Source of the DNA: Butyrivibrio sp. | Lineage (GTDB): Bacteria > Bacillota > Clostridia > Lachnospirales > Lachnospiraceae | Direction of reading: 5' to 3' | DNA: 64,000 nt | Assembly: GCA_045124255.1 (NCBI GenBank) | Contig: JBGVLM010000007.1 | Location: 9,382-73,381 of the forward strand | Shown: piece after piece, positions 1 through 64,000 of the stretch | How the letters are laid out: every line of letters starts with the position of its first letter | Numbering within the stretch: the stretch's first letter is position 1 | The notes under the pieces: model-generated | Told to the model about the DNA's origin: nothing | What the model saw: only the letters and a program-made list of their open reading frames with translations | Databases searched by the model: none | Program-made: the position numbers and the translations under genes

Positions 1-2077
1 TACCGACAATTACCGCACCAATAAGGCTGTCCTCCCTCAAATCAATGCCCTCGGAAAACACTCCGCCCATTACACAAAAGCCCACTAAAGTTCTGTCCTC
101 CGACCTGCTGTTAAAGCGGCTTAAGAACTCCTCCTTATCCGCCTCAGTCATGCCTGAATGCTGTATTACATATTCAATATTTTCTTTATTTTCACAGCAT
201 TCGTAGACATTCAGCAGATATTTATATGAAGGAAAAAACACAAGATAATTGCCCTTTTTGGCGGTAACAATATTTTCAATATATTTTTTTATACGGTTGA
301 ATTCCTCTGCATTTCTCCTTGTATATCTGCTTGTAACATCATTACCTATAAGAATTTTTCTTTTTTTAATGTCAAAAACAGAGTTTGCATATATCGCATA
401 ATCCTCTGTATCTCCGCTTAACAGCTCCTTATAATAATTAACCGGCAGTAGCGTCGCAGAGAAGAAAACTGCATTTCTCCCCTTTGCAATGCATTTCTTA
501 AGTCTCTGTGACGGATTCACACAGAACAGCTTTATTGCAAAGCCATCCTCCGTATGTTCGGTATAAATCATGTAGTTATCATCAAGCTCATCATGTATAT
601 AATTATAATGATTTACCTTAAAAAAGAATTCTGAAAGCTCCTTCATGTTTGGAAAATCCCTGTTTTTCTCCATGAAAACCGTAAGCTCCTCAAAAAGTCT
701 TGCCATATTAAGCGAGAATGCATCATCATCCTGTAATATCATATATGTTTCGTCGCATTTTCTTTTCAGTTCCAAAAGATTTCTGTTGCATCTGTCCAGT
801 GCATTAATCACTCTTTTGCCGTGAGAGCTGCCAATCATTCTTTTTATTTCCAGAATTTCTTCTTTAATTATTACTGCACTGTACATTTCTCTTGCCCTGT
901 CCACAAGATTATGCGCTTCATCAACAAGAAAAACATAATTATTTTCGGCACCCTCCGCAAAAAATCTTTTCAGACACACATGGGGGTCAAAGGCATAATT
1001 ATAGTCACATACAATGCAGTCCACCCAATAGGTTATATCAAGACAGAATTCAAACGGGCATACATTGTGCTTTACGGCATACTCCTCAATAACCTGTCTG
1101 TTAATAACATCTTCATGTGTTATTATATCATAAACCGCTTCGTTAATTCTATCATAATGCCCCTTCGCATAAGGGCATGCCACCGGATTACATTCAGGTC
1201 CTGTCCCGCTCTTAAGCATACAGATTTTATCCTTTGCGGTAATTGTTGCGGATTTCAGCACAAGTCCTTTGTGCCTGAGCTGGCTGACCGTATCCTCTGC
1301 AGCGGTCCTGGTAATTGTCTTGGCAGTGAGATAGAATATTTTATCCGCAAGCCCCTCTCCCATTGCTTTAACTGACGGGTATAATGTTGAAATTGTTTTG
1401 CCTGCTCCGGTCGGTGCCTGTATAAAAAGATTCTTTTTAATATTTATCGATTTATAAACATTGACAGCAAGATTACGCTGTCCCTCCCTGTATTCAAAAG
1501 GAAATTCCAGTGCCTTAATTGACGTATTTCTCTTATCTATGTGGTCACATACGAAATCTCCCCAACGCCGAAGCTCTGAAATAAGTCCCGCAAACCACTC
1601 TTCAAGTTCCGAAACACTGTATATCTCTTCAAAATATTTTATACTCTCATCATCAAGATTGACATATGTAACCCTTACGCCCACTTTGTCAAGTTTATTG
1701 TCCCTGCCGTAGAAATATCCATAGCACATTGCCTGTGCCTTATGCACATAATATGCTTCCGTAATATATCTGATATCTTTATATGTGCCCTTTATTTCAT
1801 CAATACAGATAACCTCTCCGTTTGGAAATATTCCGTCAGCCCTGCCTTCAACAGCAACCATATAGCGTTCACCGGACTGTGAAAATTTTAAAGGGACCTC
1901 AGAGCGATACTCAGGTCCCATGGATTTCTGGATTTTTCTGTGTGCTTTACTTCCTGCCTCCATCGCCGTCCGGTCTGAAATACCGCCAAAACGGTTATCA
2001 ATATCTCCGCTTTGACACAGAAACTCCACCAGATTACGAACTGAAATTTTCAAGACATTATCAATAATTTCAAGCAT
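1..2077 (-). CDS. DinG/XPD(Rad3)-family ATP-dependent DNA helicase with N-terminal PD-(D/E)xK nuclease-like domain; the 3' part runs off the window
   Basis: My own minus-strand translation from ATG 2075-2077 gives MLEIIDNVLKISVRNLVEF... It contains an EGRADG...IDEIKG nuclease-like motif, Walker A QAPTGAGKT (about 1400-1425), a DEAH box (FLVDEAHNL) and a Cys cluster (KICML..PECNPVACP..VCPFEFC) typical of the XPD-type Fe-S domain. It is absent from the ORF track because it is truncated by the window edge. Confidence 0.8.
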   Translation of the reverse strand, partial: MLEIIDNVLKISVRNLVEFLCQSGDIDNRFGGISDRTAMEAGSKAHRKIQKSMGPEYRSEVPLKFSQSGERYMVAVEGRADGIFPNGEVICIDEIKGTYKDIRYITEAYYVHKAQAMCYGYFYGRDNKLDKVGVRVTYVNLDDESIKYFEEIYSVSELEEWFAGLISELRRWGDFVCDHIDKRNTSIKALEFPFEYREGQRNLAVNVYKSINIKKNLFIQAPTGAGKTISTLYPSVKAMGEGLADKIFYLTAKTITRTAAEDTVSQLRHKGLVLKSATITAKDKICMLKSGTGPECNPVACPYAKGHYDRINEAVYDIITHEDVINRQVIEEYAVKHNVCPFEFCLDITYWVDCIVCDYNYAFDPHVCLKRFFAEGAENNYVFLVDEAHNLVDRAREMYSAVIIKEEILEIKRMIGSSHGKRVINALDRCNRNLLELKRKCDETYMILQDDDAFSLNMARLFEELTVFMEKNRDFPNMKELSEFFFKVNHYNYIHDELDDNYMIYTEHTEDGFAIKLFCVNPSQRLKKCIAKGRNAVFFSATLLPVNYYKELLSGDTEDYAIYANSVFDIKKRKILIGNDVTSRYTRRNAEEFNRIKKYIENIVTAKKGNYLVFFPSYKYLLNVYECCENKENIEYVIQHSGMTEADKEEFLSRFNSRSEDRTLVGFCVMGGVFSEGIDLREDSLIGAVIVG

Positions 2078-2089
2078 TAGAAAACCTCG

Positions 2090-3322
2090 TTATTTGCTAA
2101 TTACAATTAATGGTCTTACACCCACATCGGATTTGTTAACACACTCTCCGCCGCTCTCGGCAAGTACATTGCCATCTTCAGTAATAACCATTGCGTATGT
2201 ATTATCCTTGGTTGCACTGGTACAGGTCCACCATCTTCCTGCACCGTTGTCATCAGTAAGAAGTCCTTTTGCAAGAGCATAATCCGTTCCGATTCCCACT
2301 CTTAAAGCCTTATCCTCTTCATGATTGCTTGACTGGAAATAATAGGTTCCGTCAACAAGCTCAAACGCAGGTGCAAGAGCAACCTTATCAGTGCAGTCCT
2401 CACCGGCATAATATACATGAAGATAGTTATACGGACTTGTCGTTGTGCGGTCCATTATGTATTCCTGCTCATTCTTATCAAAGCAGGTGTTATAGAATTC
2501 GTCATTCATCCATTCTCTTAAATCAGAGATATCCCATGTAATTGGCGCAAAACTTTCATTGTATTTCTTACAGTCAATAACACTGTCTGCCAGCATTGTC
2601 AGCTGTCCGTCCTCATCCTTAAGCACCCACCAGCGGACAGGTTCATACGGTAAATATGTATATTCACCATTTTTCTCAATTCTTACATATTTCTGACCAT
2701 ATATTTCTGCATAATTATCATCATCAAATTCTGCTTTTGTGACATATTCAGGAACCTCCTTTGCAGAATAGCCCGTCTGGGGATAGATTCCGAGAAAATA
2801 ATAATCATACTCATTATCCGACTCAGCTTTGTAAGGAGCAAGACATATTGTTACATCCGTTTTCTCATCACAGTATTTTTCAAGAATTCCTTCTGTTGCT
2901 TTCTCTGCTTTGTTAAGCAGTTCGTACGCTGCCCTGTAATTCTTCTGTGCAACATATATGTCTGCTACGGCAAAATACATATTATCCGCAGCCTCCGTAT
3001 TCTCTGTTCTATCCAAAAGTATATATGCATAATTAAGTGCCCTCGGATAATCTTCTACCTGAAAAAGGGCGTCAACAAGCTTTAGATAATCCCCATCCTC
3101 TAATTCAACATTGCCTGCCGCAGATAAATATGACGAAATGGCGAGCATATATTCTCCCTGTTCATACTCAGTCCTTGCCTCGGTAATATACACAGTATAA
3201 TCAAAGGGCTTTGACGGTTCATTTTTTTCAAAAGCAAAATGTACAATAAAAACAGCTATAACAGCTATTAATGCAACCGAACCCATTACAATTGTAATTA
3301 TATTTATTTTTTTCTTATCCAT
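2090..3322 (-). CDS. N-terminally membrane-anchored hypothetical protein with a TPR-like helical region and a conserved C-terminal domain
   Basis: 410-aa ORF with one N-terminal TM helix (IITIVMGSVALIAVIAVFIV). The helical stretch is repeat-like (YLSAAGN..ALNYAYILL..AAYELLNKAE). The C-terminal W-rich domain ends in GVRPLIVI. The family is not confidently recognised. Confidence 0.55.
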   Translation of the reverse strand: MDKKKINIITIVMGSVALIAVIAVFIVHFAFEKNEPSKPFDYTVYITEARTEYEQGEYMLAISSYLSAAGNVELEDGDYLKLVDALFQVEDYPRALNYAYILLDRTENTEAADNMYFAVADIYVAQKNYRAAYELLNKAEKATEGILEKYCDEKTDVTICLAPYKAESDNEYDYYFLGIYPQTGYSAKEVPEYVTKAEFDDDNYAEIYGQKYVRIEKNGEYTYLPYEPVRWWVLKDEDGQLTMLADSVIDCKKYNESFAPITWDISDLREWMNDEFYNTCFDKNEQEYIMDRTTTSPYNYLHVYYAGEDCTDKVALAPAFELVDGTYYFQSSNHEEDKALRVGIGTDYALAKGLLTDDNGAGRWWTCTSATKDNTYAMVITEDGNVLAESGGECVNKSDVGVRPLIVISK

Positions 3323-3415
3323 GCTTTAATTAACCTCTTTCAATTCATTTCCTTTAATGATATTATTTTTAATAAATGATGTCAACGAAATTTATTGTAA
3401 ACAGAGGTGTACACA

Positions 3416-4108
3416 ATGAGAACAGCATTAGTAACGGGAACCTCATCAGGAATCGGTTTCTCGATTGCGAAAAGACTTCTTGAAAACGGATGGAGGGTAA
3501 TCGGAATCTCCAGGGAAACCACTGCCATCGAACATGATAACTTTACTAATAGTAAAGTAGATTTAACAAATCTCTCTGCTACGGAAACACTGATTAAGCA
3601 GCTTTCAAAGGAGTATTCCTTTGATTTGCTTGTAAATAATGCAGGCGTCGGCTTTTACGGACTGCATGAGGAGCTGAATGCGGCAAAAATCCATAAAATG
3701 ACTGTCACCAATATTGAAGTTCCTATTCTGATTACGAATCTTCTAATGCGCCGGCTCAAACAGAATCACGGTATAATTGTCAATATTTCCAGTGTCACGG
3801 CAGGCAAATCCAATCCACATGGTGCGGCTTACGGTGCCACAAAGGCTGCACTGACAAGCTTTGGAGCAAGTATTTTTGATGAAGCGAGAAAATACGGAAT
3901 CAGGGTAATAACAATTGAGCCCGATATGACAGACACGCTGCTGTACCGCAATGCCGATTTTACATGCTCCATGGAAGAGGGCTGCCATCTTACTCCTGAC
4001 GAGGTTGCCGACGCACTTATTTACGGAATAAATTCAGGCTGCATAACCCATATAAGGCTGCAGCCGCAATACCACCGGATAAGAAGAAAGGAGCCTTCCG
4101 ATGATTAA
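3416..4108 (+). CDS. Short-chain dehydrogenase/reductase (SDR family oxidoreductase)
   Basis: It has the TGTSSGIG cofactor motif, NNAG, and the catalytic S..YGATKAAL (YxxxK). ATG 3416 is preferred over the track start 3407 (GTG) because AGAGG lies 8 nt upstream. Confidence 0.85.
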   Translation: MRTALVTGTSSGIGFSIAKRLLENGWRVIGISRETTAIEHDNFTNSKVDLTNLSATETLIKQLSKEYSFDLLVNNAGVGFYGLHEELNAAKIHKMTVTNIEVPILITNLLMRRLKQNHGIIVNISSVTAGKSNPHGAAYGATKAALTSFGASIFDEARKYGIRVITIEPDMTDTLLYRNADFTCSMEEGCHLTPDEVADALIYGINSGCITHIRLQPQYHRIRRKEPSDD

Positions 4109-4673
4109 TATTTCTTATGGGAGTGAGGAACTTCACGACGCTCTTGAACCGATGATTGACAAAGTTCTTGAAGCTGATATTTATATTCATATAGAAAAAG
4201 GTGAGGACAATATTATATGCAATGCAGTTACGGACCCCGTAACACAAGCCTCATGCTACCCGGATATGCTGTTAAAGCATGGTTTTACCGAAAAGTCCGT
4301 CTGTGATTCCGATTTATATATAATTGCAGATGCTGCCATCAGACGCTATGGAAGCAGCCGCTGTTTTTTTCTGTATATCAGGGATTATGAATGTGTAACT
4401 GAATTTGTCAATATGCTTCATGAGGTTTTCAAAAACACACAGCCGCGGCTTAAAAGCAGTGATATTGAAATGATTGAGCATTTTGCCTCAGAACTAATGC
4501 TGTCCGCAACAATGCTCCACTCATTCAGAAATCTTATGAGCTATTACGCAGAAACGGGCGGAGACATAAGCGGACTACTTACTCCGTTTATCGAGGAATA
4601 TCCGCTGCCCGTTACCACTAAACAAAAAGGAAAACAAATATATGAGCTTATCCGCAACAAAATACTTTGCTAA
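4101..4673 (+). CDS. Hypothetical protein (190 aa), translationally overlapped with both neighbours
   Basis: The ORF overlaps the SDR stop by 8 nt and the downstream radical SAM start by 32 nt. I recognise no motif. Confidence 0.5.
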   Translation: MINISYGSEELHDALEPMIDKVLEADIYIHIEKGEDNIICNAVTDPVTQASCYPDMLLKHGFTEKSVCDSDLYIIADAAIRRYGSSRCFFLYIRDYECVTEFVNMLHEVFKNTQPRLKSSDIEMIEHFASELMLSATMLHSFRNLMSYYAETGGDISGLLTPFIEEYPLPVTTKQKGKQIYELIRNKILC

Positions 4674-5649
4674 TAACTATTCCCATATCTATATAGAAGA
4701 CGAAGCGGTGAATTATCCGGCAACGGCAAAGATTCTCCGGCATTTCCCCGAATCAGAGATAATACATATCCGGCACTATAAGGATATGTTCAACCGTGCC
4801 AAACAGGATTTTGTACTACAGAAGAAAGCGCAGTCGCTCATTCTCGCAGTAAATCATTCCGAACTTATCTATCCCGGTGCACGTTTCTGTCAAAGCTTCG
4901 GCAATGAACATTTCTATTACACTTCAAATATTATGAATTGTATATATGATTGTGAATACTGCTATCTTCAGGGAATGTACCCTTCGGGCAACATGGTTGT
5001 TTTTGTTAATATAGAGGATTATTTTGATAAAATACGAAATATCCTTAAGGAACATCCGATGTATATATGCATTTCTTATGATACAGACCTGCTTGCAGTT
5101 GAAGGCTTATGCCATTTCACGCAGAAATGGATTGATTTCACAACTGATAATCCGGGATTAACAATTGAGGTGCGCACCAAATCAATGTATGATGTGTCAA
5201 AGCTTAATAACAGCAGTTATCCGGGCATCGTATGGGCGTGGACACTTTCGCCTGATGAGGTTGTAAGCTTTGAGCACTTCACTCCGTCTCTTGCCAACAG
5301 GATTAATGCAGTAAATAACGCCATTAATAATAACTGCCGTGTAAGACTGTGCTTTGACCCAATGATACTTATTCCTGATTATCAGAGAATCTACGGCAGT
5401 TTTTATAAATCTGTTTTTGAACAGATTGATTCTTCCAAAATATTTGACATAAGTGTGGGGTTATTCAGGATTTCATCTGATTATCTCAAGGCAATGCGCC
5501 GTAAAAGAGGCTGTACAATAACAGCCTATCCGTATGACAATGTTAACGGCATGTGCAGCTATGACGCAAAAAAATCCGGCGAAATGCTTGCTTTCGCCGA
5601 ATCTGAATTGTCCGGATATTATCCAAAGGACAGAATATATACAATTTAA
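4642..5649 (+). CDS. SPL (spore photoproduct lyase)-family radical SAM protein, paralogue type
   Basis: The CX3CX2C motif NCIYDCEYCYLQG sits in the SPL-like context (..CYLQ..). Size (335 aa) and layout resemble SplB/COG1533, but the sequence around the cluster differs from canonical SplB (TGCMGHCHYCYLQT). Confidence 0.7.
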   Translation: MSLSATKYFANNYSHIYIEDEAVNYPATAKILRHFPESEIIHIRHYKDMFNRAKQDFVLQKKAQSLILAVNHSELIYPGARFCQSFGNEHFYYTSNIMNCIYDCEYCYLQGMYPSGNMVVFVNIEDYFDKIRNILKEHPMYICISYDTDLLAVEGLCHFTQKWIDFTTDNPGLTIEVRTKSMYDVSKLNNSSYPGIVWAWTLSPDEVVSFEHFTPSLANRINAVNNAINNNCRVRLCFDPMILIPDYQRIYGSFYKSVFEQIDSSKIFDISVGLFRISSDYLKAMRRKRGCTITAYPYDNVNGMCSYDAKKSGEMLAFAESELSGYYPKDRIYTI

Positions 5650-6822
5650 TTACCATTCCGAGAACTGGTTGTCGATTGTTATTACACCGGCACAGTTTCC
5701 CGGAAGCTGTTTAATTATTCTCTCAAACTGCTCCTTTAACTGTTTGTCGTTTATCCGTGAACTGCCAGGCAGAATCGCGTCAAAAATAATATTGGTCTGA
5801 CTCGGACCATCAACAACCCTGAAATCATGTATCGTTATCTTAGGGTCAACCTTATGTATCTCTTCCAGAATAGCAAATTTCAGTGAGTCAACCCTCTCAT
5901 CATTCAGCGTAATCGGGTCCATATGTATCGTTGCCATACAGCCGAGTGTCTCACTCAAATCCCTTTCACATTTATCAATAACATCATGCAGTGCAACAAT
6001 ATTGCCCTCCTCAGAAACCTCACCGTGAAGAGAGATTATTCTGCGTCCCGGACCGTAGTCATGCACAATCAAATCATGTATTCCGACTATCTCAGGATAT
6101 TTGCCGACTATCTCCCTGATTGAATCAACAAAATCCTTATCCGGAGCCTGACCAAGCAACGGGTCAACAGTCTCCTTAATTGAACGTATTCCTGCATAAA
6201 AGATAAATAATGACACCAGAACTCCTGTTATGCCATCGACATTAATTCCGGTATATTTTGAAACCAAAAGCGAAATAAGAACCACTATTGTTGCCACGGT
6301 ATCACTTAATGAATCTGCCGCCGTTGCCTTCATGGAAGCCGAATCAATTCTTGCACCATATATCCTGTTATATACATGCATATATATTTTAACCAGAATT
6401 GCCGCAATTAAAATTATTATTGAAACAATTCCGGTCTCTATCTCCTGCGGATGAATAATCTTCTGTATTGAACTTTTTGCAAGCTCAAAGCCCATTACAA
6501 CAATAAGCAGTGATACAAAAAGTCCTGCAATATATTCCATTCTGCCATGTCCGAACGGGTGCTCATTATCAGGCTTCTTATCAGACATACAGAAGCCTAT
6601 AAGTGAAATTATTGAGGAACCTGCGTCAGATAAGTTATTAAAGGCATCTGCCATAACGGATATTGCACCGCTTAAAAAGCCCGCGATAAGCTTTCCTGCT
6701 GCGAGAAGAATATTCAGTACAATCCCCAGAATTCCCGCAAGCATTCCGTATTTCTTTCGAACCTCAGGATTCTTATAATCAGTTGGATTTTTAATAAAAA
6801 TTCTTGCTAAAACCCCTATCAT
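5650..6822 (-). CDS. Cation diffusion facilitator (CDF) family metal efflux transporter
   Basis: Six-TM N-terminal half with ADAFNNLSD and HPFGHGRMEY motifs, followed by a C-terminal cytoplasmic domain. Confidence 0.85.
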   Translation of the reverse strand: MIGVLARIFIKNPTDYKNPEVRKKYGMLAGILGIVLNILLAAGKLIAGFLSGAISVMADAFNNLSDAGSSIISLIGFCMSDKKPDNEHPFGHGRMEYIAGLFVSLLIVVMGFELAKSSIQKIIHPQEIETGIVSIIILIAAILVKIYMHVYNRIYGARIDSASMKATAADSLSDTVATIVVLISLLVSKYTGINVDGITGVLVSLFIFYAGIRSIKETVDPLLGQAPDKDFVDSIREIVGKYPEIVGIHDLIVHDYGPGRRIISLHGEVSEEGNIVALHDVIDKCERDLSETLGCMATIHMDPITLNDERVDSLKFAILEEIHKVDPKITIHDFRVVDGPSQTNIIFDAILPGSSRINDKQLKEQFERIIKQLPGNCAGVITIDNQFSEW

Positions 6823-6834
6823 TTACAGCTCCAT

Positions 6835-7743
6835 TTACATTAAATATTTCTTTGCTGCAATAGCTGCGACTGCACCGTCCGAAACAGCGGTTGTAAGCTG
6901 CTTTACCTGACGTCTTCTGCAATCCCCTGCGACAAAAATTCCCGAAACATTCGTTGTACATTCCTCGTCAGAATCCACATATCCCGTTTCATTAAGCTTA
7001 ATGATATCCGCAACAAATTCCGTATCAGGAGTTCTTCCGATTGCGACAAACACGCCGTCCGCCTTAATATCCGTCAGACTGTTGTCATTAACATCCGAAA
7101 TTGTGACTCCCTCCACCTGTTCGGCTCCGTAAACAGAAACAACCTTCTTGTTCATAAGCCTTATAACATTGGAACATCCGTTAAGCCGGTTAACCAGCGC
7201 AGGCTCTCCGCGGAATTCATTTCTCCGGTGCACAATATATACCGTGCGGCACAGCTCAGACAGATACAAAGCGTCCTCCAAAGCAGTATTACCTCCGCCG
7301 GCAACGACAACATCCCTTCCCTTATAAAAGGCACCGTCACACACGGCACAATAGGATACGCCCCTTCCTTTAAAGCGGCTCTCTCCATCAGCGCCAATCT
7401 CACGGCATTTCGCCCCGGTTGCCACAATAACTGCATTGCCTTCAAAGCTTCCGCCCTTTGCGGCAACTCTGAATCCGCCATCCGATTTTTTCTCAATCGA
7501 CAGTGCCTCATCATATTCTATTGCTGCACCAAAGTTCATCGCCTGTTCCATCAGTGTTCCTGCAAAATCTGCACCGCTGACCTTTGTAAGTCCCGGGTAA
7601 TTCTCAACCTCTGACGAGAAAGCAATCTGTCCTCCGCAGACATAACGCTCAAGAACCAGTACCTTCATACCGGCTCTTGAAGCATATACCGCAGCGGTAA
7701 GCCCCGCAGGACCGCCGCCGATTACTATTACATCATATTTCAT
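6835..7743 (-). CDS. trxB: Thioredoxin-disulfide reductase
   Basis: GGGPAG FAD motif, redox-active CAVCDG, and a second GGGNTA dinucleotide motif. ATG 7743 (MKYDVIVIGGG) is preferred to the track start 7755. Confidence 0.9.
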   Translation of the reverse strand: MKYDVIVIGGGPAGLTAAVYASRAGMKVLVLERYVCGGQIAFSSEVENYPGLTKVSGADFAGTLMEQAMNFGAAIEYDEALSIEKKSDGGFRVAAKGGSFEGNAVIVATGAKCREIGADGESRFKGRGVSYCAVCDGAFYKGRDVVVAGGGNTALEDALYLSELCRTVYIVHRRNEFRGEPALVNRLNGCSNVIRLMNKKVVSVYGAEQVEGVTISDVNDNSLTDIKADGVFVAIGRTPDTEFVADIIKLNETGYVDSDEECTTNVSGIFVAGDCRRRQVKQLTTAVSDGAVAAIAAKKYLM

Positions 7744-7776
7744 ATTACACCACAAAATTCCTTGAAACTGTATAAA

Positions 7777-8181
7777 TTACTGTGGAATTCCTTCTGCCTG
7801 TTCAGGTGCATCTCCAAGCACCGGATTAGGAAGTCTTACAGGAATACCGAAGCAGCAGGTTGCCGCACGAATCTTCTCATTTGATGATAAAACAACAATC
7901 GGAAGATATTTGGTACGGATAAAGCCCTCTAAATCATCAATAAAGGTACTTACAGTTATACCTGTAATTGTCTCAACATGTAAGCTGATACATTTATCAG
8001 GGTCCTCTATTGTAACACTCAATAATACAATTGCCGAAACCGGATTATTAGGATTAAGGCGGATTGAAGCGTCCTGCTTAACCTGAAGAGCGATTTTCTC
8101 TCCCGGCTTCTTACTGAAAGCATTTGTGTAATCAATATGCTTAATTTCTGTTGGATTAATTGTTACCTGTACATTTTTCAT
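7777..8181 (-). CDS. Hypothetical protein (134 aa)
   Basis: Clean ORF between the radical SAM gene and trxB. There is no signal peptide or recognised motif. A possible SecB-like fold is only a guess. Confidence 0.45.
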   Translation of the reverse strand: MKNVQVTINPTEIKHIDYTNAFSKKPGEKIALQVKQDASIRLNPNNPVSAIVLLSVTIEDPDKCISLHVETITGITVSTFIDDLEGFIRTKYLPIVVLSSNEKIRAATCCFGIPVRLPNPVLGDAPEQAEGIPQ

Positions 8182-8230
8182 TTATGTTTCCTCCATATAC
8201 ATTTGTTCTTTTTATTTTACTTTCTTTTGG

Positions 8231-9922
8231 TCAAATAGTCCACTCTTTTATTGTGGCATTGTTAGTTAAATTATCTCTTTCAAGATAATTAAAATATATC
8301 GGAAATTCTCCTTCCTCTATTATACCTGTACGAAGATATTCCAATACATTTATTTTGAAAATTTCCATATGCTCTGCTTTTGTAAGCTTCCTGTCGGGAA
8401 TCAGCATTCTCGCCCGTGCTGCCGTTTCATAATCCGGTGCAATAAAATTAGGGTATGACTTAAGATTGTCCTTGCAAAGCATATCATATTTGAGAAGCTC
8501 AGCAAGTATTGTCTGCTCATCTTTGGAAAGCCTTTCGCTGACAAAGGAATAAAATAACTCGTATTTGGCATTTCTTGAAGGCAGACTTCCTAAAGGATAT
8601 CTTCTGTCATAGAATTTTCCAAGCTCCATATACATTGAAAATGCATCCTTATAAAAACCACCGGCATATTTTATTCCTGCAGCAAACATTCCGCTGTTAT
8701 AATACATTTCCAGTACATTTTCAACAAGCTTAAGCTTAAGAAGTTCATCATAGCTAATCCACCCGGTATACAGGACCTCGTATGGCGGTGTATCCCTGCA
8801 TACAATTTTGTATTCGGCAGCCTCCGCTTCAATTCCTGCACCATGCAGCATTTTCAAAAAACCAAGCTGCAAATCATGCGGCTTCATTGCATAGATATCG
8901 TTAAAAGATTTCCTGAAGCTTTCAAAATCCTCATACGGCAGTCCCGCAATCAAATCAAGATGAAGATGAATATTGTTATTCTTCATAAGCTTTGCAATAT
9001 TTTCTTTGAGAATATCAAGGTTCATATTCCTGTGAATTGCCCTGATTGTATCCTGATTCGTGGATTGCACACCTATTTCAAGCTGTACAAGTCCCCTTCG
9101 CATTGACTGTAAAAGTTCAATTGCCTCATCATCCAGCAGGTCTGCGGCTATTTCAAAATGAAATCCCGTTATTCCATTGTCATTCTCCCTGATAAAACGC
9201 CAGATTTCCAACGCATGCTTTCGGTTGCAGTTGAAGGTTCTGTCTACAAATTTAATTAACGGCACTTTATTTTCAAGGAAATATGAAAGTTCCTTCTTTA
9301 CAAGCCCGACCTCCTTAAATCTAAGCTTCTTATCCACGGATGACAGACAATAGCTGCATGAAAAAGGACAGCCTCTCTGACTTTCATAATATATTATTCT
9401 GTTATTAAGTGTATCAGTATCATAATCGATATGTATCATATTCATATCCACAGGAGTATCACATGGATTATCACAAATTTCTCCATTATAAAGTACTGTA
9501 ACGCCCTTAATCTGATGAATTTCATCCCGGCGGTTGTTCATATAACAGTCCATAAGCCTGTTAAAGCTTTTCTCGCCCTCTCCCTTCATAACTCCTGCCA
9601 CATTAGAAAACACCCCGGCATAGCTTTGAGGATTATAGCTTACCTCAGGACCTCCGAGCCATACGGGAACTTTAGGAAGGATTTTGGCAAGCTCAGCAGT
9701 TAACTCCTTAACAATGCCTATATTCCATATATAACATGAAAAACCAATGACATCAGGATTTTCCTCATAGATATCCCTAAGTATATCATCGGTTCTGTTA
9801 TTAATTGTATATTCTTTTATTAACACATTATCACTGTATTCCCCTGCTGCCGCCTTAAGACAGTACACAGCAAGGTTGGAGTGAATATATTTGGAATTGA
9901 TTGCAACAAGCAGAAATTTCAT
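8231..9922 (-). CDS. B12-binding domain-containing radical SAM protein (DUF4080-type C-terminus)
   Basis: The N-terminus MKFLLVAINSKYIHSNLA is a B12-binding-like fold, and the radical SAM motif is GCPFSCSYCLSS. A long helical C-terminal extension follows. The track start is 9943; ATG 9922 is preferred (GGGAG upstream, typical family N-terminus). Confidence 0.8.
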   Translation of the reverse strand: MKFLLVAINSKYIHSNLAVYCLKAAAGEYSDNVLIKEYTINNRTDDILRDIYEENPDVIGFSCYIWNIGIVKELTAELAKILPKVPVWLGGPEVSYNPQSYAGVFSNVAGVMKGEGEKSFNRLMDCYMNNRRDEIHQIKGVTVLYNGEICDNPCDTPVDMNMIHIDYDTDTLNNRIIYYESQRGCPFSCSYCLSSVDKKLRFKEVGLVKKELSYFLENKVPLIKFVDRTFNCNRKHALEIWRFIRENDNGITGFHFEIAADLLDDEAIELLQSMRRGLVQLEIGVQSTNQDTIRAIHRNMNLDILKENIAKLMKNNNIHLHLDLIAGLPYEDFESFRKSFNDIYAMKPHDLQLGFLKMLHGAGIEAEAAEYKIVCRDTPPYEVLYTGWISYDELLKLKLVENVLEMYYNSGMFAAGIKYAGGFYKDAFSMYMELGKFYDRRYPLGSLPSRNAKYELFYSFVSERLSKDEQTILAELLKYDMLCKDNLKSYPNFIAPDYETAARARMLIPDRKLTKAEHMEIFKINVLEYLRTGIIEEGEFPIYFNYLERDNLTNNATIKEWTI

Positions 9923-9951
9923 ATTGCCAATACTCCCTGCCATATAATTAT

Positions 9952-10455
9952 CTAGTAGCTTCTAAGGCTGTCGCTTCCGTCATCGACTGTATTCTCAATG
10001 GATTTAATTGTAACATAATATCCGCTGTTCTCATTGACCTTAACAAATACCCTGTCACCGGACTTATGCCCCATGACTGCTCTTCCCAAAGGCGAATCAT
10101 TACTGATATAGCCCATTAAAGAACTGCCCCTTACCGTTGTTACTATTTTGAATTTCTCGGTTTCATCATCCTCCTCAAAATACAGTTCAACAGTATTATT
10201 AAGTCCGACCTCGTCCTCGGCAGATTCATCACTTATTATCTTAGCTGTTTTTATCATTTTCTCGAGGTATTTAATTCTGCTTTCGTTACGGTTCTTCTCC
10301 CTCTTCGCAGCATAGTACTCAAAGTTCTCACTTAAGTCACCGTGTGCCCTTGCCTCTTTAACATCCTCAATAAGCTCCTTGCGGAGTACAAGCTTTCTGT
10401 GTTCAATTTCCTCTTCCATTTTCTGTATATCTTTTTCGGTTAATTCATCAAACAT
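9952..10455 (-). CDS. greA: Transcription elongation factor GreA
   Basis: 167 aa with a coiled-coil N-terminus containing ..ARAHGDLSENFEYYAAK.. and a C-terminal FKBP-like domain (SPLGRAVMGHKSGD). Confidence 0.9.
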   Translation of the reverse strand: MFDELTEKDIQKMEEEIEHRKLVLRKELIEDVKEARAHGDLSENFEYYAAKREKNRNESRIKYLEKMIKTAKIISDESAEDEVGLNNTVELYFEEDDETEKFKIVTTVRGSSLMGYISNDSPLGRAVMGHKSGDRVFVKVNENSGYYVTIKSIENTVDDGSDSLRSY

Positions 10456-10466
10456 AATGCACCGCC

Positions 10467-11384
10467 TTATTTACCTTCCGCCTGAATATAATCAAGCGGA
10501 ATATTCTTCAAATCATTATTAACTGCATCCACAGGGTCCATATTACTGCCGTTACACACATATATATCGCCATTGCCGTTTTTATCAGAGCCGGCAATAA
10601 ATTTATTGTCTCCTAACTGACAGAGTGCATAGGTATTATTCCCATTACAGAATTTAAGTTTTGATTCAGACTCATTTGTAGTATAGAACTTATAATAGTA
10701 TCTGTATTCATCAGTCTTACTGATTATAAAACCATTCTCCAATGCCGTCGAAATCACTGCGTCTCCGTTAACACTGCACAGAAGTTCCATTCTGTCCGAA
10801 TAAATCAGTGTATTTTTTCCCTTTGCAGACATATAAACTCCATCACCGTTATAGTTGAAGCATACAAAGGTAATGTCCTTCTCATTACTGCTTACCAAAT
10901 CATTAACCGTACCGTCACTTATATTTATCGTCTTAACCACGGTATAATTATCGGAAGTCTTATATGCTGCCAGCAGTTTCTCATGTCCGCGGTCAGCTTC
11001 AAGGTTAATGAATTCCTCTACACCCGTTTCGTCAAAAATAACCTTCCCCTCATCGGAATCCTCACTGCATTTTATAATTTGAAGTTTATCCCTGCACAGA
11101 ACCGCCGCACATATATCGGAAGCATTAATAAAACAGGCGTCTTCAACCTCAACTTCCTTTAAAGCCTCAGGCTGCACATTCTCCTTATTATCAAAGTCAT
11201 ATACATAAAGTTCGGACTCATTAGTATACAGAAGTCTGCCCGTCATATTCTCTGCCACCTTATTATTAACCGACACTGCATACGCAAAAATAAGCAGAAT
11301 TACGACAAACATAATTCCGCATATTATAAATGACCTTTTTAAATTTTTCTTATAATTCTTTTTATTCATTATCTTCTCAAACAT
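10467..11384 (-). CDS. Membrane-anchored hypothetical protein (possible beta-propeller ectodomain)
   Basis: N-terminal TM helix (SFIICGIMFVVILLIFAYAV) followed by a beta-rich sequence. The family is not recognised. Confidence 0.5.
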   Translation of the reverse strand: MFEKIMNKKNYKKNLKRSFIICGIMFVVILLIFAYAVSVNNKVAENMTGRLLYTNESELYVYDFDNKENVQPEALKEVEVEDACFINASDICAAVLCRDKLQIIKCSEDSDEGKVIFDETGVEEFINLEADRGHEKLLAAYKTSDNYTVVKTINISDGTVNDLVSSNEKDITFVCFNYNGDGVYMSAKGKNTLIYSDRMELLCSVNGDAVISTALENGFIISKTDEYRYYYKFYTTNESESKLKFCNGNNTYALCQLGDNKFIAGSDKNGNGDIYVCNGSNMDPVDAVNNDLKNIPLDYIQAEGK

Positions 11385-11410
11385 AGTGAGAATTATAGCA
11401 TATTATGGCA

Positions 11411-11560
11411 TTACTTGCAAGCACGACAATTAGCACAGTTGCCGCCGCAGCCACCCTTGTTGTTCTTTTTGTCCTTAATCATCTTAATTATAACAAGTGC
11501 TACAATGCCAAGCACTATTGCACCTACAATTGCCGTTCCGATTATTTCTTTAAAAGACAT
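11411..11560 (-). CDS. FeoB-associated Cys-rich small membrane protein (49 aa)
   Basis: Not in the ORF track (too short). My translation is MSFKEIIGTAIVGAIVLGIVALVIIKMIKDKKNNKGGCGGNCANCRACK. It has one TM helix, a basic linker and a C-terminal Cys cluster, as in the FeoB-associated family. A GAGGTG RBS lies upstream. Confidence 0.75.
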   Translation of the reverse strand: MSFKEIIGTAIVGAIVLGIVALVIIKMIKDKKNNKGGCGGNCANCRACK

Positions 11561-11586
11561 TGCATTCACCTCATTCTTTTGTAGTT

Positions 11587-11615
11587 AGTATAGGCTAACC
11601 AAGATTAGCTGTCAA
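11587..11615 (-). promoter_or_regulatory. Sigma-70-type promoter (TTGACA-17-TATACT) with embedded GCTAA-N6-TTAGC / GTTAG-N6-CTAAC palindromes (DtxR/IdeR-like operator)
   Basis: Read on the minus strand: TTGACAGCTAATCTTGGTTAGCCTATACTAAC. The -35 element is at 11610-11615 and the -10 at 11587-11592. By my hand alignment, 30 of 39 positions are identical to the element upstream of feoA (31775-31813). Confidence 0.7.
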
Positions 11616-11629
11616 GAACCTTTTAGAAG

Positions 11630-11658
11630 TTGTTAAAAAAATTTTTTTATGTTATAAT
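11630..11658 (+). promoter_or_regulatory. Candidate promoter of the DtxR-family regulator (TTGTTA-17-TATAAT)
   Basis: TTGTTA at 11630-11635 and TATAAT at 11653-11658 with a 17-nt spacer, divergent from the operator-bearing promoter. Confidence 0.5.
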
Positions 11659-11696
11659 GTTTTGCAGGGGCAAAAGAACTTTAAGGGGTGGATTTA

Positions 11697-12071
11697 ATGA
11701 AATCAAACGAATCTGCAGAAAATTATCTTGAAACAATACTTACTTTAAGCAGCAAGCTTCCTGTTGTCCGTTCAATAGATATTGTTCACGAACTCAATTA
11801 TACGAAGGCAAGCGTAAGTGTCGCAATGAAAAACCTTCGTGAGAACGGCTACATAACCGTAACTGACGAAGGCTACATTAAGCTTACTGAATCAGGGCTC
11901 GAGATTGCCCATATGATTTTTGACAGACACACTACTCTCACTAACTGGCTCACCAAAATGGGCGTTCCTGAAGACATTGCATCAAAGGACGCATGTCGTA
12001 TCGAGCATGTTATCAGCAAGGAGAGCATTGAAGCAATCAAACGAAGTCTCTCCTGTGCAGACAATGCTTAG
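11697..12071 (+). CDS. DtxR/MntR-family metal-dependent transcriptional repressor (no SH3-like C-terminal domain)
   Basis: N-terminal winged HTH (SAENYLETILTL...VRSIDIVHELNYTKASVSVAMKNLRENGYI) and a dimerisation/metal-binding helix region (FDRHTTLTNWL..ACRIEHVIS). ATG 11697 with an AAGGGGTG RBS is preferred to the GTG at 11688. Confidence 0.85.
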   Translation: MKSNESAENYLETILTLSSKLPVVRSIDIVHELNYTKASVSVAMKNLRENGYITVTDEGYIKLTESGLEIAHMIFDRHTTLTNWLTKMGVPEDIASKDACRIEHVISKESIEAIKRSLSCADNA

Positions 12072-13621
12072 AACATTGGTGAGAATAATCGTAATATCGG
12101 CATAAGAATCCGTCGAAAGACGGATTTTTTCATTTGCCCCGGAAAAACCTCCCTGCATTTCTCCAGTGTATCAAAAAAGTCCTGTTTAATATCTGTAAGA
12201 CATTCCGTATTATACATCCATACAGCATTCTCAAAATGGTGGGTAAGGCTGCGGTAATCCAGATTAATCGTTCCGACAACACCTGTACAGTCATCCGATA
12301 AGAAAACCTTTGCATGCACAAAGCCAGGTGTATATTCATAAATTCTTACGCCCGCCTTTAACAGCACATCATAATAGGACTGACTCAGCATAAATACGAT
12401 TTTCTTGTCAGGAATTCCCGGCATTATAATTCGTACATCAATACCGTTTTTTGCAGCATTCTCCAGTGCCGAAATCATAACCGTATCAAGTATCAGATAA
12501 GGTGTCATTATATATACATAACTATTAGCACGGTTTATTATATTCATATATACATTCTTACCTACAGGCTCACCATCAAGAGGATAATCGGTATATGGTG
12601 CAACAAAGCCGTCTTTAAAATCAAAGCGTCGTGTCGGCTCGTACATGAGAAACTCATCCCTGTCCTTGCATGAGGTATCCCACAGTGCCAGAAACATCGT
12701 GGTAAGACTCCATACTGCTTCACCCTCAAGCATTATTGCCGTGTCCTTCCAATGTCCGTATACCTCATGCTTATTGATATACTCATCAGCAAGGTTCACG
12801 CCTCCGGTAAAACCAACGTTGCCGTCAATAACACATATTTTACGATGGTCCCTGTTATTATATCTGGAATCAAGAATACTTCTGAAGCTGTTAAACTCAA
12901 AGCATCTGATACCTTTTTTCTTAAGTCTTTTCACAACATGCTCCGGTGCCTTCATTATGCTTCCGAAGCTGTCATACATAAAACGCACATCGAGCCCCTG
13001 CTCTGCTTTCCTTTCGAGAATATTGAGGATGGAATCAAACATAATTCCTTCTTCTATAATAAAATATTCCATAAAAATAAAATGTTCTGCTTTTTCAAGC
13101 TCCTCAAGCATGACAGGAAACATATCGTCTCCCAAAGGAAAATATTTAACCGTTGTATTTACATATACCGGAGCGTCCGCACATCTTAAAAGATAGTCTG
13201 TCTGAACCGCAATATTCGGATTAAGCTTCTTTAAATCACTGTTCGAATAAGGCCTTGAAGCAAGTGCCTCCTTGCAGATATCACTTGTCTCAATCGCACG
13301 TTTCATTTCCCTCTTAGCATAATGCGCCCTTCCGTATATAAGATAAATTACCGAGCCGAAAACAGGCACTACAAGGAGCACTACAATCCACGGTATTTTA
13401 TACACGGGGTTAATATCTGATTCTATCAGATACAAAACCTGTATTATCGCCAGAATCTCCAGTAAAATATTGATATTTTTGAAAAAAGGATGAAAATGTA
13501 TTATTGAAAGTGCAATTACTGCAATCTGTGCAAGTGCAGCAAGTGCAAGTGCAATAGCCCTGATTACTCCCGGTGTAAATATTCTCTTGATTAACGGATG
13601 CTTTCTTTTAATGTCTGACAT
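12068..13621 (-). CDS. cls: Cardiolipin synthase
   Basis: Two N-terminal TM helices and two HKD motifs (DHRKICVIDGNVGFTGGVN and VHAKVFLSDDCTGVVGTINLD). Confidence 0.9.
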   Translation of the reverse strand: MSDIKRKHPLIKRIFTPGVIRAIALALAALAQIAVIALSIIHFHPFFKNINILLEILAIIQVLYLIESDINPVYKIPWIVVLLVVPVFGSVIYLIYGRAHYAKREMKRAIETSDICKEALASRPYSNSDLKKLNPNIAVQTDYLLRCADAPVYVNTTVKYFPLGDDMFPVMLEELEKAEHFIFMEYFIIEEGIMFDSILNILERKAEQGLDVRFMYDSFGSIMKAPEHVVKRLKKKGIRCFEFNSFRSILDSRYNNRDHRKICVIDGNVGFTGGVNLADEYINKHEVYGHWKDTAIMLEGEAVWSLTTMFLALWDTSCKDRDEFLMYEPTRRFDFKDGFVAPYTDYPLDGEPVGKNVYMNIINRANSYVYIMTPYLILDTVMISALENAAKNGIDVRIIMPGIPDKKIVFMLSQSYYDVLLKAGVRIYEYTPGFVHAKVFLSDDCTGVVGTINLDYRSLTHHFENAVWMYNTECLTDIKQDFFDTLEKCREVFPGQMKKSVFRRILMPILRLFSPMF

Positions 13622-13638
13622 TAATCTACCTCTTACTT

Positions 13639-15132
13639 TTATTCTTTAGACCATTCCATGGCACAGCTTACTGCACGTTTCCAGCCCTTTAAAAGTCTGC
13701 TTCTGTCCGACTCTTCCATACCGGGTACAAACTGCTGTCCAAGCTGCCAGTTTTTCTTTATCTCTTCCCTATCCTTCCAATATCCCGTTGCAAGTCCGGC
13801 AAGATATGCCGCTCCAAGTGATGTTGTCTCAACAAGTCTCGGTCTGATTACCGTAGTATTCAGTATATCCGCCTGAAAACCCATAAGAAAATTATTAACG
13901 CTTGCTCCTCCATCCACCTTAAGAGTCTTAAGATGAACAGAAGCATCCTCCTCCATGGCACTAATCACATCTGCAACCTGATATGCTATCGATTCAAGTG
14001 TTGCCCTTACAAACTGTTCCTTACCACAGCCCCTTGTAAGTCCCACCACAGTACCTCTCGCATATTGATTCCAATACGGTGTACCAAGTCCCGTAAACGC
14101 AGGAACAATGTACATACCACTGCTGTCCGCGACTGCTGTGGCATATTCCTCGGATTGTGCCGCTGTTCTGATAAGCTGCATTTCATCACGAAGCCACTGT
14201 ATTGCCGCACCGGCAACAAATACGCTTCCCTCCAGTGCATATGCCGTTTCGCCCTCGCTTGCTGCAATTGTTGCCAAAAGTCCATTCTGTGAAATAATAG
14301 GAGTATTCCCGGTATTCATCAGAAGAAAACATCCTGTTCCGTATGTATTCTTAGCTTCTCCTGCTTCAAAACAGCACTGTCCGAACAGGGCCGCCTGCTG
14401 GTCTCCTGCATCTCCTGCAATAGGTATCTCTCCGCCGAAAACCTCAACTGCAGTTCTTCCATAAATACAGCTGGACGGCTTAACCTCAGGAAGCATACAT
14501 TCCGGTATCCGGAAATATTTCAAAAGTTCATCATCCCAGCATAATTTGTTAATATCAAATAACATTGTACGTGAAGCATTCGTATAATCCGTAACATGCA
14601 CCGCGCCCTTTGTAAGCTTCCAAATCAGCCATGTGTCCACGGTACCAAACAAAAGCTCGCCCCGCTGTGCTCTCTCTCTTGCCTCCGGCACATTATCAAG
14701 AATCCACTCTATCTTCGAAGCACTGAAATAAGCATCCGGAATAAGCCCTGTTCTGCTTCTTACAGACGCAACCATTCCCTCCTGTTTCATACAGTCAATA
14801 CGCTTCGAAGTTCTTCTGCACTGCCATACAATAGCATTATACACGGGTTTACCGGTATTTTTATCCCATACAATTGTAGTCTCCCGCTGATTCGTTATTC
14901 CGATTCCTGCAATATTCTTATATGTCAGCCCTGCACGAACCATCGCTTCCATTGCAACGGCAAGCTGTGAGGACCATATTTCCATCGGGTCATGCTCAAT
15001 CCATCCCGATTGAGGATAAATCTGCTGAAATTCCTTCTGCGCCATGGATATGACATTACCGCCGGCATCATAAATAATGCACCTTGAGCTTGTTGTACCC
15101 TGGTCAAGTGCCATTATATACTGAGAATTCAT
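13639..15132 (-). CDS. glpK: Glycerol kinase
   Basis: [18 protein letters not shown], the [12 protein letters not shown] signature, and [10 protein letters not shown]. Confidence 0.95.
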
Positions 15133-15147
15133 AGTACCTCCGAAAAT

Positions 15148-15807
15148 CTATTTCTTAGCATTATTATCGTCAATTTTCTCCCTAATCTGCTGCATTCTGT
15201 AATCCAGCTGATTAATCAGCTCGGCACAGTAAAACAGTTCATTTGAAATACTTTCCGCATTAGGAATTTGCTTCTTATACTTAAGCTTATGTTCAAGACT
15301 TGCCCAGAAATCCATTGCAATAGTCCTGAACTGAACCTCAACACGCATATATTTCTTCTCATTCGTAAGAAAAATCGGCACCTCAACTATAAGATGAAGA
15401 CTTCTGTAACCATTGGACTTAGGATTGGCAATGTAATCCTTCCTGTTGATAATTCTGATATCATCCTGTGCCGAAAGATATTCAGCCAGTTTATATATAT
15501 CATCAGGGAAGGAACAGATAACTCTTATTCCTGCCACATCATTGAGATTCTCCTCGATATTTTTAAGAGTTACCGGGAGATTGTCCCTCTTAAGCTTGTC
15601 AATAATAGACATTGGTTTCTTAATTCTGGTCTTAATTGTTTCAAAAGGATTGCGGCTGTCCCTGACTGCAAGCTCGGCATTAAGCACGTCCAGCTTGGTC
15701 TTAACCTCTAACATTGCACATTCATAGTGCATCATCAGCTCATTAAATTCCCTTATTACGCCCTTAAATTCATCAATATTTTCCAATCTTTCACTAATAT
15801 TTCCCAT
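15148..15807 (-). CDS. Small alarmone synthetase (RelQ/RelP-type GTP pyrophosphokinase)
   Basis: 219 aa, single RelA/SpoT synthetase domain with DVAGIRVICSF, GYRSLHLIVEVP and VEVQFRTIAMDFWASLEHKLKYK. Confidence 0.85.
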   Translation of the reverse strand: MGNISERLENIDEFKGVIREFNELMMHYECAMLEVKTKLDVLNAELAVRDSRNPFETIKTRIKKPMSIIDKLKRDNLPVTLKNIEENLNDVAGIRVICSFPDDIYKLAEYLSAQDDIRIINRKDYIANPKSNGYRSLHLIVEVPIFLTNEKKYMRVEVQFRTIAMDFWASLEHKLKYKKQIPNAESISNELFYCAELINQLDYRMQQIREKIDDNNAKK

Positions 15808-15863
15808 AACATCTACCCCTTATTGAATTTGAAAAAAGTCATTTTCAACAAAATTTCCTATAG

Positions 15864-15893
15864 AAAAAAAGCGGGCAGCTGATAACCGCCCGC
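15864..15893 (-). terminator. Rho-independent terminator downstream of the response-regulator gene
   Basis: On the minus strand: GCGGGCGGTTATCAGCTGCCCGC followed by a run of 7 T. Confidence 0.8.
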
Positions 15894-15908
15894 ATAATTT
15901 ATAAATTT

Positions 15909-17204
15909 TTATTTTACGAAACTGTTCAATACTTCTTCCTTCATAAACGGTTTCATAACAAACTTCGCGGCACCTATCTTTAATGCACTGATAACCTTCT
16001 GCTGCTGTCCTGCTGCCGTAATCATAATTGCGTAAGCATCCGGATCATACTTAACTATCTCACGAAGTGCCTCTACACCATCCATCTGCGGCATAGTAAT
16101 ATCGAGAGTTATAATATCCGGTTTGTACTGTTTATATGCCGTAACAGCCTCAAGACCGTTCTCAGCCTCTGCAAGTACACAGTAGCCTGCGTCTTCAAGA
16201 ATTGCTCTGAGCATTTTACGAATCATTCTTGAGTCATCAACTATTACAACAGTTCCCTTACTGTTACCTGCATTTACAACAGTCTCACTCTTCTGGGATT
16301 TATAAACATATCTGAGTTTACCAATACTGATTGTTGAATCAACTGCAATATAGAGAGAAACCTTCTTACCCTCAATATATACATTAACAATATATGCACT
16401 GCCCTCAGCAGTCTGGTTGATATATGTAAATGGAGGCTCCATATCAATATCAACGCCTTTCTCACTAAGCTCTGAAGCAAGAAGACCGTTATTAATATTG
16501 GCAAATTCTCCAACTGCATCAGCTACGTCATCTGAAATCTCAGTCAGTGTCTCGCCTGCATATTTGGAAGCAAGAAGACAAATGCCCTCTGTGTCCTCAT
16601 CAGCAGCAAATCCAAGGTAAATAGTGTGGTCACCCACTACCTTCTGTCCTGCGATAAACTTATAATCAAATTCTGATACATGGCGTATTCTGTCAATATA
16701 AAAATCTGTTGAAACAAATCTTGTAATATTTCTAAGAATAAGACCAACCATATCTGTTACATAAGGCTTTGCCGAAAAAGCAAATACAGGAACAATTGTA
16801 TCAATATCATCCTGCTTAAGTGCAGTAAGCTCTGCCTCTGTAAATCCTCTTTCCTTACGGAATGACTCAACATGTTCTTCAATAACCTGAACCGTCAAAT
16901 CAGTCTTCTCCGTAACAAGCTGAATAAATTTCATATAGGCATTGCCCTGCTTATCAAGGAGCTGTTTAACCTGCTCTCCTGTAAGGTAACCTTTATCTAC
17001 CGCAATATCACCAAATCTCATATCCATCTGAGTCTGTAAGTGATTAATCTCTTCTGCCTGCTTCTCTGTAAGCATTCTCTCTGCAACAGCAATTGTACCG
17101 AGTCTTACTCTTGTGCTTGCCTGCTCTTCAAGAATCTCCTTCTTAACGTTCTCAGCTATAATTCCTTTCTCAACGAGATAATTCCCCATCAATTGACTAA
17201 ACAT
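15909..17204 (-). CDS. Response regulator with N-terminal MshEN-like repeats, central CheX/CheC-like domain and C-terminal CheY-like receiver
   Basis: Receiver domain: VVIVDDSRMIRK...DIITLDITMPQMDG...KPF. CheC/CheX-type motif: D-AVG-E-FA-N ... PP. Three 24-residue RxGxxhVxxGhhxxxxhxxxLxxQ-like repeats occupy residues 5-86. Confidence 0.75.
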   Translation of the reverse strand: MFSQLMGNYLVEKGIIAENVKKEILEEQASTRVRLGTIAVAERMLTEKQAEEINHLQTQMDMRFGDIAVDKGYLTGEQVKQLLDKQGNAYMKFIQLVTEKTDLTVQVIEEHVESFRKERGFTEAELTALKQDDIDTIVPVFAFSAKPYVTDMVGLILRNITRFVSTDFYIDRIRHVSEFDYKFIAGQKVVGDHTIYLGFAADEDTEGICLLASKYAGETLTEISDDVADAVGEFANINNGLLASELSEKGVDIDMEPPFTYINQTAEGSAYIVNVYIEGKKVSLYIAVDSTISIGKLRYVYKSQKSETVVNAGNSKGTVVIVDDSRMIRKMLRAILEDAGYCVLAEAENGLEAVTAYKQYKPDIITLDITMPQMDGVEALREIVKYDPDAYAIMITAAGQQQKVISALKIGAAKFVMKPFMKEEVLNSFVK

Positions 17205-17322
17205 ATGTAACTTCTCCTTTATCTCAAAATGTCCTATCTGTATCGGACTGACCTTAAATATTATTTTACCTCTTAATTATAAATCTTTCAACAAAATATC
17301 TGTAAATTTTATATAGTTTTTA

Positions 17323-20300
17323 TTAATTTTTGCCATTTAACAGTCTTTTGCGATTAATTATCACAACAGAGGCCAATGCCAATGCCAATACCACCGTCAT
17401 TGAAATGCATAAAACAACTGCTGCACTATTTCCTGCGTCGGGATTAGTATCAGGCTTTGTGTCCGGGTCATCAGGATTGATATCCGGATTTGTTCCCGGC
17501 TCTATACCCGGATTATCAGGTTCTGTATCAGGATTATCAGGTTCTGTATCAGGATTAACTGTTGCTGCAGTAAGTGCTACTGTCTTGGAGGCCGTTCTTC
17601 CTGCATAAGGTGTTCCTGCTTTGCCCGTTGAAATTATTGTAACCTCTGTAAGTGTGCAGGAAGCACCTACCGTAAGTGTACCATCTGCACTGATGGAAAC
17701 ATTGGCAGGATTATCTTTTAATGTATATGTACATGAAGCTTCAACATTTTTTTCGGCGTAATCCACCGTATCGTAATTTGCCGAACTTCCTATCTGAACG
17801 CTTGAAGAACCTGTTATGCTGATATCGTACGGATTAGTAATCACAATCTTCTGAGGTTTGGCTGCTCCGATTACATTAACCGCACGGACATAAATATCCG
17901 TTGACTCGCCATTGGTCTCAACTGTATAAGAATTATTAGTAGTGCTGTAGGTAATTATATAGTTATCTCCTATATCAGTATATGAGCCGGCTTCATCTCC
18001 TGTTGTGATATAATCAGCCTCAGTCGGCAGTACTCCTTTTGGCATTACTGCAATCTGATAACCAAGAATCTCCGCTCCGTTATCAGCAGGCACAGTCCAT
18101 TTTAATTCTACCTCTGAATCTCCGGATACAATTCTTTCCTGTTCTTCTATCAGGTCAGGTACCTTTGCAAATATAACCGTTCCGCGTCTGGCATTCAAAA
18201 TCCTGTTATATGCACTATAATATAATTCATCAAATATTTTATTGCTGTATAAGTTGTCATATCCCCAATTTTTGTATTTGCCGTCAACAAGCATTTCTTT
18301 ATTCGAAATCTCCATACGCACAGGCACTATGTAACCATTTTCGCTTCCTGCATACCATAACTGTGATATAAGATTTTCTTTGCCAAGCTCTATCTCTCCA
18401 AACAAGCTTAACGGTATTTCCAATTCTTCTCCATACACATCAGTCTTTGTATTTAATTGTGACGCATCATTTACCTGCACGGAATTTACAAATAATTTAT
18501 GAGTAACAAAATTATCCGTAACATAATTGAGGAATTCTTCATATGCAGAGTCACCAAATTCTTCTTTCAAAGTATTTTTAAACGCCGCAGCAAGAACCGT
18601 ATAATCCTCATTATAGTCCACTGTGGCTTCCTGCTTAATAATCCAGACTTTCATAGAATCAGATGAAAGACCGATATTATCCAATATCTCTTCCAGTTCA
18701 TCAATGCTACATCCGTACATGTTGCTGTCATCAGCAGTCGAAAACTTATCGACAGCGGTATTATTACATGTCAGTTCAGCTTTAACGGGAACAATACCGG
18801 TTATGGTATTAAGTACAATTTCTCCATAGACACTATCATAATATGTATAAGACGAACTTAATTCTGATGTGACACCAGCCTCATCATCCCAATATAAATT
18901 TTCCCAAATCAACTCCATTATATAATTAATTGTGCCTAAACCAAATGTACCTAACGGTTTACCATCCACCATAAGTGTATATACAGCCTCTTCATAATCC
19001 AGATTAAGTCCGACACTGATATAATTAAGATATGTCATGTATGCTTCTATTTCTTCACAAGTCGTATTTCCGACAGCAATTTCCGGAAGAACTACACTAT
19101 CCCATATAAAGCAGTCATCCGAATCACATTTTTCGTATGCCTCCAGCAGATTCCCATTATCCGCCATATAGATTTTTATCGGCAAAAATTCTGAATATAA
19201 GTTATCGTAATCATTATAAGCCTTTATAATAATACTCTCATTTCCCAAATCAATCAGATGACCATTGAAACTGTTTATTTCGTCACGTGCCCAATAATAC
19301 TCATAATAAGAATCCACATCTGCGAAATCATCAAACTCATAGATCTTACCTAACATAATATTGGTAAACTCCTCAACCGCCTCATTCTTTGATTCAACAG
19401 GTGACGGCAATACACAGCCAAGCAGCTGATATCCGGTTTCTGCATTATTCTTAGAATAGCCGTCATTATACAAAATCTCATCATTGACATATACTGAATT
19501 CAAATAATAAAGTCCCGAATTGTTGTCATTAGGAATATTAAGTGTTGTACCCAGTTCTGCCAGACTGCCGGCATCCACATAAATATTACCTTTGTACATC
19601 TTAATATAATCGAATTCTCCCGCTGCATGATATTCTGTCAGACTTTCTATACGATTATATCCAAGTTTTTTACCATATACATATGAAGTGCCATATTTTT
19701 CAATCTCATAATCATACAGGCTGACTCCTGTTTGGATATATTCCGTTGCAGCATTGCTATTGTCTGTAAGTGTGTATTTAACCGTATAATCCTTATTCAA
19801 ATCTGTTGATGTAAGATAATCAATAATAGCATTACCATCAGTAATTCCCATTGCATTAAGATATGAAATAATTTCATCTGAGAAACCATAATCAGGGTCA
19901 TCTTTACAATATGTTGCAGTATACTCCCATGTCGGATATGCCTCTCCATTCGCCTGTTCATATCCGTCAACAATAGTAGTCTCTCCGATTAAGTCTCCTT
20001 TCTCGTCCCTGTACACAACACCAAGTCTGGCTCTGTATACACCATCCTCAACCATCATTATTCCGTAGCTGCCGGCACCATAATACAAAGGGTTACTTGT
20101 ATATTGTATTACTTCATACTGCTTATCTCCGACATTCAGATAAACGACAGCCTCAAGCACCGGTGAATCATCCATATTAATGCTGCCCGTATTATCAATA
20201 ATTATATTCGGGAGGGCATGATATACAAAGCTTTCCTTCAATGCACCCTCTCCATTCGGGTCCCCATTCTTGTCGGCATATCCTATACCTAACATTCCGG

Positions 20301-20433
20301 CTTTATCCGCAATCGAAAAAACCTCATCTGCCCTGACCGGCATGGTAACAGTACTTGTAATAAAAAGCACTAATACCAGCATTAAGCCAAGACTCCTCTT
20401 TATATCCTTCCATATTTTTTTTGCACTAACCAT
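17323..20433 (-). CDS. Large cell-surface protein (signal peptide, FN3 domain, Big_2-like domain, Pro/Asp/Thr-rich stalk, C-terminal TM anchor)
   Basis: 1036 aa. Signal peptide LVLVLFITSTVTMPVRA. FN3-like SGDSEVELKWTVPADNGAEILGYQIAV. Ig-like region (SSSVQIGSSANY..VSISADGTLTVG). Stalk NPDTEPDNPDTEPDNPGIEPG. TM helix plus basic tail (NRKRLL). No LPXTG motif. Confidence 0.75.
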   Translation of the reverse strand: MVSAKKIWKDIKRSLGLMLVLVLFITSTVTMPVRADEVFSIADKAGMLGIGYADKNGDPNGEGALKESFVYHALPNIIIDNTGSINMDDSPVLEAVVYLNVGDKQYEVIQYTSNPLYYGAGSYGIMMVEDGVYRARLGVVYRDEKGDLIGETTIVDGYEQANGEAYPTWEYTATYCKDDPDYGFSDEIISYLNAMGITDGNAIIDYLTSTDLNKDYTVKYTLTDNSNAATEYIQTGVSLYDYEIEKYGTSYVYGKKLGYNRIESLTEYHAAGEFDYIKMYKGNIYVDAGSLAELGTTLNIPNDNNSGLYYLNSVYVNDEILYNDGYSKNNAETGYQLLGCVLPSPVESKNEAVEEFTNIMLGKIYEFDDFADVDSYYEYYWARDEINSFNGHLIDLGNESIIIKAYNDYDNLYSEFLPIKIYMADNGNLLEAYEKCDSDDCFIWDSVVLPEIAVGNTTCEEIEAYMTYLNYISVGLNLDYEEAVYTLMVDGKPLGTFGLGTINYIMELIWENLYWDDEAGVTSELSSSYTYYDSVYGEIVLNTITGIVPVKAELTCNNTAVDKFSTADDSNMYGCSIDELEEILDNIGLSSDSMKVWIIKQEATVDYNEDYTVLAAAFKNTLKEEFGDSAYEEFLNYVTDNFVTHKLFVNSVQVNDASQLNTKTDVYGEELEIPLSLFGEIELGKENLISQLWYAGSENGYIVPVRMEISNKEMLVDGKYKNWGYDNLYSNKIFDELYYSAYNRILNARRGTVIFAKVPDLIEEQERIVSGDSEVELKWTVPADNGAEILGYQIAVMPKGVLPTEADYITTGDEAGSYTDIGDNYIITYSTTNNSYTVETNGESTDIYVRAVNVIGAAKPQKIVITNPYDISITGSSSVQIGSSANYDTVDYAEKNVEASCTYTLKDNPANVSISADGTLTVGASCTLTEVTIISTGKAGTPYAGRTASKTVALTAATVNPDTEPDNPDTEPDNPGIEPGTNPDINPDDPDTKPDTNPDAGNSAAVVLCISMTVVLALALASVVIINRKRLLNGKN
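17440..17560 (-). repeat. In-frame 21-nt tandem repeats encoding (N)PDTEPD heptads of the surface-protein stalk
   Basis: GGATTATCAGGTTCTGTATCA occurs twice in perfect tandem (17510-17551), flanked by degenerate copies. Confidence 0.8.
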
Positions 20434-20438
20434 TCAAT

Positions 20439-21965
20439 CTACTCTCCTTTTGAATAAATATAATATCCATTATTCATTTGTAAGTTATAACCGGCTTTAT
20501 TCAGTTCATTGGAAAGATTTACCGCTTCTGTGTCAGACAACCCATCTGATTCATAAGTCTCGTACCAATAACTGATTTCATCACGAATTAAAATCTTATC
20601 GTACTTCTCATAGTTATCCGTATCATTAAAATATATGTTCATAACAGATATTCCACGCCCATATTTATCATAAACCATATTGTCCGGACTAATAAGATAT
20701 TTAATTCCGATATAACACTCCGACTGAAATACGCCGGTGGTGTCAAGCATAACCGTATCGCCCTCCTCTACGTTATCCAATACATTCATTATTCTGTCAT
20801 CTCCGTAAATATAAGGCTCTTTTGTCAGATACTCCTTCATAAAGAAGCCAAACATTACGAGATAACCAAGTCCCGCCAGAAAAACAAGACTTTTAAAGTA
20901 ATTTATAATAAAATCAATTCCTACGGCAGTAAATACCAGCAGGAAAAAATATATTACCGTAAAATTATATGTGGTAGCATCAATAATAAAAAGTAAAGGA
21001 ATAAAAGCCGCGAGAAAAAATCCCCCGAAATATCTGTCTGCTTCATTTGCCTTTAATTCCTTAATAATCCTTACAAGTCCTACGGGTATAAAAAGCCAGG
21101 ACAAATAATATATTGTGCCGAACATTCTGCTCCCTGCAAAATCCGACTGGGAATCAGTGAAAAACATATACCTCAAATTCAGTATATTTTCAAAAGAAAA
21201 ACCAAAATCCTTCTTACGTGCCGCAGAAACCGGTGCAATAGTAAAATAATCCGTATATACAGCCGGAGCAATATCAATAAGAGTAAGCAGATACCAGAAA
21301 ACAGGAAAGCTTACAACAAATGCAATACCCGTCTCAATAAACAGGTATTTTCTCTTCCATCCGAAAATAAACTGCACCGCAATAAAAAGCGGAATCATGA
21401 ACACCGCAATTATATAAGAATAACTCAGTAATCCCAGACATACCCCTAATCCGATATAACTGCCCACACTGCCCTTCTTATGGCAGCGGTTGGCGAGATA
21501 CATACACAGCACAAACACCAAAATTACGATATCACAGTCATAGGACATACCCGTCATTTTATAAAAATACGGTGAAATAATATACAGAATATAAAATATC
21601 CATTCTGTTCTTTTGTTAAAAATATCCCTAATCAGGCTTCCGCCGGCAATCAGGGTTACAAGTTCCGAAATAAGCTTTACTGCTCTGCACAGAGTTACGC
21701 TAAAGCCGAATACCTTGGTAAGGCAAACGCCAATGTATACATACAGTGCACTCTGTCCGCTGGTACCGTTTGCAAAATATACCGGAAACGGGTTGCCGTA
21801 CCGGTCGGTTCCAAACTCTGACAGGCAGAAAATATTGTAATCAATTGCTGCCTCATCGAAATTAATCCCATGCAGTTCAAAAAACACACAGGGAATTCTT
21901 GAAACAATGAGGCAGGCGATTGCAATTATGGTTATATAATATTTTTTAATAAATTGCTTTAACAA
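20439..21965 (-). CDS. Polytopic GT-C-type glycosyltransferase (PMT/ArnT-like, family 39-like)
   Basis: 508 aa with about 11 predicted TM helices, an acidic motif in the first extracytoplasmic loop (GINFDEAAIDYN), and a soluble C-terminal domain. Its stop is 5 nt from the start of the surface-protein gene. Confidence 0.6.
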   Translation of the reverse strand: MLKQFIKKYYITIIAIACLIVSRIPCVFFELHGINFDEAAIDYNIFCLSEFGTDRYGNPFPVYFANGTSGQSALYVYIGVCLTKVFGFSVTLCRAVKLISELVTLIAGGSLIRDIFNKRTEWIFYILYIISPYFYKMTGMSYDCDIVILVFVLCMYLANRCHKKGSVGSYIGLGVCLGLLSYSYIIAVFMIPLFIAVQFIFGWKRKYLFIETGIAFVVSFPVFWYLLTLIDIAPAVYTDYFTIAPVSAARKKDFGFSFENILNLRYMFFTDSQSDFAGSRMFGTIYYLSWLFIPVGLVRIIKELKANEADRYFGGFFLAAFIPLLFIIDATTYNFTVIYFFLLVFTAVGIDFIINYFKSLVFLAGLGYLVMFGFFMKEYLTKEPYIYGDDRIMNVLDNVEEGDTVMLDTTGVFQSECYIGIKYLISPDNMVYDKYGRGISVMNIYFNDTDNYEKYDKILIRDEISYWYETYESDGLSDTEAVNLSNELNKAGYNLQMNNGYYIYSKGE

Positions 21966-22124
21966 TTATTTCACTCATCCACGCACAATTATTTGATAAA
22001 ATTAACTAATAATAGTATAAATCTTTATACAATATTCGTCAAGATGTACAAGTTATTAAACTTGCTACTTTTTTAATTAATTGATATAATTATGAAAAAT
22101 TATTTTTACGGAGGGAGTATTACC

Positions 22125-22853
22125 ATGAGTTATGTACTTTCAACAGACAACCTCACCAAAATATACCATGGCTTTAAGGCTGTAGACTCCATCAGCATTC
22201 ATGTTGAGAAGGGCGACATCTACGGTTTCATAGGCAGGAACGGTGCCGGTAAAACAACCACACTCAAGATGATTGCAGGTCTTGCTGCCCCATCCTCAGG
22301 TAAATTTTCGCTTTTTGAAAAGCCTTATGAGGAGTTAGTTAAAACAAATGTCTTTGCCAAGGTCGGAAGCCTGATTGAAGAACCGGGAATTTATCCTGAC
22401 ATGACTGCATTTGACAATGTATATCTCAAATGCATCTGTGCCGGAATTAAGGATAAAAATTACGCAATGGAGATTTTAAGACTTGTCGATTTAGACAGAA
22501 CAGGCAGAAAGAAAGTCAAGGGCTTCTCTCTCGGAATGAGACAGCGTCTCGGAATTGCACTTGCGATGGTCGGCGAGCCCGAGTTACTTATTCTTGACGA
22601 GCCGATTAACGGTCTTGACCCACAGGGTATTTTAGAAATCAGGGAAACTATCCTTAAGCTTAACAAGGAAAGAAATATAACCTTTATTATTTCAAGCCAC
22701 ATTCTGGGCGAGCTTTCCAAAATGGCAACACGCTACGGAATCATTGATAAGGGTCAGATTATAAAAGAGTTATCCTCAGAGGAATTAGCTTCACAATCCG
22801 ATGACCTTGAGGCTTTTTATTTAAATCTTACAGGAGGTATGGGAAATGCTTAA
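22125..22853 (+). CDS. ABC transporter ATP-binding protein (ABC-2 exporter type)
   Basis: Walker A GRNGAGKTT, signature FSLGMRQRL, Walker B LLILDEP. ATG 22125 with a GGAGGGAG RBS is preferred, because the track start 22092 abuts a TGATATAAT -10 box. Confidence 0.9.
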   Translation: MSYVLSTDNLTKIYHGFKAVDSISIHVEKGDIYGFIGRNGAGKTTTLKMIAGLAAPSSGKFSLFEKPYEELVKTNVFAKVGSLIEEPGIYPDMTAFDNVYLKCICAGIKDKNYAMEILRLVDLDRTGRKKVKGFSLGMRQRLGIALAMVGEPELLILDEPINGLDPQGILEIRETILKLNKERNITFIISSHILGELSKMATRYGIIDKGQIIKELSSEELASQSDDLEAFYLNLTGGMGNA

Positions 22854-23658
22854 TATTATTAAAATGGATTTCTACAGGCTTTTCAAAAGCAAGTCCTTCT
22901 ACCTTATATCAGGTATAGCAATTGTAATGACAATATTTATCATGTTAATGTTCGGTGTCTATTCGCTCGCGCTTAACCAGCTTGACACCGGCACACTTAA
23001 TGCCGAGACAATGGCATTGTTGGAAACCTCGCTTCCATCAACTTTTTCACAGTATTTTGAAGTATTTTATTTCGGTAACTATATTACACTTCTTCTTGTA
23101 ATATTTATTGTTATCTTCTGCAATGCCGAATTTGGAAGGGGTTATATCAAGAATATCGCCTCTCTCATTACACCAAGATATAAATTTGCTTTTTCAAAGC
23201 TTATTGTTATTGCATTCGTAACAGTTTTTATTTATATTCTGCCTGCAATTGTAATAATCTGCGGCTGTGCAATCGGCGGAGTTCCAATGACTCTTGAAAA
23301 TCCTGCCGGACTTGCCAAAATGATAATTGTAGGAATTATAATGAACATTTCACTTACAGCATTTACAATGATGTTGTTTTATATTTTCAGGAAATCAATG
23401 CCGGCACTTATTTCCGGAATTGTATATGTAACAATGGGACAGTTTGCTTACTCACTCCTGAACCTTGTTTTCAAGGCCGCATTACAGACTGAGAAGATTG
23501 ACATTACCAAGTTCACAAACCTCGGAAACATGTTATACCATGTCAACATGTCTGCTGATACCGTAACCTATGTCCGTTCCGTAATTGTAGCAGTAGTAAT
23601 ACTGGCAGCGAGCATGGCACTTACATGTATGTCATTGAACAAAAAAGATATTAAATAA
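22846..23658 (+). CDS. ABC-2 type transporter permease
   Basis: 270 aa with 6 hydrophobic segments. Its start overlaps the stop of the ATPase gene by 8 nt. Confidence 0.75.
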   Translation: MLNIIKMDFYRLFKSKSFYLISGIAIVMTIFIMLMFGVYSLALNQLDTGTLNAETMALLETSLPSTFSQYFEVFYFGNYITLLLVIFIVIFCNAEFGRGYIKNIASLITPRYKFAFSKLIVIAFVTVFIYILPAIVIICGCAIGGVPMTLENPAGLAKMIIVGIIMNISLTAFTMMLFYIFRKSMPALISGIVYVTMGQFAYSLLNLVFKAALQTEKIDITKFTNLGNMLYHVNMSADTVTYVRSVIVAVVILAASMALTCMSLNKKDIK

Positions 23659-23662
23659 ATGC

Positions 23663-23695
23663 AAAAATCCCCGGCGTTCATCACCGGGGATTTTT
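23663..23695. terminator. Bidirectional rho-independent terminator between convergent genes
   Basis: AAAAATCCCCGG-cgttcatca-CCGGGGATTTTT, with an A-run on one side and a T-run on the other. Confidence 0.85.
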
Positions 23696-23738
23696 CTGTA
23701 CATATATAATCCAAAAATTCAATATCTTATTTCATACC

Positions 23739-25385
23739 TTATAAAGATTTTGAAATCTCTTCTCTCATCTTATCCTCTCCGATTATATGGATAATGCTCC
23801 ACAAATCAGGTGTGTTAGCCTTGCCGGTCACTGCAATTCTTACTATCTCGGCAACATCCGAAATGCTTCCCTTGTAATTCTCAGGATTAGCCTTGTATGC
23901 CTTCATATCAGAAGCAAAGCCAAGCTTGTCAGCAATTACTTTCAGATTATCAAACCATGCTGAATTATCATCTGCATAATTAAATGCCTCAAGATACTCA
24001 TTAAGAACTGCCTTGACTGTATCCGAATCACATTTAAACGGCTCCATCTCTTTATTATCCTCAAAGAAAAATCCGATTAATTCCATAATCTGTTTAGCGT
24101 AGATGAAATCTTTTCTTCTTCGCTTCATGCCGATTCCCATATACAGTCTTAAAATTGCAAGCATTTTCTCACGGTCAGCAAACCAGATTTCTGCTTTCTC
24201 AGGTTCATTCTCCTCAGCCCAGTTCTTAAGGAAGTCATACATCTCCTCCTCTGACAGCTTCGCAAGTTCATTTTTACAGATATTGTGAAGCTTGTCCTTG
24301 TCAAAAAGAGCACCCGACTGGCTCATTTTCTCAACAGAAAATGGGAATTCGCTGCAATCCTTATCCGGGAATTTCTCATACCACTCCTCAAAGTTTGAAT
24401 TAAGAAGTGTGAGAAGGTAAATCTTCATGCCCTGTGGATGATATCCGTCCTTGCGATAGTAATCAAGTGACAATTCAGGGTCCTTTCTCTTTGAAAGCTT
24501 TCTTTTACCGCCCGTCTCCTCATCAAACTTCATTAAATGTGCCGTATGTCCGTAAGCAGGCATTTTAAAGCCAAGCACATGGAATAATTCATAATGAATA
24601 GGTGCGGAAGCAAGCCACTCACCGCCTCTGATGACCATTGTGGTTCTCATAAGATGGTCATCTATTGCATGTGCAAAATGGTATGTCGGAACACCGTCTT
24701 TTTTCAAAAGAACGATATCGTGAATATTCTCAGGAAGCTTAATATCTCCCATAATGCTGTCAGTAAAGGTAATTTCCCTGTCAGGGCTGCCCTGTGAACG
24801 GAGTCTTAATACATATTCCTTACCCGCCTTAAGGTTCTCCTCAATCTGTTCAATTGTAAGATTGCGGCAGAGTGCATATTTGCCGTAGTAGCCTGTAAGC
24901 TCCTTTGCCTCCTCCTGCTGTCTGCGGATTTCCTCAAGTGCGTCCTCCTCACAGAAGCATGGGTAAGCAAGTCCCTGCTCAACCAGTCTCTTTGCAAAGG
25001 CATGGTAGATTTCCACACGCTGTCTCTGGAAATATGGTCCGTAAGCATTCTGTGGCGCATCATCATCAAAGCCTGCACCCTCATCAAACTCAATATTAAA
25101 ATAACGAAGTACATTAATAATTGTCTCAACTGCACCATCAACCTTACGTTTCTCGTCAGTATCCTCAATTCTTAAATAAAATACGCCGCCGTTACGATGT
25201 GCAATTCTCTCATCAGCAAGTGCACTGTATAAGTTTCCAAGATGTATAAAACCTGTCGGACTCGGTGCCATACGTGTTACCTGTGCTTTGGCAGGGAGTT
25301 TTCTGTATGGGAATTTCTCCTCATAATACTCCGGTGTCTTGTCCACATCAGGGAATAATAAATCTGCTAATTTCTGATTATCCAT
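23739..25385 (-). CDS. gltX: Glutamate--tRNA ligase (class I, GluRS family, long form)
   Basis: HIGH-type motif APSPTGFIHLGN, RIEDTDEKR, and KMSKS-type KLSKRK. ATG 25385 with a GGAGGAG RBS is preferred to the TTG at 25397. Confidence 0.8.
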   Translation of the reverse strand: MDNQKLADLLFPDVDKTPEYYEEKFPYRKLPAKAQVTRMAPSPTGFIHLGNLYSALADERIAHRNGGVFYLRIEDTDEKRKVDGAVETIINVLRYFNIEFDEGAGFDDDAPQNAYGPYFQRQRVEIYHAFAKRLVEQGLAYPCFCEEDALEEIRRQQEEAKELTGYYGKYALCRNLTIEQIEENLKAGKEYVLRLRSQGSPDREITFTDSIMGDIKLPENIHDIVLLKKDGVPTYHFAHAIDDHLMRTTMVIRGGEWLASAPIHYELFHVLGFKMPAYGHTAHLMKFDEETGGKRKLSKRKDPELSLDYYRKDGYHPQGMKIYLLTLLNSNFEEWYEKFPDKDCSEFPFSVEKMSQSGALFDKDKLHNICKNELAKLSEEEMYDFLKNWAEENEPEKAEIWFADREKMLAILRLYMGIGMKRRRKDFIYAKQIMELIGFFFEDNKEMEPFKCDSDTVKAVLNEYLEAFNYADDNSAWFDNLKVIADKLGFASDMKAYKANPENYKGSISDVAEIVRIAVTGKANTPDLWSIIHIIGEDKMREEISKSL

Positions 25386-25409
25386 TTTCTCCTCCAATTT
25401 ATTGTAAAA

Positions 25410-28055
25410 TTAATTATCTGCAATATCTGAATTGTTACATTCAAAAGAAAGATTGTCAATATTTTTTTGAAGTATTTCTGACATATATGCCTTATCCTTC
25501 CTGTTATTGGCGGCATAAAAACGTTCCATATTATTTCTGACAACCTCTGCTGCTTCTTTTTCAAATTCCCTTGATGACATTCGAAGACAGCCCTGTCCCA
25601 TAACAATAATCTGCTCCTGATTATCCGAGGTCACAACAGTTATTTTGTATTTTCTGCCATAATCATGTGCAAAACGTTCAATATATCTGTCGGCAGTCTC
25701 TGCTTCCGCAGTATATACGACATGAATATTGTGATAATCAAGATACTCAACTGCATGTCCTTTTACCCTGTAGGCGTCAAAAACAACAATCAGTTCAGTC
25801 TTTTTAAATGCCTGATAATTGCAGAGTATATCCAGAAGCCTGTCCCTCGCACTGTCAATATTAACTGCGGCAAGTTCTGAAAGCTCCTTCCATGCATATA
25901 TAACATTATAGCCGTCAACAAGAAAATAATCCGGTCCTTCCCGCTTCTCCCCTTTGAATGAGCTGTAGTCCTGTTTCTCGGAAGCATACTGCCATTTAAC
26001 ATTTCTCTTCTTATGGTTTGCACCGATTGTACTCTCTATAATAGCGTCAATCTCCTCCGTACCAAGGGCATAATCACTGTCCGTAAAACGAAGTCCGGGA
26101 TTATTCATCTCCTCTGCATGCTCCTCCAAGGGTTTAAAATAACCCTCAACATGCATATAATTTCCAACCTCATTCCACGGAACAACAAAACCTGCTCCAT
26201 GTGTACAGAATACAGAAGATGAAGGATTGGCAGTATCCCCTTCTGCATTATAGCCTGCTGCTCCAATAACATCCTCTGCATTATGACATTTCTCAAAGCC
26301 CCTGAGAACACATCTGAGGCTTCCCCTGCCGCCCGTATAAGCAGAAACTTCAGCGGAATATTCTCCGATGGTTGAAACCGGTGCCACGCCTGTAATTACA
26401 GTCATATCTTTGATGGTTTCAGGCGGCTCAAATCGCCCGTAAAGCTTTTTAATGTCCGTAAGAGCCCTTCCTATACATTCCGTCGGTATTTCAAGTTCAA
26501 AAGCATACACAGGCTCCAAAAGCACGCAGGAGGCACTCATAAGTCCCTGCCTTACCGCCCTGTAGGTTGCCTGCCTGAAATCACCGCCCTCCGTATGCTT
26601 TGTATGTGCCTTTCCTGCAACAAGGGTAATTCTCATATCCGTTATTTCCGAACCTGTCAGCACTCCCCTGTGCCGCTTCTCCTCCAGATGCGTAAGAATA
26701 AGCCGCTGCCAGTTTCTGTCTAACAAATCCTCCCTGCAGTCCGCTGCAAATTCCAGTCCGCTTCCTTCCTCCAACGGCTCCATAAGCAGGTGTACCTCCG
26801 CATAATGTTTAAGCGGCTCGTAATGGCCTACTCCTTCAACGGCATTTTCAATGGTTTCTTTATATATTATTTTGCCCGTATCAAATTCTACATCCAGCAC
26901 CAGACGCTCCTTAATCAGACTTTTTAGTATTTCAATCTGTATGGCTCCCATTATTCTGACATTAATCTCTGAATGCTCCTCATCCCAGTCAAGATGAAGC
27001 TCCGGAATCTCCTCCGCAAGGTTTCTGAACTTAGGAAGCACCTTTACGGCATCCACAGCTTCCGGCAGAATTATTCTGTAAGTAAGCACCGGCTCCAAAA
27101 CAGGCAGAATAACTCCCTTATCTGTTCCGACGCCCATACCTGAACAGGTGTTATCAGGTCCCGTAACTGCACAGACGGTTCCGCTTACAGCCTCATTAAC
27201 AACGCTAAAAGCCGAGCCGTTATATATTCTTATTTGATTTACTTTTTCATTATTAATGCTGTCGCGTACTTTAAGCGTTCCCTCCGTCACCTTAAGAAAG
27301 GTCTGACGCACTCCGTTCTCATCTCTCTGAATCTTGTAAACTCTTCCTGCAAAAGCATTATTCTGCTTACAGCCATGCAAATCCTCACTAAATCTGTTAA
27401 GTCCGTTAAGCAGCAAATCAATCCCCTGACATTTCAATGCCGAGCCAAAATAACACGGAATAATCCTTCTGTTTAAAATTCCCTGTCTGATTGAAGCATC
27501 CGATACACTTCCGTTCTCTAAAAACTCCTCCATTGCCGAATCATCAGTCATTGCAATATTATCATGAAACTGTGTATCCTCGCTGACATCAAAGGCTATA
27601 CAGCAGTCTCCTAACTTCTTCTGTATCTGAAAGAATATATTCTCCCTGTCCGCAGTCTGCCTGTCCATTTTATTCACAAAAATAAACACCGGCACATTAT
27701 ACTGCTTTAAAAGCTTCCATAGTGTCAGCGTATGGCTCTGAATCCCATCCGGACCGCTTATAACAAGAACTGCATAGTCAAGAACGCCTAATGTCCTCTC
27801 CATTTCTGCCGAAAAGTCCGTATGACCCGGTGTATCTATCAAGGTTATCTCCGTTTCAGGCATGGAAATAACCGCCTGCTTGGAGAAAATCGTGATTCCC
27901 CTCTGACGTTCCATTTCATAGGTATCCAGAAATGAATCACGATTGTCCACTCTTCCAAGCCTGCGGATCATCCTGCCTGTATATAAAATTCCTTCCGAAA
28001 GTGTGGTTTTGCCTGCATCAACATGTGCAAGAATACCGATTACAATTTTCTTCAT
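25410..28055 (-). CDS. EF-G/Tet(M)-like translational GTPase fused to a C-terminal YacP/Rae1-type NYN ribonuclease domain
   Basis: G1 AHVDAGKT, G2 RGITI, G3 DTPGH, G4 NKMD. The N-terminus is close to ribosomal-protection-protein N-termini (MKxxxIGxLAHVDAGKTTL). Residues about 708-850 (FLVDGYNVIYAW, LIVVFDAYRVKG, EAETADRYIERFA, VVTSDNQEQIIVMGQGCLRMSSREF) align motif by motif with B. subtilis YacP as I recall it. Confidence 0.8.
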   Translation of the reverse strand: MKKIVIGILAHVDAGKTTLSEGILYTGRMIRRLGRVDNRDSFLDTYEMERQRGITIFSKQAVISMPETEITLIDTPGHTDFSAEMERTLGVLDYAVLVISGPDGIQSHTLTLWKLLKQYNVPVFIFVNKMDRQTADRENIFFQIQKKLGDCCIAFDVSEDTQFHDNIAMTDDSAMEEFLENGSVSDASIRQGILNRRIIPCYFGSALKCQGIDLLLNGLNRFSEDLHGCKQNNAFAGRVYKIQRDENGVRQTFLKVTEGTLKVRDSINNEKVNQIRIYNGSAFSVVNEAVSGTVCAVTGPDNTCSGMGVGTDKGVILPVLEPVLTYRIILPEAVDAVKVLPKFRNLAEEIPELHLDWDEEHSEINVRIMGAIQIEILKSLIKERLVLDVEFDTGKIIYKETIENAVEGVGHYEPLKHYAEVHLLMEPLEEGSGLEFAADCREDLLDRNWQRLILTHLEEKRHRGVLTGSEITDMRITLVAGKAHTKHTEGGDFRQATYRAVRQGLMSASCVLLEPVYAFELEIPTECIGRALTDIKKLYGRFEPPETIKDMTVITGVAPVSTIGEYSAEVSAYTGGRGSLRCVLRGFEKCHNAEDVIGAAGYNAEGDTANPSSSVFCTHGAGFVVPWNEVGNYMHVEGYFKPLEEHAEEMNNPGLRFTDSDYALGTEEIDAIIESTIGANHKKRNVKWQYASEKQDYSSFKGEKREGPDYFLVDGYNVIYAWKELSELAAVNIDSARDRLLDILCNYQAFKKTELIVVFDAYRVKGHAVEYLDYHNIHVVYTAEAETADRYIERFAHDYGRKYKITVVTSDNQEQIIVMGQGCLRMSSREFEKEAAEVVRNNMERFYAANNRKDKAYMSEILQKNIDNLSFECNNSDIADN

Positions 28056-28153
28056 GCTGTTCTATTTCTTCTCCATTTTCTTCATTGTAACGCATTTTAC
28101 GTTACAAATCAATCATCGGCCTTCCACGATATAATCTTCTTCCTCTGACCAAG

Positions 28154-28203
28154 AAAAAAAGTGGAAAGGCTTCTACGAATATTATCAATAGTTACCTTTC
28201 CAC
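28154..28203 (-). terminator. Terminator downstream of the XRE-family gene (long-loop hairpin plus T-run)
   Basis: On the minus strand: GTGGAAAGG-(25 nt)-CCTTTCCAC followed by TTTTTTT. Confidence 0.55.
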
Positions 28204-28233
28204 AATTATTTATCGTTTGATAATGTATGAAAT

Positions 28234-28698
28234 TTATCTTCCCGCCAAGGACTTTCCAACAACGTACACTCCAGCCAACATTTCTACAATTGATAATCCT
28301 AATAGTACGCCGGAAACGAAGTCTTTAATATTTGAGCCTCCAAATGCATAAGAAAGAGCCTGTAATGCAATACCCATTACAATTAGCATAATTCCATATA
28401 ACATATTTTTTTGTTTTTCTAACTCTTGTGTTCTTCTTAGCAAATCTAAAATTTGCTCATCATCATAGGTGTGAACACTTTTTTCTTCTGACATCTCTCC
28501 ATCCATCAGTTCTGCCACTGTAATTTCAAGTTCCTCACACAAACTTTTTACAATAGCATAGTCTGGCATACACTTACCGGTTTCCCATTTAGAAATAGTC
28601 TTATTGGAAACTCCAAGCTTCTCTGCCAATTGTTCCTGCGTTAGATTTTTCTGTTTTCTCTTTAACGCTATAAATTTTCCTGTAACTGATTGGTTCAT
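28234..28698 (-). CDS. XRE-family HTH transcriptional regulator with C-terminal transmembrane segments
   Basis: HTH LTQEQLAEKLGVSNKTISKWETG, plus two C-terminal hydrophobic helices. ATG 28698 with a GGAGG RBS is preferred to 28716. Confidence 0.8.
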   Translation of the reverse strand: MNQSVTGKFIALKRKQKNLTQEQLAEKLGVSNKTISKWETGKCMPDYAIVKSLCEELEITVAELMDGEMSEEKSVHTYDDEQILDLLRRTQELEKQKNMLYGIMLIVMGIALQALSYAFGGSNIKDFVSGVLLGLSIVEMLAGVYVVGKSLAGR

Positions 28699-28821
28699 AT
28701 GTATTCCTCCATTCATTTGATGACATAAAGGTACCTCTTTCGATGTTTAAATAAAATCCCTTGTTGATAGAATATAGGTGGAATCCATATAAAATAACGG
28801 AATATTACATAGGAAATATTC

Positions 28822-31212
28822 CTATATCTTAAGTTTTTTGCTCTCCTTATACGGTCTGAAAAGCATATAAAGCATAAATACTACGAGGAGTACCGCTATA
28901 ACCGTAAATACGCCAAAGCTAAGCTCTCCTGAAATGAGTCCGCCAATCTGATATACAATAAGTGAAATAATGTAAGCAAAAACTGTCTGATAGCCGATTG
29001 CAAACCAGAACCATTTTGCGCTGTTCATCTCTCTCTTGATAGCTCCCATTGCGGCAAAGCATGGTGCACAGAGAAGATTGAAAATCATGAATGTAAATGC
29101 AGCCAGCTTAGTCATCTCAGCAAAATCAAGAATACCGAATACTGCTACAACCTCTTCTTTGGCAACAAGTCCCATGATTGTTGCAACAACTGCGGATGCA
29201 TTATCAAAGCCCAAAGGTGTAAATACAACCTTAATTGCATTGCCAATTATTCCAAGAACTGAATTATTCATCTCCATATCAAGGCTGAATCCGAATTTAT
29301 CTCCAACCATACCGAAGCATGAGCCTGCCCAGATGATAATTGATGACAGAAGAATCACGGTTCCTGCCTTCTTAATGAAGGACCAGCCTCTCTCCCACAT
29401 GCTTCTAAGCACATTAACAGGAGTCGGCCAATGATATGCCGGAAGCTCCATTACGAATGGTGCAGGCTCTCCTGCAAACATCTTAGTCTTTTTCAAAATA
29501 ATACCTGAAATAATTACCGCTGCTACACCGATAAAGTATGCAACCGGAGCTAACCACCATGCACCACCAAAAAGTGCTGATGCAATAAGTGCAATAATAG
29601 GCATTTTCGCGCCACACGGAATAAATGTGGTAGTCATAATGGTCATCTTACGATCCCTGTCATTCTCAATGGTTCTTGAAGCCATTATACCCGGAACACC
29701 GCAGCCTACACCGACAAGCATCGGGATGAAGGATTTTCCTGAAAGACCGAATCTTCGGAAAATTCTGTCCATAATGAAGGCAACTCGTGCCATATAACCG
29801 CAGGATTCAAGGAATCCAAGCAAAATAAATAATACTAACATCTGTGGTACAAAACCAAGCACGGCACCCACACCGGCTACAATTCCGTCAATCACAAGGC
29901 TTTTAAGCCAATCTACACAGTTAAGTGCATCAAGTCCCTTTTCGACCAGAACAGGTACACCCGGAACCCATACGCCATATTCGGTTGTGTCAGGCACGCC
30001 CTCCGCATCCTCACCAAGTGCGGCATCATAATATTCAGAAATATCAAAGCCTTCCTCCGCAAGCACGTCTCCATAAGTTCCATACGCTTCGTCAAATGCA
30101 GCAAAATCACTATCCTCAATTGCAGTCCTCATTTCATCTGCACCTGTAACATCTGCCTCTGCTGCCGAATCAACTCTGGCTGTTAATTCATCTGTCCAAA
30201 GATTCTCCTCTGCATACTCATTCATTGCCTCTTCATAGTCAGAGGTACCAATTCCGAATAAATGAAAACCATCTCCGAATAATCCGTCATTAGTCCAGTC
30301 CGTTACCCATGTACCGACTGTTGTAACTGAAATATAATATACTAAAAACATTACAACAGCAAAAATCGGTAACGCCGCAAAACGGTTTGTTATTACTCTG
30401 TCAATTTTATCAGATATCGTCATTTTTTTCTTGACATCTCTGGTATAGAATTTACTTAGAACAGAAGAAATATATGTATATCTCTCATTAGTGATAATAC
30501 TTTCCGTATCATCATCAAATTCATCTTCAAGATTCTTAATTTCCGGCTCTACATCAGGAACCGTATTCAATTTCTCAAAAATTTTATCATCACGCTCAAG
30601 AAGCTTAATTGCAAAGAATCGCTTCTGCTCTTTTGGCACTTCACTTCCAAGCTTATTCATTACAGAACTGATTGCGCTCTCAACTGATTCATCAAATTCA
30701 TGCTTAGGCGAAATTCCTTTTCCGCTTCTTGCAATCTCCGCCGCATTCTTAATCAGTTCATCAACGCCCCTGTTTTTCAGGGCCGAAATCTCAACCACCC
30801 GGCATCCCAGTGTCTCACTTAATTTAGAAGTATCAAGCTTATCACCATTCTTCTCAACAATATCCATCATATTGACTGCAATAATTACAGGAATTCCAAG
30901 CTCCATAATCTGTGTAGTCAAATATAAGTTTCTCTCGATATTGGTTCCGTCAACAATATTAATAATCGCATCCGGTTTCTCGGTAATAAGATAATTTCTC
31001 GCAACCACCTCTTCCAGGGTATACGGTGACAGTGAATATATACCCGGCAAATCGGTAATAATTACCTCTTTATCTCCTTTTAATTTACCTTCTTTTTTCT
31101 CAACCGTAACTCCAGGCCAGTTTCCGACAAACTGATTAGAACCGGTTAATGCATTGAATAACGTTGTTTTACCGCAGTTTGGATTACCTGCTAATGCTAT
31201 TTTTACTGACAT
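28822..31212 (-). CDS. feoB: Ferrous iron transporter FeoB
   Basis: N-terminal G domain (GNPNCGKTTLFN, DLPG, NMMD) followed by a polytopic permease region. 796 aa. Confidence 0.95.
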   Translation of the reverse strand: MSVKIALAGNPNCGKTTLFNALTGSNQFVGNWPGVTVEKKEGKLKGDKEVIITDLPGIYSLSPYTLEEVVARNYLITEKPDAIINIVDGTNIERNLYLTTQIMELGIPVIIAVNMMDIVEKNGDKLDTSKLSETLGCRVVEISALKNRGVDELIKNAAEIARSGKGISPKHEFDESVESAISSVMNKLGSEVPKEQKRFFAIKLLERDDKIFEKLNTVPDVEPEIKNLEDEFDDDTESIITNERYTYISSVLSKFYTRDVKKKMTISDKIDRVITNRFAALPIFAVVMFLVYYISVTTVGTWVTDWTNDGLFGDGFHLFGIGTSDYEEAMNEYAEENLWTDELTARVDSAAEADVTGADEMRTAIEDSDFAAFDEAYGTYGDVLAEEGFDISEYYDAALGEDAEGVPDTTEYGVWVPGVPVLVEKGLDALNCVDWLKSLVIDGIVAGVGAVLGFVPQMLVLFILLGFLESCGYMARVAFIMDRIFRRFGLSGKSFIPMLVGVGCGVPGIMASRTIENDRDRKMTIMTTTFIPCGAKMPIIALIASALFGGAWWLAPVAYFIGVAAVIISGIILKKTKMFAGEPAPFVMELPAYHWPTPVNVLRSMWERGWSFIKKAGTVILLSSIIIWAGSCFGMVGDKFGFSLDMEMNNSVLGIIGNAIKVVFTPLGFDNASAVVATIMGLVAKEEVVAVFGILDFAEMTKLAAFTFMIFNLLCAPCFAAMGAIKREMNSAKWFWFAIGYQTVFAYIISLIVYQIGGLISGELSFGVFTVIAVLLVVFMLYMLFRPYKESKKLKI

Positions 31213-31241
31213 TTTTCTAACTCCTTAAAATTATATCATGT

Positions 31242-31257
31242 GTTAGTCTTGTCTAAC
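31242..31257 (-). promoter_or_regulatory. Third GTTAG-N6-CTAAC palindrome, in the feoA-feoB intergenic region next to an extended -10 (TGATATAAT)
   Basis: The plus strand reads gttagtcttgtctaac. On the minus strand it is followed by ACACATGATATAAT and the feoB RBS AAGGAG. Confidence 0.45.
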
Positions 31258-31273
31258 TCATAGACAAAAAAAA

Positions 31274-31495
31274 TTACTCCACTTCAATCATTGCTGCATC
31301 GGCTTTTCTTAATGATAATTCATAGCCCCTGACCGTGACCTCAACCGGGTCGCCAAGTGGTGCAACCTTTCTTATATAGACCTCAACACCTTTAGTAATC
31401 CCCATGTCCATTATTCTTCTTTTAACCGGACCATTCCCTGTAAGCTTAACCACCTTAACCGTCTCACCGGGCTTGGTTTCTCTTAAAGTCTTCAT
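31274..31495 (-). CDS. feoA: FeoA family protein (second copy)
   Basis: MKTLRETKPGETVKVVKLTG...RRIMDMGITKGVEVYIRKVAPLGDPVEV is the SH3-like FeoA pattern. The start at 31495 has a GGAATAGGAG RBS. The N-terminal extension in the track overlaps the upstream feoA. Confidence 0.85.
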   Translation of the reverse strand: MKTLRETKPGETVKVVKLTGNGPVKRRIMDMGITKGVEVYIRKVAPLGDPVEVTVRGYELSLRKADAAMIEVE

Positions 31496-31514
31496 ACTCC
31501 TATTCCTTTCATAA

Positions 31515-31724
31515 TTAGACCATGATTCTGGAAGCCATATCCCTGCCAATTGCAATTCTTGAATCCTTCACATTAACAATAAGATTTCCGTTAAGTTCAG
31601 AGATTACTGTAACAACTCCACCGGCAACGAAACCAAGGCTCTCAAGGAACTTACGAGTCTCTTCCTTACCACTAATCTTCTTAATAATATTTGATTCTCC
31701 TGTTCTTGCTAATGATAATGGCAT
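31515..31724 (-). CDS. feoA: FeoA family protein (first copy)
   Basis: MPLSLARTGESNIIKKISGKEETRKFLESLGFVAGGVVTVISE.. The start at 31724 has a GGAGG RBS. The track start 31775 would lie 5 nt from the -10 box, so I reject it. Confidence 0.85.
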   Translation of the reverse strand: MPLSLARTGESNIIKKISGKEETRKFLESLGFVAGGVVTVISELNGNLIVNVKDSRIAIGRDMASRIMV

Positions 31725-31779
31725 AATCAAACCTCCATTTCCCATAATCGGGCATGATATTATTTCTATTTTCAAGGTT

Positions 31780-31808
31780 AGTATACGCTAACCCTTGTTA
31801 GCTGTCAA
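31780..31808 (-). promoter_or_regulatory. feo operon promoter (TTGACA-17-TATACT) with embedded DtxR/IdeR-like palindromes
   Basis: On the minus strand: TTGACAGCTAACAAGGGTTAGCGTATACTAAC. The -35 is at 31803-31808 and the -10 at 31780-31785. It has the same architecture as 11587-11615. Confidence 0.7.
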
Positions 31809-31910
31809 TAACTTTTTGGAAAATTTTTCTTTATTTTTTAAAATTTTTTCTTTCACTCTATTTTAGCTGCCGCATATCATACAATTAAGCGAATAAACAT
31901 AAGGAAATTT

Positions 31911-32822
31911 ATGAATTTAACCAGCAATTATGTCACTCTTTCTTTAGAAACCCATCTTTTTTTTGCCAGAATCATGAAGGAGCACTCACTGTTTCTTGAA
32001 GCAGGCTTTACCTGCAAGGATGAGGAATGGATTAAACGTGCCGGGCATTTCAGACAACAGTTTGAAGCTCTTCTTTCCGATGTTGTGGGAATAAGCAACG
32101 GCAGAATAAACTGCCCCATTATTGAATCATGTGAATTAGTCACGGAATTTACTCTTGATGCTGAGAAACAGACAGAATGTCTGAGCGGTATACCTGTTAA
32201 CTCAGAAATAACCATGCAGGAGAAGCAGCTCCATTCTGAGGACTGCATGAATATAAGCCGTGAAATTGTACGAATGGTTCAGCAGCTTAACGAGCGTGCA
32301 ATCTGTCTTTTAAACGGACTGATAATATTTAAGGAAAATATTCTTAAAGAGGTTAAGTGCGGAAAGCTCTTTACCTTCAACTATCCTCTGCTTATTGAAC
32401 ATATAATAAGGGAGGCAAAATTATACCGCTCCACAATCAGCGATTTGATGAGTAATCCCCAGCGTTCATATAAATCACTTTTGGGAACCGAAGAATTCTG
32501 GAATCAGATTATGATGGAGCATGCTCTTTTTATAAGGGGACTGCTTGACCCGTCCGAAGAAGAGCTTGTTATGACGGCACAGAATTTTGCAATGGATTAC
32601 AGGAAACTTTTAAATACTGCACAGGAGCAGCACTGTCTCGCTTCATTTAACATGACTGAAAAGACATTGGAGGAAACTCTTAAATACCGTGATTTCAAAG
32701 CAGCCGGAACAAAAGGCATTCTCGGCTGTGAAATTGCTTCAATTATTATTCCTCTGCTTGCAGACCATGTGCTTCGTGAGGCCAATCATTATATAAGGAT
32801 TTTAAAATGCTGTGAAAAGTAA
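31911..32822 (+). CDS. Hypothetical helical protein with two internal repeats (DUF2935-like)
   Basis: The repeated motifs LFFARIMKEHSLFLEAGF and FWNQIMMEHALFIRGLLDP suggest a duplicated four-helix unit. The family assignment is from memory only. Confidence 0.45.
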   Translation: MNLTSNYVTLSLETHLFFARIMKEHSLFLEAGFTCKDEEWIKRAGHFRQQFEALLSDVVGISNGRINCPIIESCELVTEFTLDAEKQTECLSGIPVNSEITMQEKQLHSEDCMNISREIVRMVQQLNERAICLLNGLIIFKENILKEVKCGKLFTFNYPLLIEHIIREAKLYRSTISDLMSNPQRSYKSLLGTEEFWNQIMMEHALFIRGLLDPSEEELVMTAQNFAMDYRKLLNTAQEQHCLASFNMTEKTLEETLKYRDFKAAGTKGILGCEIASIIIPLLADHVLREANHYIRILKCCEK

Positions 32823-32828
32823 ATTAAA

Positions 32829-32896
32829 ACGGCGGCACAAAATATATGATATGCCCCTGTCTGTTTAAGGGTAATCATATTATTTTCCGCCGCCGC
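32829..32896. terminator. Long imperfect hairpin between convergent genes (probable bidirectional terminator)
   Basis: CGGCGGCACAAAATATATGAT...ATCATATTATTTTCCGCCGCCG, with GC clamps at the base. Confidence 0.5.
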
Positions 32897-32906
32897 AGTA
32901 ATGTTT

Positions 32907-33713
32907 TCAGGCTCTGAGCAGTTCTGCAGCACCCCTGTCCTGATATTCAGGATGGATAAACATATATTCCTTTTCTGAATCCTTATTAGGAATAAACAAT
33001 CCGATGACTATTTTTCCGAGAACTGCACATTTCATATTATTGTTTTCAATATTTTTTATAAAAAGTTCCCTGTATTTTTCAAGGTCAAGTTCTGAATCAA
33101 AATTATATTTTATTATCTCCATCATACTCATGCAGGATGCAAGATTTTGGCTCCCGGCATTAATTACCTCTACTCTTCTGATTCTTTTACCATGTGCGTC
33201 ATAATCCCCCCTGATGTCAAAAAGCCTGTCGAGGAACCAGTAAGGAATCATTATACCCTCCTCCTGCATTCGGAGAGCCTCCTCCTTAGATACGAAACGG
33301 ACCTGTTTTACCTCCTCCTTCTGGAGTTTAAGTTTTGAAATATCTACATCCATTTCAATTATGTAATAATCATCGAAGCCCTCGCTGAAATTCATTGTAA
33401 AACGCGGCCGTATTCCGGATAAATCAATTTTGAGCCCTAATTCCTCCAAAACTTCTCTCTCTGCTGCCTGGCTGCTGCTGTCCCCTGCAACCGCCGAGCC
33501 TCCGACAGTGATATCCCACATATTTGTCCAGCCTTTTTTGTAGGACTGCCGCTGCTGAATCAGCAGTTCCCCTTTACTGTTAAAAATACATACATGCACG
33601 GCAAGATGATAGTCACCGGACTGCATTTTGTCACCACGTCGGTGCAGACGCTCTGTCTTTACCCTGTCTTTATCATATATATCCCAAAACTCATCCGTTT
33701 TCTCTTTAATCAT
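32907..33713 (-). CDS. NUDIX hydrolase with C-terminal GNAT-like segment
   Basis: Nudix box GGSAVAGDSSSQAAEREVLEELGL. The C-terminal roughly 90 aa end with a GNAT motif-A-like IHPEYQDRGAAELL. Confidence 0.75.
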   Translation of the reverse strand: MIKEKTDEFWDIYDKDRVKTERLHRRGDKMQSGDYHLAVHVCIFNSKGELLIQQRQSYKKGWTNMWDITVGGSAVAGDSSSQAAEREVLEELGLKIDLSGIRPRFTMNFSEGFDDYYIIEMDVDISKLKLQKEEVKQVRFVSKEEALRMQEEGIMIPYWFLDRLFDIRGDYDAHGKRIRRVEVINAGSQNLASCMSMMEIIKYNFDSELDLEKYRELFIKNIENNNMKCAVLGKIVIGLFIPNKDSEKEYMFIHPEYQDRGAAELLRA

Positions 33714-33758
33714 TATACTACAACCTCCGTTTATAATTTATTCCGTCACAAGCTCCCT

Positions 33759-34607
33759 CTAACTTTTCTGATATTCATCCAGAAAACTGTGAATCTGTCC
33801 GTCCTTTTTATATGAAATCACTGCGTCAAGACAAACATTTTCAACGCTTTTAAATATATTTGCCTCAACAAAAGGATTAATCTCCTTGAGATTCTTAATA
33901 AGGTTCTTAACCTCCATTCTTTTGGATGCACTGCTTCCGTCTTCTTCACAGGAGGTACAGTTCTCGGTAAAACGGCATGCACACTGAATAAATTCAAGCT
34001 TATTATAATCGCGCCACTCTTTAATTGCTTCCTCCCTGATTAAATACATGGGGCGTATCAGTTCCATTCCCTCAAAATTAGTGCTGTGAAGCTTCGGCAT
34101 CATTGTCTGCACCTGTGCACCGTAAAGCATTCCCATCAGAATAGTCTCTATAACATCATCATAGTGATGACCAAGTGCTATTTTGTTGCAGCCAAGCTCC
34201 TTCGCCTTACTGTACAGATAACCCCTTCTCATCCTCGCACATAAATAGCATGGCGATTTCTCAATCGTATAAACTGCATCAAAAATATCGGATTCAAAAA
34301 TCGTAACCGGAACTCCCAGAACCTTTGCATTATATTCTATCTGTCTGCGGTTGGCAGGATTATATCCCGGGTCCATAACAAGAAAAACCAGTTCAAAATG
34401 ATATTTATTATGTCTCTTAAGCTCCTGAAAAAGTTTGGCAAGCAGCATTGAATCCTTACCACCGGAAATGCACACGCAAACCCTGTCATTTTCCTGCAAA
34501 AGCTCATACCTGTTAATCGCCTTGGCAAATGGAGTAAATAAATCCTTGTGAAATTTTTTTCTAATGCTCAATTCAATTTCTTCTGCCCTGCAAATATTTT
34601 CTTCCAT
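33759..34607 (-). CDS. TtcA-family tRNA 2-thiocytidine biosynthesis protein (PP-loop ATPase)
   Basis: PP-loop SGGKDS, and Cys motifs PCYLCARMRRG and CRFTENCTSC. Confidence 0.8.
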   Translation of the reverse strand: MEENICRAEEIELSIRKKFHKDLFTPFAKAINRYELLQENDRVCVCISGGKDSMLLAKLFQELKRHNKYHFELVFLVMDPGYNPANRRQIEYNAKVLGVPVTIFESDIFDAVYTIEKSPCYLCARMRRGYLYSKAKELGCNKIALGHHYDDVIETILMGMLYGAQVQTMMPKLHSTNFEGMELIRPMYLIREEAIKEWRDYNKLEFIQCACRFTENCTSCEEDGSSASKRMEVKNLIKNLKEINPFVEANIFKSVENVCLDAVISYKKDGQIHSFLDEYQKS

Positions 34608-34752
34608 ATAATTCCTCCTGCTGCCTAAAATATAATCAGATTGATTTTATCATAATAAAATATAATTGTATATTTCTTAATTAAAAAAATACTTGTATTT
34701 ATGGTGCCGGCAGTTTTAATATTATAGTAGATTTATTTTGGAGGTTATTAAC

Positions 34753-35568
34753 ATGATAATTGATACTCACGTTCATGTTGGTGGTGAAAAAGTCGGTTTT
34801 AAAATGACCGAAGAAATGATAGAGGAGATGATGTCCAAATATGGAATTGACCATATTATGGTATCTAATGGCGACGCGGTTGAGGTAGACCATGAACAGA
34901 AACCTATTCCGGAAGAATATCAGACCTCGCAGGAGGATTCCCTGAAACGTACCATTGATTTTGCCAAAAAGCACAGGGGCAGAATTTTCGTTGCAGCATG
35001 GGTTAAACCCTATGGTGAAGCTGTTACCGGTGAATTGGAGACATTAATAAGAGACAATCCTGATATTATAAAAGCAATCAAATTACATCCCTTCCATTCC
35101 AATACAAGTCCTGTTGACGCAAGGACAATACCTTATCTTGAGCTTGCCAAAAAATATGGGCTTGCAGTTGTATCACACACCGGCAGCAGTGAAACAGATG
35201 ACCCCGTACATCTGTACGAGGCGGCACAAATGTTTCCGACAGTTCCGTTTATTATGGCACATATGGGACTTGGCACTGATAATTCAAAAGCACTTGATTT
35301 ACTTGGTAAAGCAGATAACCTCTATGGTGATACTGCATGGGTTCCGATGAGTACCACAATAGAGGCTGTTAAAAGATATGGCAGCGGCAAAATGTTATTT
35401 GGCTCCGACGCTCCTATTGACGGAGTTGACACATATCTGTGCAATCCTTATGGCGAGCGTTCAATTTATCAGGATTATTTTCATGTTCTTCCTGATTTGA
35501 TTGATGAAGAAGCCTATAAGGATTTGATGTACCGCAATGCCATTAAAATTCTTAAGTTTGATATATAA
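34753..35568 (+). CDS. Amidohydrolase-family metal-dependent hydrolase (TIM barrel, Amidohydro_2-like)
   Basis: IIDTHVHVGG at the N-terminus, then later HTG and MAHMG, and a terminal FGSDAP motif. ATG 34753 with a GGAGG RBS. Confidence 0.75.
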   Translation: MIIDTHVHVGGEKVGFKMTEEMIEEMMSKYGIDHIMVSNGDAVEVDHEQKPIPEEYQTSQEDSLKRTIDFAKKHRGRIFVAAWVKPYGEAVTGELETLIRDNPDIIKAIKLHPFHSNTSPVDARTIPYLELAKKYGLAVVSHTGSSETDDPVHLYEAAQMFPTVPFIMAHMGLGTDNSKALDLLGKADNLYGDTAWVPMSTTIEAVKRYGSGKMLFGSDAPIDGVDTYLCNPYGERSIYQDYFHVLPDLIDEEAYKDLMYRNAIKILKFDI

Positions 35569-35569
35569 A

Positions 35570-36187
35570 TTACTGAACCTTTTCAAAATCTGATGCAGGG
35601 TGCTTACAAAGCGGACATATGAAATCCTCAGGAAGTTCTTCTCCCTCATATTCATAACCGCATATACTGCATCTCCATTTTGTGGTTTCTGATTTTTCAT
35701 CAGCCTTCTGCGGCTGTGGTTTAATATTACTGTGATAATAGCCATAGGTTGCAGAAGGTGTTTTGTCCGTAACCTCCATATCCGTTATTCTCGCAACGAA
35801 CATTGAATGTGTTCCGACATCCACAATCTGTTCCACCTCTGCCAGAATATAAGCATTGCTTCCTCCGGTAATATAAGGAATTCCATTGTCTGCAACAGCA
35901 TAATTCTCATATTCCTCAAATTTATCGACATCTCTTCCTGACTGAAATCCGAATCTTTTGAACAATTCAAAATCCGCAGCCTCACTTATTATTGAGACAT
36001 TAAATCTGCCTGTTTTGGCAATCAGTTCATTGGTATAATTGGATTTATTAACTGCCACGACAATTCTTTCAGGGTCGGACGTTACCTGAATTGCGGTATT
36101 AACAATGCAACCGTTAAATTTATCATTATCCTTAACAGTTACAACAAATAATCCGTATGTTAAATTAAATAATGCTTTTGAATTCAT
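35570..36187 (-). CDS. Flavin reductase-like domain protein fused to rubredoxin
   Basis: The N-terminal flavin reductase fold (LTYGLFVVTVKD..NGCIVNTAIQVTS) is followed by a C-terminal rubredoxin knuckle pair, WRCSICGYEY...FICPLCKH. Confidence 0.8.
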   Translation of the reverse strand: MNSKALFNLTYGLFVVTVKDNDKFNGCIVNTAIQVTSDPERIVVAVNKSNYTNELIAKTGRFNVSIISEAADFELFKRFGFQSGRDVDKFEEYENYAVADNGIPYITGGSNAYILAEVEQIVDVGTHSMFVARITDMEVTDKTPSATYGYYHSNIKPQPQKADEKSETTKWRCSICGYEYEGEELPEDFICPLCKHPASDFEKVQ

Positions 36188-36225
36188 AGCACACCTCCAT
36201 TGATATAATATGTTTTTTTGAATTA

Positions 36226-37098
36226 TTAATTCTTTTTTCTGAATAATTTCTCACGTTCTATCGCATTATGCGGACAGCTTTTAATACATTCACCGCATCT
36301 TATGCATTCAAAACTGTTAGGCTTCTCATATACCTTAATGTCCATTTTGCAGGTTTGCTGACAGATTCCGCATTCTGTACATTTGTCCTTATCCACCTTA
36401 TATCTGTAAAAAGCAATTGGATTGAACAGGCTGTAAACCGCACCAAGCGGACATATGTATTTACAGAACGGTCTGTATACAATTAATGACAGAATGACAA
36501 TAAGTATAAGTATTGCAAGCTTCACATAGAACAGCACTCCGGTAAAAGCCTGAAGCTGCTCATTCGTAATAAGCAGAGGAATTCCGCCCATTAAGGTTCC
36601 GCTCGGACAGATATATTTGCAGAACCACGGCTTACCCATTCCAAACATGTCCACCGCAAACATAGGCAGCAATATTACAAAAAGAATAAAAATCAGATAT
36701 TTAAGCCACACCAGTACTTTATGTCCCGGCAGGTTCTTAAATTTCTTAAAAAACGGAATTTTGTACAGCAAATCCTGCACAAGTCCGAAGGGACACAAAA
36801 AACCACATACAAATCTTCCGAGCAGGGAGCCAAAAAACATAAGAAATGCCGCAATATAAAATGTAAACTTAAAATTCCCTTCGGCTAAAACCGCCTGTAT
36901 CGAACCAATCGGACAGGAGCCTAATGCACCCGGGCAGGAATAACAGTTAAGTCCCGGAACACAGTATTTTTTCAAATTACCTTTATATATTTTGCCCTCA
37001 ATAAAACCCATCAGATAACCATTGGTAAGAGCAGTAAAAAGTATCTGAATAATATGTCGCTTGTTCTTTTTGATTACAGATTCTTTTGTTTTCTTCAT
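36226..37098 (-). CDS. Membrane-bound 4Fe-4S polyferredoxin (NapH/MauN-like)
   Basis: Several TM helices; outward CxxCP motifs (NCYSCPGALGSCP, CKYICPSG, CKYICPLG); C-terminal 2x[4Fe-4S] motifs CTECGICQQTC and CIRCGECIKSCP. Confidence 0.8.
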   Translation of the reverse strand: MKKTKESVIKKNKRHIIQILFTALTNGYLMGFIEGKIYKGNLKKYCVPGLNCYSCPGALGSCPIGSIQAVLAEGNFKFTFYIAAFLMFFGSLLGRFVCGFLCPFGLVQDLLYKIPFFKKFKNLPGHKVLVWLKYLIFILFVILLPMFAVDMFGMGKPWFCKYICPSGTLMGGIPLLITNEQLQAFTGVLFYVKLAILILIVILSLIVYRPFCKYICPLGAVYSLFNPIAFYRYKVDKDKCTECGICQQTCKMDIKVYEKPNSFECIRCGECIKSCPHNAIEREKLFRKKN

Positions 37099-37101
37099 AT
37101 T

Positions 37102-37257
37102 CTATCCGATTCCTATACATTCAAGGCAGATAAAAATTGCCTTCATTAAAGTAATTTCCTGTTCTCCCCTGTTCATTCCGATTATGAAAAAACAGACCGC
37201 CGCTGCCAGCAGAAGCATTCTCAAAACAGGCGTTATATATTTCTTAAAGTTTCTCAT
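37102..37257 (-). CDS. Small CXXC-motif membrane protein (51 aa; CD1871A-like)
   Basis: Not in the ORF track. My translation is MRNFKKYITPVLRMLLLAAAVCFFIIGMNRGEQEITLMKAIFICLECIGIG. It has one TM helix plus C-terminal CLEC, and sits between the TlpA-like and polyferredoxin genes. Confidence 0.6.
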   Translation of the reverse strand: MRNFKKYITPVLRMLLLAAAVCFFIIGMNRGEQEITLMKAIFICLECIGIG

Positions 37258-37263
37258 AAGCTT

Positions 37264-38295
37264 TTACTCCGTCTGGGCATAATCAGGATTTGCAAGGCAG
37301 AAATCCAGATACTGACTGTGAACGCCAAGTGCATAATCATGTCCGTAGCCGGCATATGCACCCGGAACCGAATGCATCACCTCACCCTTTCTGTTGAGAT
37401 AAACGGTATTCGGATAGCCTGTTATGGTCTCACAATAACCATCACTCATACTATCATTATAGATAAGGCACGGATATGTAATTCCCATTTCCGCAATCAA
37501 TGATTCTGCCACTGATTTGTAATAATCTCCCTCAGCATTTATTACAACACTGAAAATCTGAACACTCTTACCTGCGTAATTCTGCTTAAGGTCTTCCAAT
37601 ACAGGCATCTCCAGCTTGCAGTAACCGCACCATGTCGCCCAGAAAATAACAATGTTAACATCTGCTTTGGTGAAAATTTCCTGTGTATATGTTTTACCGT
37701 CAAGACTCTGAACACTAAATGTTTTAAGTGCTCCGTTATCCGCACTTATTGCAGGTGCCGCCGTTGTAGTCTCTGCTTCCGTTGTCCTGGTCGTTGACTG
37801 CTCTGCTGTCTGCTTTGTGGTTGCCTTTTCCGTTGCCGCAGTTTCTGTCGTTTTCGTAGTTGCAGGCTGTGTAGTCGCCGCTTCTGTCGTTTTCGTGGTT
37901 GCAGGCTGTGTCGTTGCCTTCTCCGTTACCTTCTCGGTTGTTTTCTCCGTTGTTTTCTCCGTTGTCGCTTTTTCTGTCGGCTTAACTGTCGCCTGCTCAG
38001 TAACCATCGGCTCCGTCTCAGTCTGTAGTGCTGACTCCTCCTGCGATTCAGAATCCGCCGTAGTGTCCTTAGAAACAGCTTCATCATCCTCTCCGGTTGT
38101 CATTCCTTCGCCGGATTCCTCTGCCTTATTCTCATCCGCCTTCGCAGCTTCCCTTGAGCTTTCCAGTTCTCTTTCAATTGATTCAAAATCAGGTACAACT
38201 GAAGCCAGATTCTCCTGCTGCGGGGCCACTCTGGTACACGCGCTTAATAATAAAGCTCCTGTCATTGCCGCAATAATAAGTTTTCTTCTAATCAT
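37264..38295 (-). CDS. TlpA/ResA-like thioredoxin-fold lipoprotein with long Thr/Glu/Ala-rich linker
   Basis: Lipobox LLLSAC, a low-complexity linker (TEKATTEKTTEKTTEKVTEKATTQPATTKTTEAATTQPATTKTTE), and the redox motif WATWCGYCK. Confidence 0.85.
   Translation of the reverse strand: MIRRKLIIAAMTGALLLSACTRVAPQQENLASVVPDFESIERELESSREAAKADENKAEESGEGMTTGEDDEAVSKDTTADSESQEESALQTETEPMVTEQATVKPTEKATTEKTTEKTTEKVTEKATTQPATTKTTEAATTQPATTKTTETAATEKATTKQTAEQSTTRTTEAETTTAAPAISADNGALKTFSVQSLDGKTYTQEIFTKADVNIVIFWATWCGYCKLEMPVLEDLKQNYAGKSVQIFSVVINAEGDYYKSVAESLIAEMGITYPCLIYNDSMSDGYCETITGYPNTVYLNRKGEVMHSVPGAYAGYGHDYALGVHSQYLDFCLANPDYAQTE
37810..37985 (-). repeat. In-frame tandem repeats (39-nt and 12-nt units) encoding the T/E/K/A-rich linker
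   Basis: TTCTGTCGTTTTCGTrGTTGCAGGCTGTGT appears twice (about 37843 and 37882), followed by GTTGTTTTCTCC-type 12-mers. Confidence 0.75.
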
Positions 38296-38391
38296 TATAT
38301 CTGCTCCTCTCTGAAATAATGGTTATTTATGGATAAATTATATAACATTTTATAAAATAAATCAATAATAGGATTCATTATTATTTTATTT

Positions 38392-39210
38392 TTATAATAA
38401 ATTTCTTAAAAGCCACCGCGCTACTCCGTCCTCATTATTCCCTCCTATAATTCCCGTCGCAATTCTTTTAAGTTCATCCACCGCATTATCAACTGCATAG
38501 CATTCATCGGAACGCTCAAACATTGGTATGTCATTAACTGCGTCTCCGAAGGATACAACCCTGTCACAGTCCCACAGCTTTTTCAGTTTCTCTATTGCAT
38601 TAGCCTTTGTCGCATTCACGGGCATGATTTCAAACCAGTATTCATCATTATAAATATCCTGCTGAAATGTACACCTGTATCTCTTATCACTGCGAAAAAT
38701 ATTATACAGAGGTTCAAGCTCCTCTTTATCCCCAATAAAGGTAAAATAAAAAACATTCCCCTGATACAGGCCGTCATCAGCACCTAACGGCTGCATTCTT
38801 CTGTCACCCTTACGACTGTTAAGGTAACGTGCAACTCCCTCATTGACCTTCGTATCAACATAAAGCACTTTCTCTATATTATCAATAAAGGTATAGACTA
38901 ACGGGCTTACATTAAAATCTGACACGATATTTTGAACATATTCTATTTCTTCCCTGTTAAACCATTCTGACGCAATAATTTTTCCATTTGAGGAATCAAA
39001 AATAAATGCTCCGTTATATGCGATAACGGGAATCTCTGTTGTCAGCCCCTGCGTTACAACGCTCGCCGACACCAGTGAACGGGCAGTTGCATAAGTAAAA
39101 AGCATACCCTTTTTTACAAGGGAATTAATTGTATTAACAGTATAATTACTTAATCTGACATCTGAATTAAGTAATGTTCCGTCCAAATCCGATACATAAA
39201 GAGTTCTCAT
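38392..39210 (-). CDS. Cof-type HAD-IIB family hydrolase
   Basis: MRTLYVSDLDGTLLN (DxDGT motif I) and a C-terminal GDAVNDIPMF (motif IV). Confidence 0.85.
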   Translation of the reverse strand: MRTLYVSDLDGTLLNSDVRLSNYTVNTINSLVKKGMLFTYATARSLVSASVVTQGLTTEIPVIAYNGAFIFDSSNGKIIASEWFNREEIEYVQNIVSDFNVSPLVYTFIDNIEKVLYVDTKVNEGVARYLNSRKGDRRMQPLGADDGLYQGNVFYFTFIGDKEELEPLYNIFRSDKRYRCTFQQDIYNDEYWFEIMPVNATKANAIEKLKKLWDCDRVVSFGDAVNDIPMFERSDECYAVDNAVDELKRIATGIIGGNNEDGVARWLLRNLL

Positions 39211-39277
39211 ATAATTTTTCCGTTTCTTAAAATTTATTTCGACGAAACCCTTGGCACATCAATTTTACACTTTCGTT

Positions 39278-39982
39278 TTAAAAATGCAGTCTCCGCCTTA
39301 CCGCATTTCTTATTCGTTTATGGGAAAGCATTGTAATAAAAGTAATATCCAGTATCACACACACTACAACAACAATCATTGACCACATAAGATGTATCTT
39401 ATTACTGATATATCTGTCTATAAGAATTTCAAGTCCGAGGCATATCGTGCCTGTCATTGTAAATATCTCCAATGCCATTGTAAGAAATGTCACGGGAAGC
39501 TTCCTGATACATACAACGAAAATTTCAAGGATTGCCGTTATAAATAATGTTATATACAACGCAAGCTCCCAAAACCATCTGTCATCAGCAGTCAGAAACG
39601 TAATCAGAAAAAGATAAATCCCTACTGCCAATCCGTCAAGCAGGATTGCAATATAAGGAGGCAGCTTCCGGCAAATAAGCACAGGTATAAAAAGCACCCA
39701 CAGCATAAAGCATGCTCCGATTACCGTAATTGCCCATGGAAATCCCTTTAAAACGAAAAGATTCAGCAGACCGCAGGTTATAGCCGTTGCAACAAGAACA
39801 ACCGAAATAAGAACTCCAATATCCCTGCTGCTGACTTCCTCAACCCTTCCCTTTTCCTGAGGGAAAGAGTTATCCATATTCTTTAATTCAGTTACTCTCG
39901 GATTTATAACCGGCGTGTTGCACAGAGGGCACTGCTTAACGGAATTATCAAGCTCAACTCCGCAGTTAACACAATATGACAT
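39278..39982 (-). CDS. Zinc-ribbon membrane protein (DUF6320-like)
   Basis: N-terminal CVNCGVEL..CPLCNT zinc ribbon, then about 6 TM helices. Confidence 0.6.
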   Translation of the reverse strand: MSYCVNCGVELDNSVKQCPLCNTPVINPRVTELKNMDNSFPQEKGRVEEVSSRDIGVLISVVLVATAITCGLLNLFVLKGFPWAITVIGACFMLWVLFIPVLICRKLPPYIAILLDGLAVGIYLFLITFLTADDRWFWELALYITLFITAILEIFVVCIRKLPVTFLTMALEIFTMTGTICLGLEILIDRYISNKIHLMWSMIVVVVCVILDITFITMLSHKRIRNAVRRRLHF

Positions 39983-39983
39983 T

Positions 39984-41276
39984 TTATCTTCCCTCCCTGT
40001 TACTCTCTATTTTGACGTGAATACCGTCCTGAACCAGCTTCGTAAAAAAATAACGCTCCACATCCGCTTCAACAATACTGCTGGCAAAATTAATTGTCAA
40101 TATATCCTCAAAGCTGATTATAGCACAATTCGTTCTCCTTGAAAAAGGCTGTCCCATATAAATATCAAACCGCTCAATATACGGTTTCATGTTCTCAGGC
40201 ACCTTTAATGCACCCATATTGGTAAGTCCTGCCGAGGAATTTCTGTCCTGAACCCTGGTATAAAAGGTTTTAACTACAAAATCCTTAATAAATAACGGCA
40301 CAACCCTTATAATCGGATTTCTCTGTGCAGAAGCATTGGTTGTTATGTCTCCGCGCAGGAATTTTTCATTAATATAGTATCTCATATGATTGTGAACATG
40401 TGCCACAATTTCATCAAAGCTGTATTCTCCAAGCCTTGGGTCAATTCCCGGATAAATCATTGAAATAAAATTACGCAGCGTCTTTGACGGAAAGAATCTT
40501 CTTAAATTAACCGGCATCGCTATTCTGACGGGCTTTAAACGGTATGCACCGTCAGCCTCCTGTTTACGAAGCAATGCATATAAGAGCACGGCATTAAGAT
40601 ATTCCGTTATTGTCGCCTTGTATTTAGCCGCCACAGTCTGAACCTGTTTAACCGACATAATTCCGTCAATTATATTAAGTGTATAGAACGGCTCTTTCGT
40701 GCCCCGAACCCTGTAGGTCTTATCCATCGGTCTCGGAGGACATACCTTTGAATTAGCGTATTTCATATATGCGTCCTCAAGTTCTCCGGGGTCGGGCTTC
40801 TCATTAATATCCATTACAAAATAACTGTTATCTATTTCCCTGCCAAGCAGCCTTAAATACTGTGCCGTCAGAGTCTGCAGCACACACATTCCGCCCGTTC
40901 CGTCACCAAGGCTGTGATGTGCCTCAAAGGAAATCCTGTTTTCATAATAATAGACCCTGACTAAATATCTGTTATTGGATTTAAAAGACATTGGCATACA
41001 CGGATTCTTAATATCAAGCTGCACAAACGGTCCCGGTCTGTCATTGGGCTCTAAATACCTCCAGAAAAGTCCCTTTCGTATTGAGGACTTATAAGTCGGA
41101 AATCTCGGCAGTGTCATATCAAGAGCCTGCTGAAGAATATCCGGCTTAACAGCCTCCTTTAACAACACCGAAATTCTGTATACTGATGAAAAATCCCTGC
41201 GCTGCAGGGTCGGATACACCGTTGCTGATAAATCCAGCTTATACCAGATTGATTGGTTTTTCTTATCTTTTTTCAT
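39984..41276 (-). CDS. Condensation-domain-like acyltransferase (alcohol acetyltransferase / PapA5-WS/DGAT-like)
   Basis: 430 aa with the catalytic HHSLGDGTG (HHxxxDG) motif. Its stop is 1 nt from the start of the zinc-ribbon membrane protein gene. Confidence 0.7.
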   Translation of the reverse strand: MKKDKKNQSIWYKLDLSATVYPTLQRRDFSSVYRISVLLKEAVKPDILQQALDMTLPRFPTYKSSIRKGLFWRYLEPNDRPGPFVQLDIKNPCMPMSFKSNNRYLVRVYYYENRISFEAHHSLGDGTGGMCVLQTLTAQYLRLLGREIDNSYFVMDINEKPDPGELEDAYMKYANSKVCPPRPMDKTYRVRGTKEPFYTLNIIDGIMSVKQVQTVAAKYKATITEYLNAVLLYALLRKQEADGAYRLKPVRIAMPVNLRRFFPSKTLRNFISMIYPGIDPRLGEYSFDEIVAHVHNHMRYYINEKFLRGDITTNASAQRNPIIRVVPLFIKDFVVKTFYTRVQDRNSSAGLTNMGALKVPENMKPYIERFDIYMGQPFSRRTNCAIISFEDILTINFASSIVEADVERYFFTKLVQDGIHVKIESNREGR

Positions 41277-41345
41277 ATTCGACCTGATTTCTAATTTTTT
41301 AAGAATTAAATAATACTATATTTTATCGCAACAAATCCCATATCG

Positions 41346-41849
41346 TCATCTCATTCGCCCTAACCTTTGAAATTCTCGATATTCGTGTAATGCATTCATT
41401 AAGACTTGCATATCTGAAAAGTATTCTGTTACAAATTCATAATTCTTTACATTATTAAACTTTAATGTTGACTTACAATAAATACTGGGCTTTAATTTAG
41501 GATTCTTCCGTGCTTCTCTCTCGTAATCTTTATACTTTTTCTCATTACAGATAATCAGCTTTTCGATTTCCGGAGCAGTTATTACGTTTTTTACATCTAC
41601 TTTTTTCTCATACGCCTTACTCAACTTAAACCTCTCACCACGAGAATCCAATATACGATAAATTGTAATTTTCTCTGTAAAACCTTTTCTTAAATACCTT
41701 TCCTCGAATTCCTTACCGCCTCTGCATCTTAATAGTTCTTCCTCTATCAAATCTTTGCGTTCAAAAATCAATTTGTGATTATCAAGCAACAAATCCAATA
41801 TTGCTCTTTCTGCGCCGCCTTCGCAAATACATGCTATATATTTTCCCAT
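41346..41849 (-). CDS. Small protein (167 aa), putative Toprim/RloB/DUF4276-like effector partner of the upstream ATPase
   Basis: N-terminal strand plus acidic motif YIACICEGGAERAILDLLL, central ITIYRILDSRGE, and later ITAPEIEKLIICNE. AAGGAGG RBS, 15 nt after the ATPase stop. A/T-rich. The family assignment is tentative. Confidence 0.5.
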   Translation of the reverse strand: MGKYIACICEGGAERAILDLLLDNHKLIFERKDLIEEELLRCRGGKEFEERYLRKGFTEKITIYRILDSRGERFKLSKAYEKKVDVKNVITAPEIEKLIICNEKKYKDYEREARKNPKLKPSIYCKSTLKFNNVKNYEFVTEYFSDMQVLMNALHEYREFQRLGRMR

Positions 41850-41864
41850 ACTGCAGCCTCCTTA

Positions 41865-43019
41865 TTATGCACTAGTCAGTACTTTTTTAAGTGACATGTA
41901 TGCTTCATATGACGGTACAGTACCTCCAATATAATCGCTATCATATACCTCGCTTTTTTTGATATCATTTCTTTTCAAAGCATTCGACAAATTCTCTGCA
42001 CTGATTCCTTCTTTATTTCTAACTATATAAATGCTGTCATTTCTATCGAATTCATCTAATAATTCTGAGTAATGTGTTGAAAAAATAATCGTTGCATTTT
42101 TCTTATTCACTTTTCTGTCAATGAAAAATCTAATTAATGTAGCTACAATTTCTCTGTTAAAATGATTCTCTATTTCATCAACAATAAGATATCCACCCTC
42201 AGCAAATGCAAATGCTGCACTCATAAATACCCCTAAACCTTTTATCGTTCCCGATGAAAGATAATTTTCCAGGATTCTCGGATTATTAATAACAATTTCT
42301 TCATTTCCATAAAATTTCAATCGGATATCAACTTTCTTTTCCTTTAAATTACACTCGAGATATTCTATACCAGGATCCAAAAAAGTTAAGAGTTCTTTAG
42401 GAAATCTGCCAAGAACATTCAAAATATTATGATCTGTCCATTCCAACATATCACGAATAAAAATACTTGTATTTTTTTTCTTATTCTCTGCAACAATAAT
42501 ACTGACATCATCCATTAAATATTGTTCATTTATATCCCTTTTTTCTTTTAAATCGGAGTCATCAAAATCAAACAGACTCTTCTTTGTTTTTATTTTACTA
42601 ATTTCTTTCGACCACAATTTTTCGTCTCGAATAATCAACTTTTCGTTGCCATCCGAAGCATTTACTTCCTTTCCAATAAAAGACTCTAACTTATTTACAT
42701 AAGTCCCATCAAAGAAAAATGATGTAATAATAACCTGCTGCTCACCATTGATATCATCCAAAATTGTTTTTGACTGAATATTGTTTATTGACTCATTATT
42801 CAACATCTTCATAACAAATGAGATTGCTTTTAGTATTGTTGTTTTTCCGGATGCATTTATACCAACAAACGAAATAGCTTTATTTACATATATATTTGTA
42901 AACAAATTGCACAGTCGTTCTTTATCAGCATCATCAACTCTTTGCTTTGCTACAAAATCAATATCTAAAACATCTTTAAAATGCGGCAACCCTTCTATTG
43001 TTAATTTTAAAATTTTCAT
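41865..43019 (-). CDS. Soluble ABC/SMC-like ATPase (AAA_21-type), no transporter partner
   Basis: Walker A GINASGKTT (K59), signature-like LSSGTIKGL, Walker B YLIVDEIENH (D281/E282), H-loop IIFSTHYSELL. The N-terminus MKILKLTIEGLPHF is typical of this ATPase class. Confidence 0.8.
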   Translation of the reverse strand: MKILKLTIEGLPHFKDVLDIDFVAKQRVDDADKERLCNLFTNIYVNKAISFVGINASGKTTILKAISFVMKMLNNESINNIQSKTILDDINGEQQVIITSFFFDGTYVNKLESFIGKEVNASDGNEKLIIRDEKLWSKEISKIKTKKSLFDFDDSDLKEKRDINEQYLMDDVSIIVAENKKKNTSIFIRDMLEWTDHNILNVLGRFPKELLTFLDPGIEYLECNLKEKKVDIRLKFYGNEEIVINNPRILENYLSSGTIKGLGVFMSAAFAFAEGGYLIVDEIENHFNREIVATLIRFFIDRKVNKKNATIIFSTHYSELLDEFDRNDSIYIVRNKEGISAENLSNALKRNDIKKSEVYDSDYIGGTVPSYEAYMSLKKVLTSA

Positions 43020-43064
43020 GGCATTCTCCTATTTTATTTACGAATATCGTGTTTTTACCTTTAC

Positions 43065-43093
43065 ATTATATCCAATCTCTAATATATATTCAA
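43065..43093 (-). promoter_or_regulatory. Near-consensus promoter of the ATPase cassette (TTGAAT-17-TATAAT)
   Basis: On the minus strand: TTGAATatatattagagattggaTATAAT. The -35 is at 43088-43093 and the -10 at 43065-43070. It lies immediately downstream of the csp-like stop codon. Confidence 0.6.
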
Positions 43094-43142
43094 TATTTAT
43101 TTACGCATGTTTCGTTTTTATTTTCCTTGATTTTATAATCTT

Positions 43143-44834
43143 CTACCTACCTGGTATGCTCTCCTCCACGCACAGCCGTCCCCAGCCGGTCCTTGTCGAG
43201 GGGACCGGTTCTCCTGCAAGCGGTATGGCACCTTTTATCAGATATGCCTTGACCTTTTCCCCGTACATAAATGCATCATTTCCCTTTATTATTCCCCATT
43301 CCATAAGTAATGCCGCACTCCCTGTCACAAAAGGCGCAGCCATTGAGGTCCCCGTCCGCTGAACGTAGCCTCCTCCGACTGCTGCCGACATTATGTTCAC
43401 GCCCGGTGCCACAAGGTCCGGCTTAACCGTCTCGATTCTTCTGGTATTGCCCCTTCCCGAAAAAGCAGCATAGGCGTTGGTTCTCGCATTATATGCCCCC
43501 ACGGAAATAACATTGTAGGCAGTTGACGGAATCGTAAGCGTAGTATCGGGTGAATTCACGGTAAAACCGGTATTACGGCTTATAAACGCGGATGACGGAA
43601 GCCATACGTCAAACTGACCGTTTTTAATCTGAAGCGGTTCAAGCTGTAGCTTCCAGATTCCGCTGTCAATATAATCTCCCCGCGGAATAAACTGAATGAA
43701 AATCTCCTGTGCAGTACTGTAGGGTGCCGGTTCTCCGTAGTAAACATATATTAACGTATTCTGATAAGCCAGTTCAGTAACCGTCCGTTCCTTGGATATA
43801 GGGCCGAGCCGCTGTCCGTCCGGTGCAATTATCCATAGAAAAAAAGTATCCGAATAATTTTTCCACAGTTGTACATCCAAGGACAGTTCATTTTCCCCTA
43901 TTCCTAATTCCACAGTATTAACTTTGCCAGTAAGTTCACCTGCGTAATGGATGCCCATTGCCGCATCGTTGCCCGTGCCTACTGCAAACACATTTTTCCA
44001 TACTCCGGAAACTGCATTAATATAGCTTTCCAATAAAGAATTTCCGTCATGAGCGCCATAATTATTTCCTATGCTCAGATTAATCGCAACCGGCTTTTCA
44101 AGGGCGGAGGCAGTTTTTACAACATAATCAATTCCCTCCATAAGTCTTGCAGTATTGTTAAATTCATCTTCACCAAGCCGTACCACAATTAATTCCGATT
44201 TATACGCAACTCCCCTGTATCTTCCGTCGGACGCCCTTCCGTTACCTGCCGCAATTCCTGCCACATGCGTTCCATGACCGCTTGCATCACTTATTGGAAT
44301 TAACTCCCTTCGTAAAGAAGCATCAGATGTCATTAAAGCCTTATTAATTGTATCCCTTGAATATACAATTCCGCTCCTTTCATCATAAATTGACTGAATC
44401 CTTGTACTGCCATCCTCATTGCGAAAATCAGGATGCGTATAATCAATGCCACTGTCAATTATTCCTACCATAACACCTTCTCCCGACAGATTATAGGGAT
44501 TGACCCATACGGGTGATATGCATGCGGCCGTAACGGAATAATCCAGCTCATACGAAAGTCTTTTGGGTTTCTCAATAAAAATAACTTCCGCAAGGGCTGC
44601 CAGCTCGTCTATACGGTTCTCATATATCCGAACCAGCGCATAGCCCTGCGAAAGTTCCTTAATACTGTTTATAATACCTTCTGCTGCCACAGCCAGATTA
44701 CCTGAATATCTGATTATAAGCTCCCATTCGTTAAGCATGGAATCATATCCTGTATTCAGATTTGTGGTCCGTTTCCTCTCGCTGTCAGGCAGCATAAGTG
44801 CAAGATTTAATTCATTATCCCGTTTTTGATTCAT
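43143..44834 (-). CDS. Subtilisin-family (S8) serine protease, Csp-like germination protease
   Basis: Intact catalytic triad: GIIDSGIDYTHPDF (D), GHGTHVAGIAAGNG (H), GTSMAAPFVTGSAALL (S). The N-terminal prodomain pattern WELIIRYSGNL...ALVRIYENRIDELAALAEVIFIEKPKRL and the 563-aa size match clostridial CspB-type proteases. Confidence 0.75.
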   Translation of the reverse strand: MNQKRDNELNLALMLPDSERKRTTNLNTGYDSMLNEWELIIRYSGNLAVAAEGIINSIKELSQGYALVRIYENRIDELAALAEVIFIEKPKRLSYELDYSVTAACISPVWVNPYNLSGEGVMVGIIDSGIDYTHPDFRNEDGSTRIQSIYDERSGIVYSRDTINKALMTSDASLRRELIPISDASGHGTHVAGIAAGNGRASDGRYRGVAYKSELIVVRLGEDEFNNTARLMEGIDYVVKTASALEKPVAINLSIGNNYGAHDGNSLLESYINAVSGVWKNVFAVGTGNDAAMGIHYAGELTGKVNTVELGIGENELSLDVQLWKNYSDTFFLWIIAPDGQRLGPISKERTVTELAYQNTLIYVYYGEPAPYSTAQEIFIQFIPRGDYIDSGIWKLQLEPLQIKNGQFDVWLPSSAFISRNTGFTVNSPDTTLTIPSTAYNVISVGAYNARTNAYAAFSGRGNTRRIETVKPDLVAPGVNIMSAAVGGGYVQRTGTSMAAPFVTGSAALLMEWGIIKGNDAFMYGEKVKAYLIKGAIPLAGEPVPSTRTGWGRLCVEESIPGR

Positions 44835-44881
44835 ATAAAGCCTTTTTATTTATATGTATTCAAAAAACGCCGTTCTTGATA

Positions 44882-47800
44882 TTATTCTTTTTGAAATGGC
44901 ATTACCGATATCTCCTTATCAAGCGCAACCGAATATATATAGCAGTCCGCAACAGATTTGCCAGTCACCTTTTCAATTGCCTTTGCATAGAGTTCAAGCT
45001 GTTTTGCGTATCGTGCCACAAGGATTTCCTCACCGTTATCGGAATCGGCTCTGTCAGTCTTATAATCCACAATATATACACTGCCATTCTTAATATAGAA
45101 TGCGTCGATAATTCCCTGTACAAGAACTTTTTCCTCGGACGGAAAATCCTGATTAACCGCGTCGGCTCCGATTTCCATAATAAAAGGCTGTTCTCTGTAC
45201 AACTGCTTATCCTGAAATGCTTTTTTCATGTCCTGCCCCAAACCGGTTGATACGAATTGAAGAAATTTATTGCAGTTAATGAGCTTTGCATATTCCTCAG
45301 GCATTCTTCCCTCTGCAACAAGGGCGTCAAGCTGGCTCTTAAGCCCTGTAAAGCTGTCCGCACAATTATAATCCAGCAGTTCAAAAAACTTATGATATGC
45401 ATTACCTCTTGATATTCCTGTAACTTTCTCATCAGCCTCAATAAACCTTGGAACAGCTTTCTTACTTTCAGGCAGCTCTATTCTTGCCTCAAGATTATCA
45501 CTTTCCTCCATTGCCTTATGTTTAAGGTCTGAAACGGAATATTTGGATTTGACTGACAGAATGTTGCTGTACGGATATTTATATTCCAGTTTTTCCTTCA
45601 CAAGACGATATATATCAGCATCTGCTTCATATTCGTCCATTTGTCCGGATATATCCATTGCATCGGATAATACTGCAATCTCATGAGCGGCTATGATATC
45701 ATACAGCTCATCCATACTGATTTCCCTTACCCTGAATCTGTTGTTATTCAATGCAACTGGGGCAACCAAATCAAGATAATTGGTATTCTCTGTCAGATAG
45801 CCGCTCTCGATTCTGCCGCTTTCCTTTGCAAGCTGCCATTTATCCAATGACTTTTCCATTCCCGTAACGCCAATCATGATAAGCTTGTTAACTGCTCTTG
45901 TCATTGCAACATACAGAACTCTTAACTCCTCACCTATCCCGTCGGATTTAATTTTGCGGGAAATCAGGTTCTTATATACGACATTTTCCCTGATTCTCCT
46001 GTTCAAATCAACATAATCCATTGCAATACCGTAATCGCTGTCATATATAACCGGGTCATTTGCATCCCTAAGATTATAATTCTTGGCAAAATCACCAATT
46101 ATAACCACAGGAAATTCAAGTCCCTTACTTTTATGGATACTCATTATTCTTACGGCATCATCAGCGCTCTGTGAGGTATTATCGGTACCGTAGTCCACAT
46201 CATATTTCTGCAGCTTATCAATATATCTGAGGAAGTTAAATACTCCGAAATAACTTGTATTTTCAAATTCTTTAGCTTTGACAATGAGCATGTCGAGATT
46301 GGCTTTTCTGCTCTCTCCATTCATCATTGCACCCGTGTAATCATAATATCCGGTATTATAGATTATCTCAGATACAAGCTCCCTGATTGTAAGAAGCTCT
46401 GCCTTATCCCGATAATTCTTAATCAGCTCAAGAAATTTACGGCATTTACTTCCAAGCTCATTATCTTTATCCGCATATTCCCTCAGACAGTCATATAATT
46501 CCGTTCTGCGTTTTCTGCCCTTGACTGTGGCAAGCTCCTCTGCAGTAAAATAAGCCCAGTAGGACCTCATAAGTCCTGCAAGCGGAATCTCCTGTCTCGG
46601 ATTGTCTATTACCCTGAGAAAATCCAACACCTTAACGACCTCATTAGCGGTAAAATAACCCGTTGATGAAGCATACAATGCAGGGATTCCGTGATTGGCA
46701 AGAATTGATGCATATACAGGACCGGCGGTTTTGTCACTTCTTAACAGAATAACACAATCGCTGTATTTAAGCTCAGGATTTTCCTTGCGAAGCCTTATTA
46801 TTCTGTCGGCAGCAATATGCGCCGAAGCCTCTCTTTTGTCCCAATTATTATTGTTCAGCATATCTCTGTCCATAAGAATAAGCTCAGATATATCATCAAA
46901 GCTGTCTTCAAAATCCCTGCCGGCATTAAGCCTTACCTCGTCCGTATAATCTATTCCGCCGATTGTTTTCTTCATGACTGCATGAAATACATCATTAATT
47001 CCTTCAAGCACATTGGCGCGGCTTCTGAAATTCTTATGAAGCTCTATTTTGCAGTATTTATCAGATTGTGCGGTATCATATTCAGGATATCGGGCGTATT
47101 TATCCATGAACAACTCCGGCTTTGCCATACGGAACTTATATATGCTCTGTTTGACGTCGCCTACCATAAATATATTGGGCGTTCCGAACCGCTCCTTAGA
47201 TACTGCATTGAGTATGTATTCCTGAACAGGATTACTGTCCTGATATTCATCAATATATATTTCATTAAAGCTCTCCGCCAGCTCATCGGCAATTTCGGTA
47301 TAGGTATTATGTCCGTTATCCCTGTTAATAAGTATATCAAGTGCATAATGTTCAATATCGGAGAAATCCACTATATTCTGTTCCTTCTTATATGCCCCGA
47401 ATCTTATCGTAAATTCCGTAACAAGTTCAAGATATATATCCGCATAGGGCTTACAGCTAAGAAGCTGTTCAAGCTGCTTGTCTGTATCAAGACAATATTC
47501 CGCCAAAAGTTTTTCTTTGCGTTTTTTATTTCTTGAACGCATTGTCTGAACTTTTTTGCGTAATTCCTCATCTGCCTTTGAACGTTTCAGATTCTCATCA
47601 GCCGTATTAAGTATTTCTGCAATCTGTTCAAAAGTATCCGCCTTATCGCAATGCCGCCATTTATCCCTGTCAGCTTCAATTGCCGGTATATATTCAGCCG
47701 GACCGCCCATATCCCTGCAATATTCAAGCATTATCTCACAGTCATCAGCACATTCCCTGCAAAGCTGTCTGACATATTCAAGTGTATAGCCTACTATCGG

Positions 47801-48424
47801 AAGTTTCTCATATGCTTTAACCGAATCCGTCATAAATACCTTCCTGCAGTCTGCAAGCCATTCCAACGGCCATGGATTACTCTGTGAGAATCTGTACAGT
47901 CCGAGAATATATTCCGATATTCTGTCAATTGATTTACCGGGTGCAAAGGCTTCCACAAAATCAAGGAATTCCCTGCTGCCCTCATTAAATTTTTCCTCCA
48001 AAAGCTCCTGAATGACATCCTCTCTTATAAGGCTTAACTCACCTTCATCAGCAACCCTGAAATCCGGCTCCAATGAAATTGTATTATAATAATTTCTGAT
48101 TATATATGTACAAAAGCTGTCTATCGTCGTTATCCTTGCATTATCAAGCAAAGAAATCTGTCTGAGAAGATGACGGTTGCCCGGATTCTTCTTTAGTTCG
48201 TTTTCAAAGGCATTGCTTAATCTGGTCTTCATCTCCTCCGCCGCAGCCCTTGTAAAGGTCACGACAACAATTGTATCAATATCTGTCGGTGCTTTCTCAT
48301 CCAGCACTCTTCTGATTATTCGTTCAATCAGCACCGCTGTTTTACCTGAACCGGCGGCGGCACTTACCAGAAGATTACAGCCTTTTGCATCAATCGCATT
48401 CTGCTGTTTAGTTGTCCATGCCAT
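44882..48424 (-). CDS. addA: Helicase-exonuclease AddAB, subunit AddA
   Basis: UvrD-like N-terminus WTTKQQNAIDAKGCNLLVSAAAGSGKTAVLIERI and a C-terminal RecB-type nuclease (GIIDAFY..IVDYKTD). 1180 aa. Confidence 0.95.
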   Translation of the reverse strand: MAWTTKQQNAIDAKGCNLLVSAAAGSGKTAVLIERIIRRVLDEKAPTDIDTIVVVTFTRAAAEEMKTRLSNAFENELKKNPGNRHLLRQISLLDNARITTIDSFCTYIIRNYYNTISLEPDFRVADEGELSLIREDVIQELLEEKFNEGSREFLDFVEAFAPGKSIDRISEYILGLYRFSQSNPWPLEWLADCRKVFMTDSVKAYEKLPIVGYTLEYVRQLCRECADDCEIMLEYCRDMGGPAEYIPAIEADRDKWRHCDKADTFEQIAEILNTADENLKRSKADEELRKKVQTMRSRNKKRKEKLLAEYCLDTDKQLEQLLSCKPYADIYLELVTEFTIRFGAYKKEQNIVDFSDIEHYALDILINRDNGHNTYTEIADELAESFNEIYIDEYQDSNPVQEYILNAVSKERFGTPNIFMVGDVKQSIYKFRMAKPELFMDKYARYPEYDTAQSDKYCKIELHKNFRSRANVLEGINDVFHAVMKKTIGGIDYTDEVRLNAGRDFEDSFDDISELILMDRDMLNNNNWDKREASAHIAADRIIRLRKENPELKYSDCVILLRSDKTAGPVYASILANHGIPALYASSTGYFTANEVVKVLDFLRVIDNPRQEIPLAGLMRSYWAYFTAEELATVKGRKRRTELYDCLREYADKDNELGSKCRKFLELIKNYRDKAELLTIRELVSEIIYNTGYYDYTGAMMNGESRKANLDMLIVKAKEFENTSYFGVFNFLRYIDKLQKYDVDYGTDNTSQSADDAVRIMSIHKSKGLEFPVVIIGDFAKNYNLRDANDPVIYDSDYGIAMDYVDLNRRIRENVVYKNLISRKIKSDGIGEELRVLYVAMTRAVNKLIMIGVTGMEKSLDKWQLAKESGRIESGYLTENTNYLDLVAPVALNNNRFRVREISMDELYDIIAAHEIAVLSDAMDISGQMDEYEADADIYRLVKEKLEYKYPYSNILSVKSKYSVSDLKHKAMEESDNLEARIELPESKKAVPRFIEADEKVTGISRGNAYHKFFELLDYNCADSFTGLKSQLDALVAEGRMPEEYAKLINCNKFLQFVSTGLGQDMKKAFQDKQLYREQPFIMEIGADAVNQDFPSEEKVLVQGIIDAFYIKNGSVYIVDYKTDRADSDNGEEILVARYAKQLELYAKAIEKVTGKSVADCYIYSVALDKEISVMPFQKE

Positions 48425-48427
48425 AAT

Positions 48428-51400
48428 CTATTCCTCCTGCTCCTTATAGCCAAGCCTGCTCCATTTATCAGGTTCATCCTTGATGCTTGTCTTCTCCCTG
48501 TATTCCTGTCTTTTTGGATTGAAATTGCATACACTGCAATACGGACAATACTCACAGGACTCCCTGTAAGGATTAGTCTCTACTGTTCCTTTACGGATTT
48601 CTTTTTCCATTTGGGACATTTTGTCAACTGCATAGCGTGACAGGCATTTCAACTGTTCATCCGTAAGAAGATGTCCGTCCAAGGTAAGCATTCCGTCCTT
48701 ATTTCTCTTTGCAGGAACTACAAGTGACTTGCCCTTTTCCCAGTCATCAAGGTATTGGATACTCTCGTACCCCACCATTCCCGTAGGCTTCATTGCATTA
48801 AGAAGTGCTTCGTCAGGCTTCTCTTTGTCGGTTTTACTGATAATAGGATTGTCAATACGGTTATATAAAGCACCTGCAGCATAAACGGTCTTATCGGGAT
48901 TCTGCTCCTGAAGTTTTTTGACTGTGCTGTGCAGGTACACCATTAACTGCAGTTTCAGACCATTATATATATCATCCAAATCAAGGTCATTTGCTCCTGA
49001 TTTATAATCAATTATTTTGACATGAACTGAATCGTCATCCTCATATGTATCAATTCGGTCTATTTTTCCTGTGATTGCAGTACCCATAAAATGCTCATAA
49101 AAAATATTTTCAAATTCTGCCGGCTTAAAGCTTCCTGCTGACAACTGCCTTCCAAGTGCCCATACCGTATGCTCCAGAAGACTTATTATTCTCTGCTTCA
49201 TATATTGATTTCTGCCGCTTTCGGTAAAATACGAGGCATTATAATCCGCAGTTACGTCCATAACCGCACTAACCACAAGCTCCCTTCGTTCTTCATCCGT
49301 CACATCAGAGAAATCCTTATTGCGTTTCTTCAGTTCTACTGATATTTTCTCTATTGCATTATGAAATATGCTTCCCAAATCAGCCGAATTGATTTCATGG
49401 AGCTTACGTTCTTCAAGCTCCAGTCCGTAATCCGCAAAATGCATAAAAGCACAGTTTGCATAGCGTTCAAGTCTGGATATACTGCTCTTCTCTATTGCGC
49501 TGTACAGAATTCGAGCAGTTTCCTCTGACAGCAGGGACTTGGTATTCTCCCTGATATAGATATCGGTGATTTCGTGTATTCTTTCCGAATAGGGTTCGTT
49601 TTCAAGAAAATACAGCAGCATCTCCTTAATTCCCGGCTTAACATCATCCCTGTTAATAAATGCCGCAGATGCAATATGGAGCGTATTATCCGGATTGGTT
49701 ATTTTGTCCACTTCCTTAATCTGTTCATTATTCTGCACAGCTAATTTCGGATACATTTTCTGAAGCATGCTTATAATTCTCGAAGGCTTGCATTCCTTGC
49801 CCTCGGAATCATAATTATGACACATCACCTGTAACATGCTCTCAGGCTCCGTCATATTAAGATAGAGATAAAAATTCTGGATAAAAACCTTTTCCCTTGG
49901 TGACGGTGACAGCTCAATATTATTATCATGAAGTATTTTTCTCTCATTCTCGGAAAGCATTCCTTTATTAGAGGAAAGCTTAGGAAGAATGCCCTCATTA
50001 ACTCCGAGAACAAACAGCACCTTAATATGTTCAAGTCTTGTTCTCTCAATATCACCCACCGTTACGCAGTCAACGGACGGCGGAATTACACCCACCTTTA
50101 TTTCCTCAAAGCCTGCGTCAAGAATGCTGATAAATTCCGCTACCGTTACCTTCTCATCACCGAGTAATGAGTCAAGCTGCTCCAAAAGACCGATTATCTT
50201 TCCGTAAGTCTGTCTGTACTCCGCAGCCTTGGACATATTGTCTGCCCTATAAACAACAGCCTCCGTTTCACACGCCATGGCTTCAAGAATGTTATAGGCA
50301 TCCGCGGCTTCCATAAGCTCATATATCGCCCTTACAATCACTCCTACGGTTATGTCCTTACCTGCAAGCTGCTCCTCAAACGGCAGTATTATATTGATAA
50401 AATCCTCTCTGGTCTTATTAATATCCTGTAAATCATTTTTCTTACCTGAGGACTTACGGATAAAATTCTCATGCCATTTACTTCTGCCCCGGATTCCGAG
50501 TGCCAGCACATAGTTTTCAAGAATATCAACTGATTCCCTGTCAATACGGCACAATTTGTTTTTAAGGAAACGGAATACGCTCTCATAAGAAAAATTGTCC
50601 TTAATAATTCCGAGTGCCGCTCTTATATATTCAACAACCGGGTTACCGATAAGGCTTCGCTTGTTGTCCATGAAAAAAGGTATTTGACTCTCAGTAAATA
50701 TTCTCTGTATATAATCCGAATAATCCCCGATATTCCCTGCAACAACCGCAATCTCCCTGAAGCGTACATTGCGGCATCTGACACAGTCAAGAATCCTTGC
50801 GGCGGTAAGCTGAACCTCATCCCTTGGCGTATTCGGCATCGCAATCGCAATGTCCTTAACCTCCCCGTCATAATGCTTACCCGAATATCTGAAAAGCTCT
50901 TTTTCAAGGAAGTCAAGCTCTTCTGATTTCGCAAATCTGTACTTATCCTTATCTGTAGGTATTCTGTTATATGTAACATGATGTCCAAGTCTGTCAGCGA
51001 TTCTTCCCATAATCTGCATCATATTTTTACTCATATGAAACAAATCAGAATCACCGTTAATCACGTTATAATCCTCGTTATCAGGAATTGTAACAGTATT
51101 AATAACATGGTCCGCCATAGTTAAAATGCATTCAAACACTCTGTACTGAACCGGCGTAAAGCCCGTAAAACCGTCAAATGCAACAACCGCATTATTGAAA
51201 AATGACGATTTGGAAATTACTCTTAATAATTCTTCGGGTCTGTCCTCCACCGTCACATATTTGTCCCGTATATACTCCTCAAATGCCTCATAAATAACGA
51301 GAATGTCACTAAGCTTCTGTTTGAGACGGTCAGTTGATTTGACTTCATCGATAATTCGTCTAAGCTCCTCTGTTCCGATTCCATACTGCTTCAATTCTGA

Positions 51401-51781
51401 AATCATTGATTTGATTTCGCTCACAAATCCCTGAGTTCTGTCTGCCTTAACAATTCTAAGACATCCCGCAACCTTATTAAGCACCTTACGCACAATAAGA
51501 TTCTTACCCGTATCGTCAATTATCTCCAAAAGTTCAATGCCAAGCTCATCAAAAATCCTGTATGCCAGTCTTCCGAAGGTCACGACATCTATGTTGAATA
51601 CACCGCCGTTATCATGCATTCTTACGATATCCTTCTGTGCCTGCAGGGAGGACTGTTCAGGAACGATTAATATGTATTTTCTGTTGCTGTCTGTTGATTC
51701 CATTGACTCTTTAATAAGTCTGTTATAGAGCTTATAGGTCTTGCCATGCCCTGAGGCACTCATAAAAAATTCTAACGACAT
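48428..51781 (-). CDS. addB: Helicase-exonuclease AddAB, subunit AddB
   Basis: Immediately upstream of addA. C-terminal nuclease/Fe-S motif (IIDYKSG...CEYCPYCSVC). ATG 51781 (MSLEFF) with GGAGAAG is preferred to 51793. Confidence 0.9.
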   Translation of the reverse strand: MSLEFFMSASGHGKTYKLYNRLIKESMESTDSNRKYILIVPEQSSLQAQKDIVRMHDNGGVFNIDVVTFGRLAYRIFDELGIELLEIIDDTGKNLIVRKVLNKVAGCLRIVKADRTQGFVSEIKSMISELKQYGIGTEELRRIIDEVKSTDRLKQKLSDILVIYEAFEEYIRDKYVTVEDRPEELLRVISKSSFFNNAVVAFDGFTGFTPVQYRVFECILTMADHVINTVTIPDNEDYNVINGDSDLFHMSKNMMQIMGRIADRLGHHVTYNRIPTDKDKYRFAKSEELDFLEKELFRYSGKHYDGEVKDIAIAMPNTPRDEVQLTAARILDCVRCRNVRFREIAVVAGNIGDYSDYIQRIFTESQIPFFMDNKRSLIGNPVVEYIRAALGIIKDNFSYESVFRFLKNKLCRIDRESVDILENYVLALGIRGRSKWHENFIRKSSGKKNDLQDINKTREDFINIILPFEEQLAGKDITVGVIVRAIYELMEAADAYNILEAMACETEAVVYRADNMSKAAEYRQTYGKIIGLLEQLDSLLGDEKVTVAEFISILDAGFEEIKVGVIPPSVDCVTVGDIERTRLEHIKVLFVLGVNEGILPKLSSNKGMLSENERKILHDNNIELSPSPREKVFIQNFYLYLNMTEPESMLQVMCHNYDSEGKECKPSRIISMLQKMYPKLAVQNNEQIKEVDKITNPDNTLHIASAAFINRDDVKPGIKEMLLYFLENEPYSERIHEITDIYIRENTKSLLSEETARILYSAIEKSSISRLERYANCAFMHFADYGLELEERKLHEINSADLGSIFHNAIEKISVELKKRNKDFSDVTDEERRELVVSAVMDVTADYNASYFTESGRNQYMKQRIISLLEHTVWALGRQLSAGSFKPAEFENIFYEHFMGTAITGKIDRIDTYEDDDSVHVKIIDYKSGANDLDLDDIYNGLKLQLMVYLHSTVKKLQEQNPDKTVYAAGALYNRIDNPIISKTDKEKPDEALLNAMKPTGMVGYESIQYLDDWEKGKSLVVPAKRNKDGMLTLDGHLLTDEQLKCLSRYAVDKMSQMEKEIRKGTVETNPYRESCEYCPYCSVCNFNPKRQEYREKTSIKDEPDKWSRLGYKEQEE

Positions 51782-51860
51782 AACTTCTCCCATATAAAAA
51801 AAGTAATATTTTCCCGAGTTGATTAATATTTTATAATAATCAGATTCGGGAGTAAAAACA

Positions 51861-52298
51861 ATGAGTTCAAAAACAAAGATTGTAGTTCTTAAGCTAAAAG
51901 AAATGATTTACACAATTGTATTTGTAGTATTGGGAATCATTCTGATTCTGTTAATTATACTATTAATAACAAGAAACGCCAATAAATCCGTTCCGGAAGC
52001 CGTAAAATCCACCTTCGCTCCGGGAGTATATACTTCATCAATTGTACTTGCAACAAATCCGGTGGATATAGAAGTTGTAGTTGATGCAGAACAAATTAAA
52101 TCAATTCAGTTAATCAATACTTCTGAATCCATTGAAACAATGTACCCATTAATAACTGCTTCGCTTAACTCCATATCGGAGCAGGTTATTAAAAACAATT
52201 CAACAGAAAACATTACATACAATCAGGAATTCAAATATACCTCGCTTGTATTAATCGAGGCAATTCAGGCGGCCCTCGACAAAGCCTATAATGAATAG
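51861..52298 (+). CDS. Membrane-anchored hypothetical protein (145 aa)
   Basis: One TM helix (IYTIVFVVLGIILILLIILLI) followed by a small extracytoplasmic domain. Confidence 0.5.
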   Translation: MSSKTKIVVLKLKEMIYTIVFVVLGIILILLIILLITRNANKSVPEAVKSTFAPGVYTSSIVLATNPVDIEVVVDAEQIKSIQLINTSESIETMYPLITASLNSISEQVIKNNSTENITYNQEFKYTSLVLIEAIQAALDKAYNE

Positions 52299-52321
52299 CC
52301 CCTGCATCCCGTGAATTAAAT

Positions 52322-52357
52322 TTAAGCCGATTACCTGCCACCATGTAATCGGCTTAA
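52322..52357. terminator. Bidirectional terminator hairpin between convergent genes
   Basis: TTAAGCCGATTAC-ctgccaccat-GTAATCGGCTTAA, a perfect 13-bp stem. Confidence 0.75.
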
Positions 52358-52380
52358 TTAACGTATTAACATTTCATTCA

Positions 52381-54456
52381 TTATAGCATTTTATTGAATT
52401 TTGTGAAACTATATTTTATATTAGAAGAAAATATATAAATTGAATATGTCATTGCGGCAAATACCATAATTAACACGCTTAATACTGCAATCAATAATAC
52501 TTTCCATGGAAAATACAGATTCTGATACAGGCCGGCGTCATAGTATTCTATCATTACCGGTCCCATAATACAGGCAATCAGCGATGAAACAGGTATTCCG
52601 TAAAGCAAAGCCTTTATTCCGTAAGTTAAGCATTCCAGACTTATCATTTTATTAAAATCCTTTACGGACATTCCTAATGATTTCAGTACAGCATACTCTC
52701 TTCTTCGCATTCGTATATTGCCGTAAATAATATTAAACATATTTACCGCAGACAGAAGGAAAATAAGTACCGAAAAACCGTAAGCAAATACTTTTATAAC
52801 AGCTATCCGGTTATCACCCATTTCGCCCGATAATTCCTCATCAGAAATAATTCCGGTCATTCCCAGCTCATCACGAATACGCTCTAACTCAGCCGTACTT
52901 TCCGCATGTGTATCTGATTGGAAAAGATATTGGATATATTCTCCCGTAATAAGCCCCTGCCAAAGAACCTTCTCCATAAAGCTGTACGGATACAGAAGTT
53001 CAACTCCGTCATAATATAACCTATCAGACTCGCCCGTACACCATGGAATGGACTCAGCATCTAATACCGCCCCATATTTAACGGTAAATTTCTCAGCCCC
53101 TGCCTCAGCAAGCGGTATTTTTATATCCTCCATATCCTCAGCTTCGGTCCTATACCAGCATATTTCCTGACCGTTTTCATCAACATATATATCATTATAG
53201 CTGCAGCCTTCTTTCTCCGGTACGCGGAGTATCTGCAGATTACCTGAATCGGAAGCAAGCAAATTTACTCTGTAGGTATCCGGATTCATGTCAGCAAAAC
53301 CGTCAACTGCAACTGCCAATGGTTCATCAGACTTCATATATTTCTCCGGTGACAGATTATTTTCCTCTAACATCTGCTTATAACTTTCGTCATCTATAAA
53401 TATAATTTTTACATCTTTAAGTTCTCCGTTAATAAAAGCTTTTTCCCTTGAAAATCTGAAATAAGAACCGTCACTTATGCCCTCTGCCGTTAACATCTTA
53501 TCCAGTACCTCATCAGGGTTCTTGTCCTCATATTCTTCCCAATGGCCAAACCACCTGATTTCATAATCATAAGGATTATAATATGTATTATTATATACAC
53601 TCTGAATAAGATATCCTGAACATGTACATACCGTAACAATAACTACCAGACTCATACACAGTCCGGCAACAATGTTTTTTGACCTCTTATGGTTACTTTT
53701 ATAATGCCTGTCTGCAAGCATGCCTGCAATGCCAAAATTCTTAGACATGAATCGGGATGTTTTTATTTTCCTGCCGTCATTCTGACTGTATCCGCTGTCC
53801 CTTACGGCATTTATGACTGATATTTTTAAGGCTTTTTTTGAAGCTGCCAGTGAAGATATGATAACAACCAGAAAGGCAATAACACAGGAAGTAATTATTC
53901 CCAAAGGTTCAATATACAGCACTAACGGAAGCGATGCGGCAAAATTTATAAACCAATGTCCGATAAGCTTAAGCAGAACTGCCATTATGCCCATACCAAG
54001 CAGTATTCCTACCGGTATACCGATTGCACTTATCATCAATGCCTCGGTCAGTACCATTTTTCTAAGCTGTTTGCCGGTTGCCCCGACAGAGGCAATCAGT
54101 CCAAGCTGTTTCGTCCGCTCCCCTATTGACAGATAAAAAGAATTATAAATCATAAATCCCGACACTATTATAACAGTTAACATAATAACTGCTGTCGGTA
54201 TGAAAATCTCCTCAAAATCTGCAATAAAGCTTATGTCAAATTCATAGAAGCTTCCGCTGAAAAATTCAAACGGCTCCGGCTCATAATCAATAACATACCT
54301 GTTATAATTAATAAACTCGTAGTAACGATAGCTTGATACAAATATCATCACTCCGCAAATCATTGCAGCAGATAATATTATTCCGAGAATTGTTGTTATT
54401 GTCCGGGTTCTGCTTTTCTTTATGTATTCCATGCTTATTTTGTTGAAAATACTCAT
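52381..54456 (-). CDS. FtsX-family ABC transporter permease (BceB/MacB-like, large extracytoplasmic domain)
   Basis: 691 aa with two FtsX-type 4-TM bundles separated by a soluble domain of about 230 aa. It overlaps the ATPase gene stop by 4 nt. Confidence 0.8.
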   Translation of the reverse strand: MSIFNKISMEYIKKSRTRTITTILGIILSAAMICGVMIFVSSYRYYEFINYNRYVIDYEPEPFEFFSGSFYEFDISFIADFEEIFIPTAVIMLTVIIVSGFMIYNSFYLSIGERTKQLGLIASVGATGKQLRKMVLTEALMISAIGIPVGILLGMGIMAVLLKLIGHWFINFAASLPLVLYIEPLGIITSCVIAFLVVIISSLAASKKALKISVINAVRDSGYSQNDGRKIKTSRFMSKNFGIAGMLADRHYKSNHKRSKNIVAGLCMSLVVIVTVCTCSGYLIQSVYNNTYYNPYDYEIRWFGHWEEYEDKNPDEVLDKMLTAEGISDGSYFRFSREKAFINGELKDVKIIFIDDESYKQMLEENNLSPEKYMKSDEPLAVAVDGFADMNPDTYRVNLLASDSGNLQILRVPEKEGCSYNDIYVDENGQEICWYRTEAEDMEDIKIPLAEAGAEKFTVKYGAVLDAESIPWCTGESDRLYYDGVELLYPYSFMEKVLWQGLITGEYIQYLFQSDTHAESTAELERIRDELGMTGIISDEELSGEMGDNRIAVIKVFAYGFSVLIFLLSAVNMFNIIYGNIRMRRREYAVLKSLGMSVKDFNKMISLECLTYGIKALLYGIPVSSLIACIMGPVMIEYYDAGLYQNLYFPWKVLLIAVLSVLIMVFAAMTYSIYIFSSNIKYSFTKFNKML

Positions 54457-55136
54457 TTACGAATCACCTCATCACGAATTATTTTTCCGTCTTCAAGGGT
54501 AATTATTCTGTCTGCCTGAAGTGCAATATTTTCATTATGAGTAATAATTATCAATGTCTGATTGTATTTCTCATTGGACATCTTAAGAAGTTCAACTATC
54601 TCCTGACTGTTAACGCTGTCGAGACTGCCCGTCGGTTCATCTGCAAGCACAATTGCCGGCGCATTCATTAATGCCCTTCCTATTGAAACTCTCTGCTGCT
54701 GACCACCCGAAAGTCTGTCGGGAAGATAATTTTCACGTCCGTTTAATTTAAGAATTGTAATAAGTTCATTCAAACGCTCATCATTAACCTTTTGTCCGTC
54801 CATAAGAACAGGAAGTGTTATATTCTCAACCACATTCAGAACCGGCACAAGATTGTAAAACTGATAAATCAGTCCGACCTGTCTGCGGCGGAATATGGCA
54901 AGCTGCTCCTCATTCTGTGCAAATACATCACTTCCATTCATAAATACCTTTCCGTCCGTAGGCTTATCAACTCCTCCGAGGATATGCATAAGTGTTGATT
55001 TGCCGGAGCCTGACGGACCGACAATAGCCACAAATTCGCCTTTTTTAACCGAAAACGACACATTATCCAATGCTTTTACTGTATTTTCTCCCTTTCCATA
55101 AGTTTTACAGAGATTTTCAACTCTTAGTATTTCCAT
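54453..55136 (-). CDS. ABC transporter ATP-binding protein (BceA/MacB-type)
   Basis: Walker A GPSGSGKST, signature LSGGQQQRV, Walker B IVLADEPTGSLD. Confidence 0.9.
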   Translation of the reverse strand: MEILRVENLCKTYGKGENTVKALDNVSFSVKKGEFVAIVGPSGSGKSTLMHILGGVDKPTDGKVFMNGSDVFAQNEEQLAIFRRRQVGLIYQFYNLVPVLNVVENITLPVLMDGQKVNDERLNELITILKLNGRENYLPDRLSGGQQQRVSIGRALMNAPAIVLADEPTGSLDSVNSQEIVELLKMSNEKYNQTLIIITHNENIALQADRIITLEDGKIIRDEVIRK

Positions 55137-55174
55137 TAATACATCCTCCTGAAAGTATTTTATCGATTATCTTA

Positions 55175-55230
55175 ATTATATCTGATGCAGATGACATTAC
55201 AGTGACTCAAAAATAACAAAAATGTCACTT
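55175..55230 (-). promoter_or_regulatory. Candidate response-regulator-dependent promoter of the ABC genes (TATAAT plus nested inverted repeats)
   Basis: The -10 TATAAT (minus strand) is at 55175-55180. The upstream inverted repeats are TGACATT (55192-98) with AATGTCA (55221-27), and AGTGAC (55201-06) with GTCACT (55224-29). Confidence 0.45.
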
Positions 55231-55281
55231 GAGGCTTTCGATATAATCCTCAAAACGATATAAATAACAAAGGAACCGCTG

Positions 55282-56307
55282 TTAAACGGTTCCTTTATAG
55301 AATCTGACAGTAAATTTTGCACCGCAAGGCATTACATTCTCTGCCTTAACCGTACCGTTCTGCTTAACAATTATCATTCGTGCAAGATTAAGCCCGACAC
55401 CAAAGCCTTTCTCATCTGAATTTTTCCCTTTGTAGAAGCGTTTGAAAATATGCGGCAAATCCTCTTTGTCAATTCCGCAGCCGTTGTCCTGTATGACAAT
55501 TTCCGTATAAAGGGCATTTTCCGCAGCATTTATTTCAATTGTTCCTCCGTCAGGAGTATGCTCCATACAATTCTTCACAATATTACCGAGTGCTTCACAG
55601 GTCCATGAAACATCTCCTTTAAAATTCCCGTCCGTATTAATAACAAGCTTCTGACCGCGAAGCTCAACAGGAACCAGTAAGGGCTGACATGTGATGTCAA
55701 TAAGCCTGTCAAGGCTTGTATTCTCCTCATTAAAATCAATTGTTCCTGCATCGAGCTTTGATATTTTGAGCAAAGCATTAATAAGCCATTCTATCCTTGA
55801 CAGCAGCTCATACAGCTCTCCTGACAGCTTATTTTTCCGCTCCTCTGAAATATCCGGCTCGGACATAAGAGATACCAGAAGATTGATTGAAGTAAGAGGT
55901 GTCCTTATCTGGTGGGAAATATCTGCTATAGAATCCGCAAGATATCTTTTGTCCTCCAATAAAATCTGCTGCTGTTCCCTTAATCTTACCGTCATTTTGT
56001 AAATTTCACTTTTAAGAATTCCTAAATCACCCTCACAGTACTCCTCAATAGATATGCTGTCATCACCATGAAGTATTCTGTTAATATCCGAAGCCAGTTT
56101 TGAAATTCGTGCGTATCTGTTATATGTACTGATAAGATAAATCAATATAAAAATAATGCAGACAATAAATGCTTCAAGCCCATACAGCGGATTTAGCATA
56201 TATGCCCCCGCCACTGCTGCAACAGATACAATAGTGTATATTATAAGAGTTCTTGTGACCTCCGGATTGCGTAATAATTTCATAGCCTCTCTCCTAATAT
56301 CTGACAC
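55282..56307 (-). CDS. Intramembrane-sensing histidine kinase (BceS-like)
   Basis: Two N-terminal TM helices with almost no extracellular loop, H-box SHQIRTPLTSI, and N/G boxes (NCMEHTPDGG, DNGCGI, GFGVGLNL). Confidence 0.85.
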   Translation of the reverse strand: MSDIRREAMKLLRNPEVTRTLIIYTIVSVAAVAGAYMLNPLYGLEAFIVCIIFILIYLISTYNRYARISKLASDINRILHGDDSISIEEYCEGDLGILKSEIYKMTVRLREQQQILLEDKRYLADSIADISHQIRTPLTSINLLVSLMSEPDISEERKNKLSGELYELLSRIEWLINALLKISKLDAGTIDFNEENTSLDRLIDITCQPLLVPVELRGQKLVINTDGNFKGDVSWTCEALGNIVKNCMEHTPDGGTIEINAAENALYTEIVIQDNGCGIDKEDLPHIFKRFYKGKNSDEKGFGVGLNLARMIIVKQNGTVKAENVMPCGAKFTVRFYKGTV

Positions 56308-56318
56308 ATTCTGATTCT

Positions 56319-56987
56319 TTAATCCAGCTTATATCCCAGTCCGCGAACCGTCTTAATAATCACCGGATTCTGCGGGTCATCCTCTATTTTCTCCCTTAAG
56401 CGCTTGATATACACGGTTAATGTATTATCATTGACAAATTCCCCTGCAATGTCCCATATAGCTTTCAGAAGCTTAACTCTTGAAAGAACAATACCCCTGT
56501 TATTTATAAAAACAAGCATCAGTCTGTATTCCAATGCTGATAAATACAAATCCTTACCGTTCTTAACCGCCGTTCCCTTTACGGTGTCCACAAACACATC
56601 GCCTAACTTAATTACCGTTCCTGTACCACCTGTAAGCCTTAGAATATTCTTAATTCTTGATACAAGCTCTTTTGGGCGGAAGGGCTTGGAAATATAGTCA
56701 TCGGCCCCCATTTGAAATCCTATTACCGTACTGTATTCATCTCCTGATGCTGTCAGAAATATCACCGGAATGCCATACTCTTTTTTAACGGCAGAGCATA
56801 CTGCAAAACCGTTTCCGTCTGATAATGAAATATCAAGCAGCACCAAATCAAAGCTTTCTGCTTCCAACGCCATTAATGCCTCACTCTGTCCGGAAGCACT
56901 TTGTATGCTAAAACCCTCATTTGTAAGAAAATCCGTAAGATTAACAACGATGCTTCTGTCATCTTCAACTAATAAAATCCTTGTCAT
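56319..56987 (-). CDS. OmpR-family response regulator (BceR-like)
   Basis: Receiver domain ILLVEDD...DLVLLDISLSDGNG...KPF, and a winged-helix C-terminus (TLTVYIKRLREKIE..IKTVRGLGYKL). Confidence 0.9.
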   Translation of the reverse strand: MTRILLVEDDRSIVVNLTDFLTNEGFSIQSASGQSEALMALEAESFDLVLLDISLSDGNGFAVCSAVKKEYGIPVIFLTASGDEYSTVIGFQMGADDYISKPFRPKELVSRIKNILRLTGGTGTVIKLGDVFVDTVKGTAVKNGKDLYLSALEYRLMLVFINNRGIVLSRVKLLKAIWDIAGEFVNDNTLTVYIKRLREKIEDDPQNPVIIKTVRGLGYKLD

Positions 56988-57011
56988 ATGTTCACGCCCC
57001 TTTTTTCTCGA

Positions 57012-57040
57012 ATTATATCAGATAATTATTTTTTTATCAA
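57012..57040 (-). promoter_or_regulatory. Candidate promoter of the two-component system genes (TTGATA-17-TATAAT)
   Basis: On the minus strand: TTGATAaaaaaataattatctgaTATAAT. The -35 is at 57035-57040 and the -10 at 57012-57017. Confidence 0.55.
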
Positions 57041-57047
57041 TAAATAC

Positions 57048-57077
57048 GGGCAGCAGGGATTTCATATCCTGCTGCCC
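57048..57077 (-). terminator. Hairpin downstream of the repeat lipoprotein gene (probable terminator)
   Basis: GGGCAGCAGGGAT-ttcat-ATCCTGCTGCCC. The U-tract on the minus strand is weak (GTATTTATT). Confidence 0.45.
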
Positions 57078-57084
57078 ATGTCTG

Positions 57085-57402
57085 TTATCTTGTAGGGTCA
57101 AGCACTGTTACTGTATCATCCAGCATTGTTTCTACATCATCCCCAAGCTTATCAATCACACCTTCATGTGTTGTTGACTGTGTTTCCCTGTCATTAACAT
57201 TATTGTGCTGCGTTGTGGTGTTGTGTTCTGTTGTAGTATTGTGCTGTGTTGTGGTATTGTGCTGTGTCGTGGTATTGTTTCTGTTCTCTGTACCAGAGTT
57301 TTCTGTAGTACTCCCATTTCTGTCATTCCTTGTACAGCCGCCGAAACCAAGCGTGCATAAAGCAAGGGTAAGACATAACAGTACATATTTCATCTTTTTC
57401 AT
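57085..57402 (-). CDS. Small lipoprotein with TTTQHN hexapeptide repeats
   Basis: Signal peptide and lipobox MKKMKYVLLCLTLALCTLGFGGC, with the repeats TTTQHNTTTQHNTTTEHNTTTQHN. Confidence 0.7.
   Translation of the reverse strand: MKKMKYVLLCLTLALCTLGFGGCTRNDRNGSTTENSGTENRNNTTTQHNTTTQHNTTTEHNTTTQHNNVNDRETQSTTHEGVIDKLGDDVETMLDDTVTVLDPTR
57202..57273 (-). repeat. Four in-frame 18-nt tandem repeats (encode TTTQHN units)
   Basis: ATTGTGCTGyGTTGTGGT-type units, four in a row on the plus strand. Confidence 0.8.
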
Positions 57403-57422
57403 TTTTCCTTCTCCTTACACAT

Positions 57423-57474
57423 AAAAAAATAGGGTACAGAATTCCACATTAAAATGAATATTCTGTATCCCTAT
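57423..57474 (-). terminator. Rho-independent terminator of dapB
   Basis: On the minus strand: ATAGGGATACAGAAT-loop-ATTCTGTACCCTAT followed by TTTTTTT. Confidence 0.8.
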
Positions 57475-57498
57475 TATCTGCATTTCATTGAAAAATTA

Positions 57499-58263
57499 TT
57501 AGCCGATTACTTCCTTCATTGTATACAGCCCTGCGCCCTGTCCTTTAAGGTATTTCGCGGCTTCAACTGCTCCTTTGGCAAAAACTGCTTTGGAATATGC
57601 TGTATGTTTTACCTCAATAACCTCGTCCTCGCCGGCAAAAATAATTTCATGCTCGCCGACAATTGTACCGCCGCGGACTGCGCTGATTCCGATTTCCTTC
57701 TGCGGTCTTCTGATTCTGTCCTGTGAACGGTCAAATTTATATTCATATTTCTCAGGAAGACTCTCGTTAATCACATCAGCAAGCGCAAGTGCGGTTCCGC
57801 TTGGTGCATCAACTTTAAGATGATGATGCTTCTCAACAATTTCAATGTCAAAACCGGCCTCTGACAAAAGAGGAGATATCATTTTTAATACTTTAAATAA
57901 AGTATTAATTCCCAGCGACATATTTGCAGAGCGGAGAATTGCAACCTTCTTGGAAGCCTCATCAACCTTATTAAGCTGCTCCTCACTTAATCCCGTTGTA
58001 CATAATACAAGCGGAATCTGCTTATCTACCGCATAATCCAATAATCCGTCAACTGCCTTTGCTGAAGCAAAATCAATAATTACATCTGCCGCAACATCAC
58101 ATTTCTCAATTGAAGGGAATACCGGATATGTATTTGTAATTCCGTCAAACGGGTCAATTCCTGCAACAATGCAGGCATTCTCATCTGCCGCAGCAATGTT
58201 GGTGATTACCTGTCCCATCTTGCCGTTGCAGCCATGCATAATAATATTAACCATAGTTTTCAA
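57499..58263 (-). CDS. dapB: 4-hydroxy-tetrahydrodipicolinate reductase
   Basis: N-terminal NAD(P) motif HGCNGKMG, and the central E(K)HHxxKxDAPSGTA motif (EKHHHLKVDAPSGTALALA). Confidence 0.9.
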   Translation of the reverse strand: MKTMVNIIMHGCNGKMGQVITNIAAADENACIVAGIDPFDGITNTYPVFPSIEKCDVAADVIIDFASAKAVDGLLDYAVDKQIPLVLCTTGLSEEQLNKVDEASKKVAILRSANMSLGINTLFKVLKMISPLLSEAGFDIEIVEKHHHLKVDAPSGTALALADVINESLPEKYEYKFDRSQDRIRRPQKEIGISAVRGGTIVGEHEIIFAGEDEVIEVKHTAYSKAVFAKGAVEAAKYLKGQGAGLYTMKEVIG

Positions 58264-58277
58264 CCTGACTTTCTATT

Positions 58278-59162
58278 CTATAATACACCGTAGTTTGTAA
58301 GAGCGTTCTTTAATGTCTCAAGGTTCTTAGGTTCCATTGGTGATAAAGGCATTCTTACCGGTCCTACCTCCATACCCATAAGGTTTAAGGCCTCTTTAAC
58401 AGGAATCGGGTTAACCTCGCAGAATAATGCATTGATAAGGTCAATTGCCTCAAGCTGTTTTCTGCATGAATCCTGTACATTGCCGTTAACATAGTCCATA
58501 ACGATTTCATGTGTCTGTCTTGGTGCCACATTGGAAAGAACTGAAATAACACCCTTTCCGCCCAATGACATAATCGGAACAATCTGGTCATCATTGCCTG
58601 AATAAAGGTCAATCTCTCCGTTGGTAAGTGCCATAAGTGAAGCAACCTGTGAAATATTTCCTGACGCTTCCTTAATACCTACGATATTATCAACCTCTTT
58701 GAATAATTTCGCAGCAGTTGCAGGAAGGATATTGCAGCCCGTTCTGCTTGGTACATTATACATAATAATCGGAAGCTTAACAGCATTGGCAATTCTGGTA
58801 TAGTGGTCGATTAAGCCCTTCTGTGTTGCCTTATTGTAATATGGTGTAACCACTAAAAGTCCGTCAGCTCCTGCTTCCTCTGCCTCTACCGAAAGCTTAA
58901 CCGCCGTCTGTGTGCAGTTTGAACCTGTTCCTGCAATAACAGGAACTCTTTTATTAACATGTTTTACGCAGAAACGGATAACCTCTGAATGCTCCTCCTC
59001 TGAAAGAGTTGCAGATTCTCCTGTTGTTCCGCAGATAATAATACTGTCCGTTCCGTTGTTAATCTGAAAATCGATTAATTCAGCGAGCTTTTCGTAATTA
59101 ACGCTCTCGTCCTGATTCATAGGTGTTATGATTGCAACACCTGCACCTGTAAAAATTGCCAT
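58278..59162 (-). CDS. dapA: 4-hydroxy-tetrahydrodipicolinate synthase
   Basis: GTTGESATLS motif, YNVPSRTG, and the active-site Lys context (IVGIKEASG). Confidence 0.95.
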   Translation of the reverse strand: MAIFTGAGVAIITPMNQDESVNYEKLAELIDFQINNGTDSIIICGTTGESATLSEEEHSEVIRFCVKHVNKRVPVIAGTGSNCTQTAVKLSVEAEEAGADGLLVVTPYYNKATQKGLIDHYTRIANAVKLPIIMYNVPSRTGCNILPATAAKLFKEVDNIVGIKEASGNISQVASLMALTNGEIDLYSGNDDQIVPIMSLGGKGVISVLSNVAPRQTHEIVMDYVNGNVQDSCRKQLEAIDLINALFCEVNPIPVKEALNLMGMEVGPVRMPLSPMEPKNLETLKNALTNYGVL

Positions 59163-59197
59163 AATAAAGCCTCCTATATGATATTTATAAAATAGTT

Positions 59198-59229
59198 AAA
59201 AACAAGAAAGAATGCCGCTTGCGACATTC
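59198..59229 (-). terminator. Second leader terminator immediately upstream of dapA
   Basis: On the minus strand: GAATGTCG-CAAG-CGGCATTC followed by TTTCTTGTTTTT. It ends about 30 nt before the dapA RBS (AGGAGG). Confidence 0.6.
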
Positions 59230-59338
59230 TCCGCCTGCGGCGGGTTGCGTAAGTAACATCTTCTGCTCCGCCGCAGTGCGCTCCTCACGGAGTGTTTTTT
59301 ATTCTATAGGATAATTTCAACGAAATTTCCTATGGAAT

Positions 59339-59368
59339 AAAAAAAGAGCCAACGTGATGTCAGCTCTT
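59339..59368 (-). terminator. Expression-platform terminator of the lysine riboswitch
   Basis: On the minus strand: AAGAGCTGAC-atcac-GTTGGCTCTT followed by TTTTTTT. Confidence 0.75.
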
Positions 59369-59397
59369 AAAGTAATACTCTTATTAGAAAAAATATA

Positions 59398-59569
59398 CTT
59401 TAAGTAGCTCCCCATCGAAAAAAGATGACAGTCATATGACTATTAATCATATGCCCAGCCCGAACAATCACAGTAATTGAACGACTTCGGCGCTACACCC
59501 TTTCAACCATGCTCATCTATGACTGCCATATCACACGGTATACTATTGAACAGCGCAACCTCTACTCTA
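59398..59569 (-). promoter_or_regulatory. Lysine riboswitch (L-box) aptamer
   Basis: The minus strand contains the hallmark L-box blocks AGAGGTTGCG, GTTGAAAGGG, GCGCCGAAG, CTGTCA and GGGGAGCTAC, in the canonical order, upstream of dapA-dapB. Confidence 0.8.
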
Positions 59570-59586
59570 AAATTTTAACTTTATTA

Positions 59587-59615
59587 AGTGTATCACTACT
59601 ATATATAATTGTCAA
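59587..59615 (-). promoter_or_regulatory. Candidate promoter of the dapAB leader (TTGACA-17-TACACT)
   Basis: -35 TTGACA at 59610-59615 and -10 TACACT at 59587-59592, with a 17-nt spacer, about 20 nt upstream of the riboswitch. Confidence 0.55.
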
Positions 59616-59641
59616 CATTGATAAAATTTATTCATAAAATT

Positions 59642-60271
59642 TTATTCATCAAAAAATTCGATTTTGCTTACTGAAACCTCATAAGCTACTCTCTTCTCAC
59701 ATTCATCCTCACTGATTTTTTTGGTATATTCCCTGCTCTGGATTCTGCCGTATACCTGAATATGGCCGCCAACCTCAAAGCCTGCCGCATATCTCGCATT
59801 CCTGCCCCATGCAATACACGGAATATAATCTGATTTGCCGTAAGGACGGTTTACTGCGATTAATAAATCTGCAATTTCCCTTCCCAAAGGTGTTTTTCTG
59901 TAAATCGGAGGCTTGCAGATATATCCGTCAAGGAAAATCTGATTAGTGCTGATTTCTTCATCATATACATCAAGAAACTCCAGTTCTCTTACAAAAATCG
60001 CAAGAACAAGTCTGTTTCTTGTCTCTTCGTGACTATTATGAGAGCGGAACTGTCCTGTTGCTTCAACCATCATTCCTCTCAAATCCTCAGTTACATCCAC
60101 CAGTCTTTCTGATACAAGCAATGGAATAATATCAACGCTGTTGCTAAGACGGCTGACTGAAATTTTAACTGTGTAGAAGCCCTCACCATAAACCTCGTGG
60201 CTGAATTCAAATTCCGATACCACTTCTCCTATAATAGTAACTCTGTTGTTTTCAATGACTTTGTCAATCAT
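59642..60271 (-). CDS. Two-OB-fold single-stranded DNA-binding-like protein
   Basis: 209 aa with two repeats of an OB-like pattern (NRVTIIGEVV..GEGFYTVKISV..; NQIFLDGYICK..IPCIAWGRNARY..VQVYGRIQSREY). The assignment is from pattern only. Confidence 0.5.
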   Translation of the reverse strand: MIDKVIENNRVTIIGEVVSEFEFSHEVYGEGFYTVKISVSRLSNSVDIIPLLVSERLVDVTEDLRGMMVEATGQFRSHNSHEETRNRLVLAIFVRELEFLDVYDEEISTNQIFLDGYICKPPIYRKTPLGREIADLLIAVNRPYGKSDYIPCIAWGRNARYAAGFEVGGHIQVYGRIQSREYTKKISEDECEKRVAYEVSVSKIEFFDE

Positions 60272-60443
60272 TCTTCTGTTTCTCCCTTCTTCATAAACAG
60301 TATATTTCTTTAATCAATATAATTTATGCGGTTCATACTACTTTTAGAACAAAAAATATTGTAAAAAAAATAAAATATGATAAAATATTATGGTTGTATA
60401 TTAAGCAAACTATTCATTTAATTTGAATTTTGGAGGATTTAAC

Positions 60444-62276
60444 ATGAATAAATCTCGTGACGATATCAGAAATATCGCAATTATTGCCCATGTTGACCAT
60501 GGCAAAACAACTTTGGTAGACGAACTTTTAAAGCAGAGCGGAACATTCCGTGAGAATCAGGAGGTTGCCGAGCGTGTAATGGACTCAAATGATATTGAGC
60601 GTGAACGCGGAATCACTATTCTCTCCAAGAATACTGCCATTCACTACAAAGATACCAAGATTAACATTATAGACACTCCGGGGCACGCTGATTTCGGCGG
60701 CGAGGTTGAGCGTGTTCTTAAAATGGTTAATGGTGTTATTCTTGTTGTTGATGCCTACGAAGGCGTTATGCCACAGACCAAATTCGTTCTCCAGAAGGCA
60801 CTTGACCTTGATTTGGATTTAATCGTCTGTGTTAATAAAGTTGACAGACCTGAGGCAAGACCTGATGAGGTTGTGGATGAGATTCTTGAACTTTTACTTG
60901 AACTCGATGCTAACGATAAGCAGCTCGACTGTCCATTTATTTTTGCCTCTGCAAGAAACGGCTTTGCCAAATATAATCTTGAAGATAATTCTACCACAAT
61001 GGAGCCGCTTTTTGAAACAATTCTTTCAAATATTCCTGCTCCGACAGGTGACGCTGAGGCTCCTTTGCAGCTTCTTATCAGTACAATTGACTATAACGAG
61101 TACGTTGGACGTATCGGTGTAGGTAAAATAGACAACGGAACCATTAAGGTTAATCAGGAAGCTCTTCTTGTTAACCATCATGAACCTGATAAACATCAGA
61201 GAGTTAAGATTACCAAACTCTATGAATTTGACGGTCTTAATAAAATTGAGGTCAATGAAGCTTCAATGGGTTCAATAGTTGCAATTTCAGGAATTACCGA
61301 TTTAAAAATCGGTGACACTGTATGTTCTGTTGACGAAGCAGTTGCAGTACCTTTCCAGAAGATTTCAGAGCCTACAATTGCAATGAATTTCCTCGTTAAT
61401 GACTCACCGCTTGCAGGTCAGGAGGGTAAATTCGTTACCTCCAGACATTTAAGGGACAGACTTATGCGTGAGCTTAATACTGATGTCAGCTTAAGAGTTG
61501 AAGAAACCGAATCAATGGATTCCTTCAAAGTATCCGGCCGTGGTGAACTACATCTTTCAGTATTAATCGAAAATATGCGTCGTGAAGGCTTTGAATTTGC
61601 AGTAAGCAAGCCTGAGGTACTTTTCCATTATGACGAACGCGGCAACAAGCTGGAGCCTATGGAAGTTGCTTATGTTGATGTTCCTGAAGACTGTGCCGGA
61701 ACGGTTATCCAGAAACTCAGCATGCGTAAGGGTGAATTAAACGGAATGGCACCGCTTAACGGCGGCACCACAAGACTTGAATTCTCCATTCCGTCAAGAG
61801 GATTAATCGGATATACCAACGAATTCCTTACAGATACAAAGGGTTCAGGTGTAATCAATACTATTTTTGACGGCTATGGAGATTATAAGGGTGATATTTC
61901 ATACCGTAAACAGGGTTCTCTTATTGCATTTGAGAACGGAGAAGCAATCACCTATGGTCTTTTCAACGCACAGGAAAGAGGAACCTTATTTATAGGACCG
62001 GGCACCAAGGTATATGGTGGAATGATTGTAGGACAGACAGGCCGTTCTGAAGACATTGAAATCAATGTATGTAAGACCAAGCACCTTACCAATACACGTT
62101 CTTCAAGTGCCGATGATGCTTTAAGACTTGTACCGCCTAAAATATTGAGTCTTGAACAGTCAATCGAATTCATTGATACTGATGAACTTCTTGAGGTAAC
62201 TCCTAAGAATCTTCGTATCCGTAAGAAAATTCTTGACCCGACATTAAGATACAGAGCAAAGAAAAACGCTCAATAA
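60444..62276 (+). CDS. typA: Translational GTPase TypA/BipA
   Basis: [33 protein letters not shown] and NKVDR, with the characteristic BipA C-terminal domain. ATG 60444 with a GGAGG RBS. Confidence 0.95.
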
Positions 62277-62288
62277 ACAGACAATAAA

Positions 62289-62328
62289 GGACTGCTGCAA
62301 AATGAAAATTTTTGCAGCAGTCCATTTT
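62289..62328. terminator. Bidirectional rho-independent terminator
   Basis: GGACTGCTGCAAAA-tgaaaa-TTTTGCAGCAGTCC followed by ATTTT. Confidence 0.85.
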
Positions 62329-62329
62329 A

Positions 62330-63955
62330 TTATCTGTTTCTTAATTTAAAGAAAATTATGATTGAGGCTGCGCCTGCAGCTATCCCTACTACTCCAATCA
62401 TAATGATAAGCGCTAATTGCCAAGGCTCTGCACTTGTGCCTTCTTCCGTAGGTTCTGCACTTGTATCACTTTCGCCGTTTTCCTCATTAACCGTCGCTTT
62501 ATCTGTTGTAATAACTTCCGTTGTCTCATCAAAAGCCTGTCCTGATGTTATCTGCTCAGTAGTCTCTGTTTCCTGTGTATCCGGTGCTGAAGTTTCCTGC
62601 TCCTGTGTTGTCGGTTCAGGGGTAGTCGGTTCAGCTGTTACAGGCTCGGCTGTAGTCGTTTCATCAGGTACAACTTCCGGCTGCTGCGGTGTCGCAGTTA
62701 CTCCGGCATAATCCGATGCGACAGGCGACAGGGAAATATTGATTCCGGTATTTACGGACTGGTATACATCGGGTATAACCAGAATATCTGTATTACTTCC
62801 CGGCTTGTAGGAAGCACCATCCGAATAACTTCCGACCCTGCCTGTCTTATAAATTCTTAATGAGCATTCAAAGCCATTATAGGAAATCGGAAAATCATAT
62901 ACTCCGCTTGAAACCATTTGGGCATTTCCAACTGAATATCCGCTTGTAATCTGTTTAACAGAACCGTCTGAATATATGCCCTTAAGCATAATATTATCAT
63001 TATTGATATTTTCATCAGCATTATAATAGGTAGGACTGATTCCTGCCGCAATTGCCACCATTTTAACCGCAGGAACAGTAATTGTAACTGTCTCTGTCTT
63101 ACCATCTGCAAGTGTATTGGTTATCTGTGCCGTTCCTTCTCCGACCGCAGTAATAACTCCGTTAGAATTAACTGCTGCCACGTCTGTATTGGAGGATTGA
63201 AGTGTTCCCTTTGCAGAAGTAACAAAATTAGCACTATATGTACGTGTTAATGTTATACTGCCTCCGTCAGCCACACCTCTTTTGGCTAATCCGAAGTATT
63301 CTGCAATTGCAGCAGCATCCGCGGTTCCCACCTTTTTCTGATTAAGCGGGTCAGCAATAAATGCTGCATCCTCCGGATTACTGAGAAAACAATGCTCTAT
63401 TATAATTGCCGGTATTCCGGCACGTACAGCCTCATCTATGACAGTATAATAATCCCTGCCCTCATTTGAAGCAGAAGCCCTTGTCTTATAGCCTCTGTTT
63501 CTGAGTCCGAGCACACTGACTTTTTCACATATACTGCTTCCGACAGACGTTGTTATTTTGCTGTAGGAAGGATTAACCGTTCCATATACCTCTATTCCCT
63601 TAGCTTCTGCAACTCCGCTGTTGTTATGAACGGATACAACTAAATCTGCCTGTAACTCCAAGCCCTGTCTTGCTCTTCCTGTATTGGAATTATATTCTGA
63701 TGAACCTCTTGTCAGATACACCTTTACACCCCAATAGGTTTCAAGCTCTGCTTTAAGTGATGTGGCAATAGCCCAGTTAACGCGTTCTTCACCTACACCA
63801 TTCTGATTAGCTCCGCCGTCAACACTTCCATGACCCGGGTCGATTATAATTACAATATCTCCGTCTGCGTCCTTTGCCGATGCATTCTGCGGAAACGCCA
63901 ATACTAATAACAGTACTGCAGCCAAAGAAAATAATGCTCCGATAATTTTTTTCAA
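62330..63955 (-). CDS. N-acetylmuramoyl-L-alanine amidase (Amidase_3) with Ig-like (Big_2) domain, T/E/P-rich stalk and C-terminal TM anchor
   Basis: Signal peptide; IIIDPGHGSVDGGA, VVSVHNNS and IIEHCFLSN amidase motifs; Big_2-like SSNTDVAAVNSNGVITAVGEGTAQIT. The C-terminus is a low-complexity stalk plus a TM helix and KLRNR. TTG start with an AGGAGG RBS. Confidence 0.85.
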   Translation of the reverse strand: MKKIIGALFSLAAVLLLVLAFPQNASAKDADGDIVIIIDPGHGSVDGGANQNGVGEERVNWAIATSLKAELETYWGVKVYLTRGSSEYNSNTGRARQGLELQADLVVSVHNNSGVAEAKGIEVYGTVNPSYSKITTSVGSSICEKVSVLGLRNRGYKTRASASNEGRDYYTVIDEAVRAGIPAIIIEHCFLSNPEDAAFIADPLNQKKVGTADAAAIAEYFGLAKRGVADGGSITLTRTYSANFVTSAKGTLQSSNTDVAAVNSNGVITAVGEGTAQITNTLADGKTETVTITVPAVKMVAIAAGISPTYYNADENINNDNIMLKGIYSDGSVKQITSGYSVGNAQMVSSGVYDFPISYNGFECSLRIYKTGRVGSYSDGASYKPGSNTDILVIPDVYQSVNTGINISLSPVASDYAGVTATPQQPEVVPDETTTAEPVTAEPTTPEPTTQEQETSAPDTQETETTEQITSGQAFDETTEVITTDKATVNEENGESDTSAEPTEEGTSAEPWQLALIIMIGVVGIAAGAASIIIFFKLRNR

Positions 63956-64000
63956 ATTAATACCTCCTGCGGCGTCCGCGTCTTCTATGATGTCCTCTTC

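Follow-up and report, generated by a model that had tools for sequence, protein, structure and literature searches.

A clostridial translational GTPase fused to a Rae1/YacP-type endoribonuclease, and its proposed role at arrested ribosomes

Rae1 (YacP) of Bacillus subtilis is a translation-dependent mRNA endonuclease that acts at stalled or collided ribosomes and feeds trans-translation (PMC12407103, PMC13622287). It is a stand-alone protein of about 170 amino acids encoded in the operon gltX-cysE-cysS-mrnC-rlmB-yacP, and the presence of mrnC and rlmB in this operon led to the first prediction for YacP-type NYN proteins, namely a role in rRNA/tRNA maturation (PMC5499597). The NYN_YacP active site consists of four conserved aspartates (Matelska 2017, PMC5499597). 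Association of Rae1 with the ribosome is transient, and for this reason no ribosome-bound structure of the protein exists (PMC13622287). An analogy has been drawn between Rae1 and two collision-sensing endonucleases, SmrB of Escherichia coli and Cue2 of yeast (PMC13622287). The authors who proposed A-site cleavage by Rae1 have withdrawn that premise; in B. subtilis the stalled ribosome's mRNA is cut on the exit side, 12 nt 5' of the A-site codon.

Proteins in which a TetM-like GTPase is joined to an NYN_YacP domain are not new in Clostridia, having been described previously, without experiments, in two surveys (Atkinson 2015, BMC Genomics 16:78, Additional file 8, PMC4342817; Matelska 2017, NAR 45:6995, PMC5499597). 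Our literature search found no experimental data on any member of this family. The protein described here, encoded in a 64,000-nt stretch of a Butyrivibrio sp. genome (contig JBGVLM010000007.1, hereafter the window), is a further orthologue. Like the published clostridial fusions, it combines an EF-G/Tet-like body and a C-terminal NYN_YacP domain in one polypeptide, and nothing essential distinguishes it from them. Motifs held in common with the fusions of Ruminococcus albus 7, Eubacterium rectale, E. eligens, Butyrivibrio proteoclasticus B316, Clostridium cellulolyticum, C. thermocellum, C. phytofermentans and Desulfitobacterium hafniense include GVGHFEPLRHYAEVHL, AGRAHxKHTEGGDFR, CHN...NPxGSVFCxHGAG, the EEID helix, LLVDGYNII, FDAYRV, ETAD and TSD. 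The gene and the parts of its product are as follows.

25410..28055, minus strand: fusion gene, EF-G-like translational GTPase plus Rae1/YacP NYN nuclease (single ORF, Pfam)
27396..28055, minus strand: G domain, residues 1-220 (PF00009, E 4e-48)
27150..27353, minus strand: domain II, residues 235-302 (PF22042, EF-G_D2; AlphaFold β-barrel, pLDDT 85-91)
26883..27095, minus strand: domain III, residues 321-391 (PF14492; weak, E 7.9e-5, below the gathering score)
26532..26876, minus strand: domain IV, residues 394-508, the A-site/decoding-centre probe (PF03764, E 1.4e-18)
26574..26618, minus strand: domain IV tip loop AGKAHTKHTEGGDFR, residues 480-494
26280..26525, minus strand: domain V, residues 511-592 (PF00679, E 3.4e-16)
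26136..26279, minus strand: conserved family-specific module after domain V, residues about 590-640 (CHNAE...NPSSSVFCTHGAGFVVPWNEV..YMH)
25932..26135, minus strand: variable, Lys-rich, disordered tether, residues 641-708 (pLDDT <50 at 642-706; mean conservation 0.38)
26019..26066, minus strand: short conserved tether helix LGTEEIDAIIESTIGA, residues 664-679 (helix predicted at 667-677)
25458..25931, minus strand: Rae1/YacP-type NYN endoribonuclease domain, residues 709-866 (PF05991, E 1.4e-49)
25914-25916, 25776-25778, 25689-25691 and 25623-25625, minus strand: codons of the catalytic aspartates D714, D760, D789 and D811

The fusion of an EF-G-like GTPase to a Rae1-type nuclease is confirmed as real. 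The 881-amino-acid protein is read from an ATG start in one uninterrupted frame, in which five EF-G-type domains (residues 1-592) are followed by a conserved 50-residue module, a disordered tether of ~65 residues and the NYN domain. The Pfam spans (GTP_EFTU 4-220, EF-G_D2 235-302, EFG_III 321-391, EFG_IV 394-508, EFG_C 511-592 and NYN_YacP 712-866) bear out the domain architecture that an initial annotation, made from the sequence alone, had described. The identical protein has been recorded twice, at NCBI and in an independent SRA assembly, and the same architecture is found in 120/120 of the best homologue clusters, in 80/80 genome loci and in at least 588 species-representative genomes across the Clostridia (Lachnospiraceae, Oscillospiraceae/Ruminococcus, Clostridiaceae, Desulfitobacterium/Desulfosporosinus, Fusibacter and others); the family had been put at 'ten species' by Atkinson 2015 (PMC4342817). 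A query with the linker and NYN domain returned 434 clusters at E<=1e-30. Close relatives that appeared to be split or stand-alone were, on inspection, all fragments, scaffold gaps, nonsense codons or linker frameshifts, always beside the GTPase, and among them no close relative of the fused NYN domain was found apart from it. That two separate genes had been joined by a sequencing or assembly error, the refutation which the initial annotation foresaw for itself, is effectively a refuted explanation already. Nothing speaks in its favour, since other assemblies err in the opposite direction, with fusions broken by Ns or frameshifts, and a chimera or frameshift is incompatible with an identical protein from two independent sources, a fused architecture in all of the best clusters and hundreds of orthologues with the same continuous frame.

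The GTPase body carries the G1 motif AHVDAGKT, switch I RGITI, G3 DTPGH with the catalytic His78, G4 NKMD and G5 GSAL, the first four being those noticed originally. These G1-G5 motifs, with the catalytic His after DxxG and a domain II β-barrel to follow, place the protein in the translational GTPase superfamily, and they are invariant across the family. Conservation was assessed in a divergent set of 72 sequences, each representing a 50%-identity cluster and 37-53% identical to the query, with counts given per 73 sequences; K16, T55, D74, G77, N128, K129 and D131 are kept in 73/73 and H78 in 72/73. The protein resembles EF-G (fusA) in overall fold (Foldseek E 1e-51), in its G motifs and in a conserved histidine at the tip of domain IV, H484, which aligns with His573 of Thermus thermophilus EF-G and is present in 65/73. 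The EF-G alignment runs in two stretches, query 6-153 to EF-G 15-162 and query 170-581 to EF-G 223-670, and the weakly scoring domain III is confirmed as a fold by the Foldseek alignment of ~680 columns. Unlike EF-G, the protein has a truncated, Tet-like G' insertion that lacks ~44 residues, its domain IV loop I is 4 residues shorter and without the GGRGQ tip, and it bears the additional C-terminal module and nuclease. Scores against the EF-G models are correspondingly low (TIGR00484, 278.9 vs a cut-off of 659.4; NF009381, 310.4 vs 583). Domain IV is the most conserved of the domains, with a mean column conservation of 0.86 vs 0.72-0.75 in the others and with H411, Y418, H487 and D492 kept in 73/73. 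This conservation, together with retention of the EF-G tip histidine, suggests a central functional role for sensing of the A site or decoding centre.

The module that follows domain V has no Pfam family, even at E 10, yet its mean conservation is 0.73 and several of its residues are nearly constant in the divergent set (C590 66/73, C617 69/73, H619 64/73, W627 67/73, H635 70/73); its richness in Cys and His would be compatible with a metal or structural site. In the full-length AlphaFold model its pLDDT is 76-89, vs 36-63 when the EF-G body is left out, and this loss suggests that the module probably packs on the EF-G-like body. Within the tether, E668 and I672 of the short helix are invariant in close homologues and kept in 69/73 of the divergent set. 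The invariant helix motif and the conserved module together point to selection on the connection itself. The inter-domain arrangement in the full-length model is of low confidence (pTM 0.56), and no docking of the NYN domain on the body is predicted.

The C-terminal domain scores 168.8 bits for PF05991 over residues 712-866 vs a gathering cut-off of 24.6, so that the HMM comparison proposed at the outset came down on the side of NYN_YacP. In a PDB sequence search the NYN region matched B. subtilis YacP/Rae1 (5MQ9) at E 3.5e-26, and in a Foldseek search of the PDB the Rae1 structures 5MQ9/5MQ8 were the sole strong matches (E 2e-12, TM 0.77, 37% identity) to a domain modelled with pLDDT >90. The earlier placement of the domain at residues 708-850 (nt 25506-25934) is arithmetically correct, and the YacP blocks named in the initial annotation do align with 5MQ9: DILLVDGYNMIGAW/DYFLVDGYNVIYAW, VIVVFDAHLVKG/LIVVFDAYRVKG, ETADERIE/ETADRYIE and ATSDYTEQ/VTSDNQEQ. 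In this alignment D714, D760, D789 and D811 correspond to Rae1 D7, D53, D81 and D104. All four are invariant, both in 71 close homologues and in 73/73 of the divergent set, in agreement with the conservation that the initial annotation had made a test of its proposal. The catalytic residues of both enzymes in the fusion are intact and under purifying selection. The protein shares with Rae1 the fold and the four active-site aspartates, and translation-coupled RNA cleavage may be expected of it as well; it differs from Rae1 in that its NYN domain is the C-terminal end of an 881-residue GTPase and its gene context is different and variable.

Fusion neighbourhoods vary across 80 loci, and the context is housekeeping, chromosomal and non-mobile. 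None of the genes that accompany yacP in the cysS-mrnC-rlmB-yacP(-sigH) neighbourhood occurs in the window. An HTH_3 gene lies upstream of the fusion gene in the window, but the linkage to HTH genes mentioned by Matelska 2017 (PMC5499597) is not general, an adjacent HTH gene being present in 1/66 loci with upstream sequence. Database matches that suggested carriage on plasmids or phages were misfiled chromosome fragments. PADLOC-DB yielded 0 families for the fusion, and only generic HTH matches for the upstream HTH protein; the phage-response role once entertained for this gene accordingly finds no support. The gene is best explained as encoding a clostridial translation factor that is chromosomal and passed on vertically.

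We somewhat favour, at little better than even confidence, a reading in which the fusion is a ribosome-docked, GTP-gated Rae1 and cuts the mRNA of arrested ribosomes. Ribosome binding would be expected from homology to EF-G and Tet proteins, and the mRNA substrate and the link to stalling would follow by analogy with B. subtilis Rae1. The five-domain GTPase body would dock at the ribosomal factor-binding site, where its family-specific, highly conserved domain IV would probe the decoding centre, and the GTPase would recognise an arrested ribosome, whether with a vacant A site, blocked in translocation or collided. Docking would raise the local concentration of the tethered nuclease and lead to an mRNA cut near the arrested ribosome; tmRNA-type rescue and mRNA decay would act on the truncated message, with release of the factor by GTP hydrolysis. 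Since association of Rae1 with the ribosome is transient, evolution could plausibly have arrived at a covalently attached docking module as a solution. SmrB and Cue2, in which a nuclease is coupled to a module recognising arrested ribosomes, are functional analogies only: their nuclease fold is SMR rather than NYN, the recruitment modules are unrelated, and the recruiter of the fusion would be a covalently linked, active GTPase. Ski7, an adaptor of the trGTPase family through which the exosome reaches stalled ribosomes, is likewise only a functional analogy to the recruitment proposed here.

Several observations weigh against this ribosome-docked Rae1. GTPase-guided cleavage had been envisaged in the initial annotation as an A-site GTPase delivering an A-site RNase; ribosome-targeted RNA cleavage stands as the most economical reading, but that geometry is wrong, because the A-site premise has been withdrawn. 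The Rae1 cut lies at the exit side, whereas EF-G-type factors bind at the opposite, entry/A-site side, so the reading needs a tether that reaches round the subunit, docking on a trailing ribosome, or a cut site other than that of Rae1. Nor do the compared loci offer a conserved neighbour, such as smpB/ssrA or rqc genes, that would corroborate a role in rescue, and the substrate could equally be rRNA or tRNA. A more specific, rather unlikely version treats the EF-G-like body as a 'failed-translocation sensor' that licenses a Rae1-type cut at the disome interface. The body would bind the rotated pre-translocation ribosome, as EF-G does; on a trailing ribosome blocked by a stalled leader, translocation would remain incomplete and the GTPase would dwell, with GTP hydrolysis serving as a kinetic-proofreading timer. 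The dwell time would license mRNA cleavage by the tethered Rae1 domain at the adjacent interface of the disome. There the mRNA-entry side of the trailing ribosome would meet the tail of the stalled ribosome, the very place of the Rae1 cut in B. subtilis. If true, this version would make the fusion a collision-rescue nuclease in many Clostridia and a GTPase-gated bacterial no-go-decay factor.

Were the substrate rRNA, the GTPase would dock the nuclease on ribosomes or subunits, and the fusion might process precursor rRNA as an assembly checkpoint, or inactivate or dismantle ribosomes under stress or during sporulation. The checkpoint would resemble the yeast case, in which the PIN nuclease Nob1 cleaves 20S pre-rRNA under stimulation by eIF5B/Fun12. 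The original maturation prediction for YacP-type NYN proteins (PMC5499597) is in keeping with an rRNA target, the tethered nuclease could reach 16S/23S rRNA close to the factor site, and the conservation of domain IV is equally compatible with probing a decoding centre free of tRNA. We nevertheless consider an rRNA substrate quite improbable, given that B. subtilis Rae1, the only characterised NYN_YacP member, cuts mRNAs in a way that depends on translation, that no rRNA target is reported in the Rae1 literature cited, that the fused NYN domain has the active site of Rae1, to which it is 37-44% identical, and that the 80 loci show no linkage to rRNA-processing or ribosome-assembly genes. It is very unlikely that the modules are largely independent, with the EF-G-like body acting as a translation factor in its own right, the NYN domain as a co-expressed general RNase and the fusion serving no targeting function. 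The length, disorder and poor conservation of the tether, the lack of predicted docking and the linker lesions in several assemblies, of a kind that would separate the modules, would fit such independence, but the fusion has been kept across the 588 or more species and hundreds of 50%-identity clusters, no close relative of the fused NYN domain was found away from the GTPase, and the linker helix motif and post-domain-V module are conserved.

A genuine tetracycline ribosomal protection protein, whose nuclease adds a second resistance or clean-up activity, is suggested by the names that NCBI PGAP and IMG give to orthologues ('TetM/TetW/TetO/TetS family tetracycline resistance ribosomal protection protein'), the automated label that the initial annotation had anticipated, and by placement of the fusion in the Tet subfamily in the HMM classification of Atkinson 2015 (PMC4342817). 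TetM is the top PDB sequence match (E 1e-66), and tet_protect (NF012153) is the best NCBIfam model, but its score of 407.6 bits is barely half of the cut-off of 775, and other Tet models are similarly distant: NF033148 (TetM/W/O/S) 274.8 vs 1100, Tet(M) 220 vs 1420, Tet(Q) 266 vs 1425 and Otr(A) 290 vs 900. Residues L505-V510 of TetM, with Pro509 at the tip, contact or displace tetracycline (PMC4750697, PMC7456112). In the domain IV alignment, TetM loop III LYYSPVSTPADFR is matched by KAHTKHTEGGDFR in the query, so that these residues are replaced by AHxKHTEGG, invariant in the family; the alignment is ungapped and the loops are of equal length, which leaves room for function, as loop III substitutions are tolerated when conformation is kept (PMC4750697). 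Over domains IV-V, EF-G scores slightly above TetM (58.5 vs 54.6 bits), and EF-G structures come first in Foldseek. The fusion does share with Tet(M)/Tet(O) a five-domain EF-G-like architecture with GTPase motifs and the short G' region, but its C-terminal extension differs and runs on into the tether and nuclease, and it is not on mobile elements: the 80 loci and the window present ordinary, variable chromosomal contexts with no conjugative-transposon genes, and the hundreds of host species, environmental anaerobes included, are consistent with vertical inheritance. A resistance function thus appears highly improbable, sequence and genomic context indicate that this is no bona fide Tet protein, and the description of its N-terminus as 'very close' to ribosomal protection proteins was overstated, its similarity to EF-G being about that to TetM.

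Hundreds of gut and environmental Clostridia carry this gene under the label of a Tet determinant, and the resistance-gene counts of gut metagenomes are inflated as a result. If Lachnospiraceae and Oscillospiraceae have no Rae1 homologue other than the fusion, mRNA surveillance in these dominant human gut bacteria would proceed through a GTPase-gated nuclease. A GTPase that can be trapped, with GDPCP or by mutation of His78, combined with a nuclease-dead NYN domain would offer a direct route to a ribosome-bound structure and to the ribosome state that triggers cleavage. The fusion is common in gut and soil Clostridia, and its hosts include environmental anaerobes.

The immediate surroundings of the gene in this genome include three further features.

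28084..28112, minus strand: promoter-like site TTGATT-17-TACAAT, 29 nt upstream of the ATG (candidate from a consensus scan and reading of the sequence only)
23739..25385, minus strand: gltX, glutamyl-tRNA synthetase (Pfam tRNA-synt_1c, Anticodon_2)
23663..23695: strong terminator beyond gltX

No terminator was found between the fusion gene and gltX, which begins 24 nt 3' of the fusion stop codon with its own GGAGG RBS, and the two genes are probably co-transcribed in this genome. Among the loci compared, this adjacency is limited to two close relatives (L027 and L091).

The open reading frame at window 25410..28055(-) starts with ATG and runs through 881 codons in a single unbroken frame, at the coordinates given in the initial annotation. 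The architecture claimed there, a translational GTPase body joined to a NYN nuclease domain, is borne out by Pfam matches along the protein:

Residues 4-220: GTP_EFTU (E 4e-48)
Residues 235-302: EF-G domain 2
Residues 321-391: EFG_III (weak match)
Residues 394-508: EFG_IV (E 1.4e-18)
Residues 511-592: EFG_C (E 3.4e-16)
Residues 712-866: NYN_YacP (E 1.4e-49; 168.8 bits, gathering score 24.6)

Against PDB sequences, residues 1-588 matched TetM (3J9Y, E 1e-66), with many EF-G entries scoring nearly equally, and residues 709-863 matched the ribosome-associated endoribonuclease YacP/Rae1 of Bacillus subtilis (5MQ9), with which the four YacP blocks given in the initial annotation align just as stated. 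The Rae1 active-site residues D7, D53, D81, and D104 correspond in the alignment to D714, D760, D789, and D811 of the fusion. No NCBIfam model matches the NYN part. Foldseek matched the full-length AlphaFold model to EF-G structures over ~680 columns (E 1e-51). The NYN domain was modeled at pLDDT >90, and its structure has strong PDB matches only to the two crystal structures of Rae1 (E 2e-12, TM 0.77, 37% identity); the arrangement of the domains relative to one another is of low confidence (pTM 0.56).

The fusion is fixed and widespread and is not an artefact, a possibility that can be set at practically nil. The 881-residue protein is recorded identically twice, at NCBI and in an independent SRA assembly. 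The frameshift or assembly error contemplated in the initial annotation is not the case, as PF05991 and EF-G domains occur together in 120/120 of the best clusters (90%-identity clusters, 50-100% identical to the query), and the fused architecture is present in all 80 loci among the matches listed from the at least 588 genomes that encode a relative in a scan of one genome per species. These 80 loci belong to Lachnospiraceae, Ruminococcus/Oscillospiraceae/Acutalibacteraceae, and Clostridiaceae, as well as Desulfitobacterium/Desulfosporosinus, Fusibacter, Epulonipiscium, Cellulosilyticaceae, and Thermoclostridium. Complete genomes with the fusion include those of Acetivibrio thermocellus ATCC 27405, Ruminiclostridium cellulolyticum H10, Agathobacter rectalis ATCC 33656, Butyrivibrio proteoclasticus B316, Desulfitobacterium hafniense, and Sellimonas caecigallum (NZ_CP173660). 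Residues 593-881 alone, searched exhaustively against 1.84 billion cluster representatives, gave 3215 matches, 434 of them at E<=1e-30; among the best 150 of the 3215, 72 are full-length (>=800 aa) and the remainder are mostly truncated metagenomic fragments.

All short, seemingly separate NYN proteins encoded on long contigs were checked as candidate split or stand-alone forms. The homologous protein P0264 and similar apparent stand-alone relatives are fragments on tiny contigs. Among loci from other genomes, L082 is an error-ridden assembly with many broken genes, L083/L084 and L089 carry frameshifts at A-runs within the linker, L086/L087 carry scaffold N-runs within the linker, and L088 has a single in-frame TAA. 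The candidates for a natural two-gene form, sought as Rosetta-stone evidence, are thus all fragments, gaps, frameshifts, or a nonsense codon. In L082-L084 and L086-L089 alike, the NYN part follows immediately downstream of the GTPase, and among the short NYN proteins on long contigs none closely related to the fused NYN domain was found detached from the GTPase. A second NYN copy is absent from the window and the 80 loci, as is the canonical rlmB-yacP-sigH locus from the 64-kb window. The linker lesions lie at these positions:

L083/L084, about 5930-6000
L089, about 4920-5000
L088, about 2600

An A8-run frameshift or in-frame TAA exactly in the Lys/A-rich linker recurs in several independent assemblies, leading gene callers to list a 'GTPase' plus a separate 'NYN protein'; such lesions may reflect sequencing errors, genuine decay, or a slippage that yields GTPase-only and full-length products.

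Conservation was examined in an alignment of 71 homologues and in a second alignment of 72 cluster representatives of far greater divergence (37-53% identity). In both, motifs G1-G5 hardly vary, with K16, T55, D74, N128, and D131 kept in 73/73 sequences and the catalytic His78 in 72/73. Loss of the catalytic Asp residues in homologues, which would have counted against the initial annotation, is not observed, all four being kept in 73/73. Conservation in the fusion peaks in domain IV (mean 0.86 vs. 0.72-0.75 for the other domains), which in EF-G and Tet proteins is the element that reaches the decoding center. The tip-loop sequence of domain IV is AG(K/R)AHxKHTEGGDFR, and in the alignment H484 falls at the tip histidine of EF-G (T. 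thermophilus H573). Domain V is followed by a further module:

Window 26136-26288(-): Cys/His-rich module of ~50 residues (residues ~590-640)

Residues C590, C617, H619, W627, and H635 of this module, which also contains H591, are kept in 64-70 of the 73 sequences, and no Pfam family matches residues 588-709 at E<=10. The module differs from the C-terminal extension of TetM, and it may form a metal site. Because AlphaFold folds it confidently only in the full-length model (pLDDT 76-89 vs. 36-63 in isolation), packing of the module onto the EF-G body is probable. Disorder is predicted for residues 642-706, and conservation there is low (0.38) apart from one short helix, LGTEEIDAIIESTIGA, in which E668 and I672 are invariant in close homologues and kept in 69/73 divergent sequences.

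Orthologues are named 'TetM/TetW/TetO/TetS family tetracycline resistance ribosomal protection protein' or 'ribosomal protection tetracycline resistance protein' by PGAP and IMG, as the initial annotation had forecast. A true Tet protein with an accessory nuclease would account for tet_protect being the best NCBIfam model and for the PDB match to TetM 3J9Y, but the tet_protect score (407.6 bits) falls well under the cut-off of 775, and the Tet(M/W/O/S), Tet(M), Tet(Q), and Otr(A) models are much further under theirs; EF-G models likewise remain under their cut-offs. Domains IV-V alone score slightly higher against EF-G than against TetM, and EF-G ranks first in Foldseek. In ribosomal protection, tetracycline is displaced by domain IV loop III, whose tip carries Pro509 (PMC4750697, PMC7456112). 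The TetM loop III sequence LYYSPVS is absent from the fusion, which has a different invariant sequence there. Loop I of EF-G is four residues longer than that of the fusion. The ordinary chromosomal setting, devoid of integrase or conjugation genes in the window context, also speaks against a resistance determinant, and the Tet reading is very improbable. By the available tests, the fusion is not a Tet protein and tetracycline activity is unlikely, a grading that goes no further because the length of loop III is unchanged relative to TetM and this loop tolerates substitutions (PMC4750697).

The window neighbors include genes for GreA, a small alarmone synthetase, glycerol kinase, GltX, FeoB, AddAB, DapAB, and BipA. 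Across the 80 related loci the neighbors are variable and unrelated, and neither tblastn with the window neighbors nor de novo neighbor clustering revealed a conserved operon partner, the best cluster being a generic ABC ATPase at only 12/80 loci. The features flanking the fusion are as follows:

28234-28716(-): HTH_3 (XRE-type) gene, 160 aa, immediately upstream of the fusion
28112..28084(-): promoter-like site, 29 nt upstream of the ATG
23739-25385(-): gltX, beginning 24 nt past the fusion TAA, with a GGAGG ribosome-binding site
23663-23695: strong terminator after gltX

Given the 24-nt gap, the lack of a terminator between the two genes, and the terminator after gltX, the fusion and gltX are probably co-transcribed in this genome. 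The adjacency is confined to the close relatives L027 and L091, i.e., 1/80 genome loci, the only one with gltX downstream, plus MT835514.1. It recalls the gltX-cysE-cysS-mrnC-rlmB-yacP operon of B. subtilis (PMC5499597), although this may be coincidence. No structured RNA leader or T-box was found near the fusion. The linkage to HTH genes (Matelska et al., 2017) was not upheld, since an adjacent HTH gene occurs in 1/66 loci with upstream sequence, despite the one in the window; the C-terminal half of the latter protein (IMLIVMGIALQAL..., VLLGLSIVEMLAGVYVV) has a membrane-spanning appearance. PADLOC gives no match for the fusion, and the phage response suggested in the initial annotation gains nothing from it.

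Records that would place the fusion on mobile elements were re-read and rejected. The 'plasmid' matches appear to be misfiled chromosome fragments, and 'UNVERIFIED Bacteriophage sp.' MT835514.1 (L091, from human faeces) is a bacterial chromosomal contig syntenic with the window, sharing the order AddB-AddA-Csp...FeoB...fusion-gltX at identities of 46% for AddB, 53% for the fusion, and 83% for GltX (pairwise BLASTP). It is filed as phage in the INPHARED collection, with MT835563.1 named alongside. The Agathobacter rectalis 'plasmid unnamed1' (NZ_CP143948.1, L085; 251 kb) encodes the housekeeping proteins methionyl aminopeptidase and GatB/YqeY, as well as a fusion orthologue that is annotated as TetM-family resistance and adjoins a BrnT/CopG toxin-antitoxin pair; rather than a plasmid, this record is probably a chromid or a piece of the chromosome.

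The fusion gene is thus real, well conserved, and mis-annotated, and belongs to a family that a 2015 study was the first to note; its novelty was overstated initially. The sequences in Additional file 8 of that study share all signature motifs with the window protein (Atkinson, 2015, BMC Genomics 16:78; PMC4342817), and TetM-NYN_YacP fusions were later noted in some Clostridia, their role being called unclear (Matelska et al., 2017; PMC5499597). Full-text literature yielded no experimental study of the fusion and no paper tying it to the later-discovered function of Rae1. The picture of Rae1 action has itself changed: Rae1 makes tmRNA substrates on collided ribosomes, and no ribosome-bound structure exists, binding being transient (2026 preprint, PMC13622287).

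In non-mobile contexts throughout a bacterial class, selection maintains as one unit a translational GTPase with an intact catalytic center, a strongly constrained decoding-center probe, a flexible tether, and an intact Rae1-type nuclease; that the modules function independently of one another is highly unlikely. By analogy with EF-G and Rae1, the body would dock at the ribosomal factor site in a GTP-dependent manner, domain IV would fill the A site, and the nuclease would cleave RNA on or near the bound ribosome. With a disordered tether of ~65 residues, the nuclease could extend to the mRNA entry side of the docked ribosome; when ribosomes collide, this side faces the stalled leader, and it is at that interface that Rae1 cuts. 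The substrate is, on balance, somewhat favored to be mRNA on an arrested ribosome, with products feeding trans-translation and decay, while cleavage of rRNA, for processing or ribosome inactivation, is quite doubtful. The reach of the tether suggests a more specific 'failed-translocation sensor' model, which seems rather unlikely. Of the mechanism first proposed, ribosome-targeted RNA cleavage rather than resistance stands; the pairing of an A-site factor with an A-site RNase does not, because domain IV would itself fill the A site, and the Rae1 cut falls on the opposite side of the stalled ribosome. The fusion offers a ready-made handle on how Rae1-type nucleases engage stalled ribosomes, and the family a correction to resistome annotation.

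Elsewhere, a run of poorly characterized genes at 39278-43019(-) could be a defense-like or transport cassette:

41865-43019(-): AAA_21 (AbiEii/OLD-like) ATPase
41346-41849(-): 167-aa ORF, no Pfam match
39984-41276(-): 430-aa ORF, no Pfam match
39278-39982(-): DUF6320 protein

A 1036-aa ORF at 17323-20433(-), with no Pfam match even at E 1e-3, adjoins a PMT_2-type glycosyltransferase (20439-21965) and a CheC/CheX-receiver protein (15909-17204). The sole Rfam match in the window, a lysine riboswitch (RF00168, 114 bits, 59397-59572(-)), lies upstream of dapA/dapB (57499-59162), an ordinary arrangement. Translation-stress factors are also present, namely a 219-aa small alarmone synthetase with a RelA_SpoT domain (15148-15807(-)) and TypA/BipA (60423-62276(+)), ordinary genes from which it follows that the genome has a separate set of EF-G-family paralogues.
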